Made by a program: the position numbers and the translations under genes. The notes beneath the pieces were generated by a model that searched no databases, had not been told where the DNA came from, and saw nothing but the letters and a program-made list of their open reading frames with translations. This document shows positions 1-64,000 of a DNA stretch of 64,000 nucleotides, in pieces. The stretch spans positions 1,088,001 through 1,152,000 of the forward strand of contig CAWEZH010000002.1 of assembly GCA_963813535.1 (NCBI GenBank), in the 5' to 3' direction. Numbering within the stretch: position 1 is the first letter of the stretch; every line of letters begins with the position of its first letter. This DNA comes from an uncultured Chloroflexia bacterium. GTDB lineage: Bacteria > Chloroflexota > Limnocylindria > Limnocylindrales > CSP1-4.

Positions 1-548
1 TTGCCGAACTCGATGACGTGCTCGCGGGCGCCGTCGAGATCGGGCGGCTTCGGGCGACGGAAATTGCGGATGCGACCACGCTCGAGCGGGCCTGTGGGTG
101 TCGACGCGCGCGGCATCTCGCTCTGCGCGCGTTCGCCGCGCAGAGGCGGCTGCCCGCGCAGCCCGTTGTCGGGGTTCGGATACGGCCCGCCCGGAGAGCG
201 CGGGAGCGTCTGATTCCGCGGTCGGTAGGTCGCGGTCGTGTCCACCCGGCCGGTGACCGGCCGCGACGGCCGGGGGACAGGCGGGCCGCCGCGGCGCGGG
301 CTGCCATCGGCGCCCAGGTCGGCGGCCGGTCCCGCACCTTGCCGCTCGGTGGCCATGTCACGGATCAGCGCCGCATAGGCGTCGTTGATCTCGGCCATCT
401 GTCGCGTCGCGACCTGCGATGCGGCCGGGTCGTCACCGGTGAGGTCAGGGTGGTGCGCGCGGGCCAGGCGCCGCCAGGCGGCCTTGATCTCTGCGGCGTC
501 TGCGCCATGCGCGACGCCGAGCACGCCATAGGGGTCGCGTTTCGGCAC
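1..548 (-). CDS. J-domain (DnaJ-like) protein, 3' end runs off the window
   Basis: Not in the ORF track. Manual translation from GTG 548: MPKRDPYGVLGVAHGADAAEIKAAWRRLARAHHPDLTG..MAEINDAYAAL (HPD motif), open to base 1, ending ..VIEFG. Confidence 0.85.
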   Translation of the reverse strand, partial: MPKRDPYGVLGVAHGADAAEIKAAWRRLARAHHPDLTGDDPAASQVATRQMAEINDAYAALIRDMATERQGAGPAADLGADGSPRRGGPPVPRPSRPVTGRVDTTATYRPRNQTLPRSPGGPYPNPDNGLRGQPPLRGERAQSEMPRASTPTGPLERGRIRNFRRPKPPDLDGAREHVIEFG

Positions 549-622
549 CTCCGAAGTGTACCGACGGCCGGCACCCACCCGATGCGGGACATGCCGACAT
601 CGCGTACCGTCCTGTACCACCG

Positions 623-1747
623 ATGGGTGCCGTCACTCGAGCCGGAGTCGCCGCCGCGATCGCCGCCGCGCAGGTAGGACTCGCGTACCGGTTCGCGCTC
701 GCGTACCGGGCACGGGCCGGCTATCCGCGCCGATTTCCGCCGACCATCCTGCCGACCGATGTCGGCCTGGCGTACGAGTCGATGTCCGTCCGGTCCCTGA
801 CCGGCGACCTCGAGCTTCCGGCATGGTTCATCCCGGCCCGGTCGGGCGAGCCGGGGCCGGGCGTCGCGCTGATCCACGGCTGGGAGTCGGCGCGCGACCG
901 GACGCTGCCGCTGGCGCTCTTCCTCCACGCCGCCGGCTTCCATTGCCTCACGATCGACATCCGCGGCCACGGGGCAAACCCGGCCGAGGCCCTGCCGTTG
1001 AGCGCCGGCGAATTCGGACTCGACGCAGCCGCGGCCTTCGAGGCGCTGATCGGCCGGCCCGAGGTGACGAGCGGTGCGATCGCCGGTCACTCCATGGGGG
1101 CGATCGGGGCGATCCTCGCCGGGGCGGCCGATCCGCGCGTCGCTGCGATCGTCGCGACCTCCGCCCCGGCCGACCCCTACAGGCTCACGCGGCAGACGTT
1201 CCGGCTGGCGCGGCTGCCGATCCCCGATCCGATCGCGTACCCGCTCGCCTGGCTCACGACCCGCGTCTATCTCCGACCGCGGCGTCACGTCGTTGCCGAG
1301 ATCAGCGCGAGCGCGGCGATCGCGCGATACGCGGGTCCGATCCTGTTGATCCATGGCGCGGTCGACGATGTCGTGCCTGTCGCACACCTGGCCCGGCTGG
1401 CCACGGCGGCGCGGCGAGTGCGCGTGGCGGATCCGGAGGCGGCTCCGGTCGAGACGCTTGTCGTGCCCGAGGGCCAGCATTCGTGGCTCTACGAGGACGC
1501 GGGGTACCGGGTTGCGGTCGCCCGGTTCCTGACGACGGCGCTCGGCGGGCCGCTCGATCCGGAGGAAGCAGCGTCGATCGCCGCGGCAACGCGCGCTGAC
1601 CGCGTGCCGGCCGCCGAGGAACGACTGTCGGCGGTCGACACGGTGCCGGGCGGCTTCCAGACGTTGATCCGGGTGGCCCTACCGGGGGCGACGAAGCGGC
1701 TCGATGCCGACGCCCTCGCCGCGGCCGACGAGCCAGGGCTCGGCTGA
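623..1747 (+). CDS. alpha/beta hydrolase
   Basis: IHGW, DIRGHG, GHSMG nucleophile elbow, HGAVDDVVP, GQH. Confidence 0.9.
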   Translation: MGAVTRAGVAAAIAAAQVGLAYRFALAYRARAGYPRRFPPTILPTDVGLAYESMSVRSLTGDLELPAWFIPARSGEPGPGVALIHGWESARDRTLPLALFLHAAGFHCLTIDIRGHGANPAEALPLSAGEFGLDAAAAFEALIGRPEVTSGAIAGHSMGAIGAILAGAADPRVAAIVATSAPADPYRLTRQTFRLARLPIPDPIAYPLAWLTTRVYLRPRRHVVAEISASAAIARYAGPILLIHGAVDDVVPVAHLARLATAARRVRVADPEAAPVETLVVPEGQHSWLYEDAGYRVAVARFLTTALGGPLDPEEAASIAAATRADRVPAAEERLSAVDTVPGGFQTLIRVALPGATKRLDADALAAADEPGLG

Positions 1748-1750
1748 ATC

Positions 1751-2296
1751 GTGTCCGACGAGACGACCAGGGCCACCTCCGTCTGGGACGCGGTCATGTC
1801 GCGGCGGGTGATCCGCCGCTTCGCCGACCGCCCGTTGGAGGACGCCCACCTGGACCGGATCCTGCAGGCCGGTCGACGCGCCAACAGCTCGAAGAACCAG
1901 CAGCGCTGGGCATTCATCGTGTGCCGCGACCGGGAGCATCTGCGGCAACTGGCCGACGTCGGGCCGTGGGCCGGCCACCTTGCCGGCGCCGCGGTCGGGA
2001 TCGCGCTCGTGACGCCCGACCCGAAGCTGACGGATGCGCCGCTGTCGGTGATGTTCGACTTGGGGCAGGCGGCCGATTCGATGATGCTCGTGGCCTGGGA
2101 GCTCGGGATCGGCAGCGTGCCCGCGACCGTCTACAAGCACGATCTGGTGCGGGAACTGCTGGGGTATCCGGAGGATCACCACTGCGAGTTCCTGCTGTCG
2201 TTCGGGTATCCGGCCGACCAGGCCGACCTGGAGAGGCCGTTGCGGGCTGGCGGGCGTGTGCCGCTTGGCGAGCTCGTCCACGAGGAGCGCTGGTAG
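1751..2296 (+). CDS. nitroreductase family protein
   Basis: SRRVIRRF, SSKNQQRWAF, LGIGSVP, SFGYP motifs. Confidence 0.9.
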   Translation: MSDETTRATSVWDAVMSRRVIRRFADRPLEDAHLDRILQAGRRANSSKNQQRWAFIVCRDREHLRQLADVGPWAGHLAGAAVGIALVTPDPKLTDAPLSVMFDLGQAADSMMLVAWELGIGSVPATVYKHDLVRELLGYPEDHHCEFLLSFGYPADQADLERPLRAGGRVPLGELVHEERW

Positions 2297-2432
2297 CGGG
2301 CGTCAGCGGCGGGCGGCCCGGCGGGTGCGAGGCGCCGCCGGCCGGCCCCAACGTGTCCCGACCATGAAGTACGTGGATCAGGGCAGCCTTATGGCGCGCC
2401 ACCGAGCCCGTAGGGGCGCCAGACCGGCTTCG

Positions 2433-2717
2433 GATCCTGCGCAACGCGGCCACCGGACTACGTTATGCATGGACGACGGCCAGATTGTCGCCATTAGGTG
2501 CTGCTGAGCCGCGTTATGCAGGTTCGCCGGTCACCCGGTGACCGAACCGACCACCGAACCTGTGCCGACCGCCGCCTCGGGGTCCCGTTCGGTCATGGGG
2601 TGACCAGGCCAACGAACGAGAGCCGCTCGCCGACCGTTCAGGCGCCCGTTCGGTCACGGGGTGACCAGATCGACCGATGAGCGCCGGTTCGGGCGCCCGT
2701 TCGGTCACGGGGTGACC
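2433..2717. repeat. intergenic palindromic (REP/MITE-like) repeat cluster
   Basis: CCCGTTCGGTCAYGGGGTGACC at 2584, 2645 and 2696, plus an inverted copy at 2529-2549. Separate imperfect inverted repeat at 2433-2450/2508-2525. Confidence 0.75.
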
Positions 2718-2739
2718 GGCCGACCGAGACTGACCGGCC

Positions 2740-3834
2740 CTACTGCCAGCGGAACGTCTTGGACGCGATCGCGAAACAGGCGACCAGCCAGGCCAGCAGG
2801 ACCCCCGCGCACACCGCCAGCGGAGCGAACGCCGCGCCGCCGACCATGACCTGGCGAAGCGCATCGGCCAGATAGGTCAGCGGGATGAGGCGCGCGATCG
2901 CGCGCAGGAATTCGGGCATCGCCTCGAGCGGGAAGAACGTGCCGGACAGGAACATCATCGGGAACTGCACGACGCTGGTCATGCCGTTGGCCGCCTCCTC
3001 GGTCTTGGCGAACGAGGCGATCACGTAGCCGAGTGCCAGGAAGGCCATCGCGCCCAGCGCGATGAACGCCGCCGCCAGCAGGAGCGACCCCACGATCTCG
3101 ACCCCGAAAACGGCCACCCCGACACCGACGATGATCACCGCCTGGATCAACGCGATCAGCAGCCGCATCAAGACGTTCGATCCGACCAGCTGCCAGCGCC
3201 GCAGCGGCGTCGCGGCGAGCCGTTTCAGGATCAGCTTCTCGCGGTCGGCCACCAGTGGGATCGCCGCGAAGATGCCGACCTGCATGACCGACAGGCCGAG
3301 CATGCTCGGTACGAAGTAGCTGATGAAGTTGAGGTTCTCCGTCTGGAGCGTCTCCGGCTGCGGGACGACGAGCGGTGCCCGACCGCCCAGGTTCACCACG
3401 CCGAGCACGGCCTGGACCGACTGATAGACCGACGCGACGAGTTCCCCGCGTGACGGGTCGGTGTAGACGACCACGGGCGTCGGTCCACCCGTCCCAGCGG
3501 CGCCAGCGGCGATCGCCGTGCCGTAGCCGGCAGGAACGAGGATGACCGCGTCGGGATCCCCGTCTCGCATGCGGGCCAGGGCATCGTCCTTCGATGCGTC
3601 GACCAGCTCCGTTCCTTCTTGCGCCGTGAACGCCTCGCGAAGCTGGGCCGAGGCCGGCGTCCCGTCCTCGTCGACCCAGCCGAGCGTCAGCCGGGTCTGA
3701 CCGCCACCCTCCTGGAAGATGAACCCGAACATGAAGATGAAGATCAGCGGGAACGCCAGCGTCCAGAAGAGCGCCGCTCGGTCGCGCAGGTAGCTCTTGA
3801 TGTTGGCGACGGTGAGGGCGAACAGTGCCTGCAT
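2740..3834 (-). CDS. ABC-2 type transporter permease
   Basis: Multi-TM; LFWTLAFP, REKLILKRL, MFLSGTFFP, LIPLTY. Confidence 0.93.
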   Translation of the reverse strand: MQALFALTVANIKSYLRDRAALFWTLAFPLIFIFMFGFIFQEGGGQTRLTLGWVDEDGTPASAQLREAFTAQEGTELVDASKDDALARMRDGDPDAVILVPAGYGTAIAAGAAGTGGPTPVVVYTDPSRGELVASVYQSVQAVLGVVNLGGRAPLVVPQPETLQTENLNFISYFVPSMLGLSVMQVGIFAAIPLVADREKLILKRLAATPLRRWQLVGSNVLMRLLIALIQAVIIVGVGVAVFGVEIVGSLLLAAAFIALGAMAFLALGYVIASFAKTEEAANGMTSVVQFPMMFLSGTFFPLEAMPEFLRAIARLIPLTYLADALRQVMVGGAAFAPLAVCAGVLLAWLVACFAIASKTFRWQ

Positions 3835-3836
3835 CG

Positions 3837-4772
3837 TCAGTCCCGCAGCGCCCGGCCGGTCAGGTCGAGGAACACGTCCTCGAGCGTGGCGCGCCTGATC
3901 CCCAGGTTCCGCAGCTCCAGCCCTCGCGAATCCGCGAGGTCCAGCAACGCACCGATCGTTCGACCGGGATCGAGGGTGTACAGAAGGATCTCGCTGGCAT
4001 CCTCCTTGACGGAGGACACGGCCGGCAGGCTGCCAAGCTCATCGTGGGCCAGCCCCTCCAGCCGGTCGAACCGCACGGTCCGCTCCTGGAAGTGCTTCGA
4101 GACCAGCTCCTCGACCGTGCCCATCTCGAGGATCCGCCCGTGGTCCATGATCGCAAGGCGGTCACACAGGATCTCCGCCTCTTCCATGTAATGCGTCGTC
4201 AGCAGGACCGAACGCCCGTCGGCCTTGAGCCCTTCGACGATGTCCCACAGTGATCGACGCGCCGCCGGGTCCAACCCGGTGGTCGGTTCGTCGAGGAAGA
4301 CCAGCTCGGGATCGTTGATCAACGACAGCGCGACGGCAAGGCGCTGGCGCTGGCCACCCGACAGCACCTCGCTGCGAGCGTTGCGTCGCTCGCCGAGCTC
4401 CATGACGTCGATGATCTCCTGCGTGGACCGCGCGCGTGGATAGAAGCTCCGGAACAGGTTCACGAGCTCGGTCACCGTCAGCTTCGGGTAGAGGGCGGCG
4501 GTCTGGAGGCTGACCCCGATGCGCGGCTTGAGCGCATCGGCGCCGCGGGTGACGTCCACGCCGAGGACGCTGACCTCTCCCCCGTCCGGCTTGCGCAGCC
4601 CCTCGAGGATCTCGACGGTCGTGGTCTTGCCCGCACCGTTCGGACCGAGGAGGCCGAAGATCTCGCCCTTCGCCACCTCGAAATCGATGCCCGCCACCGC
4701 CTGGACGTCGCCATAGCGCTTGGTCAGACCGTGGACCCGGATGACGGGTCCGGCGTCGATGGTGGCGCTCAT
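3837..4772 (-). CDS. ABC transporter ATP-binding protein
   Basis: GPNGAGKTT, LSGGQRQR, LDEPTTGLD; start set at MSATIDAG. Confidence 0.95.
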   Translation of the reverse strand: MSATIDAGPVIRVHGLTKRYGDVQAVAGIDFEVAKGEIFGLLGPNGAGKTTTVEILEGLRKPDGGEVSVLGVDVTRGADALKPRIGVSLQTAALYPKLTVTELVNLFRSFYPRARSTQEIIDVMELGERRNARSEVLSGGQRQRLAVALSLINDPELVFLDEPTTGLDPAARRSLWDIVEGLKADGRSVLLTTHYMEEAEILCDRLAIMDHGRILEMGTVEELVSKHFQERTVRFDRLEGLAHDELGSLPAVSSVKEDASEILLYTLDPGRTIGALLDLADSRGLELRNLGIRRATLEDVFLDLTGRALRD

Positions 4773-4815
4773 CGCCGTCGATGCTGGCACATCGGCGTGG
4801 ACTTCGTCGCGACCC

Positions 4816-6144
4816 TTACGGTGCCGGTTCCTCCTCCGGGACCTCCTCCCATGCTCCGGACCAGTCGATATCGAGTGCGATCGAGGTCGCATCGGTCGGC
4901 CCGTCTCCCTCGGGCGCGGGCGCACCCAGCGTGAGGTACGCCGCCATGGCCGCTTCCAGTCCGACGTCCTCGCCGGCCGCCTCGGACCGGATCCATTTCT
5001 CCTCGAGCACGTCGCAGTACGCCTGCAACGGGTCGCGTCCCGTGCCGATCGCCGGGACGAGGCGCGCGAGGCTCGGCTCGAGGACCTCGCCGACCCAGCG
5101 ATCCGCCCCGACCGTCTCGGGCAGCTCGTCGCCGAGCTGGTGCTCGAGCCACGCGCGGTACTCGTGGAGGTCGTTGAGCAACAGGCGAGCCTGGCCTTCG
5201 AGCGCCTTGATGCCGGTCAGCCGCTCGAGCTCCCGCGCGTGGAACCGGCGGTTCGCGACGGCGATCCTGAGACGCACGATGTCGCGCCGGCCGCGGCTCG
5301 GCTCCAGCGAGATCTCATCGACCGCGAAACCAAGCTCGTTCAACTTGCGGATCCGGGCACGGACCGCGTGCCGGTCGCCGGGCGACAGCTCCGGCTCGAG
5401 GTGGAGCTCGTCCCAGATCGCCGCGTAGCGTTCGCGAACGCTCTCGGCCGCTTCGACAGCATCCTCGGCAGCACCCTCTCGCCCTTGCATCGCGCCGAGG
5501 TCGGCAAGACCGAAGGCCACGTTCTCGACGAGGATGTCGAGGTCGTACGTGCGCTGCCCGTCCGACAGTGACGGGTGGATCTCGCTGGTCTCGGCGTCGA
5601 CGAGGAAGGCCTGGATCTTGTCGCCGTCGCGCCGGAACAGGGTGTTGGCAAGCGAGCAATCGCCCCAGTAGACGCCGGCCCGATGCAGATCGACCAGCAG
5701 CCACGCCATCGCATCGAGCAGCCGGTCGCGATACGGTCCCGGTCCGAGCGGGAAGCGCATCAGCAGCCGGCGGTACTGGATCGAGAACTCCAGGTACTCG
5801 GTGGCCAGCACCGCCGTCTGCCGTTCCAGTGACTCGACGAGTCCGAGCGGGATGACCGCCGGGAACCCGAGGGTCCGCAGGTGCCGCAGGACGTGGAACT
5901 CGCTGCGTGCGACGTCGAGCGGCTCCTCCTTGAGGGCATAGGTCCGATCGGCCGCCATGAGGAACCGGACGAGGTGCCGGGACGGACCGATCGGGAGCTG
6001 TCGAAGTTGCATCCCGCCGATCGTCCCGTCCTCGGCGACGGGCCACTCGCCAAGGGGCAGCTCCCAGGGAAGGTCGAGCAGCTCGGCGGCGCCACCGCGG
6101 AGGCGAAGCCGCGGGAACGCGGACGCTGGGTCTGGCGCCGTCAG
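4816..6144 (-). CDS. DUF4032-domain / LPS-kinase-like protein
   Basis: GPSRHLVRF, YWGDCSLANTLFRRDG, LVDAET. The frame stays open upstream of ATG 6012 through LLDLPWELPLGEWP; start inferred at CTG 6144. Confidence 0.8.
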   Translation of the reverse strand: MTAPDPASAFPRLRLRGGAAELLDLPWELPLGEWPVAEDGTIGGMQLRQLPIGPSRHLVRFLMAADRTYALKEEPLDVARSEFHVLRHLRTLGFPAVIPLGLVESLERQTAVLATEYLEFSIQYRRLLMRFPLGPGPYRDRLLDAMAWLLVDLHRAGVYWGDCSLANTLFRRDGDKIQAFLVDAETSEIHPSLSDGQRTYDLDILVENVAFGLADLGAMQGREGAAEDAVEAAESVRERYAAIWDELHLEPELSPGDRHAVRARIRKLNELGFAVDEISLEPSRGRRDIVRLRIAVANRRFHARELERLTGIKALEGQARLLLNDLHEYRAWLEHQLGDELPETVGADRWVGEVLEPSLARLVPAIGTGRDPLQAYCDVLEEKWIRSEAAGEDVGLEAAMAAYLTLGAPAPEGDGPTDATSIALDIDWSGAWEEVPEEEPAP

Positions 6145-6587
6145 AGCTTCTTCCGCAGATACGCCGCGATCGACGCGTCGTAGCCCATCGATTCGTACAG
6201 CTTGCGGGCCTCCGGTCGGTGGTGGCCCGAGGTCACCTCGATGAACGCCGCCCCGAGCTCACCAGCGATCCGCTCCGCCTCGGTCATGAGTCGATGACCG
6301 ACACCGCGCTCACGCGCGCCGGCATCGACGACGAGCGCCAGGACACGCAGGATCCGGTCGTCGTGCTCGAACCGAGGCAACGCATGGAGGGCGATGAACC
6401 CGAGGACGACGCCCTCGTGCTCGGCGATCACCACCCGGGAGTGCTCGGACGCGAAGCGAGTCATGCGCTCCACGATGTCGCTCGGGCCGGTCGGGTAGCC
6501 CTCGTCGGTGAACAACGTGGCGATGGCTTCGGCATCGGTGGCCTGCGCCGGCCGGATCGTGACGGTGGGGTCGGTCGTCTCGGTCAT
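6141..6587 (-). CDS. GNAT family N-acetyltransferase
   Basis: IRPA, LVVDAGARERGVGHRL, ARKLYESMGY. Confidence 0.9.
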   Translation of the reverse strand: MTETTDPTVTIRPAQATDAEAIATLFTDEGYPTGPSDIVERMTRFASEHSRVVIAEHEGVVLGFIALHALPRFEHDDRILRVLALVVDAGARERGVGHRLMTEAERIAGELGAAFIEVTSGHHRPEARKLYESMGYDASIAAYLRKKL

Positions 6588-7000
6588 GGCTCGATGGTAG
6601 CGGCCGTCAGCACGAGCCGGAACGGGCCGTGCGTGGCGTGGCCCGGCGCAAGGAGCTCGGGGCCGAGCGGACCCGGACGACCGGGTGCAGCGGGAGCGGT
6701 CCCGTACGACCACGTCGCCGCCCATCCCTCGCCATTCCGGGCCAGGAAGGCGGCCAGACGTCCTTCGGTGTCAGGTTCGAGCAGCACGATCCAGTCGGCG
6801 TCCGGCTCGTCGGCGGCGGCGACGCCGGCGCCGGTGGCGCCTGCCCGGACATCGACTCGTGCTCGATGGCAGCGCGCGCCCAGGGCGTCGGATCGCTCAG
6901 CCGCCTCGAACGCGACGCCCGATGCCAGGAGGTGGCGCATCTCCACCGCCGCTCGGTCGAGATCGACCGTCGCCCATCCTCGTCCGACAGCCCGGCTCAT
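6584..7000 (-). CDS. hypothetical protein (VOC/glyoxalase-like fragment)
   Basis: ATGA overlaps with both neighbours; LLEPDTEGRLAAFLARNGEG resembles methylmalonyl-CoA epimerase/VOC. Confidence 0.6.
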   Translation of the reverse strand: MSRAVGRGWATVDLDRAAVEMRHLLASGVAFEAAERSDALGARCHRARVDVRAGATGAGVAAADEPDADWIVLLEPDTEGRLAAFLARNGEGWAATWSYGTAPAAPGRPGPLGPELLAPGHATHGPFRLVLTAATIEP

Positions 7001-7848
7001 CCGACCAGGAGCATGTCGGGTCCCGGATCGCCGCTCATCACGAACCCGAGACCTTCGTAGAGGCGCCGCGCGGGGACGTTCTCGGAGAACACGCCCAGAT
7101 GGATCCACTCGGACCCCTCCGCCGCGGCATCGACCATCGCCGATGCGGTGACGAACCGGCCCAGACCCAGTCCGCGAGCGGCGTCGACGGTGCCGATCGA
7201 GGACAGGTAGGAGATGCCATCGAACGTCGCCTTCCTGGCCACCGCAACCGGACGTCCGTCGCGACGCACAAGGTAATGGGTGAACCGGTCATCGGCCAGC
7301 GACATCCGCGTCTCGGCGACGACTGCCGGCCGGCGGTCCTCGCCCACGCCGAATGCGTTCAGCAGCACCGATACGATCGCCTCGGCGGCGTGCTGCGCGT
7401 CCCTGCCCGAGGTCGCGTGCAGTCGTTGCAGCGTCGTGTCCGGGCCGAGCGCTATCGCTCGCAGCGCGGCACGTGCCGGTTCGACGTCCCGGGCCACCAG
7501 CAGCAGGCCATCGCCGACATCCTCGAACCCGTTGGCCAGCAGACGAGCGACCAGATCGGCCGGCTCGTCGTGCGGTGGCGATGTCCAGAAATGCGGCTGC
7601 CGGCCGATCGTCGCGAACAGCACACCGACCTCCGCGAGGCGGCGGTCGAACGCCGTCGGGTCGACCGGCCACTGGATGGCTTCGACGCGGTTCCAGAATG
7701 GCTCCGGCTCATCGGCATCGTGGAGCAGCAGCGAGTCGCCCAGGTCGCGCAGGGTGCGCCCGTGGATCGCATGGACCTCAGCCTCGTGGCGGAGTAGCCT
7801 GCGAACGGTCGTGGCGTCGATCCGGGGGTCGAGCGCGCCGGAGCTCAC
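6997..7848 (-). CDS. GNAT family N-acetyltransferase
   Basis: YLSSIGTVDAARGLGLG, NVPARRLYEGLGF; GTG start inferred. Confidence 0.85.
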   Translation of the reverse strand: MSSGALDPRIDATTVRRLLRHEAEVHAIHGRTLRDLGDSLLLHDADEPEPFWNRVEAIQWPVDPTAFDRRLAEVGVLFATIGRQPHFWTSPPHDEPADLVARLLANGFEDVGDGLLLVARDVEPARAALRAIALGPDTTLQRLHATSGRDAQHAAEAIVSVLLNAFGVGEDRRPAVVAETRMSLADDRFTHYLVRRDGRPVAVARKATFDGISYLSSIGTVDAARGLGLGRFVTASAMVDAAAEGSEWIHLGVFSENVPARRLYEGLGFVMSGDPGPDMLLVG

Positions 7849-7929
7849 GAAACCGCCCGACCGATCGCGGCGTACCGTCCCGCGAACCCCAGAGACCGAC
7901 CTCGGACCCGGAAACACGAGGAGACGCAT

Positions 7930-8370
7930 ATGTCCCGGACCATCCCCCTGGCCGTCGCGGCCACACTCCTGCTCATCGTGTCGGCCTGCTCTGGCGGCAC
8001 CGCTTCGACCGCAGCCCCTGTCAGTGAGGCACCAGCCAGTGTCGCGCCTGCCGGCGGATCCCCGGCCGCGTCCGAGAGTGCCGCAGGCGGGGCTGCCTGC
8101 GCGCCGTCGACCGAGGCCGGGACCGTGACCGGCACGATGGCGAACTTCGCCTTCAGCCCGGCGACCATCGCGGCCAAGGTCGGTGATGTCGTGACCTGGA
8201 CGAACAACGACACCACTGCGCACACCGCGACGGTGAAGTCGGACGAGACGTGCACCACCGAGAACCTCGCCAGTGGGGCGACGGGGAGCATCGTGTTCAA
8301 CGTGGCCGGCTCATACGACTTCTTCTGCAAGATCCACCCGAACATGACCGGCAAGGTCGAGGTCAGCTGA
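7930..8370 (+). CDS. cupredoxin/plastocyanin-like lipoprotein
   Basis: Lipobox VSAC; VTWTN..HT, FFCKIHPNMTG copper site. Confidence 0.9.
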   Translation: MSRTIPLAVAATLLLIVSACSGGTASTAAPVSEAPASVAPAGGSPAASESAAGGAACAPSTEAGTVTGTMANFAFSPATIAAKVGDVVTWTNNDTTAHTATVKSDETCTTENLASGATGSIVFNVAGSYDFFCKIHPNMTGKVEVS

Positions 8371-8379
8371 CCGCGAACG

Positions 8380-9393
8380 TCAGGCGGGCCGCTCGGCAAG
8401 GAACACCGACGCGCCCGACGGCAGACCGATGACCGCGGGGGCCGGCAGACCGGCCTCCGCGAACCACGCCAGGAACCGCTCGCGTGTCGCGAGCGCGGTG
8501 CCCTGATACAGCTCGTCCAGCTGGACGCCGGCGATGAGCTCACCGTGGCGCGTGCGGAACTCGTCCGCATTCGACGGCAACGGCCAGTCGAGCACGACGA
8601 TCCGACCGCCCGGTCGTAGCGCGCCCCATGCGGCCGCAAGGACCGTGGGCGCGTCATGGAGCTGGTGCAGGGCGTACTGGAAGTAGGCGAGGTCGTACTC
8701 GCCGACGTGACCCGGATGGGTCGCCTTGCCGTGACGGATCTCGATGCGGTCGGCGAGCCCCTCGGCCTCGATGGTTGCCCGCGCTCGGGCGACGGAGTCG
8801 GCCTCGAATTCGACGCCGACGAGCTCGATCTCCGGGAAGCGGCGGGCCATCGCGACGAGCCAGCGGCCGCCACCGCAGTGGATGTCGACCACGCGACCGC
8901 CGCGCGACAGGTCGCCGACGAGCTGGGGCATCGCGGCGAGGACCTCCTGGAAGAACACCGCGATGTCCTGGCGGGTCAGCCGCTCGATCGCCGCACGATA
9001 GCGGTCGGGTCGATCCGTGATCGGCTGGCCCGACCGGAAGAAGTCCTCCATGCCGCCCCAGTCCATCGAGGCGACGACGGCGTGCACGAACTGGCCTCCA
9101 AGGAACTCGCCGCGCTGATCGTCGAGGAGGATCGCGGCGACGTCCTCATCGATCGTCAACCGATCGTCGTCGAAGGTCGTGAGGTCGTGCGCATCGGACG
9201 CCCATGACCACGCGGCGATGGCCGCCGGGTGCGTGCTCGTGGCCCCCGCCAGGTCGGTCGGACTGATCCCGCCCGCGCCCGCTTCGCGGATCCGTGCGAA
9301 GAGCCCGAGCTCGATGCCCAGGTAGATCAGCCACGCACGGTAGAAGCCGCCGAGGCTCGCGATCAGGTCGTCGAAGCGGTCCTCGTGGCCCAT
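8380..9393 (-). CDS. class I SAM-dependent methyltransferase with N-terminal winged helix
   Basis: VVDIHCGGG, YALH, ALRPGGRIVVLD. Confidence 0.85.
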   Translation of the reverse strand: MGHEDRFDDLIASLGGFYRAWLIYLGIELGLFARIREAGAGGISPTDLAGATSTHPAAIAAWSWASDAHDLTTFDDDRLTIDEDVAAILLDDQRGEFLGGQFVHAVVASMDWGGMEDFFRSGQPITDRPDRYRAAIERLTRQDIAVFFQEVLAAMPQLVGDLSRGGRVVDIHCGGGRWLVAMARRFPEIELVGVEFEADSVARARATIEAEGLADRIEIRHGKATHPGHVGEYDLAYFQYALHQLHDAPTVLAAAWGALRPGGRIVVLDWPLPSNADEFRTRHGELIAGVQLDELYQGTALATRERFLAWFAEAGLPAPAVIGLPSGASVFLAERPA

Positions 9394-9491
9394 GGCCGCG
9401 ATTGTCGCATGGGCCCGGACCGGTCCGGCTGGCTGCGGCGGTACCGTGGCGGTGTGCAACGGATGCGGCAGACGTGCGGTTCTACCCGGTG

Positions 9492-10094
9492 ATGGATGCC
9501 GACGATCGACTGACCAGCGACCTGGCCGACGACCTCGACCGCGCGTTCGACGCGATGGTCGTGGCCCACCAGGATCGCCTGTACACCATCGCCTTGCGCA
9601 TGCTCGGCGACGCTGGAGATGCCGAAGAAGCCGCCCAGGACGCGCTCGTCCGGGCGTACCGAGCGCTGGCCTCCTACGACCGAGCGCGGATCCTCGAGCT
9701 TCGGCTGCGAGGGTGGCTCACGACGATCGTCCTGAACCGCTGTCGGTCGGTAGCGGCGCGACGCGCGACCCGGGGGCCGAGGCCGGTCTCGATCGACGGC
9801 GATCCGGATCGCCCGGCCATCGAACCCGAGGCGCCCGACAGGGGGTCTCCAACCGAGGTGGCCGAGCGCCATCTCGAGCGTGATCGGTGGGCAGCCCGCC
9901 TCGTCGCGCTGCCTGCCCAGTACCGAACGGCCATCGTGCTCCGCCATGTCGACGGGATGTCGTATCCGGAAGCCGCCGCCGTCCTCGGTCGACCGGAAGG
10001 GACCGTGAAGGCCCAGGTCCACCGTGGGATCGCCCTGTTACGAACCATGCTCGAGGCGGAGGCCCGCCGCGAGCCCGAGGAGATGAGCGCATGA
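9492..10094 (+). CDS. ECF RNA polymerase sigma factor
   Basis: DAEEAAQDALVRAY, GWLTTIVLN, MSYPEAAAVLGRPEGTVKAQVHRG. Confidence 0.93.
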   Translation: MDADDRLTSDLADDLDRAFDAMVVAHQDRLYTIALRMLGDAGDAEEAAQDALVRAYRALASYDRARILELRLRGWLTTIVLNRCRSVAARRATRGPRPVSIDGDPDRPAIEPEAPDRGSPTEVAERHLERDRWAARLVALPAQYRTAIVLRHVDGMSYPEAAAVLGRPEGTVKAQVHRGIALLRTMLEAEARREPEEMSA

Positions 10095-10888
10095 CCAGCC
10101 AGCTCGACGTCACCGATCGCGAGGCCACAGTCCTTGCCGATCTCGCCGTCCCCGCCCCGCCCACCCTCCGCGCCTCCGTGCTCGTCGAGGTCGGACTCGT
10201 GGATCAGTACGGCCGCTTCGACTCGCCGCTCGGTGAGCTCGCCGTGGCCTGGAACGGGCGTGGCGTGGTGTCGGTCGACCTGGCCGGCGACGACGGCAGC
10301 TTCGAGGCGAGCCACCTGGCCACGACCGGCCGCCGGGCGATCCCGGCGGAGGTCCCGCCCCGACTCGCGAGTGCCATCACCCGCCGACTCGACGGTGACC
10401 GCCGGGTCCGAATCCCGCTCGACCTGCGCGGCCACAGTCCGTTCGAGCAGGACGTGTGGCGCAAGGCACTCGAGATCCCCCGCGGTGAGGTCAGGCCGTA
10501 CGGCTGGATCGCCGCGGAGATCGGGCGACCGAAGGCGGTGCGGGCGGTCGGCACGGCGCTCGGCCACAACCCGGTGCCGTTGATCGTGCCCTGCCATCGG
10601 GTCGTCCGGAGCGACGGGTCGATCGGTCAGTACTCCCTGGGCGGCCCCGAGAACAAGCGGACCATCCTGGCCGCCGAGGGCCTCGATCCCGACGCGATGG
10701 AGAACGCAGCAAGGCGCGGCGAGCGGCTCGTCGGCTGCGCCTCGACGCGCATCGTGTGCTGGCCGACCTGCCGGACCGGGCGCCACATGCTGGAGCGCAA
10801 TCGGCGGCCGTTCCGTTCGCTGGCGGAGGCCGGCGCAGCGGGGTACCGGCCGTGCAAGGTCTGCCGCCCGGTCGCCGCGGCCGCGTAA
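10091..10888 (+). CDS. ogt: methylated-DNA--protein-cysteine methyltransferase fused to C-terminal Ada Zn-binding domain
   Basis: RAVGTALGHNPVPLIVPCHRVV active site; CWPTC...GYRPCKVCRP Ada metal-binding motif; ATGA overlap with the sigma gene. Confidence 0.9.
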   Translation: MTSQLDVTDREATVLADLAVPAPPTLRASVLVEVGLVDQYGRFDSPLGELAVAWNGRGVVSVDLAGDDGSFEASHLATTGRRAIPAEVPPRLASAITRRLDGDRRVRIPLDLRGHSPFEQDVWRKALEIPRGEVRPYGWIAAEIGRPKAVRAVGTALGHNPVPLIVPCHRVVRSDGSIGQYSLGGPENKRTILAAEGLDPDAMENAARRGERLVGCASTRIVCWPTCRTGRHMLERNRRPFRSLAEAGAAGYRPCKVCRPVAAAA

Positions 10889-10949
10889 AACGCTGGAGCG
10901 ACCGCGGCACGCCCGCGGAGCGTATGCTTTGGCCTTGGACCATCCGACT

Positions 10950-11960
10950 ATGCCAAAGGCCACACGATCGCCCGACCCACGGGCGATCTGGGCCGGGCTG
11001 GCGATCCTCTACACCGTCTGGGGATCGACGTACCTGGCGATCGCTGTCGCCGTCGAGACGATCCCGCCGTTCCTGATGGCCGCCATGCGCTTCGGCCTCG
11101 CCGGCGTCCTCCTCCTCGGCTGGGTCGCGCTGCGCCATCCCGAGGTTCTCGGGCGTCCGACCCGCCGTGAGCTCCTCGATACGACCATCGTCGGGGCACT
11201 GTTGCTCGGCGGGGGCATGGGCATGGTCGCCTGGGGCGAGCAGACGATCCCCTCGGGCATCGCGGCGCTGCTGATCGGGATGATGCCGGTCTGGGTCGCG
11301 GTGATCGGTCGGGTGGCGCTCGGGGAGCGACTGCCGCGTCTGGCGGTCCTCGGCATCGTGGTCGGGTTCATCGGCGTGGCGATCCTGGTGGGCCCGACGG
11401 CGTTCGGCGCAGCCGGCGCCCTCCCTGCCGCCGGGCTGCTCGCGATCCTGATCTCGCCGATCGCGTGGTCATCCGGATCGCTGTATGCGACCCACCGGGC
11501 GCACCTGCCGCGTCACCCACTCGTCGCGACCGGGCTGCAGATGGTGGCAGGTGCCGCGGTCCTCCTGATCATGGCGATGGTGTCGGGCGAGCCGGCGCGG
11601 TTCGACCCGGCCGCAGTGTCGGGGCCCTCGTTCGCGGCGTTCCTCTACCTGACGGTCATCGGCAGCATCGTCGCGTTCACGACATACGGCTGGATGATCC
11701 GCGTCGCACCGCTCCCGTTGGTCGCGACGTACGCCTACGTCAATCCGGTGGTCGCCGTCATCCTCGGGGCGATCATCCTGAACGAGCCGATCGAGCCGCG
11801 GACGCTCCTCGCCGGGGCGGTGATCGTCGCGGCTGTCGCGGTGATCGTCACGGCCCGCGGTCGGATGACCCGCCCCCCGGCCGCGAGGGGGATCACGATT
11901 CCGCCAGGACCGTCCGAGCCACTCGCCGCGCCATCGCCATCACGGTCAGCATCGGGTTGA
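10950..11960 (+). CDS. EamA/DMT family transporter (YedA-like)
   Basis: VWGSTYLAI, YAYVNPVVAV, ~10 TM segments. Confidence 0.92.
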   Translation: MPKATRSPDPRAIWAGLAILYTVWGSTYLAIAVAVETIPPFLMAAMRFGLAGVLLLGWVALRHPEVLGRPTRRELLDTTIVGALLLGGGMGMVAWGEQTIPSGIAALLIGMMPVWVAVIGRVALGERLPRLAVLGIVVGFIGVAILVGPTAFGAAGALPAAGLLAILISPIAWSSGSLYATHRAHLPRHPLVATGLQMVAGAAVLLIMAMVSGEPARFDPAAVSGPSFAAFLYLTVIGSIVAFTTYGWMIRVAPLPLVATYAYVNPVVAVILGAIILNEPIEPRTLLAGAVIVAAVAVIVTARGRMTRPPAARGITIPPGPSEPLAAPSPSRSASG

Positions 11961-13905
11961 CCCCGATCGCGGTCGGGAACAGCGAGCTATCCGCGACGTA
12001 CAGGCCGGCGATCAACCGGTCCTGTCTGTTGCGGGCGCGGACTCGGCCGTTCGGATCACACGGGTGGTCGCGGGGCGTCGCGCCCATCCTCACCGTGCCC
12101 ATCTGGTGCGCCGACATCACCGACCCGCGGTTTGGGGCGTAGTCCATCCTGGCGACGCGATCCTCGAACCGCCCGTACGCGGCGGCGTCGCTTTCAGGCG
12201 AGCTGCGGACCGGCATGAACCGCACCCCGGGCGTGCCGGCGACGACGATCTCACCGGCTCCGGCCGCGCGCGCCATGCGCGCCATGCGCACCGCCGCATG
12301 GCGCAGCGTCGCCACCCCGACCTTGTCGAGTCGGTAGTCGACCCGGACCCGGCCTGCACGCGTCAGCGAGACGCGGCCGGCGCCGCCGTCCCGCGTGACG
12401 GCCACGAGCGGGGCGAGATATCGGCCGTCGCGCATCGAGGCGGCGTGGGCGTCGGTCCCCTCCCACGGCAAGGCCATCGCGATCAGCCCGACATGCCCGG
12501 GCGCCGACTCGATGACATACCCGTTCCGGTCCCGCTCCGGGTCGACGAACTGGAGCGACTGGGCACCCTGCATGGGCCCGTGCCACATGTCGACGGGCAT
12601 CGTCATCCGGCCCGCGACGATCGGGACCGGGTGGACGCGCAGGTGCTGGCCGATGGCCCGGTGCCGGACGCCGGAGGCCTGGAGCAGGGCGGGTGAGCGC
12701 AGGGCGCCCGCCGCCAGCACGACCTGTCGGGCACGCACGACGAGCTGCCGCGTCCGCGGCTCGGGATCCGTCCCCGGGATGAGCGCGCGACCCTGTACCC
12801 CGACCGCACGCTCCCGCTCGATCAGCACCTTCGTCACACGGACATGGGGCACGATCCGCGCGCCAGCTTCGGCCGCGCGTGCGAGGTGCACGCGGATGCC
12901 CGACTGCTTCGAGCCGCGGCGGCAACCGAAGGGACAGCTGCCGCAGTCGTCGCATTCGACGCTGGCGTTCCGTCGGGCGGGAGCCGCTTTCCAGCCAAGA
13001 CGCTCCGCGCCGCGCAGGATGACCTGGTCCTTGGGTGGCTGGCGACGTACCGCCGACACCGACAGCTCCCCCTCGAGCGTGGCGACGTCGTCGCTCCACA
13101 GGTCGCCGTCCTCGAGGTCGCGGAGGCCATGGTCTCGCCGCCACTCGCCACGGACCGCGGCCGGCGCCTCCATCGAGGTCATCCAGTTGACCATGGTGCC
13201 GCCGCCCACGCCCGAGCCTGCGAGCATCGTGACGGAGCCGTCCCAGGTCGAGAGCAGGCCGTGGTTGAGGTACAGGCGCCCGAACGCATCGAGCTCATCG
13301 CGCGGCATCGAGGACTCGTCGACGAACGGGCCGGCCTCGAGCACGACGACCGATCGACCGGCCTCGGCCAGCGCGGCGGCGACCACGCCACCGCCCGCCC
13401 CGGAACCCACGATCACGACGTCCGCCTCGAGCGTGATCGGCTCGTCCTGCGCGCCCATCTCGAAGTCCAGCGCAAGCGGCTGGATGGGCGAACGATCCGA
13501 CGTGAGCGGCGGCAGCTCGGGGTCGTAGCCGATCACGGCATGCCGTGGGTTGCCCGATGCGTCCGCCCCAGGGTCGGCGTAGGCGAGGAACGTCATCACC
13601 TTGCGGAGCGTGCCGAAGGCGGTCCGCCGAGATTGGAATGGCGACGTCGACCACTTGAGGAGGTAGCGCTCGCGCGCGTCCTGCGACATCGATGTGAACC
13701 GGGTCGGTCGACGACCGAGGATGAGGTTGGCGACGCGCGACTCCATCAGCCCGAGGAGTCGATGGAACTGGTGGATCTGCTCGGGGTCGGCAGCCCGCTC
13801 GAGGGCCTCGATCGTCAGTCGGGTGCGGCGACGGGCATCTCCGCGGACGAACGTTTCGGCGACCTCGGCGAGGGTCGCCAGCTCACGTTCAGTCCACGTA
13901 CCCAT
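11893..13905 (-). CDS. GMC family oxidoreductase (long-chain alcohol oxidase-like)
   Basis: GSGAGGG, GGGTMVNW, CGSCPFGC, SAHQMGT, GVNPMLT. Confidence 0.92.
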   Translation of the reverse strand: MGTWTERELATLAEVAETFVRGDARRRTRLTIEALERAADPEQIHQFHRLLGLMESRVANLILGRRPTRFTSMSQDARERYLLKWSTSPFQSRRTAFGTLRKVMTFLAYADPGADASGNPRHAVIGYDPELPPLTSDRSPIQPLALDFEMGAQDEPITLEADVVIVGSGAGGGVVAAALAEAGRSVVVLEAGPFVDESSMPRDELDAFGRLYLNHGLLSTWDGSVTMLAGSGVGGGTMVNWMTSMEAPAAVRGEWRRDHGLRDLEDGDLWSDDVATLEGELSVSAVRRQPPKDQVILRGAERLGWKAAPARRNASVECDDCGSCPFGCRRGSKQSGIRVHLARAAEAGARIVPHVRVTKVLIERERAVGVQGRALIPGTDPEPRTRQLVVRARQVVLAAGALRSPALLQASGVRHRAIGQHLRVHPVPIVAGRMTMPVDMWHGPMQGAQSLQFVDPERDRNGYVIESAPGHVGLIAMALPWEGTDAHAASMRDGRYLAPLVAVTRDGGAGRVSLTRAGRVRVDYRLDKVGVATLRHAAVRMARMARAAGAGEIVVAGTPGVRFMPVRSSPESDAAAYGRFEDRVARMDYAPNRGSVMSAHQMGTVRMGATPRDHPCDPNGRVRARNRQDRLIAGLYVADSSLFPTAIGVNPMLTVMAMARRVARTVLAES

Positions 13906-15113
13906 CAGGCCCGGACGGCCTCCCATCCCTGAGCGGGCCAGGGCTCACAGCGGAGCGGTCGATCCTCGCGATAGCCGAGCGCGTAGTCGGCCTGGATGAG
14001 CGTATGGAGCTGACTGGTGCCCTCGTAGATGACGGCGGCCTTGGAATTGCGCAGGTAGCGCTCGACCGGGAACTCGTTCGAGTAGCCATTCGCGCCGTGG
14101 ACCTGGATGGCATCGAGCGCGCTCTGCACCGAGTGCTCCGTCGCGTGCCACTTGGCCATGGATGTCTCGCGCGTGTTGCGCTTTCCCTGGTTCTTGAGCC
14201 AGCCGGCGCGCCAGACGAGAAGACGCCCCATCTCCGTGCCGACGACCATCTTGGCGATCAACTGCTTGACCAACTGGTGCTCCCCGATGTCCTGGCCGAA
14301 CGTCTGTCGCTCGCGCGCATAGCTGACGCTTGCGTCGATGCATGCTTGCGCGAGACCGACGGCGCCGGCGGCGACCGTGTAGCGCCCCTGGTCGATGGCG
14401 CTCATGGCGACCAGGAAGCCCTCCCCGTCTTCGCCGATGCGGTTCTCCGCGGGCACGACCACGTCGTCGAGGTTGATGAGCCCGGTGTTGCCCGCCCGGA
14501 TGCCGAGCTTGCCGTGGAGCGTGCCGGTGCTCAGACCGGCCATCCCTCGCTCCACGAGGAACGCCGTCACGCCCTTGTGCTTCTGCGCGCGATCGACCGT
14601 GGCGAAGACGAGGAAGTGGTCGGCGATGTCGGCGAGGCTGATCCAGATCTTCTGGCCGTTGAGTCGATACGCGTCGCCGTCGCGCCGCGCCGTCGTCTGG
14701 AGGTTGCCGGCATCCGTCCCGACGCCCGGCTCGGTGAGACCGAACGTCGCGAGCTTCTCGCCCTTCGCCTGGGGCACGAGCCAGCGCTGACGCTGCTCCT
14801 CGGTGCCCCACTGCAGGAGCGCCAGCGAATTCAGCGCGACGTGCACGCTCTGGACGACACGGAACGCCGTATCGGCACGCTCCAGCTCCTCGCACAGGAT
14901 CGCGAAGCTGATGTAGTCCATCCCGCTGCCGCCGTAGGCTTCGGGGATCGGGGCTCCAAGGAAGCCCTGCTCCCCCATCCGTCCGAACACCTCGCGGTGG
15001 ACTTCGCCCTTCGCGTCCCATTCGCGGATGTGCGGCAGGATCTCGGCCTCTGCGAACGCTCGCGCGGCCTGCTGGACGAGCTTGTTCTCGTCGGTCAGAG
15101 AGAAGTCCACCAT
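13905..15113 (-). CDS. acyl-CoA dehydrogenase
   Basis: FGLTEPGVGTD, NGQKIWIS, QVHGANGY, IYEGTSQ. Confidence 0.95.
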   Translation of the reverse strand: MVDFSLTDENKLVQQAARAFAEAEILPHIREWDAKGEVHREVFGRMGEQGFLGAPIPEAYGGSGMDYISFAILCEELERADTAFRVVQSVHVALNSLALLQWGTEEQRQRWLVPQAKGEKLATFGLTEPGVGTDAGNLQTTARRDGDAYRLNGQKIWISLADIADHFLVFATVDRAQKHKGVTAFLVERGMAGLSTGTLHGKLGIRAGNTGLINLDDVVVPAENRIGEDGEGFLVAMSAIDQGRYTVAAGAVGLAQACIDASVSYARERQTFGQDIGEHQLVKQLIAKMVVGTEMGRLLVWRAGWLKNQGKRNTRETSMAKWHATEHSVQSALDAIQVHGANGYSNEFPVERYLRNSKAAVIYEGTSQLHTLIQADYALGYREDRPLRCEPWPAQGWEAVRA

Positions 15114-15254
15114 GGCGCGCATCCTACGCGGCGGGAGTCGCCCGAATGCCGCTCGGTTGCACTCGATCACCCGAGATACTCCGGCTCCTTTTGGCCGACG
15201 TCCGAAGGCATGGCGGTCCGCATCGTGACAAGAGCCGGCCGCTACACTCGGCCG

Positions 15255-16532
15255 ATGGAGTCATCCCCCGATCCCGCGCCACATCTGACGCCCGTCCTCG
15301 GCCGATATCTCCAGCGTCAATGGAGCCACGGCGAGGGTCACCGCCTGTTCGACACCGATGGGCGCGCCTATCTCGACTTCGCGAACGGCATCGCGGTGAC
15401 GGCGCTAGGCCACAATCATCCGAAGGTCAACGCCGCGATCCACGCCCAGGTCGACCGGTTGGTCGGGCCGATCAACGCCATCGGCTTCACGAAGCCGATC
15501 TCGCGCGCTGCCGATGCCCTGGCGGCGAGCCTGCCCGACCCGATCGACTCCGTCATGTTCATGAACTCGGGCTCGGAGGCGATCGACGCTGCGCTCAAGC
15601 TGGGCCGGCGCGTGACCGGACGACCGGGGATCATCGCGTTCCGCGGCGCCTTCCACGGCCGGACATTCGGGGCGATGGCGGTCACCAGCTCGGCGCTCAA
15701 CTACCGGGTCGGCTACGAGCCGATGCTGCCCTCGGTCCACCTCACGACGTTTCCGGCTGTCTACCGCGGGTTCGGCGGTGATGAGGAGGCGGCGGTCGCG
15801 GGCGCCATGGCCGACCTCCGCACCCTGACGTCGACCGCGATCCCGCCGTCGGCGGTCGGCTCGATCCTGATCGAACCCGTCCAGGGCGAGGGTGGCTTCA
15901 CCCCGGCACCGGTCCGGTTCCTCCGGGAAGTCCGTGCATTCTGCGACGAGCACGGCATCCTGCTCATCGCCGACGAAGTCCAATGCGGCTACGGACGCAC
16001 CGGGAAGATGTGGGCGTTCGAGCATGCCGGGATCGTCCCCGACGTCGTGGTCATCGCGAAGGCGATCGCCAACGGCTTGCCCCTCTCCGCCCTCGCGTCG
16101 TCGCGCCAGATCCAGGAACGTTGGGGCCGCGGTGCCCATGGCTCGACCTACGGAGGGAACCCCGTCGCGTGCGCCGCAGCGATCGCGGTCCTAGCGACGA
16201 TCGAGTCGGAAGGCCTCGTCCAGAACGCCAACGAGCGCGGCGCCGAGCTGCGGGCAGGGCTGGAGCGCATCGCCGCCGAGGACGACCGGATCGGGGATAT
16301 CCGCGGGCCGGGGATGATGATCGGCGTGGAATTCGTGAAGGACAAGGCAACGCGCGAACCGGACGGCGCCCTGCCGGACCGGCTGATCGCCGCCTGCGCC
16401 GACCGGGGACTGCTCGTCTTGACGTGCGGGTCGCAGCACGAGGTGGTGCGCTGGATCCCGCCGCTAGACGTGACGGCCGGCGAGATCAGCGAAGCGATCG
16501 AGATCTTCGGCGAGGCGCTGGCCGCGGCCTGA
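15255..16532 (+). CDS. class III PLP aminotransferase (4-aminobutyrate transaminase-like)
   Basis: NSGSEA, FHGRT, EPVQGEGG, DEVQCGYGRTG, AKAIANG, STYGGNP. Confidence 0.92.
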   Translation: MESSPDPAPHLTPVLGRYLQRQWSHGEGHRLFDTDGRAYLDFANGIAVTALGHNHPKVNAAIHAQVDRLVGPINAIGFTKPISRAADALAASLPDPIDSVMFMNSGSEAIDAALKLGRRVTGRPGIIAFRGAFHGRTFGAMAVTSSALNYRVGYEPMLPSVHLTTFPAVYRGFGGDEEAAVAGAMADLRTLTSTAIPPSAVGSILIEPVQGEGGFTPAPVRFLREVRAFCDEHGILLIADEVQCGYGRTGKMWAFEHAGIVPDVVVIAKAIANGLPLSALASSRQIQERWGRGAHGSTYGGNPVACAAAIAVLATIESEGLVQNANERGAELRAGLERIAAEDDRIGDIRGPGMMIGVEFVKDKATREPDGALPDRLIAACADRGLLVLTCGSQHEVVRWIPPLDVTAGEISEAIEIFGEALAAA

Positions 16533-16550
16533 CCCCGACCCGGCGCGCGA

Positions 16551-17030
16551 CTAGCCGCCGACGACCACCTCGGTCGCCTGGATGATCGGACCGATCTGGC
16601 AGATCGAGACCATGTCCGCCTCGAAGCCACGCACCGTCAATTCGTCACCGGCACCTGCGACGACCTGCCCATCGGGCGCCACGAGCTCGAGTGGCGCCTT
16701 CCGTTGCGTCCATCCACTGGGATAGATGATCTCGTACCGACGACCGTCGGACGTCTGGAGATAGGTGCAGCCACCTTCGATCGAATCGGAGCCCAGGACG
16801 CCGACGTACGTCTGGATCGGCCCGCTGCCGGAGCCCTTCGGACTGGCGAGCTGCAGGCTCGGGCTGGCGCCGTCGGCGGGCGGCTGAGCCGACCCCGGCG
16901 ACCCGGACGCGCCCGACCCACCACTGCATCCCGCCATCACGAACCCAAGTACGAGGGCGGCAGGGAGCACGGCCCAGGCGCGACGCCGCCGGGGATGGCC
17001 GAAGGTACTTCCATCAGATCGGTACGACAT
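16551..17030 (-). CDS. hypothetical lipoprotein
   Basis: Lipobox MAGC, S/G/P linker, EGGC...SICQIG; start uncertain. Confidence 0.65.
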   Translation of the reverse strand: MSYRSDGSTFGHPRRRRAWAVLPAALVLGFVMAGCSGGSGASGSPGSAQPPADGASPSLQLASPKGSGSGPIQTYVGVLGSDSIEGGCTYLQTSDGRRYEIIYPSGWTQRKAPLELVAPDGQVVAGAGDELTVRGFEADMVSICQIGPIIQATEVVVGG

Positions 17031-17226
17031 CGTTTTGCACAGGGCTCCATAAGCCGCCATCATCGTCCGTACTGCAACGACCGCCCCAGCCTACCGCGGG
17101 CGGTCCACATGACGCGCCGTAGCGCCCGGAAGCGCGCGCACCAGGTCAGGGAGGTGACCAGCGCCGACGACGGATGGATCGCGCTCTCGATCTGTTCAAC
17201 GCTCGAGATCCTGGGAGGAGAACCGG

Positions 17227-20211
17227 ATGCGGCGGATGAAGCTCTATCGGGTCATGGCGGTCGCGGCCGCCATCTCATTGCTCATGCCCGTGGTCGCGGC
17301 ACCAGTCGTGGCGGCGGAGAAGGCCAAGCCATACGTGGTGGTCATGGCCGCGGAACCCATCACCGCGTACGACGGTGGTGCGCGAGGACTCGCGCCGACG
17401 AAGGTGGCGCCGGGCAAGAAGGTCGACCCACGAAGCCTGGCGGTACGCAACTACCGGGCGTTCCTGCGCACACAGCACGACAAGTCGCTCAGTCAGAGCG
17501 GCGTGGCGGTGGGCAAGAAGCTCCATGACTACTCGTTCGCCCTGAACGGGTACGCCGCGATGCTGACCCCGTCGCAGGTCGAGAGGATCGAAGTCCAGAA
17601 GGGCGTGGTACGGGTCCTCGAAGACCAGGTGCGCCAGCCCCAGACCGATAGTGTGGGCAAGTTCCTTGGTCTCACGGCGAACGGCGGCGCCTATGACAGA
17701 GGTGTTGACGGGGAGGACGTCGTTGTCGGCGTCATCGACACCGGCATCTGGCCGGAGCACCCGTCCTTCGCCGACAACGGCAGCTATGGGCCGTCACCCG
17801 TCGACCCAGTGCCCTGCGAGTTCGGCAACACCGCCCACAACGCCAATGACGTCGCGTTCAGCTGCAATGACAAGTTGCTCGGTGCGCGCCAGATGCTCAC
17901 GACCTACCGCGCGGTCATCGGCGCTGAGGACGAGGAGTTCGACTCGGCCCGAGACGACAGCGGCCACGGCACCCACACCGCCTCGACCGCGGCCGGTAAC
18001 GCCGGCGTGGCCGCGAGCATCTTCGGTCTCCCGGTCGCCCGGATCTCGGGTGTCGCCCCACGCGCCAGGGTCATCGCATATAAGGCGCTGGGCGAGCTCG
18101 GCGGCTTCACCTCGGACCTGGCGGCGGCGATCGATATGGCCGTCTCCGACGGCGTCGACGTGATCAATTACTCGATCGGTGGCGGCGCCGGCCTGCCTGG
18201 CGCCGATGACATCGCCTTCCTGTTCGCTGCGAACTCGGGTGTGTTCGTCGCGGCCTCCGCAGGCAATGACGGACCAGGCGCCGCCACGGTCGGCAGTCCG
18301 GCCGTCATGCCCTGGGTTACCGCAGTCGGCGCGAGCACCCAGCGACGCTTCTTCGAGGGCGTCGTCGTCCTCGGCAACGGCAAGCGCTATCGCGGCGCTT
18401 CGGTGACCAGGAATCTCGGCTCGACGCCACTGGTCGACGCGGCGAACGCAGGCAGCGACATCTGCGAGCCGGGCGAGCTCGACCCAGCCGTGGTGACCGG
18501 CAAGGTCGTGCTGTGCATCCGGGGCGTGGTCGGCCGTGCAGAGAAGAGCAAGGCCGTCTTCGAGGCCGGCGGCGTCGGCATGATCATGTACAACACGAAC
18601 AACGTCGACAATCTCTTCACGGACAACCATTGGGTCCCGTCTGTCCATATCGACAACACGCCGGGGCTGGCCATCAAGGCGTACATCGCCTCGGCCGCCA
18701 ACCCCACTGCCCGGATCAGCGTCCGGACCCCGTCCGGGCCGCCGCGCAAGACCAGCTGGCCGCACGCGCCCACGATGACGATCTTCTCGTCACGCGGCCC
18801 GAACGCGGTCGCGCCGGACGTCATCAAGCCGGACATCACAGCTCCTGGTCTCCAGATCCTGGGCGGCAATTCGCCCTTCCCTGACCCCGAGACGCCCTCG
18901 GGTGAGTTGTTCCAGGCCATCGCCGGAACGTCGATGTCGAGCCCCGTCGTGGCCGGCATCTATGCCCTCTTGAAGCAGGCACACCCCGACTGGTCGGCAG
19001 CCGCAGCGAGATCTGCCCTGATGACCACCGCGCACCAGAGCGTGCGGGACAACGACCGCGTCAGCCGAGCGGATCCGTTCGACTTCGGGGCCGGCCATGT
19101 CCGGCCGGGTGGCCGCTGGGTCAAGGGCTCCATCTCGCAGCCAGGTCTCGTGTACGACGCCGGGCTGTTCGAATACGCGGCATTCACGTGCGGCATGGAG
19201 TGGGAGGTCTTCGACCAGGCCAGCTGCGACTTCCTCGAGAGCGAGGGTGTCCCGAGCTCGCCGGTCGATCTCAACCTGCCGTCCATCGGGATCTCCGAGG
19301 TTGCCGGCAGCCAGACGGTCACCCGGACGGTGACCAGCGTGGCGACCAGCAACGCGAAGGTGACCTACAAGGCCAGTGTCCGTGCCCCGTCGGGCTTCAA
19401 GGTCAAGGTGTCGCCGTCCACGATCACGCTCCGGCGCGGTCAGTCGGCGACGTTCACGGTCACGGTCACGAACGTCCGTGCGCCGATCGGGACGTGGCGC
19501 TTCGGATCGCTGACGTGGAAGGCCAAGGACTACAGCGTCCGCAGCCCGATCGCCGTCAAGGGCGCGCTCTTCGACGCACCCGATGAGGTGAGCGGGACCG
19601 GCACGTCCGGGACGCTCAGCTTCCCGGTCAAGTTCGGCTACACGGGTTCGTACACGGCGGCGGCGCATGGCCTCGTTCCGGCGACCGTCACGCACGACAA
19701 CGTCCTCCAGGATCCCAACCAGACGTTCGACCCGGCTGACGTCGCCGCCGGCGGCGCCAACCTCCACGAGTTCACCCTCTCGGGTGCGGCACATTTCCGT
19801 ATCGCGATGCCACCCGAAGGGACCGAGGCCGAGGCCGACCTCGACATCTACGTGGTCGGTCCGAACGGCGAAGAAGCCAGCAGCACGTCCGGTGGGACCG
19901 ACGAGCTGATCGACATCCCCTCCCCCGCGAACGGGACGTGGAAGGTCTATGTCCACGGCTGGGCGGCGCCGGGCGGCAACTCCGACTACGACATGTGGAC
20001 GTGGGCGGTCCCGAGCGCCGCGGGCGGTGGCAGCCTCTCGATCACGTCGGCACCGACCTCGGCGACCAACGCCACGGTCGGGACCGTCGAGGTCGCATGG
20101 AGCGGCATCACGACAGGAGCCATCGGTGACTGGTATCTCGGCGCCGTATCCCACACCGGCACCAGCGGCCTCATGGGCCTGACACTCGTCAACATCGACA
20201 ACAGACCCTGA
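17227..20211 (+). CDS. secreted S8 subtilisin-like serine protease (I9, PA and Fn3-like domains)
   Basis: Signal peptide; VIDTG, HGTHTAST, GTSMSSP catalytic triad; GGAGG RBS. Confidence 0.95.
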   Translation: MRRMKLYRVMAVAAAISLLMPVVAAPVVAAEKAKPYVVVMAAEPITAYDGGARGLAPTKVAPGKKVDPRSLAVRNYRAFLRTQHDKSLSQSGVAVGKKLHDYSFALNGYAAMLTPSQVERIEVQKGVVRVLEDQVRQPQTDSVGKFLGLTANGGAYDRGVDGEDVVVGVIDTGIWPEHPSFADNGSYGPSPVDPVPCEFGNTAHNANDVAFSCNDKLLGARQMLTTYRAVIGAEDEEFDSARDDSGHGTHTASTAAGNAGVAASIFGLPVARISGVAPRARVIAYKALGELGGFTSDLAAAIDMAVSDGVDVINYSIGGGAGLPGADDIAFLFAANSGVFVAASAGNDGPGAATVGSPAVMPWVTAVGASTQRRFFEGVVVLGNGKRYRGASVTRNLGSTPLVDAANAGSDICEPGELDPAVVTGKVVLCIRGVVGRAEKSKAVFEAGGVGMIMYNTNNVDNLFTDNHWVPSVHIDNTPGLAIKAYIASAANPTARISVRTPSGPPRKTSWPHAPTMTIFSSRGPNAVAPDVIKPDITAPGLQILGGNSPFPDPETPSGELFQAIAGTSMSSPVVAGIYALLKQAHPDWSAAAARSALMTTAHQSVRDNDRVSRADPFDFGAGHVRPGGRWVKGSISQPGLVYDAGLFEYAAFTCGMEWEVFDQASCDFLESEGVPSSPVDLNLPSIGISEVAGSQTVTRTVTSVATSNAKVTYKASVRAPSGFKVKVSPSTITLRRGQSATFTVTVTNVRAPIGTWRFGSLTWKAKDYSVRSPIAVKGALFDAPDEVSGTGTSGTLSFPVKFGYTGSYTAAAHGLVPATVTHDNVLQDPNQTFDPADVAAGGANLHEFTLSGAAHFRIAMPPEGTEAEADLDIYVVGPNGEEASSTSGGTDELIDIPSPANGTWKVYVHGWAAPGGNSDYDMWTWAVPSAAGGGSLSITSAPTSATNATVGTVEVAWSGITTGAIGDWYLGAVSHTGTSGLMGLTLVNIDNRP

Positions 20212-20230
20212 CGCTTCCGGCGTCAGGAAC

Positions 20231-20265
20231 GACGAGGCCCGCCGGTCATGCCGGCGGGCCTCGTC
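20231..20265 (+). terminator. stem-loop after the protease gene
   Basis: GACGAGGCCCGCCGG-tcatg-CCGGCGGGCCTCGTC perfect 15-bp stem. Confidence 0.7.
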
Positions 20266-20396
20266 ATGTCATGTCGGTGTCGACGTGCTCCGGCTACTCG
20301 CCATGCACGTGAAAGAGCGCCCGGGGAGGGACCGGGCGCTCGATAGGCAGCGGGATCGAGGCAGGTGGAGGCAGGGCCACCACCGTCGCGGGTGTC

Positions 20397-20591
20397 TTAG
20401 CGGTTCTGGGCCAGGAACTTCATCACGTCGTCGAGGCGGAAGCGGCGATCGCCACGCTTGCAGACGCGATAGAAGGGCAACTCACCACGGTCTCCCAGGC
20501 GCTTCACCGTGTTCACGTGCAGGTGGAGCATCTCGGCGACCTCGGTCGCGGTGAGCATCGGTCCCAGTTCGTTGACGGCCATCGATGCCAT
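20397..20591 (-). CDS. excisionase/BldC-like HTH_17 DNA-binding protein
   Basis: MLTATEVAEMLHLHVNTVKR..GELPFYR..GDRRFRLDDV. Confidence 0.85.
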   Translation of the reverse strand: MASMAVNELGPMLTATEVAEMLHLHVNTVKRLGDRGELPFYRVCKRGDRRFRLDDVMKFLAQNR

Positions 20592-20770
20592 GGGTCAGGT
20601 TGCCTCGTTCTGCGCTGTTCTCGGCGGCTCCGGGCCCCTGGGGTACTCAGGGGTAGGGTCGGGACCGCTGTGTGCCAGACAGTAGGGGTGAGGCCCCGGC
20701 CCATCCAAGCCGTACTTTGGGTTACCCGCCAGTACCAGACCCGACCGCGTCCTACCATCCGAGCGTGCGC

Positions 20771-22363
20771 ATGACGTTGCCCGAGTCGGATACCACGACC
20801 AGCCACATGGATCGGCCACGCGGGACCGGACACCGCGATCGCGGCCGTGGCGGTCATCGGCGCGTTCGCCCTGGCGACCGGTGCGATCGCGCTGCTCGAA
20901 GGCGAACTCGTTCGCATCGACGATGCGTCGGCCGTCTATCTCGTCGCGGTCGTGGCGGCCGGTGCTCTCGCGGGCACGATCCCAGCCGTCCTGACGGCCA
21001 TCGCGGCATTCCTCGTCTATGACTTCCTGTTCACCGAGCCGCGCTTCTCGGTCGTCATCGCCGATCCGAGGGAGTTGCTGGACCTGGTGCTGTTCCTGTT
21101 CGTCGCGCTCGTCGTCGGGCGCCTGGTGGCGATCCAGCACGCTCGCGCCGAGGAGGCGGCGAGGCGCGCCTCGGAGGCGAACAGCTTGTTCGCACTCAGT
21201 CGATCGCTCGCCACGGCGACCTCGACCGCGGAGGCGGCACCGGACATCGCCGACCGCGTCCGAGATGCAGCCGGACTCGAGCGGGTCTGGATCGTGGCGG
21301 GACTGCGTGGCAGCACGGAGCGCGTGCTCGCCGACACTGGAGACGGCACACCACCACCACACCCGAGCCTGACCTCGAACCTCGTCCGCACGCCGGGCGA
21401 CGAGCCGGCTCGCTGGGTCCTGACGCACGCCTCGACGAGGAGCGCACGACCGTCGCCTGCCGACTCCCCCCAGTTCCGGGTCAGGATCGAGGTCGATGGC
21501 GTGCAGCTCGGCACGATCGTGGCCCTGCGCGACCGCGCACGCGGCGAACCTTCACGGATCGAGACGCGGGTGCTCGCGCTCGCGGCCGACCAGATCGCCG
21601 TCTCCCTGCGGCGCGATCAGCTCCGCCAGACGGCGACGGACCTCGAGGTCGCGCGCCAGACCGACGCGCTCAAGACGGCCCTCATCAATTCGGTCTCCCA
21701 CGATCTCCGGACGCCCTTGGCCAGCATCCGCGCCACGGCTGGTGGACTGGCGGACCCCGCGGTCCCGTGGACGGACGACGCCCGTCGGGCGGCGGCGCGT
21801 GTCATCGACACCGAAGCGGCCCGGCTCGATCGACTCGTGAGCGGCTTGTTGGACCTGAGCCGGATCGCCTCGGGCGGGGTCCACCCGGACCTCGAGCCCC
21901 ATGAGCTATGGTCCGTCATCCAGCCTGCCATCGACCGGCTGCGCCCCAGCCTTGGCGAGCGATCGATCCGGATCGACGTACCCGAGACCCTGCCGCCGGT
22001 GCTCGCCGACGCGGTCCTGCTGGATATCGTCATCACGAACCTGCTCGACAACGTCCACGCGCACGCCGCGCCGGATGCGCCGGTGTCGATCCACGCGATG
22101 GATGATGGCGACATGGTCCGCCTGGTCGTCGAGGACGGTGGCCCGGGTGTCCCGGGGGACGAGCTGGGCACGCTCTTCGAGCGGTTCCGGCGCGGTCCGA
22201 CTCGGGCGCAGGGATCGCGCCGGGGGCTGGGCATCGGCCTGAGCGTCGTGCGTGGCCTCGTCGACGCGATGTCGGGTCAGGTCTCCGCCGAGCGGAGTCC
22301 GCTGGGTGGGCTTGCGAGTCACGGTCCGCCTCCGGCCCGCGGCCGCTGGACCCCGAGCGATGA
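20771..22363 (+). CDS. kdpD: KdpD-like sensor histidine kinase (DUF4118 + HisKA + HATPase), frameshifted near both ends
   Basis: YDFLFTEPRFS, SVSHDLRTPLASI, NLLDN, EDGGPG, GLGIGLS. C-terminal GLRVTVRL is in another frame (~22310). Confidence 0.8.
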
Positions 22364-23070
22364 GCGCCCGGATCCTGCTCGTCGAGGACGACGCAGCAAC
22401 GCGCTCGGCGGTCGCACGAAATCTCGAGGCGCATGGTTTCCGGGTCACGACGGCGGCGGATGTGGCCGGTGCGCTGCGCGCGTGGGACGCCGAGCGACCG
22501 GACCTCATCCTGCTCGACCTCGGGCTGCCGGACCTCGACGGGAGCTCCGTCGTTCGCCACGTGCGGCGCGACGCAACGACGCCGATCCTGATCCTCTCAG
22601 CCCGGACCGACGAGCGGGTCAAGGTCGCCACGCTCGAGGCCGGGGCCGACGACTACGTCACGAAGCCGTTCGGGATGGACGAGCTGCGAGCACGCATCGG
22701 TGCCGTCCTTCGCCGCGCCGCCGGTCCGGCGGCCGACCAGACGCGGCGTCGTCCGGCTGGGTCCGATCGCACTCGACATCGCTGCCCGGCGCGTGACGGT
22801 CGGAGAGACGCCGATCGAGCTCACGCCGCGCGAATACGAGCTGCTCAAGGTGATGATCGCCCAGCCTGGTCGATCTGCTGACGAAGGGACGGTTGTTGCG
22901 TGCCGTGTGGGGTACGGCGTACGCGGACGAAGCGCACTACCTGCATGTCTACGTCTCGCGCCTGCGCCGCAAGCTCGCGGCGGCCGATCCCACCGGCGCC
23001 GCGGGCGGGCTTGATCACCGCCGAACCTGGCGTCGGCTATCGGATCGGCGACCCAGCGGCGCGGCATTGA
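22360..23070 (+). CDS. kdpE: KdpE-like OmpR-family response regulator, frameshifted (~22740, ~22880, ~23010)
   Basis: ILLVEDD, DLGLPDLDG, GADDYVTKPF; LTPREYELL; HYLHVYVSRLRRKL; ITAEPGVGYR spread over successive frames. Confidence 0.8.
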
Positions 23071-23082
23071 GCACGCTTTGAG
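23067..23082 (+). promoter_or_regulatory. putative OmpR-type direct-repeat box
   Basis: TTGAG-N6-TTGAG with 11-bp period; same motif at 25390. Confidence 0.5.
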
Positions 23083-23139
23083 GGTCCGGAGCCCCCACGG
23101 ACCTCCGTTCCTTCTTGGGCCCGGGACTAGCGTGGTGGC

Positions 23140-23384
23140 ATGGACACCGCGGGACTGTATCGTCCTGCCCTCGCGCCGAGGATCCGATCGACGCGGACCT
23201 TCGCGAGGTCGACGTCGCGATCGCGATGGTCGCCCAGGGGGCGGCCACGCGCGTCCGCCTGGTCGGGCTCGCCACGGCCCCGAGGGTCGCGCCGATCGCG
23301 CTCGCCCATGCCCAATCCGCTGGCGTCGAGTTCCGGATCGATGGGTCCGGTACCACGACGAGGCTGATATTCGGCCCGTCCTGA
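23140..23384 (+). CDS. small hypothetical protein (probable frameshift near the start)
   Basis: TAGCGT -10-like hexamer then ATG 23140; coherent protein-like body DPIDADLREVDVAIAMV..IFGPS in the 23115 frame. Confidence 0.5.
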
Positions 23385-23396
23385 TCCACTAGGTCA

Positions 23397-25376
23397 TTGA
23401 TGCAACCAGGCAAGGTCGGCAGACGACCGGCCGATCGCCGCGTGCCGGTACGCCGGCCGGGCTCCCCATACTTCCGCACGGCCGGCGACGGCGTCATCGT
23501 TGCTCGACCCGCCGCCATCGAGCCGAGCACGACGCTCGGACAGACGGCAGCGCGGGTCCGTCGCTTCGCATTTGGCAGGCCCCTGTCGAATGCCGAGGAA
23601 TTGGCCGAACGGCTCTCCAAGCTGAAGGCACTCGCTGTCTTCTCAAGCGACAACCTCTCATCGGTCGCCTATGCGACCGAGGCGATCCTGTTCACATTGC
23701 TCGCCGCCGGCACCGGGATGTTCGGACTGACCGTGCCCATCTCGGCACTGATCGTGGCGGTCCTGGCGGTGATCGTCGTGTCATACCGACAGACGATCCG
23801 CGCGTACCCGAATGGGGGTGGCAGCTACGTCGTCGCGCGCGAGAACCTCGGGCCGGCCGCCGGATTGGTTGCAGCCGCTGCCCTGCTGACCGACTACGTG
23901 CTCACGGTGTCGGTCAGCGTCGCCGCTGGCGTAGCCGCGATCACTTCGGCGTTCCCCGGCCTCCTCGACGGCGTCCGCGTCGAGTTGGCCGCGATCAGCA
24001 TCGCCATCGTCATGCTGATCAACCTCCGTGGGGTCCGCGAGAGCGGCACGATCTTCGCGATCCCGACCTACGTGTTCGTCGGGTCGATGTTCGTCCTCAT
24101 CGCGGTCGGCGTCGTCCGGACGCTGGCCGGTGCCGCACCCACAGTCACGGACGTCGCCGCCGCGACCGTGCCGGCGCAGGCCTTCGGGGCATTGCTTCTG
24201 ATGCGCGCGTTCGCCGACGGGTGCACCGCGATCACCGGCGTCGAAGCCGTGTCGAACGGCGTACCCGCCTTCAAGCGATCCGAGTCGTGGAACGCGCGGG
24301 TGACGCTCACGGTGATGGCCGTGCTCGTCGGGATCATGTTCCTCGGGACGAGCTGGCTCGCTGAGGTCGCCGGCGCGATCCCGGCCGAGCGGGAGACCGT
24401 CCTCTCGCAATTGGGTCGGGCGGTGTTCGGTGGCGTCGGCGCTCCGTACCTCGTGCTGCAGTTGTCGACGATGGGGATCCTCATCCTCGCCGCGAATACG
24501 GCGTTCGCCGACTTCCCAAGGCTGTCATCCCTGCTGGCCAGGGACGGCTACATGCCGAGTCGCTTCGCGTTCCGCGGTGAGCGGTTGGCGTTCAGCACAG
24601 GGATCGTGGCGCTCGCGGTGCTGTCGATCGTCGTCCTCGCGGCGTTCGGTGGCCGGGTCGAGGCATTGATCCCGCTGTACGCGGTCGGCGTGTTCACCTC
24701 GATCACGCTCTCGCAGGCCGGGATGGTCCGCCACTGGTGGCGCGGGCGCGAGCCCGGCTGGCGCCGCAGCATCGCGATCAACGGCGTCGGCGCCGTCGCG
24801 ACGGGCGTCGTCACGCTCGTCTTCGCCATCGCGAAGTTCGCCCTCGGGGCCTGGCTCATCATCGTCGTGATCCCGCTGCTCATGATCGCGATGGTGGGGA
24901 TCCATCGTCGCTACGAACGTCGGCGGGTCGAGAACAGCGTCCGTGCTGAGCTCGTGGTCAGGCCACCGCACCGGTCGCAACGGGTGATCGTCCCGATCGC
25001 CGACGTGTCGCGCGACGTAGTCCATGCCCTGACCTTCGCGCGGACGATGTCCGACGACGTCACGGCCGTCCACGTGACCGATGACGCGGAGCGCGGCAAG
25101 GACCTGCGCGCCCGCTTCCAACGGCAGATCCCGGGCGTGCCGATCGTCCTCGTCGAGTCGCCGTACCGGGAGCTCGTCCAGCCCCTCGTCAGGTACCTCG
25201 AAGACGCCGCGCGTGGAGCCGGTGACGCCGTGGTCATCGTGCTCCTGCCCGAGTACCTGCCGCGCAACCCGATCGAGCGATTCCTGTACAACGACAACGG
25301 CCGGCGGATCCGTGAGGCGCTCCTGGGCCGTCCGAACGTCCTCGTGGCAGAGGTCCCGTACCGCCGGGTCGCCTGA
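23397..25376 (+). CDS. APC-superfamily permease, KimA/YdaO-like K+ importer
   Basis: FSSDNLSSVAY, AYPNGGGSY, DYVLTVSVS, NLRGVRES, TGVEAVSNG, LIPLYAVGVF, ESPYR. Confidence 0.9.
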   Translation: MMQPGKVGRRPADRRVPVRRPGSPYFRTAGDGVIVARPAAIEPSTTLGQTAARVRRFAFGRPLSNAEELAERLSKLKALAVFSSDNLSSVAYATEAILFTLLAAGTGMFGLTVPISALIVAVLAVIVVSYRQTIRAYPNGGGSYVVARENLGPAAGLVAAAALLTDYVLTVSVSVAAGVAAITSAFPGLLDGVRVELAAISIAIVMLINLRGVRESGTIFAIPTYVFVGSMFVLIAVGVVRTLAGAAPTVTDVAAATVPAQAFGALLLMRAFADGCTAITGVEAVSNGVPAFKRSESWNARVTLTVMAVLVGIMFLGTSWLAEVAGAIPAERETVLSQLGRAVFGGVGAPYLVLQLSTMGILILAANTAFADFPRLSSLLARDGYMPSRFAFRGERLAFSTGIVALAVLSIVVLAAFGGRVEALIPLYAVGVFTSITLSQAGMVRHWWRGREPGWRRSIAINGVGAVATGVVTLVFAIAKFALGAWLIIVVIPLLMIAMVGIHRRYERRRVENSVRAELVVRPPHRSQRVIVPIADVSRDVVHALTFARTMSDDVTAVHVTDDAERGKDLRARFQRQIPGVPIVLVESPYRELVQPLVRYLEDAARGAGDAVVIVLLPEYLPRNPIERFLYNDNGRRIREALLGRPNVLVAEVPYRRVA

Positions 25377-25389
25377 TCGGCCCAGGTTG

Positions 25390-25408
25390 TTGAGCGATCG
25401 TTGAGCGA
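25390..25408 (+). promoter_or_regulatory. putative OmpR-type direct-repeat box
   Basis: TTGAGCGA-tcg-TTGAGCGA with 11-bp period. Confidence 0.5.
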
Positions 25409-25551
25409 CAGCCGAGCCGGCGCGAAGGCCGCGCTGGCCTCGCTGGGCGCCCGGCATGGCACCGTATGGACGTGCCACAAGCCCAGGCCGGTCGGCGACG
25501 ATCGACATCGTCAAGTGCGCGACGACGCGTCACGCACAGGATCGCCCCGCG

Positions 25552-27606
25552 ATGATCGGTGGTCGACGTCCTCTGACCGGGCGCAAGGCGGGCGACAAGC
25601 GCATCCGCGTCGAGCGTCCCCACGCGCCGTATTTCCGATACGCCGGTCCCGGCCAGCTCGTCGCGCGGGAAGCCGCATCGGTCCCGCGCACCCCGCGCCG
25701 GTCGCGCGCTCGCGCGTGTCCGGGGCGTCGTGTTCGGCCGGCCTCTCGCAAGCGAGGCCGAGATCGAGGAGCGCCTCGACAAGAAGAAGGCGCTGGCGAT
25801 CTTCAGCTCGGACGCGATCTCCTCGTCGGCCTACGCGACCGAGGAGATCCTCCGGGTCCTCGTCATCGGTGGCGCGGCGGCGATGCTGCTGTCGATCGAG
25901 GTCTCGATCGCCATCGCGCGTCCTGCTCGCCGTCGTCGCCGTGTCCTATCGACAGGTGTGCCGCGCCTATCCGAACGGCGGCGGGCGCCTACGTCGTCGC
26001 CCGGACGAACCTCGCACCGATCTTCGGGCTCATCGCGGCAGCGTCCCTGCTGATCGACTACGTCATGACGGTGGCGGTCTCGACGGCGTCGGCGATCGCC
26101 CAGATCCAGTCGATCATCCCGGCGGCGTTCGACTATCCGGATCCAGATCGCGTTCGTCGTCGATCGGGCTGATCACCGTGGCCAACCTGCGCGGGCTGCG
26201 CGAGTCCGGGAACATCTTCGCGGTCCCGACCTACCTGTTCGTCGGTCTCGCCCTGGCCGTCGTGGCCATCGGCAGCTTGCGGCTGGTCACCGGCACGGCC
26301 GAGCCATTCCGCGCCGAGACCGGACTACGTGCCGCTCGGGCACCGAGGCCGTCGGGATCCTGCTGCTGCTCCGGGCGTTCGCCGGCGGGTCCGTCGCGCT
26401 TGACCGGGGTCGAGGCGATCGCCAACGGCGTCCCCGCGTTCAAGCCGCCGGAGTCGAAGAATGCCGCCGACACCATGACGGTCATGGCCGTCCTGCTCGG
26501 GATCCTGTTCGTCGGCCTGACGGTCGTGGCCGATCGGCTACGAGCTCCGTCCGACGTTGCCGGGTGGACCGTCGGTCGTCGCGCTCGCCGCCGGGGCCGC
26601 CTTCGGCGACGGGTCTCCCCTCGCCTACCTCTTCGCGGTGGCCACCGCGCTGATCCTGTTCCTCGCCGCGAACACGAGCTTCAACGCCTTCCCGCGCCTC
26701 GCCGCGATCCTGGCCGAGGACGGCTACATGCCGCGCCAGTTCGCGTTCCGCGGCGACCGCCTCGCCTACTCATGGGGCATCGTGCTGCTGGCCGCGATCG
26801 CGTTCGGGCTGCTGTGGGCCTTCGGCGGCGATACCCACGCCCTGATCCCGCTGTACTCGGTCGGCGTGTTCCTGTGCTTCACGCTCAGCCAGTCGGGCAT
26901 GGTCCGCCACTGGCTCCGCGTTCGCGAAGCGGGCTGGCAGTGGCGGCTGGGGATCAACGCCGCCGGTGGCGTGCTGACGGCCGTCGTCCTGGGCATCGTC
27001 GTGTTCGAGAAGTTCGCTGACGGCGCCTACCTCGTCGTGATCCTCGTGCCGGTTCTGGTCGGGATGATGCTCTTCATCAACCGCCAGTACGCGCGGTCGC
27101 GCCGCGAGCTGACGGTCCGTCCGGATACGGTCGTCCGCCCGCCGGTCCGCGAGGAGCGGGTGGTCGTGCCGATCCCCGGCCTCGACCGGGCGGCCGTCCA
27201 GGCCATCAATGTCGCGCGGTCCATCGACGACGACGTCCGCGCCGTCTTCATCTCCGACGATCCCGAGGAGGCGGCGCGCGTCCGCGAGTCGTTCGAGCGC
27301 CAGGTCCCAGGCGTCCCGCTCGTCGTCGTCGAGTCGCCGTATCGCGCGCTCTCCGGGCCGCTCCTCGCCTACCTCGACGTCCTCGACCTCGCCTGGCCGC
27401 CGGACAAGCTCGAACCGATCACGTTCGTGGTCATCCCGGAGTACGTCGCCAAGAGCTGGTGGGAGCGCCTCCTCTACAACCAGTCGGCCAAGCGGCTGCG
27501 AACGCTGCTCCTGGGGCGACCGCACACGGTGGTCGTCAACGTGCCCTACCGGCGCGAGGACGCCGACGGTGCGAAGGAGACGCGCCCGAACGGGCCGCCC
27601 GGCTGA
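25552..27606 (+). pseudogene. second KimA/YdaO-like APC permease with multiple frameshifts (pseudogene or assembly error)
   Basis: FSSDAISSSAY, YPNGGG, DYVMTVAVS, NLRGLRES, TGVEAIANG, LIPLYSVGVF, ESPYR distributed across ORFs 25456, 25730, 25401 and 26557. Confidence 0.8.
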
Positions 27607-27639
27607 ACTCCGCTCGCGGCAGACCGGCTGGGGTCCGGA

Positions 27640-28320
27640 TCAGCCGCCCCGGGCGATCCGTCGCGCCTTGACCGTGACGCGCAGGAACTCCCGGAAGTGG
27701 CGCCACGGCTCGACGTGGCTCGGCTCGCCCGCATAGATCGTCCGGATCGGCACCCACTCGATCGGCAGCCCGAGCGCGATGCAGCGGGCGATCATCTCGA
27801 CCTCGAACTCGAAGCCCGACTCGTCGCTGTCGAGCATCGCCCGCATCAGGACCCGACCGATGAGCCGATAGCCCGATTGGTTGTCGGGCACGTTGCGGCC
27901 GAGCGCCGCCGACAACGTCAGCCCGCCGGCCACGTTGGACAGGCGCCGGATGGCCGGCATCTGGTCGAAGTCGCGCCGGCCGATGACGAGCTCCGGCCGT
28001 CGGGCGCGGAACGCGTCGAGGAAGAGGGGGATCTCAGCGGGATCGTGTTGGCCGTCGGCGTCGAGCGTGATCGCCGCGGCGACGCCTCGATCGAGCGCAT
28101 ACCGGAACCCCATCCGCAGCGCTGCGCCCTTGCCGGCATTCGGGATCTGGCGCAGCACCGTCGCGCCGGCCGCCTCGGCGCGTTGCGCGGTGTCGTCACG
28201 CGAGCCGTCATCGATGACCACGACCGGCAGAAGCAGCCTGGCCGCCTCGACCACCGAACCGATGCGCGGCCCCTCCTGGTACGCCGGGATCAGCGCGATG
28301 AGCTCGTCGGGAGCATTCAC
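27640..28320 (-). CDS. glycosyltransferase family 2 (DPM1-like)
   Basis: IPAYQE, VIDDGSRD, NAGKGAA, DADGQH, DNQSGYR. Confidence 0.92.
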   Translation of the reverse strand: MNAPDELIALIPAYQEGPRIGSVVEAARLLLPVVVIDDGSRDDTAQRAEAAGATVLRQIPNAGKGAALRMGFRYALDRGVAAAITLDADGQHDPAEIPLFLDAFRARRPELVIGRRDFDQMPAIRRLSNVAGGLTLSAALGRNVPDNQSGYRLIGRVLMRAMLDSDESGFEFEVEMIARCIALGLPIEWVPIRTIYAGEPSHVEPWRHFREFLRVTVKARRIARGG

Positions 28321-28438
28321 CGGTGCAGTATCGCAACACGGGGGCGCGATTCTCATGACGCCCTCATGGAACGACGACGAACATGCGCATACGTCGCACA
28401 GCACTCCGGCTTGCGCGCGGACACAGCGGGAGACATCC

Positions 28439-29476
28439 ATGACAGCGAACGCCCCCGATCCGGTCGATACGGCCGTGTTCAGCGGCTCGACCGGCGCCCC
28501 GAGTCGTCGGCGGATCGGCCTGGTCCTCGGCGGCGCCGCGCTCCTCGCGGTCGCGGCGGTCACCACCTCCCTGGCGGCAAGCTCGGCATCGAACCCGGCG
28601 TCGACCGGCTCGGCACCGGGACTCGTCGGCGCCGGCATCACCGGAGACGACGACGCAGCTGAGCTGGGCCGTGGCGGACGAGCGGGCTTCCGCGAGATCA
28701 CCATCGCATCGATCAGCGGCAACGACGTCTCGCTCGTGACCGATGATGGCTGGCGCCGGACCGTCACCGTGACGAGCACGGTCAAACTGACCAAGGGCGG
28801 CCAGGACATCACGGTCTCCGACCTCAAGGTCGGCGATCAGGTCCGCCTGCGCCAGACACGCAACGATGACGGCAGCTACACGGTCACGGCACTCGCCGTG
28901 GTGATCCCGACGATCAACGGCCGCGCCAGCGCCATCACCGCGAGCGGGTTCAAGGTCACCACGCGCGACGGGTCGGTCTGGACGGTCACCGTGAACGGCT
29001 CGACCACGTACAACTTCGGCCAGGGCACGGGCAGCCTCGCCGACGTCAAGGACGGCGAAGGTGTCCATGTCGCCGGCACGGTCACGGCCGACAACACGAT
29101 GACGGCGACGAACGTGCGCGTCGGTGCCGACCGCGCAGTGGGCAAGGTCACGGCCAAGACCGCGAACACGATCACGATCGAGCGCCGGAACGGCTCGAGC
29201 CTGACCATCCACGTCGACGCCGACACGACCTATCGGGTCGCCGGTGTCGAGACGGCCGATCTGGGTGACGTGGCCGTCGACATGGCGATCGGTGTCACCG
29301 GCCGGACGCGGGCCGACGGTTCGCTCGACGCGGACGTCGTCGCCGCCGGCAAGCTCCGTGGCTTCGGCCGCGGCGGACTTGACGGTCAGAAGGGCGCCGG
29401 CGGTTTCGGACCCGGCGCTATCCCGCCCGAAGCACAGCCGGCCATCGACTTCGGCCTCGAGATCCCGACCGCGTAG
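28439..29476 (+). CDS. membrane-anchored DUF5666-type repeat (OB-fold-like) protein
   Basis: N-terminal TM; three repeats like SDLKVGDQV / LADVKDGEGV / LGDVAVDMAI. Confidence 0.75.
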   Translation: MTANAPDPVDTAVFSGSTGAPSRRRIGLVLGGAALLAVAAVTTSLAASSASNPASTGSAPGLVGAGITGDDDAAELGRGGRAGFREITIASISGNDVSLVTDDGWRRTVTVTSTVKLTKGGQDITVSDLKVGDQVRLRQTRNDDGSYTVTALAVVIPTINGRASAITASGFKVTTRDGSVWTVTVNGSTTYNFGQGTGSLADVKDGEGVHVAGTVTADNTMTATNVRVGADRAVGKVTAKTANTITIERRNGSSLTIHVDADTTYRVAGVETADLGDVAVDMAIGVTGRTRADGSLDADVVAAGKLRGFGRGGLDGQKGAGGFGPGAIPPEAQPAIDFGLEIPTA

Positions 29477-29498
29477 TACGTCCTCGGCGACTTCCAGC

Positions 29499-29532
29499 CA
29501 GGACCCTCGGCTTTGGGGAGCCGGGGGTCCTG
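29499..29532 (+). terminator. intrinsic terminator-like hairpin
   Basis: CAGGACCCTCGGCT..AGCCGGGGGTCCTG followed by TCGCTTCTT. Confidence 0.6.
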
Positions 29533-29606
29533 TCGCTTCTTATCCCATCCGCCGCAGTACGAACGACGGGCTGGTGCGTGACGCGTGGCGGCGTAGCGTT
29601 CCGGCC

Positions 29607-29801
29607 ATGGAACTTGTCGTGCCCATCGTCTCCGCGCTGGTCGGCGTGAGCGCCGCGTTCTTCCTCACGGTCGGGCTCTACGACGTGGTGCCCGCGGCGT
29701 GGACGCAGGTGCTCCGCGGTCGCGGCCGCACGGCGTCCGCGCTCGCGAATGCTCGCTATCCGTTGATGCCCCGGACGATCCGCCAGACGCCGCTCGACTG
29801 A
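29607..29801 (+). CDS. small membrane hypothetical protein (64 aa)
   Basis: TAGCGT -10-like hexamer just before ATG; hydrophobic MELVVPIVSALVGVSAAFFLTVGLY. Confidence 0.55.
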   Translation: MELVVPIVSALVGVSAAFFLTVGLYDVVPAAWTQVLRGRGRTASALANARYPLMPRTIRQTPLD

Positions 29802-29837
29802 AGTCCGGCGGCGATCCCGGATCAAGCTCGAGGGATC

Positions 29838-29913
29838 TGGCGTCCCCGGCAGGATTCGAACCTGCGACCTTGCGCTTAGAAGGCGCCTGCTCTGTCCACT
29901 GAGCTACGGGGAC
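29838..29913 (-). tRNA. tRNA-Arg(TCT)
   Basis: GTCCCCG TA GCTC AGTGGACA GAGC A GGCGC CTTCTAA GCGCA AGGTC GCAGG TTCGAAT CCTGC CGGGGAC G CCA. Confidence 0.96.
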
Positions 29914-30062
29914 GCTGCCAGCGCCTCAGTATGGCGCGGGCTACGACCGACAGCAGGCGGCGATCATCCAGGGGCTCGTACTCAATGACCTGTGGGCGCT
30001 CGACCCGGAACAACGGGTCGGGCGCTACATGCGCCTCCGAGCCGGCCCGATAATCTTGCGGA

Positions 30063-31043
30063 ATGGTCGCCGATCGCGCTGAGGGCCAGTTCTATCCTCC
30101 GATCGAACCGTACGAGTCCGGCATGCTCGACGTCGGGGACGGCCAGTCGATCCACTGGGAGGTTTCCGGTCATCCGACAGGCAAGGCGGCGGTCGTCCTC
30201 CACGGCGGGCCGGGAAGCGCGAGCAGCCCGGGCCGCCGTCAGTGGTTCGATCCGCAGCGGTACCGCATCGTCCAGTTCGACCAGCGTGGCTGTGGGCGGA
30301 GCACGCCGCATGCCGCCGATGCGACCACGTCTCTGTCGAGCAACACGACCCATCACCTGCTCGCCGACATCGAGCGGCTGCGTGAGCACCTCGGGGTCGC
30401 ACGGTGGCTCGTCGCGGGCTGGTCGTGGGGTGTGACCCTGGGTCTCGCCTACGCCGAGCGATACCCGCAACACGTGAGCGAGATGGTCCTCGGGTCGATC
30501 GTGATGACCAACCGTGCCGACGTGCGCTGGTTCGCCACCGACGCTGGTCGATTCTTTCCGGAGCAGTGGGCAGCATTCAGAGCCGGCGTCCCGCCCGAGG
30601 ATCGGGAGGGTGACCTGGTCGCCGCGTACGACCGACTCCTGAACGGGCCATTCGACCCGGCCGTCCGGCTCCAGGCCGCTCGAGACTGGGTCGCCTGGGA
30701 AGATGCGGTCCTCTCACTCGACGACGGCTATGTCGTGCCGAACCCTCGCTACGCGGACGAACGGTTCACGATCGCCTTCGCCCGCCTCGTCACCCACTAC
30801 TTCTCGCACGCGGCGTGGCTCGAGGAGGACGAGCTCCTCCGCAACGCCCCGCGACTGGTCGGCATCCCGGCCGTCCTGATCCACGGCCGTTTGGACATCG
30901 CCGGGCCACCGGATATCGCCTGGCATCTCGCGCATGCGTGGCCGGACGCGGAGCTGCATCTCATCGCCAGTGGCCACACCGGCAGCGCCGACGCCGACCG
31001 CATCATCCGCGAGTCGACCGACCGGTTCGCGGCGAAACCGTGA
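30063..31043 (+). CDS. pip: prolyl aminopeptidase (proline iminopeptidase)
   Basis: YPPIEPY, HGGPG, FDQRGCGRS, GWSWG, HGRLD. Confidence 0.92.
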   Translation: MVADRAEGQFYPPIEPYESGMLDVGDGQSIHWEVSGHPTGKAAVVLHGGPGSASSPGRRQWFDPQRYRIVQFDQRGCGRSTPHAADATTSLSSNTTHHLLADIERLREHLGVARWLVAGWSWGVTLGLAYAERYPQHVSEMVLGSIVMTNRADVRWFATDAGRFFPEQWAAFRAGVPPEDREGDLVAAYDRLLNGPFDPAVRLQAARDWVAWEDAVLSLDDGYVVPNPRYADERFTIAFARLVTHYFSHAAWLEEDELLRNAPRLVGIPAVLIHGRLDIAGPPDIAWHLAHAWPDAELHLIASGHTGSADADRIIRESTDRFAAKP

Positions 31044-31280
31044 CAGACCGTCACGGCTTGCCGGGACGAGCCCGGAGGAAGTTGTCATCCTGCGCGGAGT
31101 TGTCGAGTCGGCCGACGGCAACGAGATCCGGCTTCGGCCTCATCTGGGAAGTCCCCAGTCACTTGCGATACCCACGACAGACGTGCTCTATGAAGAGCAG
31201 GACCCCAAGCATCATGTCGCGATGGTGATGGTGCGCGGGACTGCACCCCTGAAGGTGTCCTGTCGATAAGGGCGGATCGG

Positions 31281-31520
31281 TTGCTGCGTCCGGCACGGCC
31301 GTCACGGTGGTCGGAGGCCGAGATCGAGGCTTGTGAGAAGCAAGCCCGCGAGAACGCCATCCAATACTGCATGTACTGGTACAGGGTGTCACGGGAGACT
31401 GCAGAGCACGTCGCGGACGATTGGGCCGACTACTACGCCCGCGTGTGCCGCTTCGGCTTTACCCCCGATTCCAATCCGTACGGGAACCAATGGCCCGGGT
31501 TTGCCCAGGGTTGGGGCTAG
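31281..31520 (+). CDS. hypothetical protein
   Basis: 79-aa ORF with aromatic/Cys-rich, non-shadow composition; no recognisable motif. Confidence 0.4.
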   Translation: MLRPARPSRWSEAEIEACEKQARENAIQYCMYWYRVSRETAEHVADDWADYYARVCRFGFTPDSNPYGNQWPGFAQGWG

Positions 31521-31611
31521 CGAAAGGTGGGCGACAGTGAGGCCATTTCCGAACCGACCCACATGCCATGCCGATAAGGTTGGCGTAAGCGCCGCTAGCT
31601 AGCCTGTCGGT

Positions 31612-31679
31612 ACCCCGGCTCCGCGTCCGGGACCTTCGATCCCGCTTCGCGGCCAGACGAGCCCGGAGCGATCGGGGTG
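31612..31679 (+). ncRNA. island hairpin element copy R1 (candidate ncRNA or recombination site)
   Basis: ccccggctccgcgtccgggaccTTCGATCccgc-ttc-gcggCCAG..; TAGCCT 6 nt upstream. Confidence 0.55.
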
Positions 31680-31709
31680 TCAGGAGGACGCGAGTAGGAT
31701 GGGGGCGCG

Positions 31710-32516
31710 ATGCCCCGCCCCTCGACACCGGAAGACGCGATGCGCGGCTTCCTCTCGGGCGAGGACCCGGGTCTCGCCCGCTTTCGTCGCGTCATGCGGC
31801 GGCTGCCCGACGGACCCCACTGCAAACTCTGCGCGGCGCCCTTCGAGGGTCCCGGGGGCGCCGTGCTGCGTCACGTAGGGTTCGCCCGCTTCCCCGGGAA
31901 CCCGGACATCTGCGGCTGGTGCATCAAGGAGCTCAACAAGGGCGGGGTCTTGGGCGCCGAGATCCCGGTGAGCCTCCTGTTCGCCGACATCCGCGGCTCC
32001 ACGGGCATCGGCGAGCGATCGAGCCCCACGGAGTTCCGCGCTTTCCTCGACCACTTCTACCGGCTCTCCTCGAAGGCGATACTCGATCACGACGGGATAG
32101 TCGACAAGTTCGTGGGCGACGAGGTCATCGGCCTCTTTTTCAGGGGGATCAGCGGGCCAGAACACTCGGCCGCCGCCATCGCGGCCGCTCGCGCACTGCT
32201 TGATGCTGTCGGGCGCGCCGATGCAGGCGATAGCGGGCCCATCCCCGTCGGTGCGGCCGTGCACACCGGAGACGCGTTTGTCGGCTCGACGGGAGCCGGG
32301 GGAGCGGTGAGTGACTTTACGGCGCTCGGCGACGTGGTGAACACGACCGCTCGTCTCGCGAGCGAGGCGGCCGCTGGGGAACTCCTCGTGTCGATCGAGG
32401 CGGCAAGGGCAGGGGACTTGGACACGCCCTCCTTGGAGCACCGGACGCTCAGCGTCCGCGGCCGGTCCGACGCTGTAGAGGTCGTCGCACTGCGATCGTC
32501 CGCCACACCGGGCTAG
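31710..32516 (+). CDS. class III adenylate/guanylate cyclase with N-terminal CxxC..CxxC ribbon
   Basis: CKLC..CGWC; LFADIRGST, DKFVGDEV, GDVVNTTARL. Confidence 0.9.
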   Translation: MPRPSTPEDAMRGFLSGEDPGLARFRRVMRRLPDGPHCKLCAAPFEGPGGAVLRHVGFARFPGNPDICGWCIKELNKGGVLGAEIPVSLLFADIRGSTGIGERSSPTEFRAFLDHFYRLSSKAILDHDGIVDKFVGDEVIGLFFRGISGPEHSAAAIAAARALLDAVGRADAGDSGPIPVGAAVHTGDAFVGSTGAGGAVSDFTALGDVVNTTARLASEAAAGELLVSIEAARAGDLDTPSLEHRTLSVRGRSDAVEVVALRSSATPG

Positions 32517-32701
32517 ACCTGCCCAGAGAGCAATGCGGCTGGCGCGTCGCGGCTCGACGAGCCTCGTCCATGCTGAGGGTCAGTTCCACGCGCCTGGCGC
32601 GTACTCCGGCTTCGATCGCTCGGCGGCCGGTACCGCGCCGGGAGTCATCCTTACCTATGTCGAGCGATTGACAGCCCGGTGCCTCCCGTACACTCGGCTC
32701 C

Positions 32702-33412
32702 GTGTCCGAACCGGCGACTCCAGAGGGCTCGGCTGATGCCACCAACGAGGAGCGCGCTCTTGAAGAGCGGCGTCGTCGTGACGAGCGAGTGCGGACCGTA
32801 CAGACGATGCTTCTCTTCGCCTTCGTGGGGGCGGCCATCGCCATCTTCATCGCGGCGTTGGTTTGGCTTGGGGTCCGATTCATCGGCGAGGCGCTCGTGC
32901 CCGCGGCGCTCATCGCCGCGATCGGCTTCCTCCTCGGTGAGGTCGTCCGGCTGGCGTTCGGAGAGATCCGGTCGAGTCGGGACGAGGCGCGCCTTCGCGT
33001 GCGCGAGGCGGAGGAGCGAGCACGAGCGTGGCGGCTCGCCCTCCTCGCGGACGCGCAGCGGCTGGTGGAGCGCGAACTGGATGCGATGCGGGCCCAAATC
33101 AACGGCGACACCCCGCCGGATCGTCCACGGCGGGCGACATACAGGCGGATCGACCGACTGGAGGCCGGCTCGAGGATACGCAACGAGCTTGAGGCGCTCG
33201 CGACAAGGGTTTATCAGCCGGAGAAGGCCGGAACGAGGGACCAAGAACTCTTGACGGAACTCAACTTCAGCGAAGATTGGATGACCACTGTGCTCCGCGT
33301 CCTGGAGGAACGCACCGTAGACAGTCAGTGGCCGAGTCGACTGGAGACCGTGGAAGTCGAGGTACCAAGAAACTACCAGGGATATGACGGGTTCAACGAT
33401 CCTCCGGACTAA
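32702..33412 (+). CDS. hypothetical membrane protein (2 TM + helical domain)
   Basis: Two hydrophobic segments then a charged helical region. Confidence 0.65.
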   Translation: MSEPATPEGSADATNEERALEERRRRDERVRTVQTMLLFAFVGAAIAIFIAALVWLGVRFIGEALVPAALIAAIGFLLGEVVRLAFGEIRSSRDEARLRVREAEERARAWRLALLADAQRLVERELDAMRAQINGDTPPDRPRRATYRRIDRLEAGSRIRNELEALATRVYQPEKAGTRDQELLTELNFSEDWMTTVLRVLEERTVDSQWPSRLETVEVEVPRNYQGYDGFNDPPD

Positions 33413-33531
33413 CGGCACTCACGTCACCGCCCCACCGTGACGGCTCGCGGCGATAGACAAGCGTTCGGATCGCTCCCTACGTAGGGACCTGGGCCCCTCG
33501 CTGGCAGTCGGTAGCTCGTCGCCTCGAAATC

Positions 33532-33596
33532 GCCCCGGCTCCGGTCCCGGACCTTCGATCCCACCTCGGTGGCCATTCCGTCCGGGCCGACGGGGC
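33532..33596 (+). ncRNA. island hairpin element copy R2
   Basis: gccccggctccggtcccggaccTTCGATCccac-ctcg-gtggCCA..tccgggccgacggggc. Confidence 0.6.
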
Positions 33597-33694
33597 ACCG
33601 CTTGGGCTTTCTGGTCGCCCAGTTCGTGCGACGTCGTACCCAACGACAGGCTCCGGCTCTGCCGGGGCCTTGTTGTCGTGAAGCGTTGGCTGAT

Positions 33695-33871
33695 CTAGAC
33701 CGAGCGGCCGACCGTGCTCAGGATCGTGCTGACCTGGCTACCCAGAACGACGAGGGCGATGATGGCGATGATGGCGATAAGCGCGAGGACGAGGGCATAT
33801 TCGGCGAGGCCCTGGCCTTCGTCGTCGCGGCGGAGCGACCGGATGAGCGAGTAGACGTGCGTCATGGGCAT
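33695..33871 (-). CDS. flp: Flp/Fap type IVb pilin
   Basis: Not in the ORF track (58 aa): MPMTHVYSLIRSLRRDDEGQGLAEYALVLALIAIIAIIALVVLGSQVSTILSTVGRSV; G|QxxxEY Flp motif; AGGAG RBS. Confidence 0.9.
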   Translation of the reverse strand: MPMTHVYSLIRSLRRDDEGQGLAEYALVLALIAIIAIIALVVLGSQVSTILSTVGRSV

Positions 33872-33989
33872 CCCGTGGTCCTCTCTCCTGCCGGTCGCTG
33901 GCGGTCACCCTCACGCTAGCCGCGACCCCGCGAATGGGCCATCCGTACTTAGGTCATGTGCAACGACGGCCATCACGGTCGCGGCCGCT

Positions 33990-34236
33990 TTACGTTTCGA
34001 TGTCGAAGCTGTCCGGCGACACGTCCAGCCATTGGGCGATCGCCGCCTTGGCAGCTTCCAGGGCGTCCCGGCGACTCGTCGCACTTACCGCCAGCCACGG
34101 TAGGGGCGTCGACGTACCAGCGGCCGTCCTGGGCGGTCGAGATGCGATATCCGGGTCGGTCGCCTCGAGCGATCATCCGCCGGCTCGCCTGGGCCACTGC
34201 CTCCCGTTGACGCGCCTCGCTCATCCGTCGTGCCAC
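33990..34236 (-). pseudogene. small HicB-like protein, +1 frameshift in a G run at ~34103
   Basis: Removing one base gives MARRMSEARQREAVAQASRRMIARGDRPGYRISTAQDGRWYVDALPWLAVSATSRRDALEAAKAAIAQWLDVSPDSFDIET*. Confidence 0.6.
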
Positions 34237-34281
34237 CCGGCTTAGTCTGGGTGAAGCACCGTCACCCTAGCTTGTCAACCA

Positions 34282-34352
34282 GCCCGGCTCCGGTCCCGGA
34301 CTTGCGATCCCGGTGTTCCCCCCGCCGGGCAGCTCGTCCGGGCCGTCCGGGC
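34282..34352 (+). ncRNA. island hairpin element copy R3
   Basis: gcccggctccggtcccggacttGCGATCccggtg..cgccgg..tccgggccgtccgggc; TAGCTT upstream. Confidence 0.6.
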
Positions 34353-34418
34353 AATCTATTGGGCTCATCGCGGTGCGAAGATGCCTCCGTCGGCGCAAGC
34401 AATCGGAGGTCGGGCGGC

Positions 34419-34673
34419 ATGAGCGACCAGCAGGCGGGGCCGAACGTCCGGCGCCTCGCGTTCTTCGAGGAACTCAGCGGCATCACCTTTCAGTTCGGCG
34501 AGGAGCCGGACGGCCAGTGGACGGGCAGGGCGGACAGCAAACAGTGGACCGCGGCCCACGTCGAACGCGGACCCGACGCGGAGGCCGCCGGCGCGAAACT
34601 CATCGCCTGGCTCGAGGAGAGCGGCGAGTTCCTGCCCGAGCCGCCCGACACCTTCTGGCCGTGGGCGCGATGA
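34419..34673 (+). CDS. hypothetical protein (84 aa)
   Basis: GGAGG RBS; MSDQQAGPNVRRLAFFEELSG.. Confidence 0.6.
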   Translation: MSDQQAGPNVRRLAFFEELSGITFQFGEEPDGQWTGRADSKQWTAAHVERGPDAEAAGAKLIAWLEESGEFLPEPPDTFWPWAR

Positions 34674-34712
34674 CCCGCCCGCGGGCCGCGCGAAGTTCGC
34701 CTAAGGCAGTAT

Positions 34713-34920
34713 CTAGGGTCGGACGCGCTTCTCTCGCTGCGTGGCGATCCAGGCCCGGCTCGCCTCCCAGTACGCCGACCCGCGCTCGATGCGGTCCCGC
34801 GCTGCCTGGACTTCCCACGCCGCGATCCAGGCGTCGGCCGTCGCCTCGGTCACGCTCCCGTCCTCGGCCCGAGGGCCCCGGCCAACGACTCTCTGGAGAA
34901 ATGGCCGGGCCTCTTCATCG
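34713..34920 (-). pseudogene. Trp-rich small hypothetical gene or fragment
   Basis: ..TEATADAWIAAWEVQAARDRIERGSAYWEASRAWIATQREKRVRP*; possible GTG start at 34853. Confidence 0.4.
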
Positions 34921-35043
34921 CTCCGCACCGGTCGTTGGTCCCGGTCCGGGCCGACCGGGTGGGGCGGGAGCCGGACCCGGCCGATGTCGAAAGCGTCGGG
35001 CGCGACTGCGAGCCAGTCGATATCAGCGCCCGTGCCTGTCCAC

Positions 35044-35457
35044 TCAGACCCGATCGGCCACGCTAACGCCACCGGGGCTAGGCCGGACGAACCCCGCATT
35101 GAGCGGATGCACCGTGACTCGTGCGTCACCCAACAGGTGCGCTTTCTCGCGAAGCTGCGCCACGACCTCGTCCGTCGGATCCCCGTACACGTCGATCGAC
35201 TGCAGGCGAACCAGATCAACGAAGTTCCGGAACGCCGGGCCGGCCACCCGGAAATGGGTCGCGAGCGACGCGGCGTCGGCATGAACGTGGACCACTGAGA
35301 TCGTCCTGTGATCCTCGTCGAGATACGCGGCGTACGAGATGATCCGTGGCTCATCAGCCTCGACGAGGTCCACTAGTTCGGTGATCCGCTTGGTCAGCTC
35401 ACCGAGACGGCCCTCGACGATCTCGGAGCGGTCGACGTATACGATCGGACCAGACAC
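35044..35457 (-). CDS. ABM-like dimeric alpha/beta barrel hypothetical protein
   Basis: GGAGG RBS; VEADEPRIISY, HADAASLATH, IDVYGDP. Confidence 0.7.
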   Translation of the reverse strand: MSGPIVYVDRSEIVEGRLGELTKRITELVDLVEADEPRIISYAAYLDEDHRTISVVHVHADAASLATHFRVAGPAFRNFVDLVRLQSIDVYGDPTDEVVAQLREKAHLLGDARVTVHPLNAGFVRPSPGGVSVADRV

Positions 35458-35530
35458 AGCGACCTCCGTGCGCGCGATCGGACGTCACCAGAACGCGTGC
35501 GTGTAGAGGCATACTCCTACACCCACCCGA

Positions 35531-35595
35531 CCCGGCTCCGGTCCCGGACCGTCGATCCCGCTCCCGCGGCCAGTCGGTCCGGGCCGACCGTGGGC
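35531..35595 (+). ncRNA. island hairpin element copy R4
   Basis: cccggctccggtcccggaccGTCGATCccgc-tccc-gcggCCAGTCggtccgggccgaccg. Confidence 0.6.
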
Positions 35596-35682
35596 AAGAC
35601 CCAGGCGCAGCATCCCCTCCTGCAGGCCTCGCGTAAGAGCCGTTTCCCGCCGACGACTTCGATATGTCTTTTCGAGCCCGCC

Positions 35683-36051
35683 TTACGCGCTCTCTACAGC
35701 GAGGGGTTCGAAGCTATATGTCCCAGTCCAATGCCATAAGCCGTCCGAATCCGCCGTAACGTTGGCGTGGGCCTCGAATCCAGCGAACTTCCCCGTCCCT
35801 CCCGAGAACGTCGCCGTCCCCTTATTGGCGGCAAGATCGAGTACGACGTGGCCCGTCGCAGTGTTGGCGGCTCCCGCGTCGAGGACGACGTCGGTGTCAA
35901 GAGTGCCCTCGCTCGCCGCCTCGGCGTAGATGACCTTCGCACCCGCTCCGATCTCGTCGAGGTTCGAGGAGGTGATCGTACAGAAGTCACCGGCCCGGCC
36001 CGTGTATTCCGAGCACTCTTTGGTGACCTGGAGATCCCCGCTGCGAGCCAT
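35683..36051 (-). CDS. hypothetical beta-barrel protein (allene-oxide-cyclase/dirigent-like)
   Basis: AAGGAGG RBS; TKEC..FCTITSSN, FSGGTGKFAGF. Confidence 0.65.
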   Translation of the reverse strand: MARSGDLQVTKECSEYTGRAGDFCTITSSNLDEIGAGAKVIYAEAASEGTLDTDVVLDAGAANTATGHVVLDLAANKGTATFSGGTGKFAGFEAHANVTADSDGLWHWTGTYSFEPLAVESA

Positions 36052-36319
36052 AGCGACCCTCCTTCTCGCAGTCCGTCGCCAATCAGCGCGACACCGGGAC
36101 TCTACACCCGGTGCGTTGTGGGCCAGCCACGCGGATCTTGTCGCCCGCCATGACAGCCGAGGCAATCCCCTACCTCGTTTGGAGACATCTGCCTTCAGCG
36201 GCGCGACACTGTGCAGACGTCTCACGTCGAGATGCTCTCGGGCCGCGCAAGAAGGACTAGGAGGCCCAGCAGGCGGCGGAGTCGCTCGTAGCCCAAGCCG
36301 AGCGACTCGGCGATGCGTG

Positions 36320-36620
36320 TCAGTAGATGCCCACGAACAACCGGCGCGGCGGTTCGTCAGCATCGAGGCCGGCGCTGAGGTCGGAACTGACCGGGTCGCC
36401 CGCGTCCCGCGGATCGATCACAACATGGTGCAGGCGCCAAAGGGCCTCCTGCTTTGGGTCGGTCGACCAAACGTGCGAAAGACGTACCTGAGCTCCAAGC
36501 TGGGACACGTACTCGACTGTCATGACGAGCCACGGGTGCTCCCACGCACCGCTTGGCAGGAGCAGATCGCTGACCTTGACGTATAGCTCCTCGTCTACGC
36601 CGGCAGCAATCGCTGCGAGG
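36320..36620 (-). pseudogene. 5'-truncated hypothetical gene fragment
   Basis: Protein-like open frame ..DEELYVKVSDLLLPSGAWEHPWLVMTVEYVSQ..FVGIY* with no obvious start/RBS. Confidence 0.3.
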
Positions 36621-36729
36621 TTAGCGAGACGACGTGACGGCTACGTGGTCGGACTATCCTCCTGGCCAGTGGGCCATGGTGAGCATCCGGACGCAGCGCA
36701 GCATGCGGCCCGTCGCCAAGGAGTCTCGA

Positions 36730-37464
36730 ATGGGCACCCGCGGGGTCCTGTCCCTGATCATGTGCTTGCCGTTAGCGGGCTGCATGAACAGCACACCGAA
36801 CCCGCCAGCCGGCCCAACGGCCGCGGCGATCGCGACGGTCGCGACGACGGCTTCGGTGCCCACCGCCGAAGCGACACCGACCACGACACCAGTGACGCCG
36901 AAGCCCGATCTGACCGCGGAGCCGACACCTCGGTGGTCGAAGCTCGAGCGGGCGATCCGGGACAACATTCGTGACGACGCGGCGGTGGGTTGCGCGCCGA
37001 GACGCCACGATCTCCCGCCGGGCACGGTCGCGGCCGTCGAGTGCAGGCCCGGCGTGGCCCTAGTCAGTCGTGTCGGCTTCTACCTCTTCGCCTCACCGGA
37101 CGACGCTTTCGCTGTCTACCTCGACCGCGTCAAAGAACAGGGCTTGGCGCTGAACACCGAGCGAGGCCTTCGCGGCTGGGAACGCGCCATGTACATCTGT
37201 AGCGACGAGCAGTGCGCGGAGCGCGACGCCGGCTTCGTAAATAGCGACGGCTACGCCAACTATCGATCCGTCATGGGCGCCATGTACATCGGCGTCTTGG
37301 GCACACGTGACGACATCGAAGACCTCAGGGGTTGGGCATGGGAGAGCCGCGAAGAATGTCCGCCGGGGCCGGATACATGCGCGGTTCCAGAAAGCCCGAG
37401 CCTCTATTGCGACGGCTCGCGCGTCGCCGCCGACGCCTCGTGCGTTGAACCCGTCAGCGCCTAG
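36730..37464 (+). CDS. hypothetical lipoprotein (Cys-containing extracellular domain)
   Basis: AAGGAG RBS; lipobox LAGC, P/T linker. Confidence 0.7.
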   Translation: MGTRGVLSLIMCLPLAGCMNSTPNPPAGPTAAAIATVATTASVPTAEATPTTTPVTPKPDLTAEPTPRWSKLERAIRDNIRDDAAVGCAPRRHDLPPGTVAAVECRPGVALVSRVGFYLFASPDDAFAVYLDRVKEQGLALNTERGLRGWERAMYICSDEQCAERDAGFVNSDGYANYRSVMGAMYIGVLGTRDDIEDLRGWAWESREECPPGPDTCAVPESPSLYCDGSRVAADASCVEPVSA

Positions 37465-37740
37465 GCGACCGGGCCCCCGCTGGACTGGAGTAGCCGCTAG
37501 GGCACGCAGATTTCGATGCCGACCTTGTATGCGCACCCACTGGATGACCAGGCCGCTAGAGACAGCAAGAACATGGCCGGCAGCGTCAGCAGCGTGAGCA
37601 GTCCGGCTACCAATGTCAGCCCGATAGCGGTGCGGTGCCCGGCACCGGAAGCCCCCGCGAGCGGGCCGGGCCGGCGTCGTCGCCGGCCGATGACCCTCGG
37701 GTCTACCTAGCGCGTTGAGGAGGCTCCACCTTGGCTGCGC

Positions 37741-38761
37741 CTACGGCACCCTCGTCGTCTCAACCGACACATCAAACCACCCGACATCGGGGGCATAGTC
37801 CGTGGCAACCACCCGACCATCCTGGATCACCGACGCCCATACGTAGAAGGGCCGGTGCTCCAGGCTCATGCCGATCGTGCCAGTGGGCGTGTCCGACTCA
37901 AAGAAGAAGCGGCCATGAAACATTGCTTGAAAGCGGGTCTCGCCAACGTAGTCAGGGTCGCGTCCCTGTAGCGTCGTTCGACCAGTGTGGAGATCGGTGA
38001 TCCACGTCCGATAGTGGTCCCAGCCCGCCACTGTCTCGGGCGTGTTGTCCTTCCCGACCCGCCGGTCGGGGACGCCGTCGCGATCGTCATCAAAGACAAC
38101 GCCATACGCGATCCACTGCTCGGTGGGATCCACGTCGGGTGGGAATTTGGGGAGTGTGAAATATAGCACCCGCCTCATACGAGCCCGCACCTCCTGGATG
38201 TCGACCCATGGGAAGTCATCGGATCCGGTGTCGCCCGACGGATCGATGTGTCGGCCTGGCGGTGGCGCTAGGTAGCGTCGGTCCCCGAGATCTCTGCTTC
38301 ACAAGGATCGGCACGAGGATCGCGCCTCCGGCGGGCTCGGTGCGAACCGGCGCGGGCCAGTCCTCCTTCAGACTCGCCTCGGTCCACAGGATCGGCGTGG
38401 GCGTGGGGCTGGGCGTCGCCGTAGGCGTCGCGCTGGGGCCAACCTGGGCAGACTCGCTGGGATCCGCGCTTGGCGTCGGGCTCGGACCGCCGACCGCTGA
38501 TGGGTCGGGCCGGTTCACGTAGTACAAGCCGCCGAGCGCAAGCACGGCGATGACCGCGGCCGCAACGACGCGGGCCGGCAGCGTCATGGTCGGGAGCCTC
38601 GCCGGGGCTGACCACCAGGCGAACCTACGGGGCTGCGGGCGCCCAGCGGCCACGGCCATGATCCGCTGATAGAGATCGTCCTCGCCGCCGACGTCGGCGG
38701 CGCGTTCTCGAAGCGCCGCGGCGAGGTCACTGGCGACGCTGTCCTGGCTGCGCCTAGTCAT
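37741..38761 (-). CDS. membrane-anchored anti-sigma-like protein, frameshifted at ~38270
   Basis: Overlaps the sigma gene stop (ATGA); N-terminal helix, TM, P/T linker (38216 ORF) continuing in the 37741 frame. Confidence 0.6.
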
Positions 38762-39321
38762 GCTTGAGTCTCCAGAGCCCGATCTAGGGATTTGCGTGCG
38801 GCGTGAAGTCGCGACTTCGCCGTGCCCACCGGGATGCCGAGCCTATGAGCGATCTGTTCGAGCGGCTGATCCAGGAGGTGGTGCATGGCGAGGATCTGGC
38901 GATCTGCGATGGACAGTCGGTCGAAGGCCGCAAGGACGGCGGCTCGCTCCAGCGCCGCCGGGCCGGGATCGGCCTGCTGGAGGTCGGCGCCTTCGAGGGT
39001 GATCTCCCGCACGCGGCCTCGATTGCGGAGGTGGTCGCGGCAACGATTGGCGAGCACAGTGTTCAGCCAGGCGCTGAAGCGGCGATCGTCCCGCAGCCGA
39101 GGGAGATTGAGCCAGGCTGAAACGAAGGCCTCCTGCGTCGCATCGCGGGCATCGGCCTCATTGCGCAGGATCGACCGGGCCAGGCGCAGCATGTCGGGCA
39201 ACCGGGCCGCCACAAGGGCGCCGAACGCCTCCGCGTCGCCGCGACGGGCTCGCGCCACGAGCGCGTCGTCAGCGGCGTCAGACCCGTTGTGCACGGTCTC
39301 TGTCAGTGCCACGGGAAGCAT
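38758..39321 (-). CDS. ECF RNA polymerase sigma factor
   Basis: LVARARRGDAEAF, DARDATQEAF, FSAWLNTVLAN, LGIPVGTAKSRLH. Confidence 0.92.
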   Translation of the reverse strand: MLPVALTETVHNGSDAADDALVARARRGDAEAFGALVAARLPDMLRLARSILRNEADARDATQEAFVSAWLNLPRLRDDRRFSAWLNTVLANRCRDHLRNRGRVREITLEGADLQQADPGPAALERAAVLAAFDRLSIADRQILAMHHLLDQPLEQIAHRLGIPVGTAKSRLHAARKSLDRALETQA

Positions 39322-39395
39322 GGTCGCGGCGGGAAAGGTTCCATGCTAGGTACGACGTCTGGCGAGTCGCCCGGGTTCGACCTGATTTGTGTTGT

Positions 39396-39529
39396 GTAGG
39401 GCGTCGACGTATCAGCGGCCGTCCTGACCGGGCATGAGGCGATATCCGGGGCGGTCGCCTCGAGCGATCATCCGCCGGCCAGCCTGGGCCGTGGCCTCCT
39501 GTTGTCGCCTCGCTCGTCCGTCGTGCCAT
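39396..39529 (-). pseudogene. second, truncated copy of the HicB-like gene
   Basis: Degenerate nucleotide duplicate of 34100-34236 (MARRTSEA.., MIARGDRPGYR); W codon changed to TGA at 39412-39414. Confidence 0.65.
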
Positions 39530-39703
39530 GCGGTCAGTGTGGGGTGAGCGCGACACCAAGGCTGTCACCACCCCCAGGCGCGTGCCGCGCTTGTACGCTT
39601 GTAGCACCTCCTATTCGGCGGTCGTACTCATTTTCTGACACGGGTGGAGCCGGAGAGTGGTAACGCTGCCTTCCATTTCGCGTCATTGGATCGGATGGCG
39701 CTC

Positions 39704-40186
39704 ATGGAACGATCGAGACCCACGCAACGTCGGTCCCGTCGAAGGTGGGTGCCGTGGCTCGTCGCGGCCGCGATCGGTCTCGGCCTGATTGGTTACGGCT
39801 TCACATACGCTCCGCCGCCGACATCGCTCAGCTTGACCGGGAAGGTCTGGCAGTGGACTGCGTACGGCGATGATTCCGGCACGGTCCCAATCGAGGATCC
39901 TGAGCGCTACACCATCGTCTTCAACGAAGATGGGACCGCGGTCGTCACGGCAGACTGCAATCGATCGCCGTGGAGTTACACGATCGCAGGGTCCTTCCTA
40001 CGACCCACGATATGGCTGCAATCGCACGCGGAAGAATGGTCCCCGTGCGCGCCAGGCTCTAGGGCTCAGCTCTTTGTTGATCACCTGTGGCCGACCGACA
40101 CATTCAGTGTCTCGGCCGATCGCCTGGAACTCGATCGGGACCACTACGGAATCAGTTGGGCCCTCACGCTCAAAGCGTCTCCCTGA
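39704..40186 (+). CDS. META (HslJ-like) domain protein
   Basis: TM; LTGKVWQW..YTIVFNEDG....ADCN. Confidence 0.75.
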   Translation: MERSRPTQRRSRRRWVPWLVAAAIGLGLIGYGFTYAPPPTSLSLTGKVWQWTAYGDDSGTVPIEDPERYTIVFNEDGTAVVTADCNRSPWSYTIAGSFLRPTIWLQSHAEEWSPCAPGSRAQLFVDHLWPTDTFSVSADRLELDRDHYGISWALTLKASP

Positions 40187-40253
40187 CGGCTCGAGCATTC
40201 GACCGGCGGGACATGGCGACACGTGTGGGACAACGGCCAACAGGTAGGGTGTC

Positions 40254-40332
40254 ATCGCCCCGGCCCCGGTCCCGGACCTTCGATCCCGGCTATCCCCCCG
40301 CCGGTCAGTCGGTCCGAGCCAACCGAGGCGAT
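40254..40332 (+). ncRNA. island hairpin element copy R5
   Basis: atcgccccggccccggtcccggaccTTCGATCccggc..gccggTCAGTCggtccgagccaaccgaggcgat; TAGGGT upstream. Confidence 0.6.
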
Positions 40333-40346
40333 CGGGAGGGTCCGCG

Positions 40347-40703
40347 ATGCTCCGAGCCGAGGAAGCCTACGAGGGATACGAGCGGGCGTGGAACGAGCCC
40401 GGGCGGGCGGCTGCTCTTCTCGAAAGGGTCTGGGCGCCGGAGGGTGTCTACGCCGACGACGACGTGCCAGACGGTGTCGTCGGGCCCGTGGCGCTCGCCG
40501 CCCTCATCGTCGAGACACATAAGGCGCTGCCGGGCTTCCGGGTCTGGGCGACGAGCGGCCCGCGGATGCTTGCGGAGCGCATGGCGATCACCTGGGCGGG
40601 GGAAGGAGGCGACCCGCCGATCCCGCAGGCCGGCACCGATGTCATCGAGTTCGGCCCTGACGGCCGGATCACCCGCATCACGGACGTGCTCGACATCGAC
40701 TGA
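40347..40703 (+). CDS. SnoaL/NTF2-like protein
   Basis: YERAWNEP, VWAPEGVYAD, GTDVIEFGPDGRI. Confidence 0.8.
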   Translation: MLRAEEAYEGYERAWNEPGRAAALLERVWAPEGVYADDDVPDGVVGPVALAALIVETHKALPGFRVWATSGPRMLAERMAITWAGEGGDPPIPQAGTDVIEFGPDGRITRITDVLDID

Positions 40704-40857
40704 CCAGGCCGGCGGAGACAGTCCGGCCTGGTGACGGCATCCAGGCGCAGATGGCGAGGATGGAAGCCAGAGGTATCACCGATACGGACGCGATGCTCGA
40801 GGACGCGGCCTGCTTTCTCCTTGGAGTCTAGTGTGCGGGCCGCGGCCGCTGGCCTGT

Positions 40858-40930
40858 CAGCGCCTCGGCTCCGGTCCCGGACCTTCGATCCCGCTTCGGC
40901 GGCCAGTCGCTCCGGGCCGACCGGGCACTG
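40858..40930 (+). ncRNA. island hairpin element copy R6
   Basis: cctcggctccggtcccggaccTTCGATCccgc-ttcg-gcggCCAGTCgctccgggccgaccgggc. Confidence 0.6.
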
Positions 40931-41069
40931 CGCCTCAGCCAAACTTCGACCTAGACAATGCAAGCGGGCTATCGACTTTCGGCGCGGCGCCGACACGTGG
41001 CCGATGACGCGAAAGAGGCGCGGATAGACAGGGGGTCTAAGCTGGTCGCACGTCACGGGGGACGTCGCG

Positions 41070-41934
41070 TTGCCGTCAAAGGAAACGCAGACGGGCGTGG
41101 GGATACTCATCGGCTTGGTCGTCCTCATCGCCCTCGCTCAACTTGTTATCGCCGCTCCGGCCTGGTCAGGCCCGGGACCTCGACCGGCGATCTTGGTCCC
41201 CCCCGTAGCCGGCGTCACGCCCGAGACGCCCACACCCGGGCGTGTTCCGTCCACTCCAGCGCCGGCCACTCCAGCCCCTGGCGTGGCCGTCGTTGAATTG
41301 ACCCGGTCCACAGCGGACGCGGGACCGATTGATCTGCAAGCTGGCGGATCATCGTCACCGCCAGCGCCGACTCCGAGCGGCTTGGCGACGCCTGCCCCCT
41401 TGTCGTCACCGCCAGCGCCGACTCCGAGCGGCGTCGCGACGCCACCCCCCGGCGAGGTTTCCTTCCCGACTTCGCAGCCGACGCCGCCCGCGGCCTCGCC
41501 CACGCCCGACCCGACGCGGCCGCCATCGCCGCCACCGACTGCAGCACCGACCCACCAGCCCACGCGGGCGCCCACACCGCCGCCAACGCCGGCGCCGACG
41601 CCCAACCCAACGCCGGCGCCCACGCCCGCCCCAACACCGGATCCGACGCCGGCCCCGACACCGGATCCAACGCCGCCGCCGACGCCCGACCCAACGCCGG
41701 CACCGACACCCGATCCGACGCCGGATCCGACGCCGGCCCCGACACCGGATCCAACGCCGCCGCCGACGCCCGACCCAACGCCGGCACCGACACCCGATCC
41801 GACGCCGGATCCGACGCCCGACCCGACGCCGGCCCCGACACCGGATCCAACGCCGGATCCGACACCCGACCCCAACGCCGGAACCGACACCCGATCCAAC
41901 GCCGGATCCCACGCCCGAGCCGCAGCCCGGGTAA
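41070..41934 (+). CDS. membrane-anchored Pro/Thr-rich (PTPD/PTPA repeat) protein, probable +1 frameshift at ~41870
   Basis: N-terminal TM; 12-nt coding tandem repeats 41570-41920; the repeat continues to a stop at 41934 in another frame. Confidence 0.6.
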
Positions 41935-42248
41935 CGTCGGTCCCCAGAACTGGGCCCGCTAGCCTTTCGACCGCCGCGGGTCCGGTCGACCGATGGTGTT
42001 CTGCAACCCTGGCGCGCGTACATCGCCCGGTCACCGGGGGCGCGTTGACGAAGCCATCGGTGATTGGGTCGGTTGCCCGGTGCGGCTAGGAAGTCGGAGT
42101 CATCGTCCGGGCCGTGGGTCTAACTTGACAGTGAGGCTTGCCGCGGTCGTCGTCCCAGGAGCGAGTCGCCACCGATGATTGCCAAGCTCGGGGTACGGTC
42201 GCAAGATGACCGTCCGTCGCAGTCCGAACCACTGGGAGGAGCGGAGAG

Positions 42249-42638
42249 ATGGCGCATCCGAACGAGGATCTGGTCCGTCGCGGTTTTACGGCGTTCGGGA
42301 CCGGAGACATCGCGACGCTAGGCGAGTTGTTCGCCGACAACATCGTCTGGCATGTCGGTGGACGCAGCCCGATCACCGGGGATTACAAGGGCAAGGAACA
42401 GGTCTTCGGGTTTTTTGCCCAGCTCGCCGAACGGGCTGGGGGGACTTTCCGCCTTGACATCCACGACGTGCTGGCGAACGACGAGCATGTGGTCGCGCTG
42501 GTCAAGGCGACCGGGGAGCGCCAAGGGAAGACGCTGAACAACAACGGAGCGCAGGTCTTCCATGTGCAGGGTGGAAAGGTCACCGAGGTGTGGTTCCACC
42601 CGGACGACCAATACGCCGGCGACGACTTCTGGAGTTGA
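42249..42638 (+). CDS. SnoaL/NTF2-like protein
   Basis: MAHPNEDLVRRGF, WHVGGRSPITGDYKG, HDVLANDEH. Confidence 0.9.
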   Translation: MAHPNEDLVRRGFTAFGTGDIATLGELFADNIVWHVGGRSPITGDYKGKEQVFGFFAQLAERAGGTFRLDIHDVLANDEHVVALVKATGERQGKTLNNNGAQVFHVQGGKVTEVWFHPDDQYAGDDFWS

Positions 42639-42655
42639 CCCGGACCGAGCCAACT

Positions 42656-42712
42656 CTCGATCCCGGCTGCCATCGCCGACGGCCGGTCAGTCAGCCCGGG
42701 CCGACCGGGGCA
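42656..42712 (+). repeat. 3'-partial hairpin element copy R7
   Basis: Similarity begins at TCGATCccggctg..cggccggTCAGTCagcccgggccgaccggggc; left arm absent. Confidence 0.55.
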
Positions 42713-42787
42713 TTCATTGAGCAGTTAACAACGGGCACATCGCAGGGTGGCCCACTCACGGGAGCACGCCGCGTTGAGCCGGACATT

Positions 42788-42826
42788 TTAGAAGGCGCCT
42801 GCTCTGTCCACTGAGCTACGGGGACG
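42788..42826 (-). repeat. displaced 5' half of tRNA-Arg(TCT) (att-like repeat)
   Basis: Identical to 29876-29914; tRNA positions 1 to the end of the anticodon loop, with conserved upstream AGCGCCTCAG and a -10-like TATGCT. Confidence 0.9.
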
Positions 42827-42894
42827 TCGTTAGCGCCTCAGCATACGCACGAAAACCGCCGGATCGACCTTGGCTCGTTGACGACCATCCGTGA

Positions 42895-43563
42895 TCAGGT
42901 CCTCTTGAATGTCCCGTCGCACGTCCGGTTCGTGGCATCAAGCACGTGAGTGAAGATCTTCTTGTTGTTATCCATGTCGTTATGCGGGACCCCGGGGTCC
43001 TCAAAGACGTGGCACGCGCCGCCATCGAGCCGCGATGAGTTGTTCGAGACGACACCATCGGTCCGGCTGTAGATCGTGGTCCAGTAAACGTGGGTCGGCG
43101 TGTCGTCACCGGCATTGAGACTGCGCAGGAATGACCTCGACGGGCACATCTGGCCACCCTGCGACGAGAACAGCAGGCATGTCCTGAGTAGCCCGTACTG
43201 CGGGGTCCCAAGTGACACGTAGGTGTCGACTCTGGAGGTGCCGATCGTCTTGATGAAGTATCGAGCGCTCAGACCGCCCATGCTCTGCGCCACGATGTCG
43301 ACGTCATCCCAGCCTTTGCTGGTGATGAAGTCGCGGATCGCCTGGGCGTTCTTGATGTTGTCCTGGCCCGGCAACCGAATCGCTTCTGCCTGGCGGCCGG
43401 CGAGCCTGAAGCGGTCGATCATCTCGGCCCATGTCGACGGGCTACCTCGCCACCCATGGACGAGCAGCACCGGATCGTTCTTGGCGGCTGCCGCCGTGCT
43501 CGGCGCCATCGCGACTGCCAGGATTCCCAAGATCGGCACCAGGATCCACCGCGTCGCGCGCAT
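42895..43563 (-). CDS. secreted small lipase/esterase (Bacillus/Streptomyces LipA-like)
   Basis: Signal peptide; PVLLVHG, AQSMGG, SLGTPQYG, DGVV, H. Confidence 0.85.
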   Translation of the reverse strand: MRATRWILVPILGILAVAMAPSTAAAAKNDPVLLVHGWRGSPSTWAEMIDRFRLAGRQAEAIRLPGQDNIKNAQAIRDFITSKGWDDVDIVAQSMGGLSARYFIKTIGTSRVDTYVSLGTPQYGLLRTCLLFSSQGGQMCPSRSFLRSLNAGDDTPTHVYWTTIYSRTDGVVSNNSSRLDGGACHVFEDPGVPHNDMDNNKKIFTHVLDATNRTCDGTFKRT

Positions 43564-43744
43564 GTCGGCCCCTCCCCATTCGACGGTGAGCAGTACCGCG
43601 GAGGGTACCCGCACCCCGGCGTGGGTGGAATAGCACAGGTGACGCCACAGCGTGGCGTCGACGTTTCCGGCGGTACAGGCGTTCTAGGCCGCGCCGCTGA
43701 CGGGGTACGCTACGGGCGTTGGGATCAAGAGCCGGGGAGGACCC

Positions 43745-44413
43745 ATGACCGACGAAAGCGCGCGCTCACGGCGCGCAGTCCTTGCTGCCGGTCTTGGTGG
43801 CGTAGCCGCGGCAGCAACCGCGGCCGTCATACGGCCTGCCGCGGCCCTCGGCGCCAACGGCGACAACGTCGTGCTCGGACAGGCAAATACGGCGACGGCG
43901 GCGACGGCGATCCAGAACACGGGGACGGCCGATCCGGACACGCTCGTGGTCGATAGCCAATCGGGCTTCGCTGTCATCGCGAGGAGCGAGGACGGAAGCG
44001 GCATCGAGGGCCAGGCCCCGAACGGGCTGGGCGTATCCGGACTCGGACAGGTCGGGGTCGTCGGGGAGGGAACTGAATCGGGCGTTCGGGGCATCAGCTC
44101 CGGTAATGGGATCGGGGTTTTCGCGACGACGGAGACCGGGCTCGCACTCCTCGTCGACGGCAAGGTGGGCCTGACGCGGAGCGGCAGGGTCTCAGTCGCA
44201 CGAGGCAAGGGATCCGTCGACATCACCATCCCCGGCGGCATCACCAGTCGGACGGTCGTCATGGCGACCCTCCAACGGTATCGCACCGGGGTCGCGATCG
44301 CGGGTGTCAACCTTAACTGGCCTAGCGCCGGCAAGGCCCGGATCTATCTCACGAAGATCCCGTCGACCACGACGACGACGCCTGTCGCGTGGATCGCTAC
44401 GGAACTCCCGTAG
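43745..44413 (+). CDS. Tat-exported hypothetical protein
   Basis: SRRAVL twin-arginine signal; Gly-Val repeats; GGGAGG RBS. Confidence 0.75.
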   Translation: MTDESARSRRAVLAAGLGGVAAAATAAVIRPAAALGANGDNVVLGQANTATAATAIQNTGTADPDTLVVDSQSGFAVIARSEDGSGIEGQAPNGLGVSGLGQVGVVGEGTESGVRGISSGNGIGVFATTETGLALLVDGKVGLTRSGRVSVARGKGSVDITIPGGITSRTVVMATLQRYRTGVAIAGVNLNWPSAGKARIYLTKIPSTTTTTPVAWIATELP

Positions 44414-44524
44414 CGTTTCGCCGCCTCGCGCCCTTGGACGCAGCGAGCGCGTCCCCGGGCACTGCGATGCCGTTCCTCTGGTCGGACCCGACGTAGCCGC
44501 CGCGGGGCTTACCTGCGGCGCGGG

Positions 44525-44759
44525 TCAGTCGAGCTTCCCCGTCGCGATCCACCGGCCGAAGAGCTCGACCTTGTCGGACGACCAGCCGCCGTCACACGGC
44601 ATCGTGCCCTGCCGGAGACGACCGAGGATCGCCTCGGCGTTCGACCGGACCGTCAACCTCCCAGAGATCGAAGGCGAAGGCCATGGATTCGCGGTCCCTG
44701 GGTCGAAACAGGGGCTTGATGTGCTGCGCGAAGCTGACCGGTCGATCGGCGTCTGCCAT
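44525..44759 (-). pseudogene. small conserved hypothetical protein, frameshift at ~44650
   Basis: SFAQHIKPLFRPRDRESM..FDLW continues in another frame as AEAILGRLRQGTMPCDGGW..LFGRWI. Confidence 0.6.
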
Positions 44760-44854
44760 GGTCGCGGTGATCTCCTCGTGCTTCGATCTGGATGTTGAGA
44801 GCACCAGGCAGGGCGGTCAGGTTCTTCGCCGCCTGCCTGGTGCCTCGCTCAGGA

Positions 44855-45751
44855 CTAGGCGAACCGCTTGACGAAGTCGAGCGCGGTCTGGGCGACCTCG
44901 CGCCAGCCGTGGTCGATGGTGAGGGAGTGGCCTCGGTTCGGGATCTTCACGATCTCCGTCACGCCGGGGTTGCGCTTCTGCCGCTTGTAGGCGGCGTCCG
45001 CGATCGCCCATGGCACCGTGTGGTCCTTCTCTCCCTCGATGATCAGCAGCGGGCCGCGGTCCGGGTTCTTCGTGTCCACCTTCGCTTCGGTCCACGGATT
45101 GAGGTTCGCGTTGCCCATCTGCGCGAGCGAGATCCCGGAGGCGGCGACATGGAACTTGTCGTAGAGCTCCATGGCCTCATCCTCGTCCAGGTTGTTCGTC
45201 CAGGCGTATCGGAACTGGTCGAACGTGAGCGTCAGCGCGCGGCCGCGATTGCGCGGGTTGATCAGGAACGGGCCGGCCGACCTGAGCACCGACAGCGGCA
45301 GCGGCAGAACGCCACGGAAGACTCCCGGGTCGATCGCCACGGTGACCGCCGCGAGCCCCTGCCCCGCGAGCATCTCCGCGAGCAGACCGCCCGTCGAGTG
45401 GCCCATGACCACTGGCTTCCTGTCGAGGGCACTGATGATCTGGGTCGTGTGATCGGCCACCTGCTTCAGGGTCTTGTTGGCGAGGACCTCGGGCTCCGCA
45501 CGGGCTTCCTCGACGGTTTCGGGATCATCAGGCCAGTCTGGCGTCAGCGCGACGTACCCAGCTTCCTCGAACAGCGCGGCCCAGTTGTCCCAGCTCGAGG
45601 GCAACAGCCACAGCCCGTGGATGAAGATCACCGGTGTCGCCGTGGTCGCGTTCGCGCGCTCGATCTGCTCGCGCTCGCGATCGGAGATCGTCGCGCCCTC
45701 TCGATCCTGAGGGGCCACGGGCAATTCGGCCTGTGCAGACGTCGTGTTCAT
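44855..45751 (-). CDS. alpha/beta hydrolase
   Basis: FIHGLW, GHSTGG, KDHTVP, RGHSL. Confidence 0.9.
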   Translation of the reverse strand: MNTTSAQAELPVAPQDREGATISDREREQIERANATTATPVIFIHGLWLLPSSWDNWAALFEEAGYVALTPDWPDDPETVEEARAEPEVLANKTLKQVADHTTQIISALDRKPVVMGHSTGGLLAEMLAGQGLAAVTVAIDPGVFRGVLPLPLSVLRSAGPFLINPRNRGRALTLTFDQFRYAWTNNLDEDEAMELYDKFHVAASGISLAQMGNANLNPWTEAKVDTKNPDRGPLLIIEGEKDHTVPWAIADAAYKRQKRNPGVTEIVKIPNRGHSLTIDHGWREVAQTALDFVKRFA

Positions 45752-45770
45752 CCTTCGACTCTCCTCTCGT

Positions 45771-46568
45771 CTAACGGGCAGCTGCCGCCGCCGGAACAGA
45801 TGCGTTCTCTCGGAGCCAGTCGTCGAGACGGATCTCGCCGAGCGTCGCGTCCGGGCCCGGGACGAGCGTGCGCTCGGCCAGGGGAGCCCCGAAGTACCGC
45901 GCCTGCGGGTCCGTCAGGATCTCGCGCGGGTCGTCCTTCGCGCCAAGTACTCGCCGGATGAGCGTGTCGAGGCGGAACTGCTCCGGGCCGCCGACCTCGA
46001 CGATCCGGTTCGCTGCGGTCCCTGTGGCAGCGCGAGCGACCGCCGCGGCAACGTCCTCGGCCGCCATCGGCTGGACCAGTGCCTCGGACAGGTGGATCGT
46101 GTCGCCATGCGTCGCGTCATCGGCGATCTTGTCCACGAACTCGAAGAATTGGGTGGCGTGGACGATGGTGTAGGGGATCGGCGACGTCTTGATCAGGGTC
46201 TCCTGGGTGAGCTTCGCCCAGAAGTAGCCGGCGATCGTCGTCGTCAGGTCGGCGCTCTGCGCCAGCTCCTTGGTGCCGACGACCGATAGGGCGACGTGGT
46301 GACCCACGCCGGCCTCCTCCTCGGCATCGCGAAGGTTGGTGGTCGACTTTCCGAAGAACTCGATGGCCGGAGCGAAGTCGAACGATGGTGAATTCGACAC
46401 GTCAACCACGACTGAGGTGCCCTTGAGCGCTGCCGCGACCCCTTCGCCGGTGATCGTGTTGATGCCCAGCCTGGGCGATGCGGGGACGGTCTCGTGGCCG
46501 TCTTCCTCGAGCTTGGCGACGACCTTCGAGCCGATCAGCCCGGTGCCGCCGATGACGACGATCTTCAT
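45771..46568 (-). CDS. SDR/NmrA-like NAD(P)-binding protein
   Basis: MKIVVIGGTGLIG, HHVALSVVG, ATQFFEF. Confidence 0.9.
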   Translation of the reverse strand: MKIVVIGGTGLIGSKVVAKLEEDGHETVPASPRLGINTITGEGVAAALKGTSVVVDVSNSPSFDFAPAIEFFGKSTTNLRDAEEEAGVGHHVALSVVGTKELAQSADLTTTIAGYFWAKLTQETLIKTSPIPYTIVHATQFFEFVDKIADDATHGDTIHLSEALVQPMAAEDVAAAVARAATGTAANRIVEVGGPEQFRLDTLIRRVLGAKDDPREILTDPQARYFGAPLAERTLVPGPDATLGEIRLDDWLRENASVPAAAAAR

Positions 46569-46740
46569 GAGGGGTTGCGTCCTTTCCGTGTCTGGGCGCG
46601 AAGGCAGTGGGTCGTCGTGGTAACGATGATCAGTGGCCTCACCCACCCTCTCGATCGGCGTGGCCCGCGGCATCGGCCCGGAGACGGGTGTATGGGATGA
46701 CACGGATCTCGAGCGAGGCAGGGGTGCCTGGCATCGAGTG

Positions 46741-46883
46741 GAGAACAGCGCTCCCCCATGCGTCCCGGCTCTCGCAAGGAAGGTGAGAAGGCGGTCCATC
46801 TCCGCGTCGCGCCCCACCAGGTGACCGGCTGGACGAGCGTCGCCTAGCCATGCCTCGCACTGGGGAGCGGGGGTTTCGAGCAT
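46741..46883 (-). pseudogene. N-terminal remnant of a LuxR-family AAA-ATPase regulator
   Basis: LVGRDAEMDRLLTFLARAGTHGGAL breaks off just before the expected Walker A. Confidence 0.4.
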
Positions 46884-47124
46884 GGAGCGCAGCGGTGCGG
46901 GTGGACTGACAGGTCCGCACGGCAAGTTTGGACCTTCGGCAGATGGCGGGCAAGCGCCCGACGCCGCGTTTGGAGTCGTCTGACCCAAGACGGTCGATCG
47001 ACCCCGGCCAGGACCATGGCGGCATTAGACGAAGCTGTTCCGTCGACCGCTTGATGCGCCTCTTGACGTAGCCGCTGACTGCCTGGTCAGCACAGCGGTA
47101 TCGCGCTCGGTCGATCGTTCCGAT

Positions 47125-47229
47125 CTAGCCGCGCGGGTCGTCTGGGACGCGCAGCAGCCCGGTCGCGAACATGGCGATGAGAACCGCCACGACCACGCAT
47201 AGAGCGAGCGGAACTAGTACTTCACTCAT
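47125..47229 (-). CDS. putative 34-aa single-TM small protein
   Basis: MSEVLVPLALCVVVAVLIAMFATGLLRVPDDPRG*; not in the ORF track. Confidence 0.45.
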   Translation of the reverse strand: MSEVLVPLALCVVVAVLIAMFATGLLRVPDDPRG

Positions 47230-47375
47230 GCCGGAATGGTGCCCGCGCGATCTGTCCGGCTCGTTATCGATGCGTTAGCGAACCGAGACGCAGCCATCCA
47301 AGCTGCGCGCTATCTGAGCGAACCGCACATGGATGCGGCGTCGTCATTCCGCCTCCGAGCGCGCTGACCTCGATC

Positions 47376-48131
47376 TCAATACTCGCCGGCAAACACGCCG
47401 ATGCGCTCGAACTCGAGCGGCACGTCGATGAGGATCAATTCGGCCCCGACGTTCGTCCGCAACGTCAGTTCGACTGCGTCAGTCACCTTGAGGGCGTCCC
47501 CTGTCGCAAGGCGCTCTTCGTCGACCTCGATCCTTCCGTCGATGACATACAGGTAGCCGCCCCGACCTTTCCCGAACACGTGCTGTAACTCGGCGCGGTC
47601 GGTGAGGTGAGAGACGAGCGCCCGGGCGTCCTGCGCCAGGTCGAGCCCATCCGTCCCGGCCGGACCCATGATCTGGAGCCAGCGATCCGTTCGGTCCTCG
47701 ACCGTGTACTGGCGCTGCTGGACGCGGGTATCGAGGCCTCGGACGCCCGGCAGGATCCAGAACTGGATGAACCGCAAGGGGTAGTCGGCCGAGCCGTTCT
47801 TCTCTGCGTGCTGATCGCCGCGATGGGAGAACGTCATCACCTGGGCTGCGCCGGGCTCGAGACGGCCGTTGTTGCCGAGCGAATCGGCGTGCAGGAAATG
47901 CCCCTCGACGACGTACGTCAGCGACTCGATGTCCTGGTGCGGGTGGAGTGGCCACTCGGCTCCGGCAATGATCCGGTCGTCGTTGAACACGCGCAGCGCA
48001 CCGACGCCCAGCTGCTCCGGATCGCGATACCGGTCGAACGAGAAGTGCCAGCGAGCGTCGAACCAGCCACCCTCCTCATGCCAGATCGAATCAGCCTCGC
48101 GGATCGCCACTGACCTGGTCGAGTTCTCCAT
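47376..48131 (-). CDS. pirin family protein (YhhW-like)
   Basis: HFSFDRY, LRVFNDD, HPHQDIE, HADSLGN, QFWILP. Confidence 0.92.
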   Translation of the reverse strand: MENSTRSVAIREADSIWHEEGGWFDARWHFSFDRYRDPEQLGVGALRVFNDDRIIAGAEWPLHPHQDIESLTYVVEGHFLHADSLGNNGRLEPGAAQVMTFSHRGDQHAEKNGSADYPLRFIQFWILPGVRGLDTRVQQRQYTVEDRTDRWLQIMGPAGTDGLDLAQDARALVSHLTDRAELQHVFGKGRGGYLYVIDGRIEVDEERLATGDALKVTDAVELTLRTNVGAELILIDVPLEFERIGVFAGEY

Positions 48132-48273
48132 CGTCGACCTCCTCTTCCTCTGCGCGCCGGGCTCACGGTCGTTTCGAAGCGGGCGATCCGTGGAGAGTAC
48201 GCTGACCGTTACCGCATCGGGTCCGAGCCGCTGTCACCGCGGCGTGCCGACCCGGGCCGACGGAGGATGAACC

Positions 48274-48648
48274 ATGAGTGAGCACCCGAACGCGGTCTTG
48301 GCCCGCCAGATAGCAGACGCGTTGAGTCGCGGCGACATGCAGGACGCGGCGGAATTCATTGCTGACGATGTGATCTGGCACGAGATCGGCAGCGCTGCGC
48401 CGCTACGCGGGAAGGCCGCCCTGGCTGCACGCAGCGGCGGCGCTGTCGACTACGAGATCACCGGCACGATGCACGACGTCGTCGCGAACGACGAGCACAC
48501 CATTGTGTTGGTTGACGCCACCGCGACCCGCGGTGGCAAGACATTCAAGTACCGGACGGCTGAGATCTATCACGTTCGAGACGGCAAGATCACGGAACGC
48601 TGGGCATTCTCAGACGACACCGCTGCCATCACAGCGTTCTTCGCGTAG
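48274..48648 (+). CDS. SnoaL/NTF2-like protein
   Basis: MSEHPNA, HDVVANDEH, YHVRDGKITERW; GGAGG RBS. Confidence 0.88.
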   Translation: MSEHPNAVLARQIADALSRGDMQDAAEFIADDVIWHEIGSAAPLRGKAALAARSGGAVDYEITGTMHDVVANDEHTIVLVDATATRGGKTFKYRTAEIYHVRDGKITERWAFSDDTAAITAFFA

Positions 48649-48683
48649 AGGAAAGCACGGCCCGCCGCTCAGGGGCCAACGCC

Positions 48684-49622
48684 CTATGACGTGTTGACCT
48701 GACCGGTCAGCAGCAGGTAGACGAGTGTGGCGATGAGCGCCACGAGGACGATGACCACCACCAGTCGAACGAACAGATCGACCCTGCTCCGGGCACCAAG
48801 GAGGCGACCCGGCCGTTCTTGGTCGACGTGTTCGTCATCCGCACCGACGCTTGCAACCTGGGCGAGCGTGGCCTGCTGAGGCTTGAGATCCGCGAACTGC
48901 CTGATGGCATCGGGGTCCATGACGCCTACGGGAACAAGGGCCGCGGAGGCCACATCATCGGCCGCATCCGAGCTCGACAACTGTGCCATCGCATCAGCGC
49001 GTGCCGCCGACGCCACCTCTTCGACATGTGGCGGCTCCGGCAGCTGGCTCGCCAACTGCGCGATATCGGTCGGTTCCCGTTCGACGGCGAGGAGGCCGAC
49101 AAAACGACCTAGCTCCGCCTGATACTCCTCGACCGCCTCGCTGGCCCCGGAGATCTCCCGCTCCACCAGGGCGTCGTGCTGGCGCAGGTGCCGTTCGAGG
49201 TCCGCCTGTCGTGCGAGGATCCGACTCTCAGTCTCCAGACGGAGTCGCTCGCTTTCGTCCGCCGACCAGGCATGGATCTGGCCGACGTCCTCGTCCGCGA
49301 GCCGCCTCAACTCCTCGGCCTCTTTCGCGGCGCGGGTTCGTACCTTTTGGACATGTGCCTCGAGGCTGTTCGCCGCCTCGGCAGCGATCCGCGCACGCTC
49401 GCCCTCGGCGGCCGCCTGCATCTGTCGGGCGATCACGTGGAGGAACGTGGGGACGACTCCGGCTTCAGCCGCCTCGCCGCGACCCTCGCCTATGGCCGCC
49501 GATGACACGGAGCCAGATGTCTCGTCCGTCAGGTCTGCCGTCTTGACACTCCCAGCAGTCGACCGATCAGCCGTCCCGGCTGACTCGTCTTCCGGATGGG
49601 AATGCTGCGTCTCGTGCTGCAT
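48684..49622 (-). CDS. coiled-coil protein with C-terminal TM anchor
   Basis: Long A/E/R-rich helices and a C-terminal hydrophobic segment. Confidence 0.7.
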   Translation of the reverse strand: MQHETQHSHPEDESAGTADRSTAGSVKTADLTDETSGSVSSAAIGEGRGEAAEAGVVPTFLHVIARQMQAAAEGERARIAAEAANSLEAHVQKVRTRAAKEAEELRRLADEDVGQIHAWSADESERLRLETESRILARQADLERHLRQHDALVEREISGASEAVEEYQAELGRFVGLLAVEREPTDIAQLASQLPEPPHVEEVASAARADAMAQLSSSDAADDVASAALVPVGVMDPDAIRQFADLKPQQATLAQVASVGADDEHVDQERPGRLLGARSRVDLFVRLVVVIVLVALIATLVYLLLTGQVNTS

Positions 49623-49802
49623 GGGATCCCCGAGATCTTGCGCGCGCGTCCAAAAACCCTACCAGTGTCTGGAGCCTGTAGGCAACGCCTAGCCACAAGG
49701 CGTGGTGCGGATAGGAACCACAGGCGGCCACGGGGAGACGCTGGTGACCGCCTCCATCATCGGTATCCCAACTCCAGGCATGTCGTACGCTTGGGACTCC
49801 CT

Positions 49803-50437
49803 GTGGACCGCCATCACCTGCTCCATCGAGCCCTCCGTCTTTCCGTCCTGAGCATCGTGCTCGCCGGTCTGCTCGGTGGCACCGCTGTGGTCGTCGGGTT
49901 GACGACCGGCAGCCTGTCGCTGCTCGGCTTCGGACTCGACGCGGCGATCGACTCGGCCGCCTCGGTCGTCCTCGTCTGGCAATTCCGGACCGAGGTCCGT
50001 GAGCCGCATCGAGCGGAGCGCATCGAGCGGCTCGCCGAAGGCGCAGTCGGCATCGTGCTCCTCGTCCTCGCGACATACCTCGCGGTGAGCGCGGTGAACG
50101 CCATCGTCGCGCATGCCCACCCCGAGTCGAGTCCGGTGCGGACCGCGCTGCTCGTTGCCGCGTCGTCGTCCTCCCGCCCCTCGCGCTTGCGAAGTACCGG
50201 GTCGCACGAGCGCTGGACAGCGGGGCCCTTCGGGCGGACAGCATCCTCACCGCCATCGCCGCACTGCTCGGGGCGATCGGTCTCGTCTCCCTGCTCGTCG
50301 ACGAGCTGTTCCACGTCCCCTGGGGCGATGCCGTGGGCGCCCTCATCATCGCCGTGATCATCGCTCGCGAGGGCTGGTCCTCGATCCAGGCGATCCGAAC
50401 GTCAGACCCGATCCTGCCACGCCGAAATAGGGTCTAG
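49803..50437 (+). CDS. cation efflux (CDF/TMEM163-like) membrane protein, frameshift at ~50165
   Basis: GSLSLLGFGLDAAID..VLVW; continuation LALAKYRVARALDSGALRAD..WGDAVGAL..REG in another frame. Confidence 0.75.
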
Positions 50438-50560
50438 TCCGGGGGCCCGTCGGTGTCATACCATCCGTCGCACGCCGAGTCCGGACCAGGCGGGTATGGA
50501 GTCGACACCAGGGGGGAAACCGTGTCGCGACCGAAGTGGACGGGCGTGCCCGTCCCGAGC

Positions 50561-51568
50561 ATGAGGCGCCGCCCGAGCTGGCTCGCGCTGGCCGCCTCCC
50601 TCGTCTTCACCGCGTGTGGGCCCGGCCCGGCCGCGGTGGCGACGACGCCGCCGTCACCGACGACGAGCCCGAGCACGCCACCGGCCACCTCGGCGCCGCC
50701 GACGTCCACGCCGAGCGAGGCCGTCACGCCGACGCCGACGCCTGCTCCCGACGAGGTCCTCCTCGCTGCCGGCGACATCGCAGCGTGCAGCAAGGAGGGC
50801 AATTCGGCCACGGCGGCGATCCTCGCGCGCTACCCGGACGCGACAGTGCAGACGCTCGGGGACAACGCCTACGACAAGGGGACGCCCCGGCAGTTCGGGT
50901 GCTACGACGACACGTGGGGCGTCGCCCTCGACCGGACCCATCCCGCGCTGGGTGGCCACGACTACATGACCGAGGCGGCGGCCGGCTACTTCGGGTATTT
51001 CAAGGACGTCCTAAAGCCGTTCGCGCCGACCGGGACCGACCCGACCATGGGCTGGTACGCCTACGACCTCGGTGCGTGGCGGATCATCGTGCTCAACTCG
51101 ATCTGCGATCGGATCGGCGGCTGCGACGCGGCATCCAAGCAGGTCGCCTGGCTACGGACGGAGCTTGCCGAGCATCCGGCCCGCTGCTCCCTCGCGGTCA
51201 TCCATAACCCCCGCTTCAGCTCGGGGCGCAAGGAGAACGAACCCAGGGTCCAGGTGCTGTGGGAGGAGCTGCACGCAGCCGGTGCGGAGATGGTCCTCAG
51301 CGGCGACAACCACACCTACGAACGGCTGGCGCCGATGACCCCGGCCGGCGAGCGTGACGCGACCGGGATCCGCCAGTTCGTCGTCGGGACCGGTGGCCGC
51401 AGCCACTACAGCTTCGCGGACGGCGCGATCCACCCGAACACCGAGACCGGCGACGATCAGACATACGGCGTCCTCATGCTGACGCTCGGTGCCGACGGCT
51501 ATGCGTGGGAATTCCTGCCGGAAGCCGGCAAGTCGTTCACGGATACGGGCTCCGAAGCCTGCCACTGA
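50561..51568 (+). CDS. metallophosphoesterase lipoprotein
   Basis: Lipobox FTAC; AAGDIA, LGDNAY, GGHDY, SGDNHTYER, FVVGTGG. Confidence 0.9.
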   Translation: MRRRPSWLALAASLVFTACGPGPAAVATTPPSPTTSPSTPPATSAPPTSTPSEAVTPTPTPAPDEVLLAAGDIAACSKEGNSATAAILARYPDATVQTLGDNAYDKGTPRQFGCYDDTWGVALDRTHPALGGHDYMTEAAAGYFGYFKDVLKPFAPTGTDPTMGWYAYDLGAWRIIVLNSICDRIGGCDAASKQVAWLRTELAEHPARCSLAVIHNPRFSSGRKENEPRVQVLWEELHAAGAEMVLSGDNHTYERLAPMTPAGERDATGIRQFVVGTGGRSHYSFADGAIHPNTETGDDQTYGVLMLTLGADGYAWEFLPEAGKSFTDTGSEACH

Positions 51569-52090
51569 ACGGGTCGCGATCGTCGCCGAACCTGTCAGCT
51601 ACATGAACGGCCGGCTGCACACGGTCATCGTGGATAGGTATTCCGCCGTATTCCCGTACGGACGTTCACTTTCATAGCCTTCGCAAAGACCCGGCTCGCT
51701 CTTCCCCCTGGCGATCCGGGTCTGCTGATCTCGACGGGCCTCGGCGCGCTGGTCGCGCCGGGGCCCGTCGGCTCGAACAAGGAAAAGGTCCGAGGTGGCC
51801 CCTTCGCCGGCGATGCCGGACGGCGGGGACGGGGCCGAGCGCCGACCGGACGCCACGGAGTCGACCGAGACCGTCTCCCTGGCTCCCGGGACCATCGCTC
51901 GGTTCCGCGTGATCCTCGGACCCACGGCTAGGGTACGCCACGAGCGCGGCGTGGCCAACCCATGAGGTGTGTGAGGGGCCGGTCGAGGGGGACCTTCGGG
52001 GGAGGACGGAGCCTCCATGGCCCAGTGCTACACTCCGCCACCTGTCGCGCCGACCGGGATCGGTGCGAGTGATAGAGGACCGATCCGCCC

Positions 52091-53491
52091 ATGACGGCCG
52101 GACCGACTCGCGCGCGAACGCCCACCGCCGCGCAACAGCTGGCCCTGGACCTGCCGGTCTCGCTGCCGGCCATCGAGATCGAGCCCGAATGGAAGGCCCA
52201 GCAGCGCCTGTGGGGCCATTCGTTCCATCCGATGTGCTCGTATCTCGCCAGCTTCCCAGCCGCGCTGGCGCATGCCTTCATCGCCCGCTATTCGCGTCCG
52301 GGTGACGTCGTCCTCGATCCGTTCTCGGGTCGCGGCACCACGCCGTTGCAGGCATGCGCCGAGGGTCGCATCGGCGTCGGCAACGACCTCAATCCCTTCG
52401 CCCACCTCCTGACGGCGTCCAAGGTCGAGCCGGCCACGCGACCCGCCGCGATGACCCGGCTGACCCAGCTCCGACTGGGCTGGAACGCGGACGCCGAGGC
52501 GTGGGTCGCGCTCGCCCGGCGCGTCACCGCCGATCCGACCGCCAGTCGTGTGCCGGTCGCTGGTTCGGGTCGTGGCCCCACCGATGGGTCGGAGGCCGTG
52601 CCGGTCGAGGTCGCCCTGGCCTTCCACCCCGACACGCTCGGCCAGCTCCTGTTCGTCCGCTCCGAACTTCGTCTCGACGACCGGACGGACCGGTTCCTCG
52701 CGGCCGCCATCACCGGCATCCTCCACGGCAAGAGCGCAAGCTACCTGTCGGAGCTGATGCCGAACACGTTCAGCATGGCCCCGCGCTACGTGCGCGACTT
52801 CGCCGCTCGCACCTCGTTCAGTTCGCCGCGCCGCGACGTCTTCGACGGCCTGACCTCGAAGGTCGGCCGCCTCTACCGCCAGGCCGGCCCGTTCACGGAG
52901 GGCGTCGCGCTGCTGGGCGACGCCCGTGATGTCGCGCCACGCGTGCGCGCCGCGCTTCGGGCCCAAGGCCGCCCCGATCGAGCCCGGCTCGTGGTGACCT
53001 CCCCGCCGTACCTACGGGTCGTCAAGTACGGCTACTACAACTGGCTGCGGACGTGGTTCCTCGGTTTCGACGCGAAGGACATCGACGCGACCCTGGACGA
53101 TGCGCATCACCGCGAGCCGTATCTCGCGTTCCTGCGCGACGTGCTGGCCGACATGCGCGAGGTCCTGACGGACGACGCCGTGGTCGTGCTCGTCATCGGC
53201 GATGTCGAGACGGACCGTGGCCGCCGGATCAAGGGCGGTGTCGGCCTGGCGGAACGGGCATGGGAGCTCGCGGCCGAGCCCGAGGGCTATCGACTCGCCG
53301 GGGTCGCACTCGACGACGTCGCGGCCGTCCGCAAGATGACCAAGCTATGGGGCGACGAGGCTGGTCGAGCGACCAAGACTGACCGGATCCTCGTGCTGGG
53401 CGCGACCGAATCGGGTCGTCGACGGGCCCTTGCCGGCGCGTCGCTGGACATCGACTGGACCTGGCCGCCGAGGGCCCTGCGCGGGATCTGA
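52091..53491 (+). CDS. orphan amino (N4-C/N6-A) DNA methyltransferase
   Basis: HPMCSYLASFP, VLDPFSGRGTT (motif I), VVTSPPY (motif IV). Confidence 0.88.
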   Translation: MTAGPTRARTPTAAQQLALDLPVSLPAIEIEPEWKAQQRLWGHSFHPMCSYLASFPAALAHAFIARYSRPGDVVLDPFSGRGTTPLQACAEGRIGVGNDLNPFAHLLTASKVEPATRPAAMTRLTQLRLGWNADAEAWVALARRVTADPTASRVPVAGSGRGPTDGSEAVPVEVALAFHPDTLGQLLFVRSELRLDDRTDRFLAAAITGILHGKSASYLSELMPNTFSMAPRYVRDFAARTSFSSPRRDVFDGLTSKVGRLYRQAGPFTEGVALLGDARDVAPRVRAALRAQGRPDRARLVVTSPPYLRVVKYGYYNWLRTWFLGFDAKDIDATLDDAHHREPYLAFLRDVLADMREVLTDDAVVVLVIGDVETDRGRRIKGGVGLAERAWELAAEPEGYRLAGVALDDVAAVRKMTKLWGDEAGRATKTDRILVLGATESGRRRALAGASLDIDWTWPPRALRGI

Positions 53492-53533
53492 GTCCGCCGC
53501 TCGTCCACCAGCCATACGCCACGTCGGTCGTGA

Positions 53534-55717
53534 ATGCCCTCGTCTACGATTGCCCACGTGACGCCCCAACCCCGGATCCGCCGCGGCGTCCTCGCGTTGG
53601 TCGCGGCAGCACTGCTGGCGGCCGCCGGCTCGTCGATCGCGATCGCCGAGGAGGTCATGCGTCTCGAGGGGCCCGTGACCGATACGGCCGGCGCCCTCGA
53701 TGGTCGCGTCGCCGATGTCGAGGGAGCGATCGACCGCACGCTCGACGATCACGGTGTCCAGGTCTTCGTCCTCTTCGTCCGGACGACCGGCGATGTGCAG
53801 ATGGCCGACTACGCCCAGGGAACCGCCGACGTCAATTCGCTCGGCGTCGACGATGCGCTGTTGGTCGTGGCGATGGACGACCGGACCGACTACATCTGGG
53901 TGTCCGACAGCCTCGACGAGATCACCGACGACGAGCTCGACACGATCCTCGTGGAGGAGCTGGAACCGCGGCTGCGCGATGGCGACGCTCCCGGGGCCGC
54001 GGTCGCAGCGGTCGAGGCTCTCGGCGTCGCAGCGGACTCCCCTGCCCCGACCGACGGGCCGTTCGTGCCCGGGCCCGTGTCACCGGTGCCGACGGCCGAA
54101 CCGGGCGGCGGTGAGACGGGCGGCGGCGGGATCGGGGTCGGGGCGATCATCGGCGCGATCCTGCTGGCGGGCGGGGGCTTCCTGGTCTACCGCTGGTGGC
54201 AGGCTCGACGCACCCCGGCTGCAGCGGCCGGGACCGGCCTGCCGACAGCGCCTGCGCCAGCCGATCTCAGCGGCCCAGCGCTCCGGCAGCGAGCGAATGC
54301 CCTGCTCATCGCGACCGACGAGCGGGTCCGCGACGCTCGCCAGGAGATCGACTTCGCCGAGGCGCAGTACGGGCCCGAAGCGGTCGGCGAGCTGCGGGAC
54401 GCGGTCGCGGATGCCGCGAACGAGCTCGCGGCCTCGTTCACGCTGCGCCAGCGGCTCGACGACGACCAACCCGAGGACGACGCGGCCCGCGACGCCATGA
54501 TGCGCGAGATCGTGGAGCGGACCACCCGGGCGCACGAGCGGCTCGACGCCGAGACGGGTCGTATCCGACAGCTGCGCGATCTCGAGCGAGACGCCCCGGC
54601 CACGCTCGTCGAGCTCCCCGCGCGGATCGAGGCGGTCGAGGATCGGCTACCCGCTGCCCGGTCCACGCTCGACGGTCTGCGCTCCTACGCCGAGTCGGCG
54701 TGGCAGCCCGTCGGCGGCCACATCGAGGAAGCCGAGAAGGGGCTGGCCGGTGCCCGCACTGCGGTCACCGTCGGCAGCGCGGCGATGGCCCGCAACGATC
54801 GCCCGGACGTCGCGGTCGCCACGCGCGAGGCCCTCGAAGGCGTGACCGGGGCAGCCCAGCTACTGGACGCGATCGAGGTGCTGCGAGCGACCATCGCCGA
54901 GGCGGAGCAGCGCCTGCCGACGGAGCTGGCCGACGCCGACCGGGACCTCCGCGACACACGGACCGCCCTCGCTGAACTGGGCCAGCTCGACCCAGGGGTC
55001 GCGGGGCGCGTCCGCGAGGCGGAACGGGCGATCGATCAGGCCCACGAGGCGTCGAGGGAGCAGCCCGTTGACCCCGTCCGCGCTCTCCAGCTCGCGACCG
55101 ACGCACATCGCATCGCCGACGCGGTGCTCGTCGCCGCGCGCGACGCGGCCGCCGCGAACGACCGCCTGGAGGCCGCGGCCGACTCGTCCATCAAGACCGC
55201 ATCGACCGAATACGACCGAGCCGCCACGTTCATCGCCTCGCGTCGCCGAGGTGTCGGCGAGGGAGCACGGACCCGCCTCGCCGAAGCCCGGCGACATCTC
55301 GACGCGGCGGCGGCCGTTGCCCCCAGCGATCCGCAGGCGGCGGTCGAGGGGGCGCGCCGCGCGCAGCAGCTCGCGAACGACGCGTACCGGCTCGCGTCCT
55401 CCGACTTCTCGGACTGGGACCAGGGTGGACCCGGCTGGGGCCAGCGGGGCGGGACGAGCGACGGCGACGCGACCGCAGACATCCTCGGTCAGATCCTGGG
55501 TGGGGTGATCGGCGGGGTGATCCGCTCGGGTGGTGGCGGTGGCTGGGGTGGGTCACCGTGGGGCGGCCCCGGTCGCAGCGGCGGCGGAGGCGGCTTCCCG
55601 GACCTCGGCGGACTCGGCGGTGGCTGGGGACAGGGCGGCGGATTCGGGACCGGCGGGTTCGGGGGCGGTGGTGGCGGCGGAGGCGGTGGTGGTCGTGGGC
55701 GCGGTGGGCGCTGGTGA
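53534..55717 (+). CDS. TPM-domain membrane protein with coiled coil and Gly-rich tail
   Basis: Signal peptide; VTDTAGAL..VQVFVLFV..ALLVVAMDDR; TM; FAEAQYG; GG-rich C-terminus. Confidence 0.85.
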   Translation: MPSSTIAHVTPQPRIRRGVLALVAAALLAAAGSSIAIAEEVMRLEGPVTDTAGALDGRVADVEGAIDRTLDDHGVQVFVLFVRTTGDVQMADYAQGTADVNSLGVDDALLVVAMDDRTDYIWVSDSLDEITDDELDTILVEELEPRLRDGDAPGAAVAAVEALGVAADSPAPTDGPFVPGPVSPVPTAEPGGGETGGGGIGVGAIIGAILLAGGGFLVYRWWQARRTPAAAAGTGLPTAPAPADLSGPALRQRANALLIATDERVRDARQEIDFAEAQYGPEAVGELRDAVADAANELAASFTLRQRLDDDQPEDDAARDAMMREIVERTTRAHERLDAETGRIRQLRDLERDAPATLVELPARIEAVEDRLPAARSTLDGLRSYAESAWQPVGGHIEEAEKGLAGARTAVTVGSAAMARNDRPDVAVATREALEGVTGAAQLLDAIEVLRATIAEAEQRLPTELADADRDLRDTRTALAELGQLDPGVAGRVREAERAIDQAHEASREQPVDPVRALQLATDAHRIADAVLVAARDAAAANDRLEAAADSSIKTASTEYDRAATFIASRRRGVGEGARTRLAEARRHLDAAAAVAPSDPQAAVEGARRAQQLANDAYRLASSDFSDWDQGGPGWGQRGGTSDGDATADILGQILGGVIGGVIRSGGGGGWGGSPWGGPGRSGGGGGFPDLGGLGGGWGQGGGFGTGGFGGGGGGGGGGGRGRGGRW

Positions 55718-55808
55718 CGACCGTCGCGCGGTCATCCCCTTTGCGCTGGCCGACACGTGGGCCGTACCGTAGCGGTCCACCCAGCCCGATCCTTGGAGAG
55801 ACAGACCG

Positions 55809-56522
55809 ATGGCACAGAGCTCGATCCTCGGCCGCATCAGCCAGCTGATCCGCGCCAACGTCAACGCCATCCTCGACAGCGCCGAGGATCCGGAGCGGAT
55901 GCTCGACCAGCTCGTGCGCGACTTCACGGACAACATCGCCGAAGCCGAGGACGCCGCCGCCCAGACGATCGGGAACCTGCGGCTGCTGGAGGACGACGCG
56001 AAGGAGGCGCGTGCCGCCTCTGCCGAGTGGCTCGACAAGGCCAAGGCCGCGTCACGTCGTGCGGACGAGCTCCGAGCCGCCGGCAATACGGCCGAGGCGG
56101 ATCGGTTCGACGACCTGGCCAAGATCGCCATCCGTCGTCAGGTCAGCTACGAGAGTCAGACGAAGACGCTCGACACCCAGATCGCCGGGCAGACAGAGCT
56201 CGCCGACAAGCTCAAGGACGGCCTCAACAAGTTGCGCGTGAAACGCGAGGAGTTGGTGCAGAAGCGAGACGAGCTGGTGGCGCGAGCCAAGATGGCGCAG
56301 GCCCAGTCGACCGTCCAGGAGACCCTCCAGAGCGTGTCGGTCCTCGATCCGACGAGCGAGCTGTCGCGCTTCGAGGAGAAGGTCCGGCGCCAGGAGGCGC
56401 AGGTCCGCGGGCGTGAGGAAGTCGCTGCTTCGTCCATCGACGAGCAGTTTGAATCGCTCGAGTCCGAAGAGGACGAGCAGGAGGTCGACGCGCGACTCGC
56501 GGAGCTCAAGTCGGGCGGCTGA
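55809..56522 (+). CDS. pspA: PspA/IM30 family protein
   Basis: SILGRISQLIRANVNAILDSAEDPERMLDQ; RFEEKV; VDARLAELK. Confidence 0.93.
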   Translation: MAQSSILGRISQLIRANVNAILDSAEDPERMLDQLVRDFTDNIAEAEDAAAQTIGNLRLLEDDAKEARAASAEWLDKAKAASRRADELRAAGNTAEADRFDDLAKIAIRRQVSYESQTKTLDTQIAGQTELADKLKDGLNKLRVKREELVQKRDELVARAKMAQAQSTVQETLQSVSVLDPTSELSRFEEKVRRQEAQVRGREEVAASSIDEQFESLESEEDEQEVDARLAELKSGG

Positions 56523-56575
56523 CATGCTCGAGCGGACGGCTGCACGCCACTGAGGTCGCCCGCCATAATCCGGTC

Positions 56576-56803
56576 ATGCAGCAGATGTACGACCCGTCGG
56601 ACCTCGCATCGATGGATCCGCTGGTCCTGATGAAGAACCTCGATCACGTCCGGATGACGAGCCGTCGGCTGTCGTACATCCTCCAGCAGCAGGTCCACCT
56701 CTATACGCCCGAGGCGAATCAGCTTCGCGAGCAGATCGACCGCTATGTCGAGGCGGAGCGCCAGATCGAGGGCGAGATGGCGAGGCGCGTCATCCGCGCC
56801 TGA
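56576..56803 (+). CDS. hypothetical protein (75 aa)
   Basis: CATAAT -10-like hexamer directly before ATG (leaderless); typical codon usage. Confidence 0.75.
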   Translation: MQQMYDPSDLASMDPLVLMKNLDHVRMTSRRLSYILQQQVHLYTPEANQLREQIDRYVEAERQIEGEMARRVIRA

Positions 56804-56827
56804 CGAACGGGAAACGGGCTAGACGAA

Positions 56828-56859
56828 CGAAGACCCCGCCGATCCCGGCGGGGTCTTCG
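56828..56859. terminator. bidirectional terminator hairpin between convergent genes
   Basis: CGAAGACCCCGCCG-atcc-CGGCGGGGTCTTCG. Confidence 0.75.
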
Positions 56860-56877
56860 CAATGAGTGCGGTGCCGG

Positions 56878-57261
56878 TCAAGCCCCGGCGGGCACCGCGG
56901 CGAAGCGGATAGGCCGCTCGCCTCGTCCCTCAGGCGCCGACTCCTCGTCGGCCGTACCCACGCCCTCGATACCCGGTTCGGCGGGCGTGATCACCACGGT
57001 CACGGGCCGACGGAGCGCCTGCTCCTCGGCGACGATCCCGCGCACCATCGCAGCCAGGGCCGGCATGTCGGATAGCCCGAAACCGATCCCGTGTGCGGCC
57101 AGGTCCTCGACTCCGAGACCTCGGAACAGGCCGCGCGCTGCGACAGCGCACATCTCGTCATAGAGCTCCGGCCAACCTACACGTCGGCGCCGGTAGCAGA
57201 AATGGATGAACTCGGCCGCATCCGGGTCTGGGACTCCGGTGGCGGCGCTGAGCGGTTCCAT
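56878..57261 (-). CDS. hypothetical protein
   Basis: GAAGGGAGGG RBS; DAAEFIHFCYRRRRVGWPELYDEMCAVA. Confidence 0.7.
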   Translation of the reverse strand: MEPLSAATGVPDPDAAEFIHFCYRRRRVGWPELYDEMCAVAARGLFRGLGVEDLAAHGIGFGLSDMPALAAMVRGIVAEEQALRRPVTVVITPAEPGIEGVGTADEESAPEGRGERPIRFAAVPAGA

Positions 57262-57481
57262 CGATGGCGGACCCTCCCTTCCGGCGGGCAGCTGTCGACC
57301 CTGACACAGGTCGGTGCCGCGTCCTCGCCGTACGACGGCAACACGAAACCAGGCCCGGCCAGCGGTCGTGTCGGGAACCGCCTCCCGGACGGTGGTCCTG
57401 GTGCCCGGTGCCGCTCCGTGGGGGCCACGACGACCGGGGTCGCGCCATCGTAGGCGTCCGAGGGACAGGCCGGAAGGGGGC

Positions 57482-57514
57482 TTGTCCACGAGTTCATCCA
57501 CGAAGTTTTCCACA
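57482..57514 (+). promoter_or_regulatory. three tandem DnaA-box-like 9-mers
   Basis: TTGTCCACG, TCATCCACG, TTTTCCACA at 12-bp period. Confidence 0.55.
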
Positions 57515-57561
57515 CCCCGGCGCGGGGCTAGAACGGGCGTGCGGAACGAGCGTGAACCGGT

Positions 57562-58620
57562 TCAGGCCGCCCGGCGCGACAGCCCCAGCCCCGGCCGGTC
57601 GGCCAACCGCCAGCGCTTGTCGGGCCCGAGGTCCAGACCTTCGAAGGGGTCGTCCGCGAGCAACAGGTTGCCGTCGAGATCGACCCAGTCGGCCAGAGAC
57701 GCGACGACCGCGGACGCGGCGATCCCGACCGATGTCTCCTCCATGCAGCCGAGGAACGTCCGGAAGCCGAGCTCACGTGCTCGCTCCAGCATGTCGCGGG
57801 CGGGGCCGATGCCGCCGCACTTGGCGAGCTTGACATTCACCCCGGCGACCACCCCGACGAGTGCGTCGAGGTCCTCGGGCAGTACGCACGACTCGTCCGC
57901 GACGATGGGCAGCGCCGACCGCTCCTGCAGCCATGCCAGATCCCGGTATGCCCGGGCAGGGAACGGTTGCTCGATGAGCTCCACGCCAAGGTCGACGAGC
58001 TCGGGCAGCAACGCCTCGGCATCGGCCCGCGTCCAGCCGGTGTTCGCGTCCACGCGGATCGGCCCGGCGAATACCTCGCGCACGGCCCGCAGGGTCGCCA
58101 GGTCCGATGGCCCGCCGACCTTGATCTTCAGGGCAGGGAAATCGCCGGCACGCTTCGCGCGCTCGGCCACGACCGCAGGCTCGTCGATGCCGATGGTGAA
58201 ATCCGTCGGCGGCAGGTCCGCCGACAGCCCCAGGAGCTGGTAGACGGGGACTGCCGCGACCTTGCCGGCGAGGTCGTGCAGCGCGATGTCGATGGCGCAC
58301 TTGATCGCGCCATGACCACGGATGGCGGCGTCCATGACCGAGCGGGCGGCCGCCAGGCCGTCGCTCGTGGGATCGACGTCGGCCGACTCGAGCGCCGACA
58401 GCAACTCCGGCCCGACCACCGCCATGGTCTGGGGCGTCTCGCCGTAGAACCGGTCCGGGTACCCCTCCCCCACGCCGCTGACATCCGGGGATCGTTCATC
58501 GCGCAGCTCGACGATGACGGTCGTGACACGGAGACCTTCGCCGTGGTCCGACCGCGCGATCCGGAACGGATCACGGAGCCGGAGCGACAGGACCTCGTGG
58601 CGAAGACTCAGCCGACCCAT
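57562..58620 (-). CDS. dipeptide (L-Ala-D/L-Glu) epimerase, enolase superfamily
   Basis: DIALHDL, LKIKVG, VDANTGW, IEQP, ADES, NVKLAKCGG, GCMEE, DLDG. Confidence 0.92.
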   Translation of the reverse strand: MGRLSLRHEVLSLRLRDPFRIARSDHGEGLRVTTVIVELRDERSPDVSGVGEGYPDRFYGETPQTMAVVGPELLSALESADVDPTSDGLAAARSVMDAAIRGHGAIKCAIDIALHDLAGKVAAVPVYQLLGLSADLPPTDFTIGIDEPAVVAERAKRAGDFPALKIKVGGPSDLATLRAVREVFAGPIRVDANTGWTRADAEALLPELVDLGVELIEQPFPARAYRDLAWLQERSALPIVADESCVLPEDLDALVGVVAGVNVKLAKCGGIGPARDMLERARELGFRTFLGCMEETSVGIAASAVVASLADWVDLDGNLLLADDPFEGLDLGPDKRWRLADRPGLGLSRRAA

Positions 58621-59693
58621 GGGAGCTCGTCGACGGCATCCCGGATCGCGGGCCACAGGCGGTCCGCACCGAAGCGTACCGGATCGTCGGCCGGCAGGCC
58701 GGTCTCCGCCGAGATCCGGGCGATCGCCTCGCGCGCCTCGTCGTCGGCGGCGAAGAGCGACGTGTTCAGGGCGATCGCGACAACCTTCGACGGAGCGACC
58801 ATCGCGGCGATCCGCTCATGCAGCTCGATGAACGGCGGCAGCTCGGCGATCGGGAACGAGGCCTCGGGCAGATGGTCGAAGTCGTGCTCGCGCTGCCCCG
58901 GCTTGTGGACGAGGACCATCGCGTGTGGCGTCGCCCCGTGGATGAGGCCCATCGTCACGGCGCTGTACGCCGGATGATCGATCGACCCCTGGCCCTCGAC
59001 GAACACCCAATCGCCACGGCTCTCGCCCTGCTCGACGAGCCATTCGACGGTGCCGTTCGTGAAGTCGCTGATGACCCGATCGACGGCCACGCCCCAGCCC
59101 TCGATCATCATCCCGGTCTGGCCCGTGGGGACCATCACGGCCGACGCGCCGTCGCCTCGGGCCGAAGCCACCAGCTCGAGGGCGACCGACATCTTGCCGA
59201 TCGCGCAGTCCGTGCCGACCGTCAGGATCACCCGCTTGCCCGGCAGGTGCCGACGCCCGACCGCCGTCTCCATCCGGTCCGGCGGTCGTCGATAGTCGAT
59301 CAGTCGCGTGCCGGCGGACTGCGCGGCGGCAGCGAAATCGGGGTCATCGCTGAGGAACTGGTGCAAGCCCGAGTGGATATCGAGTCCTGCCCGGATCGCC
59401 TCCAGGATGGTCGCCCGCCACGCGGACGGCAGCTTGCCACCGGTCGGGGCGATGCCGATCAGCAGGCCGTCCGGGCGGACGGATCCATCGAGCGCCTCGG
59501 CAAGTGTCCCGACGAACGGGATGTCGAAGGCCGGCAGGAACTCGCGCAGGTTCCGGCCCGCCATCGTCGAGTCGAGGATGGCCACGATCGTGTCCCGGCC
59601 ATAGCGGATGACACCCATCGCGGTCTTCGCATCGTGGATGCCGAACTGCCCCTCGGTGAGGACCACGAGACGGCGCGGCTCGGTCGGCAGCAT
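58608..59693 (-). CDS. DUF1611 domain P-loop protein
   Basis: AKTAMG, SGLH, GTDCAIGKM, TGQTG, VEGQGS. Confidence 0.92.
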   Translation of the reverse strand: MLPTEPRRLVVLTEGQFGIHDAKTAMGVIRYGRDTIVAILDSTMAGRNLREFLPAFDIPFVGTLAEALDGSVRPDGLLIGIAPTGGKLPSAWRATILEAIRAGLDIHSGLHQFLSDDPDFAAAAQSAGTRLIDYRRPPDRMETAVGRRHLPGKRVILTVGTDCAIGKMSVALELVASARGDGASAVMVPTGQTGMMIEGWGVAVDRVISDFTNGTVEWLVEQGESRGDWVFVEGQGSIDHPAYSAVTMGLIHGATPHAMVLVHKPGQREHDFDHLPEASFPIAELPPFIELHERIAAMVAPSKVVAIALNTSLFAADDEAREAIARISAETGLPADDPVRFGADRLWPAIRDAVDELPWVG

Positions 59694-59715
59694 CGGCGCA
59701 GTCTACGGAAACGAG

Positions 59716-59745
59716 AACGCCCCCGGGGCGCGGTCCGGGGGCGTT
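59716..59745 (-). terminator. tRNA terminator hairpin
   Basis: AACGCCCCCGG..CCGGGGGCGTT. Confidence 0.65.
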
Positions 59746-59760
59746 GGGATCAGGCGGGTT

Positions 59761-59837
59761 TGGTACCGCATACCGGATTCGAACCGGTGATCTCCGCCTT
59801 GAGAGGGCGGTGTCCTGGGCCTCTAGACGAATGCGGC
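59761..59837 (-). tRNA. tRNA-Glu(CTC)
   Basis: GCCGCAT TC GTCTAGAGGCCCAGGAC A CCGCC CTCTCAA GGCGG AGATC ACCGG TTCGAAT CCGGT ATGCGGT A CCA. Confidence 0.96.
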
Positions 59838-59914
59838 GCCGGCCGTCGGGTGGAGGCCACCACGACGGCCGACAGGATACCAGAGGAGGCGAGCCCGGGG
59901 TCCGGGCCCGGCCG

Positions 59915-62011
59915 TCAGTCTTCCTTCAGGATGTAGAACCCATCGACGGCAACGGTCGGTCGCCCGCTCGTGCCGACGACCACGATCCGCAGTGAATGCG
60001 AGCCGTCCCGGACGTCCGCAGCCCAGACGATGTCCCGGGCCCTGAACGTCGCGGAATGCATGTCGACGGTGGCGACGTGCCTCCCGTCGAGGTAGATGCG
60101 CGCCTGGCCACGGGTGGGACCGGTCGGGCCCTCCCAGGCCACCGCGGTGCCGCTGAACTTCAGCGTCCCGTTCGCGCTACGCGCGTTCGAGCTGTGCGCT
60201 CGCCGGCCGGTGTACTGGGTGTGGGACGCGTAGGTCCACGTCCCTGCCCACTTGATCGCACTTGCCGAGTCGGAGTAGGCGGTAGCGATCATCGTCCTCG
60301 AGGATCGCCAGTCGCCGACCGTCCCGTCCTGGTCGATCGCGCGGACGCGATACCGGACTTGGGATCCGGACGGCACGTTCAGCCGAGCGTAGCTCAGCGT
60401 CGGCGTGCCGAGAGCGACCCGGCTCCAATCGCCATCGCCGTGGCGGACCTCCAGCTGGTAGGCCTTCAGCCCTGCGTCGGTCGACTCGAGGTCCCAGTCG
60501 ACCAGCACCGGCACACCGGACATCGGTGCCGTCGACGCCGCGGAGAGGGCGATGAGCGGACGCGTGGTCTCCGGCTGCGCGTTCGACTGCGGGCGCGGTG
60601 CCGGCGTGGGTGTCGGGGTCGGTGCTGACGTCGGCTCGGGAGTCGGCGCCTCCGTGGGTTCGGGCGTGTCGGTCGGAGCCGGCGGGCCGCCCGCTCCATC
60701 CGGCGTGGCCGTCGGTGTGCTGGTGGGAACGGCCGTCCCGACCGGGGTCGGGGCAGCGGTCGGCGTTGGAGTCGGCGTCGGGGTCGCCGTCGCCGTGGCC
60801 CTTGCCGTCGGTGTCGGGGTCGGTGTCCGGGTGGGCGTCGCGGTCGGTGCCGCCGTCGGCGGCGGCGTCGCAGGCGGCAGGGTCGGAGCGGGCACCGGCG
60901 GGGCGCCGGCACCGGCGGGCCCGTACAGCCAGTCGGTGAAGCCGAAGTTCTTGCCGCCTCGTGCCGGGGCAGCCGTCTTGTACGCGGTCCCGTAGCGGCG
61001 ATCGATCAGCCAGGTCTGCCATTCGTCATCGCCTGTCGCGGCCCAGTGCGCCTTCTCATACAGGAAGCGCGCCGCGCGCAGGAGGGCCTTGTCCGACCAT
61101 GCCCAGGCGTCATAGCCGTTGGCACGCAGGATCTCGGCCTGGAGGACGGCACCTTGCATGCCCTCCCATGGGTAACCCGTGCTGGCGGGCGGCCATCGCA
61201 GCGCACCGCCACGACGCATGTCGTCGGGGATGACGCCGTCGATGCTGATGCCGCTCTTCGTGCACCCGACCGGGTTGATGCCGACCGGCTTCGAGGTGTC
61301 GCATTGCCAGCTCAACTCGCCGTACGAGAAGCCGGCGTACGCGGTCCGGTCGCCGAGCCAGCCGCGGAACACCTGGGCGGTGCGCGCGAGCTGCGCGCTG
61401 TCGCCGAGGTACGCCGCGATCGCCGCCCGGGATGCGCCCGCGTGAGTGCCCCAATTGTTCGGGCGTTCCTCATGCGTGTTCACGAGCGTGCGTCCCGAGA
61501 GCGACTCGGTCAGCAGCGATCGGAGCCAGGGGCGGAACGTGTTCTGCTCGAACGACGGGTCGACCGCGCCGAGGTCGATGAAGTCCGCGGCGAGCACGTA
61601 GCCGGGCAGATTCCGCCCGAGCGCGAGGGTCCGGCCACCGTTCTCGCTATTGACGGCCGCCCTCAGTGCCGACAGCACATCAGAGCGGTACGAGGCGACG
61701 CCGGTGCGAGCGAATACGAGTGCCTTGGCGAAGGTCGTCTGGTCGGCGGACTCGTCCTGGTTGGAGATGTCCGGCGTGCCGATCGATGAGTCGGCTCGGG
61801 CCTTGAGCGCCGCCCACGCGGCTCCGCTCGTCGGTCGCGAGAGAAGCTCGGATCGCGACATCAGGATGTAGTCGGTCGCGGCGGAGGTGGGGCTGAGACG
61901 GGCGATGGCCAGGATCGACCCGATGGCTACAGCAAGAGCCAGGAGAGTGACGATCAGCGAAGGGATGGTCCGGCGAGACGCCCACTGGGCGCCGATCGAA
62001 ACCGCCGACAT
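59915..62011 (-). CDS. secreted alginate-lyase-like protein + P/T linker + Fn3/carbohydrate-binding-like domains
   Basis: GAGGAG RBS; N-terminal TM; NNWGTH, DDMRRG, YPWEG; VRYRVRAIDQDG; GPTRGQARIYLDG. Confidence 0.7.
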   Translation of the reverse strand: MSAVSIGAQWASRRTIPSLIVTLLALAVAIGSILAIARLSPTSAATDYILMSRSELLSRPTSGAAWAALKARADSSIGTPDISNQDESADQTTFAKALVFARTGVASYRSDVLSALRAAVNSENGGRTLALGRNLPGYVLAADFIDLGAVDPSFEQNTFRPWLRSLLTESLSGRTLVNTHEERPNNWGTHAGASRAAIAAYLGDSAQLARTAQVFRGWLGDRTAYAGFSYGELSWQCDTSKPVGINPVGCTKSGISIDGVIPDDMRRGGALRWPPASTGYPWEGMQGAVLQAEILRANGYDAWAWSDKALLRAARFLYEKAHWAATGDDEWQTWLIDRRYGTAYKTAAPARGGKNFGFTDWLYGPAGAGAPPVPAPTLPPATPPPTAAPTATPTRTPTPTPTARATATATPTPTPTPTAAPTPVGTAVPTSTPTATPDGAGGPPAPTDTPEPTEAPTPEPTSAPTPTPTPAPRPQSNAQPETTRPLIALSAASTAPMSGVPVLVDWDLESTDAGLKAYQLEVRHGDGDWSRVALGTPTLSYARLNVPSGSQVRYRVRAIDQDGTVGDWRSSRTMIATAYSDSASAIKWAGTWTYASHTQYTGRRAHSSNARSANGTLKFSGTAVAWEGPTGPTRGQARIYLDGRHVATVDMHSATFRARDIVWAADVRDGSHSLRIVVVGTSGRPTVAVDGFYILKED

Positions 62012-62203
62012 GATGCTCCTCTCTACCTGGACGCCGTCGGGGGACGGCGAACGAAGGCTGTCCGGGCGTGACGGGGTCACGACCCGGATATGTCCAGGGA
62101 GCTTGGAGATCCGTGCCAGAGCGGCACGGGGATGGGGGCCGGCGGCCGGTCGTCAGTGAGCGCGGCGATCGGACGCCGTTGGGGGACTCCCTGCGTGGGT
62201 GAT

Positions 62204-62219
62204 TGTGGCAGACATCACA
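62204..62219. promoter_or_regulatory. CRP/GlxR-like palindrome
   Basis: TGTGG-CAGACA-TCACA vs consensus TGTGA-N6-TCACA. Confidence 0.45.
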
Positions 62220-62303
62220 GTCGCGTGTCCCCGGCGCACCATGCGATAACAACCGCACGACGGCCTTTTCGGTGCCTGCACGCACCACAAAGGCCTCATT
62301 TCG

Positions 62304-63191
62304 CTAAAGCCGGTGCGTCTCCAGGAACGTCCTGACGGCTTCGGCCACCTGCTGGTAGCTCTGCTCGCCATGGATGAGACCGAAGTGCGAATGGGCACCG
62401 AATGGCTCGAAATCCGAGTCCAGCCACTCGGCGAGCCGCTCGGCATCGTCGAGCGTCGTGAACCGATCGAGGCCACCCGCGATCACCAGTCGGGGCACTT
62501 CCGACACGACCCGGCGGTCGACCGGGATGCCGGCGATGACCTGGCGTCGGGCGGCGCCGGACTCGTGCGGCTTCTGGCCGAGGAGGTGCTGGATGCGCAG
62601 CACGTCAGCCAGGGTGAGATCGCGGTCGTCGCGCAGCCGTCGCTCCGGTAGGGTCTCCCACCCGATCACGCTGCGGCCATAAACCTCGGGGATCTCGCGC
62701 AGCTCGAACGGTCTGGCAGGTGGCCGCAACTCGCGCGGCATCTGCGGGGCGATGAGGACGAGGCCCGAGATCGCCACGCGCTCGGCAGCCTTGAGCGCCA
62801 GGAGACCCCCCATCCCGTGCCCGATGGCGACGGTCGTCGGCCCGAGCCGGTCGAGCGCCGCGACGACGTCCTCGAGGTAGGTGTCGAATGACAGCGTCGT
62901 CGGGTCCGCGGTCAGGGACCAGTAGTGATTTCGCAGATTGACCGCGTGGCCCTCCCAGCCGCGACCCGCGAAGTACCCGAGGAACCGCTCCCACACCCAC
63001 GAGCCGGCGAGCTCGCCGTGGACGAACATCAGCGGCTTGCGACGCGACCGCCGCTCCGGCAGCCACGACTCGATATAGATGCCCCGATCGTGCAGCTCGA
63101 TCTCATCCTTCCGGACGGGGCGGCCGTTCGCCGGCGGCGATTGGGTGCGGCTCAGGAGCGGTTCGGGCATCGCGTCGGGCATGCGGCTCAC
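62304..63191 (-). CDS. alpha/beta hydrolase fold protein (GHGMGG, nucleophile Ser replaced)
   Basis: FVHG, NLRNH, IGHGMGG, GGLD, SHFG; GTGA overlap start. Confidence 0.85.
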   Translation of the reverse strand: MSRMPDAMPEPLLSRTQSPPANGRPVRKDEIELHDRGIYIESWLPERRSRRKPLMFVHGELAGSWVWERFLGYFAGRGWEGHAVNLRNHYWSLTADPTTLSFDTYLEDVVAALDRLGPTTVAIGHGMGGLLALKAAERVAISGLVLIAPQMPRELRPPARPFELREIPEVYGRSVIGWETLPERRLRDDRDLTLADVLRIQHLLGQKPHESGAARRQVIAGIPVDRRVVSEVPRLVIAGGLDRFTTLDDAERLAEWLDSDFEPFGAHSHFGLIHGEQSYQQVAEAVRTFLETHRL

Positions 63192-64000
63192 CATTCGTGC
63201 GGGTTGATGACCAGGCCGGTCAGGGCCTTGGGATAGAAGTAGGTCGATTTCTGCGGCATCACGTCGCCCTCGCGGGCGACCGCCTCGATCGCGGCGACCG
63301 GTGTCGGCTCGAGAAGGAACGCGGCATCGACTCCCTCGCCGGCATCGACGGCGGCGATCGCCTCCGCCTCCGATTTCGTATAGGTGATGGCACCCGCCGT
63401 CACGGCCTCGGCATCGATGCCGGCCAGCTGCTCCAGTGCCACACCGAGCATCGTCACGTCGAGCGACCGTAGCGCATCGCCGCCCGGCGGGAGAAGCGGC
63501 TCGAACGCGTCGCGACGAGCAGCGAGGATGGAACCGCCCGATCGTGTCCACAGACCGAACCATCCCCGGCCGCCAATGTCCTCGGCGCTTCGGTCGCCAC
63601 CGGATAGCGCTGCGGTCAGCTCTTCGGGCGACGCGACCGGTGTCACGTCGAACAGCTCGCGCGCGCGCGACGGAAGCTCGGCCGCGGCGTCCTCGCCGAT
63701 GCCGCGCACTAGTCGGTGGGTCGGCAGGACCGTGAGCTCCTGGCCGCGCGCCTCGAGCATCAGCGCCAGGACGTAGTCGAACGGCGGGTCCTCGTCACAC
63801 GACCGCGTCATCCGTCGCTCGTCCCGATAGCGAAGCGCCGTCTCGTAGCGGTGATGGCCGTCCGCGATGGTGATCGGTCCCGTGGAGGCGGCCCCGAGCA
63901 ATGCTCCTGCGACGATGCTCGCCGGACCGTCGCCTGACGCCGGCAGTGCCCACATCCGGTGGCCGACTCCATCGTCATCGGTCACGTCGACGTCGGGGGG
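63188..64000 (-). CDS. DUF1015 domain protein (5' end outside the window)
   Basis: IADGHHRYETA, LPTHRLV, MPQKSTYFYPK. Confidence 0.92.
   Translation of the reverse strand, partial: PPDVDVTDDDGVGHRMWALPASGDGPASIVAGALLGAASTGPITIADGHHRYETALRYRDERRMTRSCDEDPPFDYVLALMLEARGQELTVLPTHRLVRGIGEDAAAELPSRARELFDVTPVASPEELTAALSGGDRSAEDIGGRGWFGLWTRSGGSILAARRDAFEPLLPPGGDALRSLDVTMLGVALEQLAGIDAEAVTAGAITYTKSEAEAIAAVDAGEGVDAAFLLEPTPVAAIEAVAREGDVMPQKSTYFYPKALTGLVINPHEW

Follow-up and report, generated by a model that had tools for sequence, protein, structure and literature searches.

Features at the tRNA-Arg(TCT) locus

The window (the whole stretch of 64,000 nucleotides that was analysed) carries an intact tRNA-Arg(TCT) gene, which is the single copy among the 51 tRNA genes of the genome (ARAGORN) and the sole decoder of AGA. 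On the same strand, and upstream in the tRNA sense, lies a displaced copy of its 5' half (Table 1), so that the locus has the configuration of an Islander-type island. A preliminary description of this DNA had claimed an exact 39-bp repeat ending where the anticodon loop ends (CTTCTAA). Both points were borne out: the two copies agree at every base in direct orientation, and the span reads as tRNA position -1 to 38. When both strands of the whole window were scanned without gaps, no third tRNA-half copy with at least 25/39 matches came up, and in an Rfam scan of 29-51 kb the tRNA was the sole match.

Similarity around the two copies stretches to 57 nt at 91%: AGCGCCTCAG occurs in register 6 nt past each copy, and behind it on the minus strand come CATACT (29929-29934) at the one copy and TATGCT (42840-42845) at the other. 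The likeness of the two leaders thus stood, but the "-10 boxes" that had been read into it are sequence resemblances only, as a sigma-70 consensus scan called neither promoter nor terminator at either leader.

Table 1. Positions, in the window, of the features at the tRNA-Arg(TCT) locus
Feature	Position	Strand	Basis or remark
Intact tRNA-Arg(TCT)	29838..29913	-	ARAGORN; Rfam RF00005, 69.2 bits
Direct repeat copy 1	29876..29914	-	tRNA position -1 to 38, last anticodon-loop base
Leader of intact tRNA	29915..29940	-	non-native; has CTGAGGCGCT in common with the other leader
Inner unit B, cargo only	29915..42787		Pfam, PHROGs, NCBIfam; repeat search
Prolyl aminopeptidase	30063-31043	+	unit B
Adenylate/guanylate cyclase domain protein	31710-32516	+	unit B
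ECF sigma factor	38758-39321	-	unit B
META/anti-sigma-like protein	39644-40186	+	unit B
SnoaL-like protein	42249-42638	+	unit B
Distal att arm of inner element (B)	42713..42787	-	directly after TTCTAA; homologous to arms behind displaced halves in G081, G017, G056 and G070
Direct repeat copy 2 (orphan tRNA 5' half)	42788..42826	-	39/39 identical to copy 1
Element-type leader and int-proximal arm of older element (A)	42827..42885	-	alignment with relatives and leader profile
Outer unit A, older accretion	42827..49772		Pfam; G024 synteny restarts at 49773; no outer tRNA fragment left
Still older accessory DNA	49773..52090		in sub-clade G024, G021, G113, G076; absent from empty-site genomes
Backbone gene, DNA-methyltransferase-like	52091..53491	+	starts 103-192 nt from tRNA 5' end in empty-site genomes

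Extent and contents of the island

Comparison with relatives revealed the empty site: of the 67 genomes in which a single contig carries both markers (tRNA and backbone gene), 19 have 103-192 nt between the two, whereas the gap in the window is 22,178 nt. An island of 12.9 kb had been proposed here; the island was upheld while its extent was not, since accessory DNA, judged against the empty-site relatives, covers ~20-22 kb, from 29915 to ~50.5-52.1 kb. Given the difference in gap length, the 12.9 kb are best read as the inner unit (B) of a decayed tandem array.

Besides the genes listed in Table 1, unit B contains many ORFs without assignment and seven copies of a ~65-bp GC-rich repeat. The cargo of unit A, as assigned by Pfam, consists of a lipase-like protein, an alpha/beta hydrolase, an NAD-binding protein, a pirin and a SnoaL-like protein. 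No outer attL was found for unit A, there being no third tRNA-half copy in the window, so that its origin as an element rests on one arm. Pfam, PHROGs and NCBIfam returned no mobile-element hallmark genes in the cargo. Moreover, a search for the whole island in 131 genus genomes including G000 (130 other species) gave scattered single-gene matches of at most 90% identity and no shared island.

The 12.9 kb had been said to lack a recombinase, and this proved correct: no Pfam recombinase domain is present among the 77 ORFs of at least 90 aa between 23.4 and 50.4 kb. Integrase remnants were found in the window neither by tblastn with a relative's integrase (E<=1) nor by a stop-tolerant clade profile (E<=10). 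As for a tyrosine integrase acting in trans, which had been envisaged, the genome-wide search returned no clade integrase and only two tyrosine recombinases, both of them XerC/D-like, carrying the C-terminal motif canonical for XerC/D, and both located outside the window and not adjacent to a tRNA; no serine recombinase was found in the genome. The genome assembly comprises 3.28 Mb in three contigs and is 92.9% complete, which leaves room for an integrase in the unassembled part.

Elements at the same tRNA in relatives

The 5' half of tRNA-Arg(TCT) was found in 77 of the 101 genus genomes searched, and seven relatives have more than one copy: i) same-strand copies 1.5-6.9 kb apart in G056, G070, G081 (three copies) and G017; ii) copies on separate contigs in G059, G093 and G063. 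Elements of the same genus at this tRNA share one layout, running from the displaced 5' half through the element to the intact tRNA. The G056 element has an intact gene for a Xer-like tyrosine recombinase of 300 aa, with PF00589 and an N-terminal SAM-like domain; this gene lies ~100 nt from the tRNA 5' end and points away from it. The copy in G017 is frameshifted, and G081 retains N-terminal remnants. Two end alignments showed both element ends to be homologous across genomes, the window included. The earlier proposal that the element supplied the 5' half together with the upstream leader is thus supported, as the integrase-bearing elements of relatives share this architecture and have homologous ends at the same tRNA.

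With no integrase remnant in the window to go by, it is linked to this family, the G056/G078 type, by att arms that are short (~60-75 nt), and the E-values of their matches are modest. With an nhmmer profile of the distal arm built from relatives only, the best window match was 42713-42785 (E 5.7e-4; runner-up E 6.6), and with a leader profile, likewise from relatives only, it was 42830-42885 (E 0.041; runner-up E 4.9). In relatives an integrase gene stands next to a leader of this latter type; here it is absent. The DNA beside the orphan half, formerly taken for the displaced native promoter, is therefore not that: it belongs to an older member of this element family, whose leader and int-proximal arm it forms. 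Since this leader comes from an older element, the orphan half lies in a tandem junction that is attP-like, with that leader on one side and the distal arm of the inner element on the other. As to the motif GTTAGYTGCTCAGT, its four matches in the window against 2.4 expected are not significant alone, and it is meaningful only by its position beside the orphan half.

Beside the intact tRNA, on the other hand, 29915-29975 gave no match to the family leader profile, and just the 10-nt CTGAGGCGCT is common to both leaders. The native TAGACTC leader, present in all of the ten empty-site genomes inspected, is missing at both window copies; with neither leader native, island DNA would have to drive tRNA-Arg(TCT). 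From this comparison of leaders, the lone AGA-decoding tRNA probably now depends on island-derived upstream DNA, in which the leader is a putative promoter. The intact gene appears to act as attR, its 5' half being element-derived and its 3' half chromosomal. The shared leader motif was also found in an opposite-polarity array at tRNA-Asn of the same genome, where it cannot be a tRNA promoter; it must therefore serve, in part at least, as an att site or for regulation.

A clade of integrases at tRNA 5' ends

Integrases related to that of the elements were detected in 35 of the 101 genus genomes (E<=1e-15). At 18 of the 21 loci in the genus the clade integrase and a tRNA 5' end face each other, with ten anticodons represented among these tRNAs, and no adjacent tRNA was found at the other three. 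Among nine further loci tested, four have exact 37-40-nt 5'-half repeats 2.5-12 kb upstream, and no such repeat was found in the remaining five within the DNA fetched. A quick ML tree placed all 19 of the 5'-type loci (19/19) in one clade with SH-aLRT of 100.

The end of the identity block falls at the loop end or 1-2 nt past it in G106, G012, G088 and G103, and at loop position 38 in the window. In the array at tRNA-Asn in this genome, the block starts only after the anticodon loop and so leaves it out, which makes the exact crossover position uncertain.

Origin of the repeat

Taken with the homologous ends, these observations argue strongly that the repeat represents att sites in an array of integrative elements that has decayed and become immobile, and that the elements belong to a family with Xer-like tyrosine integrases which recombine within tRNA genes, the part replaced being the 5' one and not the 3' one. 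Such an array could have arisen as follows: i) in the circular attP, the integrase gene (pointing away) would be followed by the conserved leader/arm, a copy of tRNA positions 1-38 and the distal arm; ii) recombination with the chromosomal tRNA-Arg(TCT) would place the native promoter, the native 5' half and the distal arm at the far end and, at the near end, would join the element's leader and 5' half to the chromosomal 3' half as a working tRNA; iii) element A would have integrated first, and element B would then have entered the rebuilt tRNA and pushed A outward; iv) later deletions would have removed both integrases and the outer end of A, leaving a cargo-only island of ~20-22 kb. Both this order of events and the placing of the crossover at the anticodon loop, the end of the identity block nearest the arm, are what we infer.

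Alternatively, and in our view improbably, unit B may still be mobile in the manner of a CIME, if an integrase from an incoming relative, or one encoded in unassembled DNA, acts in trans on its intact att sites and excises or transfers it. Unit B does keep attL and attR and has lost integration and transfer genes, which is the hallmark of CIMEs; its repeats have stayed identical over 39/39 bases, its distal arm is still matched by the family profile, related integrases turn up in the genus (35/101 genomes), and completeness of the genome stands at 92.9%. However, the 3.28-Mb, three-contig assembly has no clade integrase, and the int-proximal arm by the intact tRNA is unmatched by the leader profile. 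The likeness to CIMEs thus lies in the retained att sites, whereas a helper element or integrase is absent from the genome and mobilisation is putative here. Four public soil-metagenome runs yielded over this region only short contigs of related strains, none of which bridged either of the repeat copies or contained an excised or circular junction, and which are uninformative on this point. Among public sequencing runs no RNA run matched the region and the best DNA run contained 0.19 of the sampled words; the few read "joints" seen, with sides of 20-38 nt and mostly between copies of the ~65-bp repeat, were not relied on.

A relic of local tRNA duplication and deletion, or of illegitimate recombination, unrelated to site-specific integration would fit a window without a recombinase and a cargo that resembles ordinary accessory metabolism and regulation genes. 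It is nonetheless very hard to reconcile with two observations: i) the repeat stops at the anticodon-loop boundary, as it does (within 1-2 nt) in the integrase-bearing G056, G106, G012, G103 and G088 at five different tRNAs; ii) both flanks of the orphan half match element arms of other genomes. Least probable is a misassembly in which the 39-bp repeat joined two unrelated regions of this metagenome-derived genome, because the contig is 2.04 Mb long in a three-contig assembly, both outer flanks keep the gene order expected from relatives (tRNA-Arg ... backbone gene ... tRNA-Glu), and independent assemblies have the same architecture.

Relation to known systems

Williams is said to have found in 2002 that most tRNA-integrated islands restore the 3' part of the tRNA. 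The decayed array described here has the 5' part exchanged, which is a rare but already documented way of integrating. HTVC019P-type pelagiphages of SAR11 have been demonstrated experimentally to integrate into tRNA-Cys, tRNA-Leu and tRNA-Arg genes, with replacement of the tRNA 5' half, as is read here from sequence. Those pelagiphages are podoviruses of Alphaproteobacteria, whereas the present elements are small and non-phage (2.2 kb in G056), occur in soil Chloroflexota-type MAGs and employ a Xer-like integrase; in the window, moreover, the copy is a fossil, unlike the pelagiphages. As 5'-half replacement has already been shown for the pelagiphages, the window island is a new fossil case of a known integration mode.

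In Klebsiella pneumoniae, islands with a clade I.d integrase integrate upstream of arg2, in contrast with all other islands studied there, according to a preprint (bioRxiv 10.1101/2020.11.02.365908). They likewise occupy the 5' side of a tRNA-Arg gene; that study gives a D-loop sublocation, whereas the identity block here reaches the end of the anticodon loop, and the two are likened by site. The tandem arrangement of unit B is similar to that of tycheposon arrays, for which another preprint describes degraded remnants as well as partial tRNAs situated between elements (bioRxiv 10.1101/2020.12.28.424599).

Like Islander-type islands, the window island has an intact tRNA and a same-strand displaced fragment at its ends, is sporadic in relatives and shows tandem accretion; unlike them, it has no tyrosine integrase within it, nor is the family's own hallmark, a clade Xer-like integrase divergent from the tRNA 5' end, found in the window. 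The Islander configuration filter explicitly admits a 5' fragment upstream of the tDNA (PMC4383910). Filters of this type that require an integrase would probably reject the window island for want of one, and in genome annotation generally, such islands will escape any finder that demands an integrase or looks for 3' fragments.

Implications

An orphan 5' tRNA half without an integrase is thereby explained as the scar left by integration in a rare yet genuine polarity, and the 67 genomes provide at one locus a comparative set of intact elements, broken elements, fossils and empty sites. The 5'-side integrase clade could serve for the study of polarity choice at the symmetric anticodon stem-loop, as well as of the takeover of an essential single-copy tRNA's promoter by an element.

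More tentatively, a single monophyletic clade of Xer-like integrases, with members in some Acidimicrobiia as well as in Limnocylindrales-type Chloroflexota, might have flipped the polarity of tRNA integration, a proposal that we regard as possible though doubtful. Such integrases would replace the 5' half and upstream control region of single-copy tRNAs, a conserved AACTGAGCA-type leader would be shared across elements at different tRNAs, leader, tRNA half and distal arm would form one common att scaffold that is used on the opposite strand at tRNA-Asn of the genome studied here, and host dependence would act as a ratchet. If this were true, the host tRNA would depend on element DNA and decayed elements could be lost only by precise half-half recombination; the ratchet would then explain why islands of 20-50 kb pile up upstream of tRNA-Arg(TCT).

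Two tRNA-Arg(TCT) 5' halves in one array

The tRNA-Arg(TCT) gene is single copy among the 51 tRNA genes of the host genome (G000), and its 5' half recurs as an orphan half beyond unit B, the cargo-only inner unit. In the tRNA sense the exact repeat spans positions -1 to 38, ending on the final base of the CTTCTAA anticodon loop, and upstream similarity of the two copies extends to 57 nt at 91%, containing AGCGCCTCAG in register and then CATACT and TATGCT in the two copies; on ARAGORN, Rfam and repeat comparison, the preliminary description was borne out here as written. An ungapped scan of both strands of the whole window found no other place with even 25 of 39 matches.

Coordinates of the main features (window positions unless a contig, C, or fetched locus, L, is named; other G-numbers are genomes of the same genus)
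Feature	Position	Strand	Remark
tRNA-Arg(TCT)	29838-29913	minus	ARAGORN and Rfam concordant
Exact repeat, copy 1	29876-29914	minus	identical to 42788-42826
Exact repeat, copy 2 (orphan half)	42788-42826	minus	same strand as copy 1
Unit B (inner)	29915-42787		cargo only
Unit A (older, outer)	42827-49772
Distal-arm profile, top match	42713-42785	minus	E 5.7e-4; next best E 6.6
Leader profile, top match	42830-42885	minus	E 0.041; next best E 4.9
Backbone gene, DNA-methyltransferase-like	52091-53491		in 115 of 131 genus genomes
tRNA-Asn(GTT)	C2:276068-276142		array to C2:285763
G056 element	L013 (G056:C12) 5502-7696		minimal 2.2-kb intact element
G070 remnant	L014 (G070:C15) 5955-7425		1.5 kb between displaced 5' half and tRNA
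tRNA-Ala(CGC)	L011 (G081:C2) 11085-11159		inside G081 array
G113 variable region	L046 (G113:C5:1668000-1687900)		3' side of tRNA-Arg(TCG)

Extent of the island and empty sites

The gap from the tRNA 5' end to the start of the backbone gene was computed from listed coordinates for the 67 genomes with both on one contig (G000 included): it was 103-192 nt in 19 genomes, which represent the empty site sought in relatives, 200-1000 nt in 12, 1-3 kb in 27, 3-10 kb in five and over 10 kb in four (G081, 10.8 kb; G076, 15.3 kb; the window, 22,178 nt; G064, 52 kb). All 10 small-gap sites inspected carried the native leader, in which TAGACTC stands 7-8 nt ahead of tRNA position 1. Native-type leaders were also retained by displaced halves in G056 and G070 (TAGACTC) and in G017 (TAGAGT), and a TAGACTC-type leader was absent from both window copies.

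Synteny with the closest relative, G024 (flank 89% identical), ends at 29914 and restarts at 49773, and that with G113 restarts near 50756. Since both restart beyond the 12.9 kb, the island proposed at 29876..42845 is real at the repeat, but its 12.9 kb (unit B) are only the inner part of a composite of ~20-22 kb, in which no outer tRNA fragment of unit A is left. None of the 130 other genus species shared the island as a whole; scattered single genes at <=90% identity were all that matched.

Integrase elements at the same tRNA in relatives

The tRNA-Arg(TCT) 5' half was present in 77 of the 101 genus genomes searched (<=2 mismatches), and seven relatives held more than one copy: close and on the same strand in G056, G070 and G017 (spacings of 2.2, 1.5 and 5.8 kb, respectively) and in G081 (three copies), and on separate contigs in G059, G093 and G063. 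At every multi-copy locus fetched, the downstream copy was the full tRNA and the upstream copies were 5' halves. The loci differ in what they retain: i) G056 has, between the copies, an intact 300-aa tyrosine recombinase, divergent from the tRNA, whose 5' end is ~100 nt away, and neighboured by an HTH gene and a 152-aa ORF; ii) G017 has a frameshifted integrase copy in the same place; iii) G081 has N-terminal integrase remnants; iv) in G070 a Fic-domain gene alone remains between the copies.

In the G056 element the 152-aa ORF and the integrase lie on the strand opposite to the HTH gene (XRE-like), which has the tRNA direction and, in the integrated state, would receive transcription from the native tRNA promoter. 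The sole ORF of the G070 remnant (365 aa) carries an HPFxxGNGR motif, which we take to be Fic-type. The tRNA-Ala(CGC) of the G081 array lies ~290 nt beyond the middle tRNA-Arg half.

That no recombinase is visible in the island was confirmed: Pfam matched none among 77 ORFs of >=90 aa in 23.4-50.4 kb, and neither tblastn with a relative's integrase nor a clade profile reading through stop codons found an integrase remnant in the window. The suggested genome-wide search for a trans-acting tyrosine integrase returned, from the host assembly (3.28 Mb, 3 contigs, 92.9% complete), only two PF00589 matches (C2:776 kb and C2:820 kb), both with the canonical XerC/D C-terminal motif and neither adjoining a tRNA; the host genome held no serine recombinase.

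Integrases of the relatives combine PF00589 with an N-terminal SAM-like core-binding domain and score far below the XerC/XerD cut-offs; a search at E<=1e-15 recovered homologues from 35 of 101 genus genomes. Among the 21 genus loci examined (20 fetched plus G056), a tRNA stands head-to-head with the integrase, its 5' end facing at 50-250 nt, in 18 (Arg-TCT, Arg-TCG, Arg-CCG, Gly-TCC, Gly-CCC, Met-CAT, Lys-CTT, Pro-TGG, Leu-TAG and Val-GAC), and no adjacent tRNA was found in three. An exact 37-40-nt copy of the tRNA 5' end lies 2.5-12 kb upstream in four of nine loci (G106, G012, G103 and G088) and is absent from the fetched DNA (<=20 kb upstream) in five.

Outside the genus, the tRNA scan took in 60 of 80 loci. 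The head-to-head layout is shared by two MAG relatives, labelled Microthrixaceae and Acidimicrobiaceae, at 44-50% identity, and more distant relatives at <=41% identity with an adjoining tRNA have the classical one, tRNA then int. In a quick ML tree of 46 integrases (L052 and L053 left out as duplicates of L026 and L029; only five distant rows above L073 retained, as outgroup), one clade with SH-aLRT 100 held 19/19 loci of the 5'-facing type, together with 1/6 of the classical, 3'-type loci (Streptomyces flavidovirens) and five loci without a tRNA.

Element ends around the orphan half

The 60 nt upstream of element-supplied halves share a leader of the form CGTGCGTgaACTGAGCAGCTAAC (alignment A1), and a distal arm containing GTCC..GCGGCGTGCTCC and TGTTAGTTGCTCAGT is common to the ~75 nt that follow TTCTAA in the displaced halves (alignment A2). 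Nhmmer profiles of both, made from relatives only and with the tRNA part excluded to avoid circularity, were searched against the whole window, and their top matches place the element leader on one side of the orphan half and the distal arm on the other. These surroundings form a putative attP-like tandem-junction configuration, resembling the middle copy in G081. The displaced promoter postulated beside the orphan half was not found, as an element-type leader stands there instead of a native one. That the element supplied the 5' half and upstream DNA is supported by relatives' elements, which share the layout and ends, but the intact-tRNA leader (29915-29975) was missed by the leader profile, and CTGAGGCGCT is all it has in common with the other window leader. 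By eye, AACTGAGCA-type sequence lies 5-30 nt upstream of the rebuilt tRNA in ~13/20 5'-type elements at other tRNAs.

Outside the window, the profiles also match G000:C2:282.8-285.7 kb. Three displaced 3' halves, each covering positions 39-75 and 92-100% identical, come after tRNA-Asn(GTT) here, at 277540, 282918 and 285727; the middle junction, on the opposite strand, reads leader, half, arm. The arms clearly resemble those beside the window's orphan half, a leader is likewise homologous, and no integrase is present. The host genome holds, at this locus, another decayed tandem array. Its junction order shows that the scaffold works in both polarities, so that the conserved leader is, at least in part, an att or regulatory element and not only a tRNA promoter.

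Cargo and repeats

The cargo includes a prolyl aminopeptidase (above the TIGR01249 cut-off), a cyclase-domain protein, an ECF sigma factor with a possibly anti-sigma/META neighbour, SnoaL-like proteins and hydrolases, plus many ORFs without assignment; no excisionase, replication, transfer or phage genes were among it. Two of the scattered shared genes sit in the G113 variable region adjoining tRNA-Arg(TCG). This region's copies of the two unit-B genes (those at window 30047-31053 and 36934-37465) are 90% identical, and a ~140-nt repeat that the window has at 34713-34869 occurs there three times; the remaining genes of the region match scattered places in G000.

Unit B also holds seven intergenic copies (31613-42711) of a ~65-bp GC-rich repeat (CCGGCTCCGGTCCCGGACCTTCGATCCCG ... 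CGGTCCGGGCCGACCG) with no Rfam match, found elsewhere in the genome only at C2:276736, inside the tRNA-Asn array, and C2:1825089, ~500 nt from tRNA-Arg(TCG). A ~135-185-nt unit at 33690-33875, inside ORF 33569-33919, has further copies at C3:506749 (88%), C3:805087-805932 (three in tandem) and C2:1936902 and forms tandem sets in many relatives; it probably represents a small family of paralogous genes. At 41449-41915 stands a long GCC/GAC/ACC-rich tandem repeat with a 12-bp period; several of its frames look coding, and relatives have comparable low-complexity tracts in scattered places. Amino-acid-permease-like ORFs at 23397-25376 and 26557-27606 (the latter with the C-terminal half of the domain only) share an 86-nt repeat, 77% identical, at 25116 and 27292, and the pair may be a duplicated or truncated paralogue.

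Proposed mechanism and significance

We propose tyrosine-recombinase integration from an attP that would carry tRNA positions 1-38, with crossover inside this block, its arm-proximal end (the anticodon loop) being the likeliest point. The loop is favoured by analogy, because the identity block ends there or 1-2 nt past it in five elements; in the tRNA-Asn array the block starts just after the loop, and the exact exchange site is therefore uncertain. Integration would carry the native 5' half with its promoter to the far end and leave the working tRNA under putatively element-derived upstream DNA; repeated integration would yield arrays, and deletions cargo-only fossils. tRNA integrases, as Williams reportedly found in 2002, mostly restore the 3' part. 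Islander filters admit a 5' fragment upstream of a tDNA (PMC4383910), and in a Klebsiella study islands upstream of arg2 are described as an exception (10.1101/2020.11.02.365908). Unit B matches the definition of a CIME (PMC6323972), and the window array resembles the accretion of tycheposons (10.1101/2020.12.28.424599).

The window feature is best explained as the fossil of a tandem array, now without integrase, left by a family of 5'-half-replacing elements, a neat explanation though ordinary in kind; the putative clade-wide polarity flip and the putative promoter take-over are the parts that deserve experiment.

Follow-up and report, generated by a model that had tools for sequence, protein, structure and literature searches.

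A polar palindromic repeat lies at synteny breakpoints in integrated islands of soil Chloroflexota

The stretch of DNA analysed here (the window, 64 000 nt from an uncultured Chloroflexia bacterium) carries a family of short structured repeats within an integrated island, all pointing the same way, and the question it raises is what such a family does. A preliminary description had offered two answers: independently promoted small RNA genes, or recombination sites analogous to the attC sites of integrons. The island is 12.9 kb long and ends at tRNA-Arg(TCT) on one side and at a copy of the 5′ half of tRNA-Arg(TCT) on the other. Islands of this kind are small phage-like or satellite-like elements, and the remains of such elements, inserted at tRNA or RNase P RNA genes. 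The relevant features are as follows.

29838–29913, − strand: tRNA-Arg(TCT), the anchor of the island
31612–31677, + strand: copy R1, 62.8 bits, of the 'R1-type' subfamily, whose middle helix has compensatory changes and whose bulged base is G
33532–33596, + strand: copy R2, 85.9 bits
33973–34236, − strand: small HicB-like gene, apparently frameshifted, divergent to R3
34281–34352, + strand: copy R3, 71.4 bits, with a long C-rich apical hairpin
34713–34889, − strand: member of a family of genes of about 72 aa (..TADAWIAAWE..YW.AGWDWIA.QR..RVRP) that recurs in arrays
34925–34960, + strand: remnant of a 3′ arm and decayed centre, 16.4 bits, E 0.13, with an exact 3′ arm at 34943–34959
35529–35593, + strand: copy R4, 83.4 bits
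40179–40256, + strand: conserved 5′ leader of R5 (..CAACGGCCAACAGGTAGGGTGTCA..) with the TAnnnT hexamer, 75–77% identical to the leaders of other copies
40257–40328, + strand: copy R5, 74.1 bits
40347–40740, + strand: cassette in which a decayed 3′ half-element comes after a 118-aa gene, 90% identity to L041 18123–18571
40862–40926, + strand: copy R6, 85.4 bits
42637–42710, + strand: degenerate distal copy R8, 26.8 bits, E 9e-4
42788–42835, − strand: distal att repeat, the duplicated 5′ half of tRNA-Arg(TCT) up to the anticodon loop, 35/35 bases identical

Six full copies, all on the + strand, had been described, and all six were recovered: a pattern search gave six matches where 0.09 were expected, and covariance model R1 scored them at 62.8–85.9 bits. 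Scanning positions 28000–51000 with this model yielded nothing further above noise, and motif searches over the whole window found no additional 5′ motif. Of the two copies described as 3′-partial, that at 34925–34960 is indeed a remnant, whereas that at 42637–42710 (R8) proved to be a degenerate full copy. Within the window the copies are indeed confined to the island, but the 3.28-Mb genome holds others: the model found 11 matches in it (E up to 1), seven of them in one island, and further copies lie at C2:276743, C2:1232769 and C2:1825087.

The element is a palindrome of about 65 bases, or a unit of about 105 nt with its leader, and consists of four parts: a leader of about 40 nt, a 5′ arm of about 20 nt, an internal loop around a variable tip hairpin and a 3′ arm of about 18 nt. 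Matched copies span 63–84 nt, and the tip hairpin varies in length. The conserved internal loop reads TTCGATCC/CCAGYC, and the stem base, (C)CCCGG/CCGGG(G), is present in all six window copies and in 63 aligned copies. The 3′ arm pairs with the 5′ arm except at a bulge and a small internal loop; in both, the surplus bases lie on the 5′ arm, the bulge being a T (or, in the R1 type, a G) and the internal loop reading CTC/A. This bulge, noticed from the start, is kept in both the main type and the R1 type, which are subfamilies separated by compensatory changes. The leader lies on one side of the element only, and the hexamer reported within it is real: TAnnnT, with variable middle bases, precedes the stem by 8–9 nt in most of the 14 copies aligned. 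Paired cells amount to 91.2% of 1091, compared with 88.3% in shuffles (none of 500 reached the observed value), and 22 cells changed on both sides where 5.5 were expected. The variable apical hairpin covaries as had been claimed, pair 50–97 being CG 47 times and GC 8 times, and pair 51–96 GC 49 times, CG 3 times and AU once. The basal helix holds 15 U:G and no U:A pairs. The covariation is modest and stems from few events; z-scores of single folds are mostly weak. Copies from one genome resemble each other more than they do copies from other genomes.

The family is restricted to a soil group of Chloroflexota (record titles name Chloroflexia or Limnocylindrales) and is patchily spread, being found in 12 of the 49 genera of the taxonomic family. 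At all 17 loci where an anchor could be identified, it is a tRNA or RNase P RNA gene, and the neighbouring copies are directed away from it. These loci are the window, L031, L033, L034, L035, L037, L036/L042, L041, L047, L044+L050, L032, L049+L043, the source genome's own C2:276743 and C2:1825087, L175, L179 and L182. One inverted copy, at L041 12004, is the sole exception in orientation. Solo copies in the source genome are placed 601 and 501 nt 3′ of tRNA-Asn and tRNA-Arg(TCG). The genes around the copies are randomly oriented while the copies stay co-oriented; copy orientation is set by the integration anchor, not by the genes. At the distal end of the island, R8 abuts the stop of a SnoaL-like gene and ends 78–80 nt before the tRNA fragment, a geometry that recurs in L169 and L044 (87 and 96 nt). 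L169 is a circular 9.7-kb IMG/VR contig with a 127-nt terminal overlap. Its single copy lies 87 nt from an attP made up of 40 nt of tRNA-Met, and its Xer-like integrase is intact.

Comparison of flanks shows that the copies are synteny breakpoints, with the DNA on the two sides assorting independently. Among 112 distinct copies, ten pairs share the downstream flank only, six pairs (four independent groups) share the upstream flank only and no pair truly shares both. In all 16 pairs, which were drawn from related genomes and are not all independent, the flank opposite the shared one is unrelated. Homology begins 1–5 nt past the 3′ end in seven of the ten downstream-sharing pairs and stops 0–7 nt before the 5′ end in four of the six upstream-sharing pairs. 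The R5 cassette of the window is found, at 90% identity, in a different array at L041 of genome G181, where the 118-aa gene is followed directly by a clean 3′ half-element; the R6 cassette matches L043 of the same genome (74%), and the two G181 counterparts are 185 kb apart. Likewise, C1 and C3 of genome G022 share a cassette (95%) with ends that are sharp at the elements, and cassette ends lie at the element 3′ end in L033/L038 and R5/L041. Single copies can themselves be composite: the chimeric copy L048:7928 combines a 5′ arm of the main type with a 3′ arm of the R1 type. In soil-metagenome run X1, a 250-nt contig runs through 40741–40870 and then 40266–40386, so that R6 is joined back to R5 (121 letters on the shorter side, 0–1 differences per piece), as would be expected of a hybrid arising through a circle, duplication or unequal crossover. 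In run X5, two contigs part from the window after 35590, in R4. In L041/L048, L091/L101 and the X1 joint, the switch lies between the 5′ loop and the tip; in L033/L038, L042/L043, the L175 pair and R5/L041, it lies between the tip and the 3′ end. Crossovers in at least two parts of the element are what short-homology recombination would give, unlike the single crossover point of the integron.

The best reading of these observations is that the repeats are cis-acting DNA sites, not genes, and are specific to this lineage. As to what the sites do, we consider it an evenly balanced call that they are DNA-level, polar, hairpin-forming cassette boundaries used in the recombination of island modules, with an attC-like role outside any integron. 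Cassettes would be gained, lost and swapped through recombination within the two conserved arms, and a hairpin or cruciform may be the form that is recognised or that promotes exchange; it is these two features, exchange in the arms and such a hairpin, that would make the element attC-like in role. The driver could be either a tyrosine recombinase acting in trans, or short-homology recombination or template switching. Points that weigh against this reading include the absence of a recombinase tied to the repeats, the spread of crossovers over the element, the modest covariation and the promoter-like spacing of the hexamer.

Explanations at the level of transcription fare less well. Multicopy small RNA genes, the first of the earlier proposals, now seem highly improbable. 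The promoter-like hexamer, a stable fold and the C-rich tip loops of some copies speak for them, but the two strands fold about equally (summed MFE of the six copies −221.8 on + versus −240.9 on −), and the wobble pairs, once read as G-U on the + strand, show no bias: across 61 distinct copies, 43 wobble cells are of G:U type on the given strand and 47 are C:A or A:C, that is, G:U on the other strand. R5 even folds far better on − (−44.8 kcal/mol versus −30.9 on +), where three G>A changes in its 3′ arm make G:U pairs rather than the C:A mismatches seen on +. Only two tRNAs passed the Rfam gathering thresholds (tRNA-like, Y RNA and 6C included), and at E up to 10 across 31500–43000 no family was matched, the best score on a copy being sul1 with 20.9 bits against a threshold of 36.2. 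The copies match no Rfam family, as first stated, and the suggested likeness to Y RNA or tRNA, with its allusion to Ro60, found no resemblance in these scores. With home-made gene calls in decayed islands, which may blur a link to transcription, a co-oriented gene start lies within 400 nt downstream of 18 of 55 copies, the upstream gene presents a co-oriented end at 25 and a start at 21, and copies occupy gaps independently of gene orientation (14/37 convergent, 12/43 divergent, and 12/38 and 15/45 for the two tandem types). Random gene orientation and the lack of wobble strand bias together argue against small RNA genes, promoters or terminators as the main role. A broader form of the idea is that the unit punctuates transcription, its TAnnnT promoter leader and hairpin serving as a terminator, an insulator, a 5′ stabiliser or an outward promoter toward attP and int in the circle, with recombination a by-product of repetition. 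The fixed distance of the hexamer looks promoter-like, Shine-Dalgarno sequences and starts follow R1 and R5 by 19–33 nt, a gene 3′ end lies within 150 nt of 33 of the 55 copies, and in L169 a string of genes on one strand is followed, after 12 nt, by the single copy, with attP and int directly beyond it. The counts of neighbouring starts and ends, the equal occupancy of gap types, the lack of a T run and of a wobble bias, and the polarity of copies amid genes lying both ways nonetheless make this unlikely. An intrinsic terminator was rejected on the upstream ends and starts, the equal gap types and the fact that no T run follows the hairpin at any window copy.

Among explanations at the DNA level, a true site-specific system is rather doubtful. 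Here, folded-strand sites, a new analogue of attC, would be recombined by integrases of family X (Xer-like) or family P (phage-type), the two unrelated tyrosine integrase families found near arrays, many of whose members are broken or decayed; integrase-less arrays would be the counterparts of CALINs. The attC-like anatomy, the polar arrays starting near an integrase, the cassette ends at the element 3′ end and a cargo of mostly unique small ORFs (275 proteins, few in recurrent families) all favour it, and if both strands are foldable, in line with the unbiased wobble pairs, two mirror-image crossover points would be expected, as seen. However, none of 101 genomes of the genus has an integron integrase (TIGR02249 above cut-off), and P0001 reaches only 56 bits against a cut-off of 265, aligning to model positions 5–185 only. 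The same repeat is neighboured by two unrelated integrase families, the repeat is absent within 19 kb at 14 of 17 loci with a family-X integrase, AAC/GTT boxes are not visible and switch points are spread over the element. PF00589 genes number only two in the source genome, at distances of about 300 kb or more, and no recombinase is tied to the repeats. A fuller version of the same idea, which we would also call somewhat unlikely, is an undescribed integron-like cassette system of soil Limnocylindria-type Chloroflexota: small mobile elements that target tRNA genes or rnpB would use their Xer-like or phage-type integrases to recombine folded sites of about 65 nt, with either strand serving; a polar array of swappable genes would so build up at each anchor, and entry would take place at the copy about 90 nt from attP. 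A selfish, non-autonomous repeat of MITE-, REP- or PATE-like kind, inserting itself preferentially in island DNA, is very unlikely. It would suit a short, multicopy, patchily spread element with partial copies and with arms that are inverted repeats and look like TIRs. No target duplication was noticed in aligned flanks, viewed unsystematically; the leader is one-sided, the polarity to the anchor is strict, and the exactly one shared flank in 16 of 16 pairs is unlike independent insertions. REP and BIME elements are similarly short, GC-rich, imperfect, intergenic palindromes in many copies; the present family differs in its few copies (at most 11 matches in the genome), in one orientation per array and in its tie to integration anchors. 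They were rejected because a RAYT/Y1 gene (PF01797) is found in none of five copy-bearing genomes, whereas a control search matched in 6 of 14 genomes, and because seven of the 11 genome matches lie in one island, with no genome-wide scatter.

The relation to integrons is one of role. The earlier proposal of attC-like recombination sites fits the junctions, the polar anchored arrays and the bulged hairpin, but an integron is contradicted by the missing integrase and boxes. In integrons, the R boxes of attC carry a conserved ..AAC and GTT.. at the palindrome base, and CALINs are clusters of attC without an integron integrase. Models of attC would miss the present copies, from which these boxes are absent. 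Further differences are the conserved unpaired loop, the one-sided leader, the location of arrays inside tRNA- or rnpB-integrated islands with att repeats, genes divided about evenly between the two directions, crossovers at more than one position and no visible strand preference. As with attC arrays and CALINs, co-oriented imperfect palindromes lie between genes that are mostly small, unrelated and often unannotated, arrays also occur without a nearby working integrase and a cassette recurs in different arrays. The order of basal helix, small internal loop, second helix with a same-side bulged base and variable tip is the one described for attC (PMC4889954, PMC3053210). The first of these sources also defines the integron integrase by an extra domain of about 35 residues (PMC4889954).

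Two phage systems invite comparison. Boundary sequences are short conserved stretches proposed to guide mosaic exchange in temperate phages (PMC3029335). Like these, our copies are module junctions in prophage-like DNA with independently assorting flanks; unlike them, they are strictly polar and form dense arrays around non-phage cargo, and their palindrome is kept by compensatory change, whereas boundary sequences are not reported as structured. The stoperators of Cluster A mycobacteriophages, 13-bp sites oriented with transcription, are also many co-oriented copies of an asymmetric motif in intergenic prophage DNA, and our leader (GGTAGGCTGTCA) resembles, by eye, the L5 stoperator consensus GGTGGMTGTCAAG (PMC3029335). 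Stoperator-type repressor sites were rejected because the orientation of the copies stays constant whichever way the neighbouring genes run; the unit is also far longer and includes a hairpin.

The repeat family is limited to one little-studied, uncultured soil lineage, and every informative pair of copies is a point of reshuffling. Outside integrons, we know of few systems in which a short structured DNA site delimits exchangeable cassettes. Were a recombinase to act on the present site, the integron principle would have been invented here independently, and the site is compact enough for this to be tested. Should short homology suffice by itself, the islands would offer a clear example from nature of mosaicism driven by boundary sequences, which to our knowledge has been proposed for phages and rarely seen. 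In both cases, covariance model R1 is of practical use as a marker with which to trace the flexible gene pool in these genomes.

Two gene families recur beside the repeats. Members of the family of about 72 aa, for which a Pfam search returned no family, lie antisense to the repeats except in one stretch of L041, which also holds the single inverted repeat copy. The HicB-like pseudogene of the window starts 45 nt upstream of R3 on the opposite strand, and a second, decayed HicB-like copy lies at 39400–39507. Among HicB-like homologues, the gene start is 42–58 nt from a repeat copy in five of seven cases.

A pattern search with the 5′ motif of the repeat, an imperfect palindrome of about 65 bases, gave six matches in the window, all on the + strand, against an expectation of 0.09, which bears out the multicopy, co-oriented family of the preliminary description. 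The six full copies (R1-R6) scored 62.8-85.9 bits with model R1, the covariance model built from them. Both additional copies that had been described as 3′-partial were also detected, one as a remnant and the other as a degenerate copy:

34925-34960, + strand: remnant, 16.4 bits with model R1
42637-42710, + strand: degenerate copy, 26.8 bits with model R1

In a sensitive run with filters off, the rest of 28000-51000 stayed at noise level with this model and held no other convincing decayed copy; 32603-32632, suspected by eye, reached only 8.8 bits, also noise level. On folding, each copy gives a long, imperfect hairpin. Its basal helix of 5 bp leads through an internal loop (CTC/A) into a helix of 11 bp from which a T bulges. 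Above this helix lies a conserved unpaired TTCGATCC / CCAGYC loop, topped by a tip hairpin of variable length. Many copies have a conserved leader of about 40 nt (..CAACGGCCGACAGGTAnGCTGTCA..), and the TAnnnT hexamer noted earlier upstream of some copies was located within it.

The 3.28-Mb genome that contains the window yielded 11 matches to model R1 at E up to 1, seven of them inside this island. Three good copies lie outside it (C2:276743, C2:1232769 and C2:1825087, on the contig of the window), so the proposed confinement to the island holds within the window but not across the genome. Within the genus, model R1 matched 13 of the 24 other genomes; in the sister family it matched none of 16, and in a family-wide draw 16 of 150 other genomes (12 of 49 genera). 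For a broad survey, a pattern scan of the genomes of 185,579 species was followed by model R1 on 80 loci. True copies were present in 31 of these, with record titles naming Chloroflexia, Chloroflexota or Limnocylindrales in all but one case. The exception, L052, is a 4.3-kb contig binned as Gemmatimonadales with copies at 920-988 and 1512-1576, two good ones (61 and 71 bits), and reflects misbinning or else a transfer beyond Chloroflexota.

The earlier impression that the repeat belongs to no known family is upheld by Rfam, which at gathering thresholds returned two tRNAs only and left the copies without a match even at E up to 10. A Y1/RAYT gene was found in none of five copy-holding genomes, and no integron integrase scored above cut-off in 101 genomes of the genus. 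The array would work like an attC array, yet it lacks IntI, an R-box consensus and a single crossover point, and because of these three differences we do not place it among the integrons; the comparison draws on papers on integrons and attC sites (PMC4889954, PMC3053210) and on phage boundary sequences (PMC3029335). Among the titles and abstracts found in open-access literature on Limnocylindria islands, Chloroflexi integrons, integron-like tyrosine-recombinase systems and Chloroflexota palindromic repeats, none describes the repeat.

The window island is bounded by a tRNA gene and a partial duplicate of it:

29838-29913, - strand: tRNA-Arg(TCT), the anchor of the island
42788-42835, - strand: exact duplicate of the 5′ half of tRNA-Arg(TCT), to the anticodon loop

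The 12.9 kb between them contain every window copy, and no integrase was found there. In a congener, G024, only 1.37 kb separate the equivalents of 26887-29914 and 49773-55367, so 29914-49773 is variable DNA. Another congener, G017, repeats this arrangement at tRNA-Arg(TCT), with a 5′-half duplicate, one repeat copy and the remains of an Xer-like integrase adjoining the tRNA. Tandem accretion, in which each copy would be the relic of one tRNA integration, was rejected for the window because the tRNA 5′ half is present only twice; true tandem islands, such as L175, retain tRNA fragments. A class-2 lipase gene (42873-43639, - strand) is 94% identical to a G024 gene that has another chromosomal context, equivalent to a place between 104678 and 102951 on another contig (C1) of the window genome. 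The relocated piece is the size of a gene and is not flanked by a repeat at either end.

Arrays recur beside genes for tRNA (Lys, Met, Arg, Pro, Leu, Val, Gln, Asn) or beside the RNase P RNA gene (rnpB). The copies are directed away from the anchor in all 17 anchored loci, the window among them, on either side of the RNA gene. L044 seemed to break this rule until another tRNA-Pro(GGG) was located at a distance of 14 kb; one single copy, at 12004 of L041, is inverted. Two families of tyrosine integrases adjoin the arrays: an Xer-like family (X) on the 5′ side of tRNAs, broken beside the arrays first examined (L031, L033, L034), and a phage-type family (P) on the 3′ side of tRNAs or rnpB. Islands of the latter are anchored at rnpB in L032 (17643-18005, - strand) and L049 (7621-7996, + strand). 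C2 carries the only two PF00589 genes of the window genome, at 776 and 819 kb. Family X is common, occurring in 36 of 131 genomes of the genus (E up to 1e-40), and adjoins a tRNA in 13 of 17 loci examined; copies of 38-44 nt of the tRNA 5′ part bound its islands in seven of 10 loci tested, and the repeat is present in only three of the 17.

The insertion pattern of family X was drawn from the window (29838-29913/42788-42835) and from L034, L174, L175, L177, L179, L180, L182 and L183. The islands are small (2.5-15 kb), the 5′ 38-44 nt of the tRNA, to the anticodon loop, are duplicated on insertion, and the integrase, which is divergent from the intact tRNA, targets at least 10 tRNA species. Several orthologous anchors from different species (L036/L042, L035/L037 and L037/L044) had no common island content past the anchor, and gains or losses of single cassettes, the gene blocks between copies, are therefore unreadable from these pairs. 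Contig GC skew was too flat for placing an origin or terminus. Gene-strand bias points to a switch at about 650 kb of C2, but copy orientation had no consistent link to the replication direction read from this bias; we rate this evidence as weak.

A circular IMG/VR contig of about 9.7 kb, L169 (9828 nt, its ends overlapping by 127 nt), has an intact family-X integrase and an attP of 40 nt of tRNA-Met. Genes judged by eye from translations include capsid-like (406 aa) and tape-measure-like (567 aa) proteins and an HNH endonuclease, no large terminase or portal gene being seen in the contig; L169 is a candidate Chloroflexota phage satellite. Its single repeat copy is directed at attP from a distance of 87 nt, and the distal spacing is similar in the window island (78-80 nt) and in the tRNA-Pro island of G181, a congener (96 nt). 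By eye, the spacers between distal copy and tRNA fragment in the window (42711-42787) and L169 (2784-2869) have in common an 11-nt word, CACTCACGGGA, perhaps a site within attP for an integrase or an accessory protein. A search of IMG/VR for relatives of the L169 integrase gave L169 itself and one distant match only.

Judged from their flanking sequences, the copies are recombination junctions. When the 400-nt flanks of 112 distinct copies were compared all against all, 10 pairs were alike downstream only and six upstream only; the single pair alike on both flanks arose artefactually from two copies lying side by side. Homology began 1-5 nt past the element in seven of the 10 downstream pairs and stopped 0-7 nt short of it in four of the six upstream pairs. 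The cassettes of R5 and R6, neighbours in the window, lie 185 kb apart in separate arrays of G181, and in G022 a 430-nt cassette common to two arrays (95% identity) ends at elements. Within the elements, some pairs switch between the 5′ loop and the tip, others between the tip and the 3′ end, and the copy at 7928 of L048 is a chimera of a main-type 5′ arm and a 3′ arm of the R1-type subfamily. Among contigs of soil metagenomes, a 250-nt record runs through 40741-40870 and then 40266-40386, with 23 letters common at the joint, and two records from another run depart from the window after the 3′ end of R4 (35590). Short joints (31045>40863, 34242>40267 and 33560>35567) have fewer than 30 letters on one side and are hints only.

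The repeat probably acts as DNA rather than as RNA. Paired cells make up 91.2% of the total over 61 distinct copies, and 22 cells have changes on both sides, compared with 5.5 in shuffles; the R1 subtype and the main type differ by compensatory changes with the bulge retained. The palindrome has thus been maintained. There are 43 wobble cells on the given strand but 47 on the opposite one, so the reading of wobble pairs as + strand G-U does not stand, and for the six copies of the window the minus strand gives slightly better folds. Genes around the copies were placed with a home-made gene caller. Within 400 nt upstream there is a co-oriented gene end at 25 of 55 copies and a gene start at 21; downstream, a co-oriented start at 18 and an other-strand gene end at 25. 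Occupancy of gaps is 28-38%, similar for convergent, divergent and tandem gaps, and orientation is constant among copies while genes vary. A transcriptional role, as a secondary or original function, is kept alive by the promoter-like hexamer and by the placement of the single copy in L169.

In the simplest account, the repeat is a DNA element that acts in cis and belongs to small integrative elements of one family. It would mark cassette boundaries and serve as the exchange site, its polarity fixed relative to att and its hairpin under selection. The switch points, spread over the two conserved arms, would fit either recombination relying on 20-30 nt of identity or a recombinase using either strand.

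Some cargo genes recur among the arrays:

34713-34889, - strand: ~72-aa protein (..TADAWIAAWE..ERGSAYW.AGWDWIA.QR..RVRP); also L031 8433-8657, L034 5346-5564, L035 5416-5634 and others
33973-34236 and 39400-39507, - strand: ~85-aa protein, presumably HicB-like; also L041 1962-2087, L047 13926-14042 and L048 7761-7886

The ~72-aa family has about 20 full or partial tblastn matches in 13 array loci, and 10 called genes in eight loci cluster with it; most members are antisense to the repeats, and the window genome holds one copy only. The HicB-like label comes from motif reading. This gene is often the first past the anchor tRNA, starting 42-58 nt from the repeat 5′ end on the opposite strand in five of seven homologues, and the window copies appear frameshifted or truncated. 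Pfam gave no family for either protein or for five other cassette ORFs. Adenylate/guanylate cyclase-domain proteins are also recurrent cargo, with seven members in six loci (window 31710-32516, + strand; L039 6555-8042; L042 14892-16865; others). The longest cassette (35594-40256) contains an ECF sigma factor (38758-39321) and an adjacent 181-aa ORF (together 38216-39321, - strand), which is probably its anti-sigma factor. A repetitive ORF at 41070-42089 (+ strand), rich in proline, threonine, alanine and aspartate, has internal DNA repeats, and a related gene (74%) lies downstream of a G181 repeat copy (L043 5869-6909).
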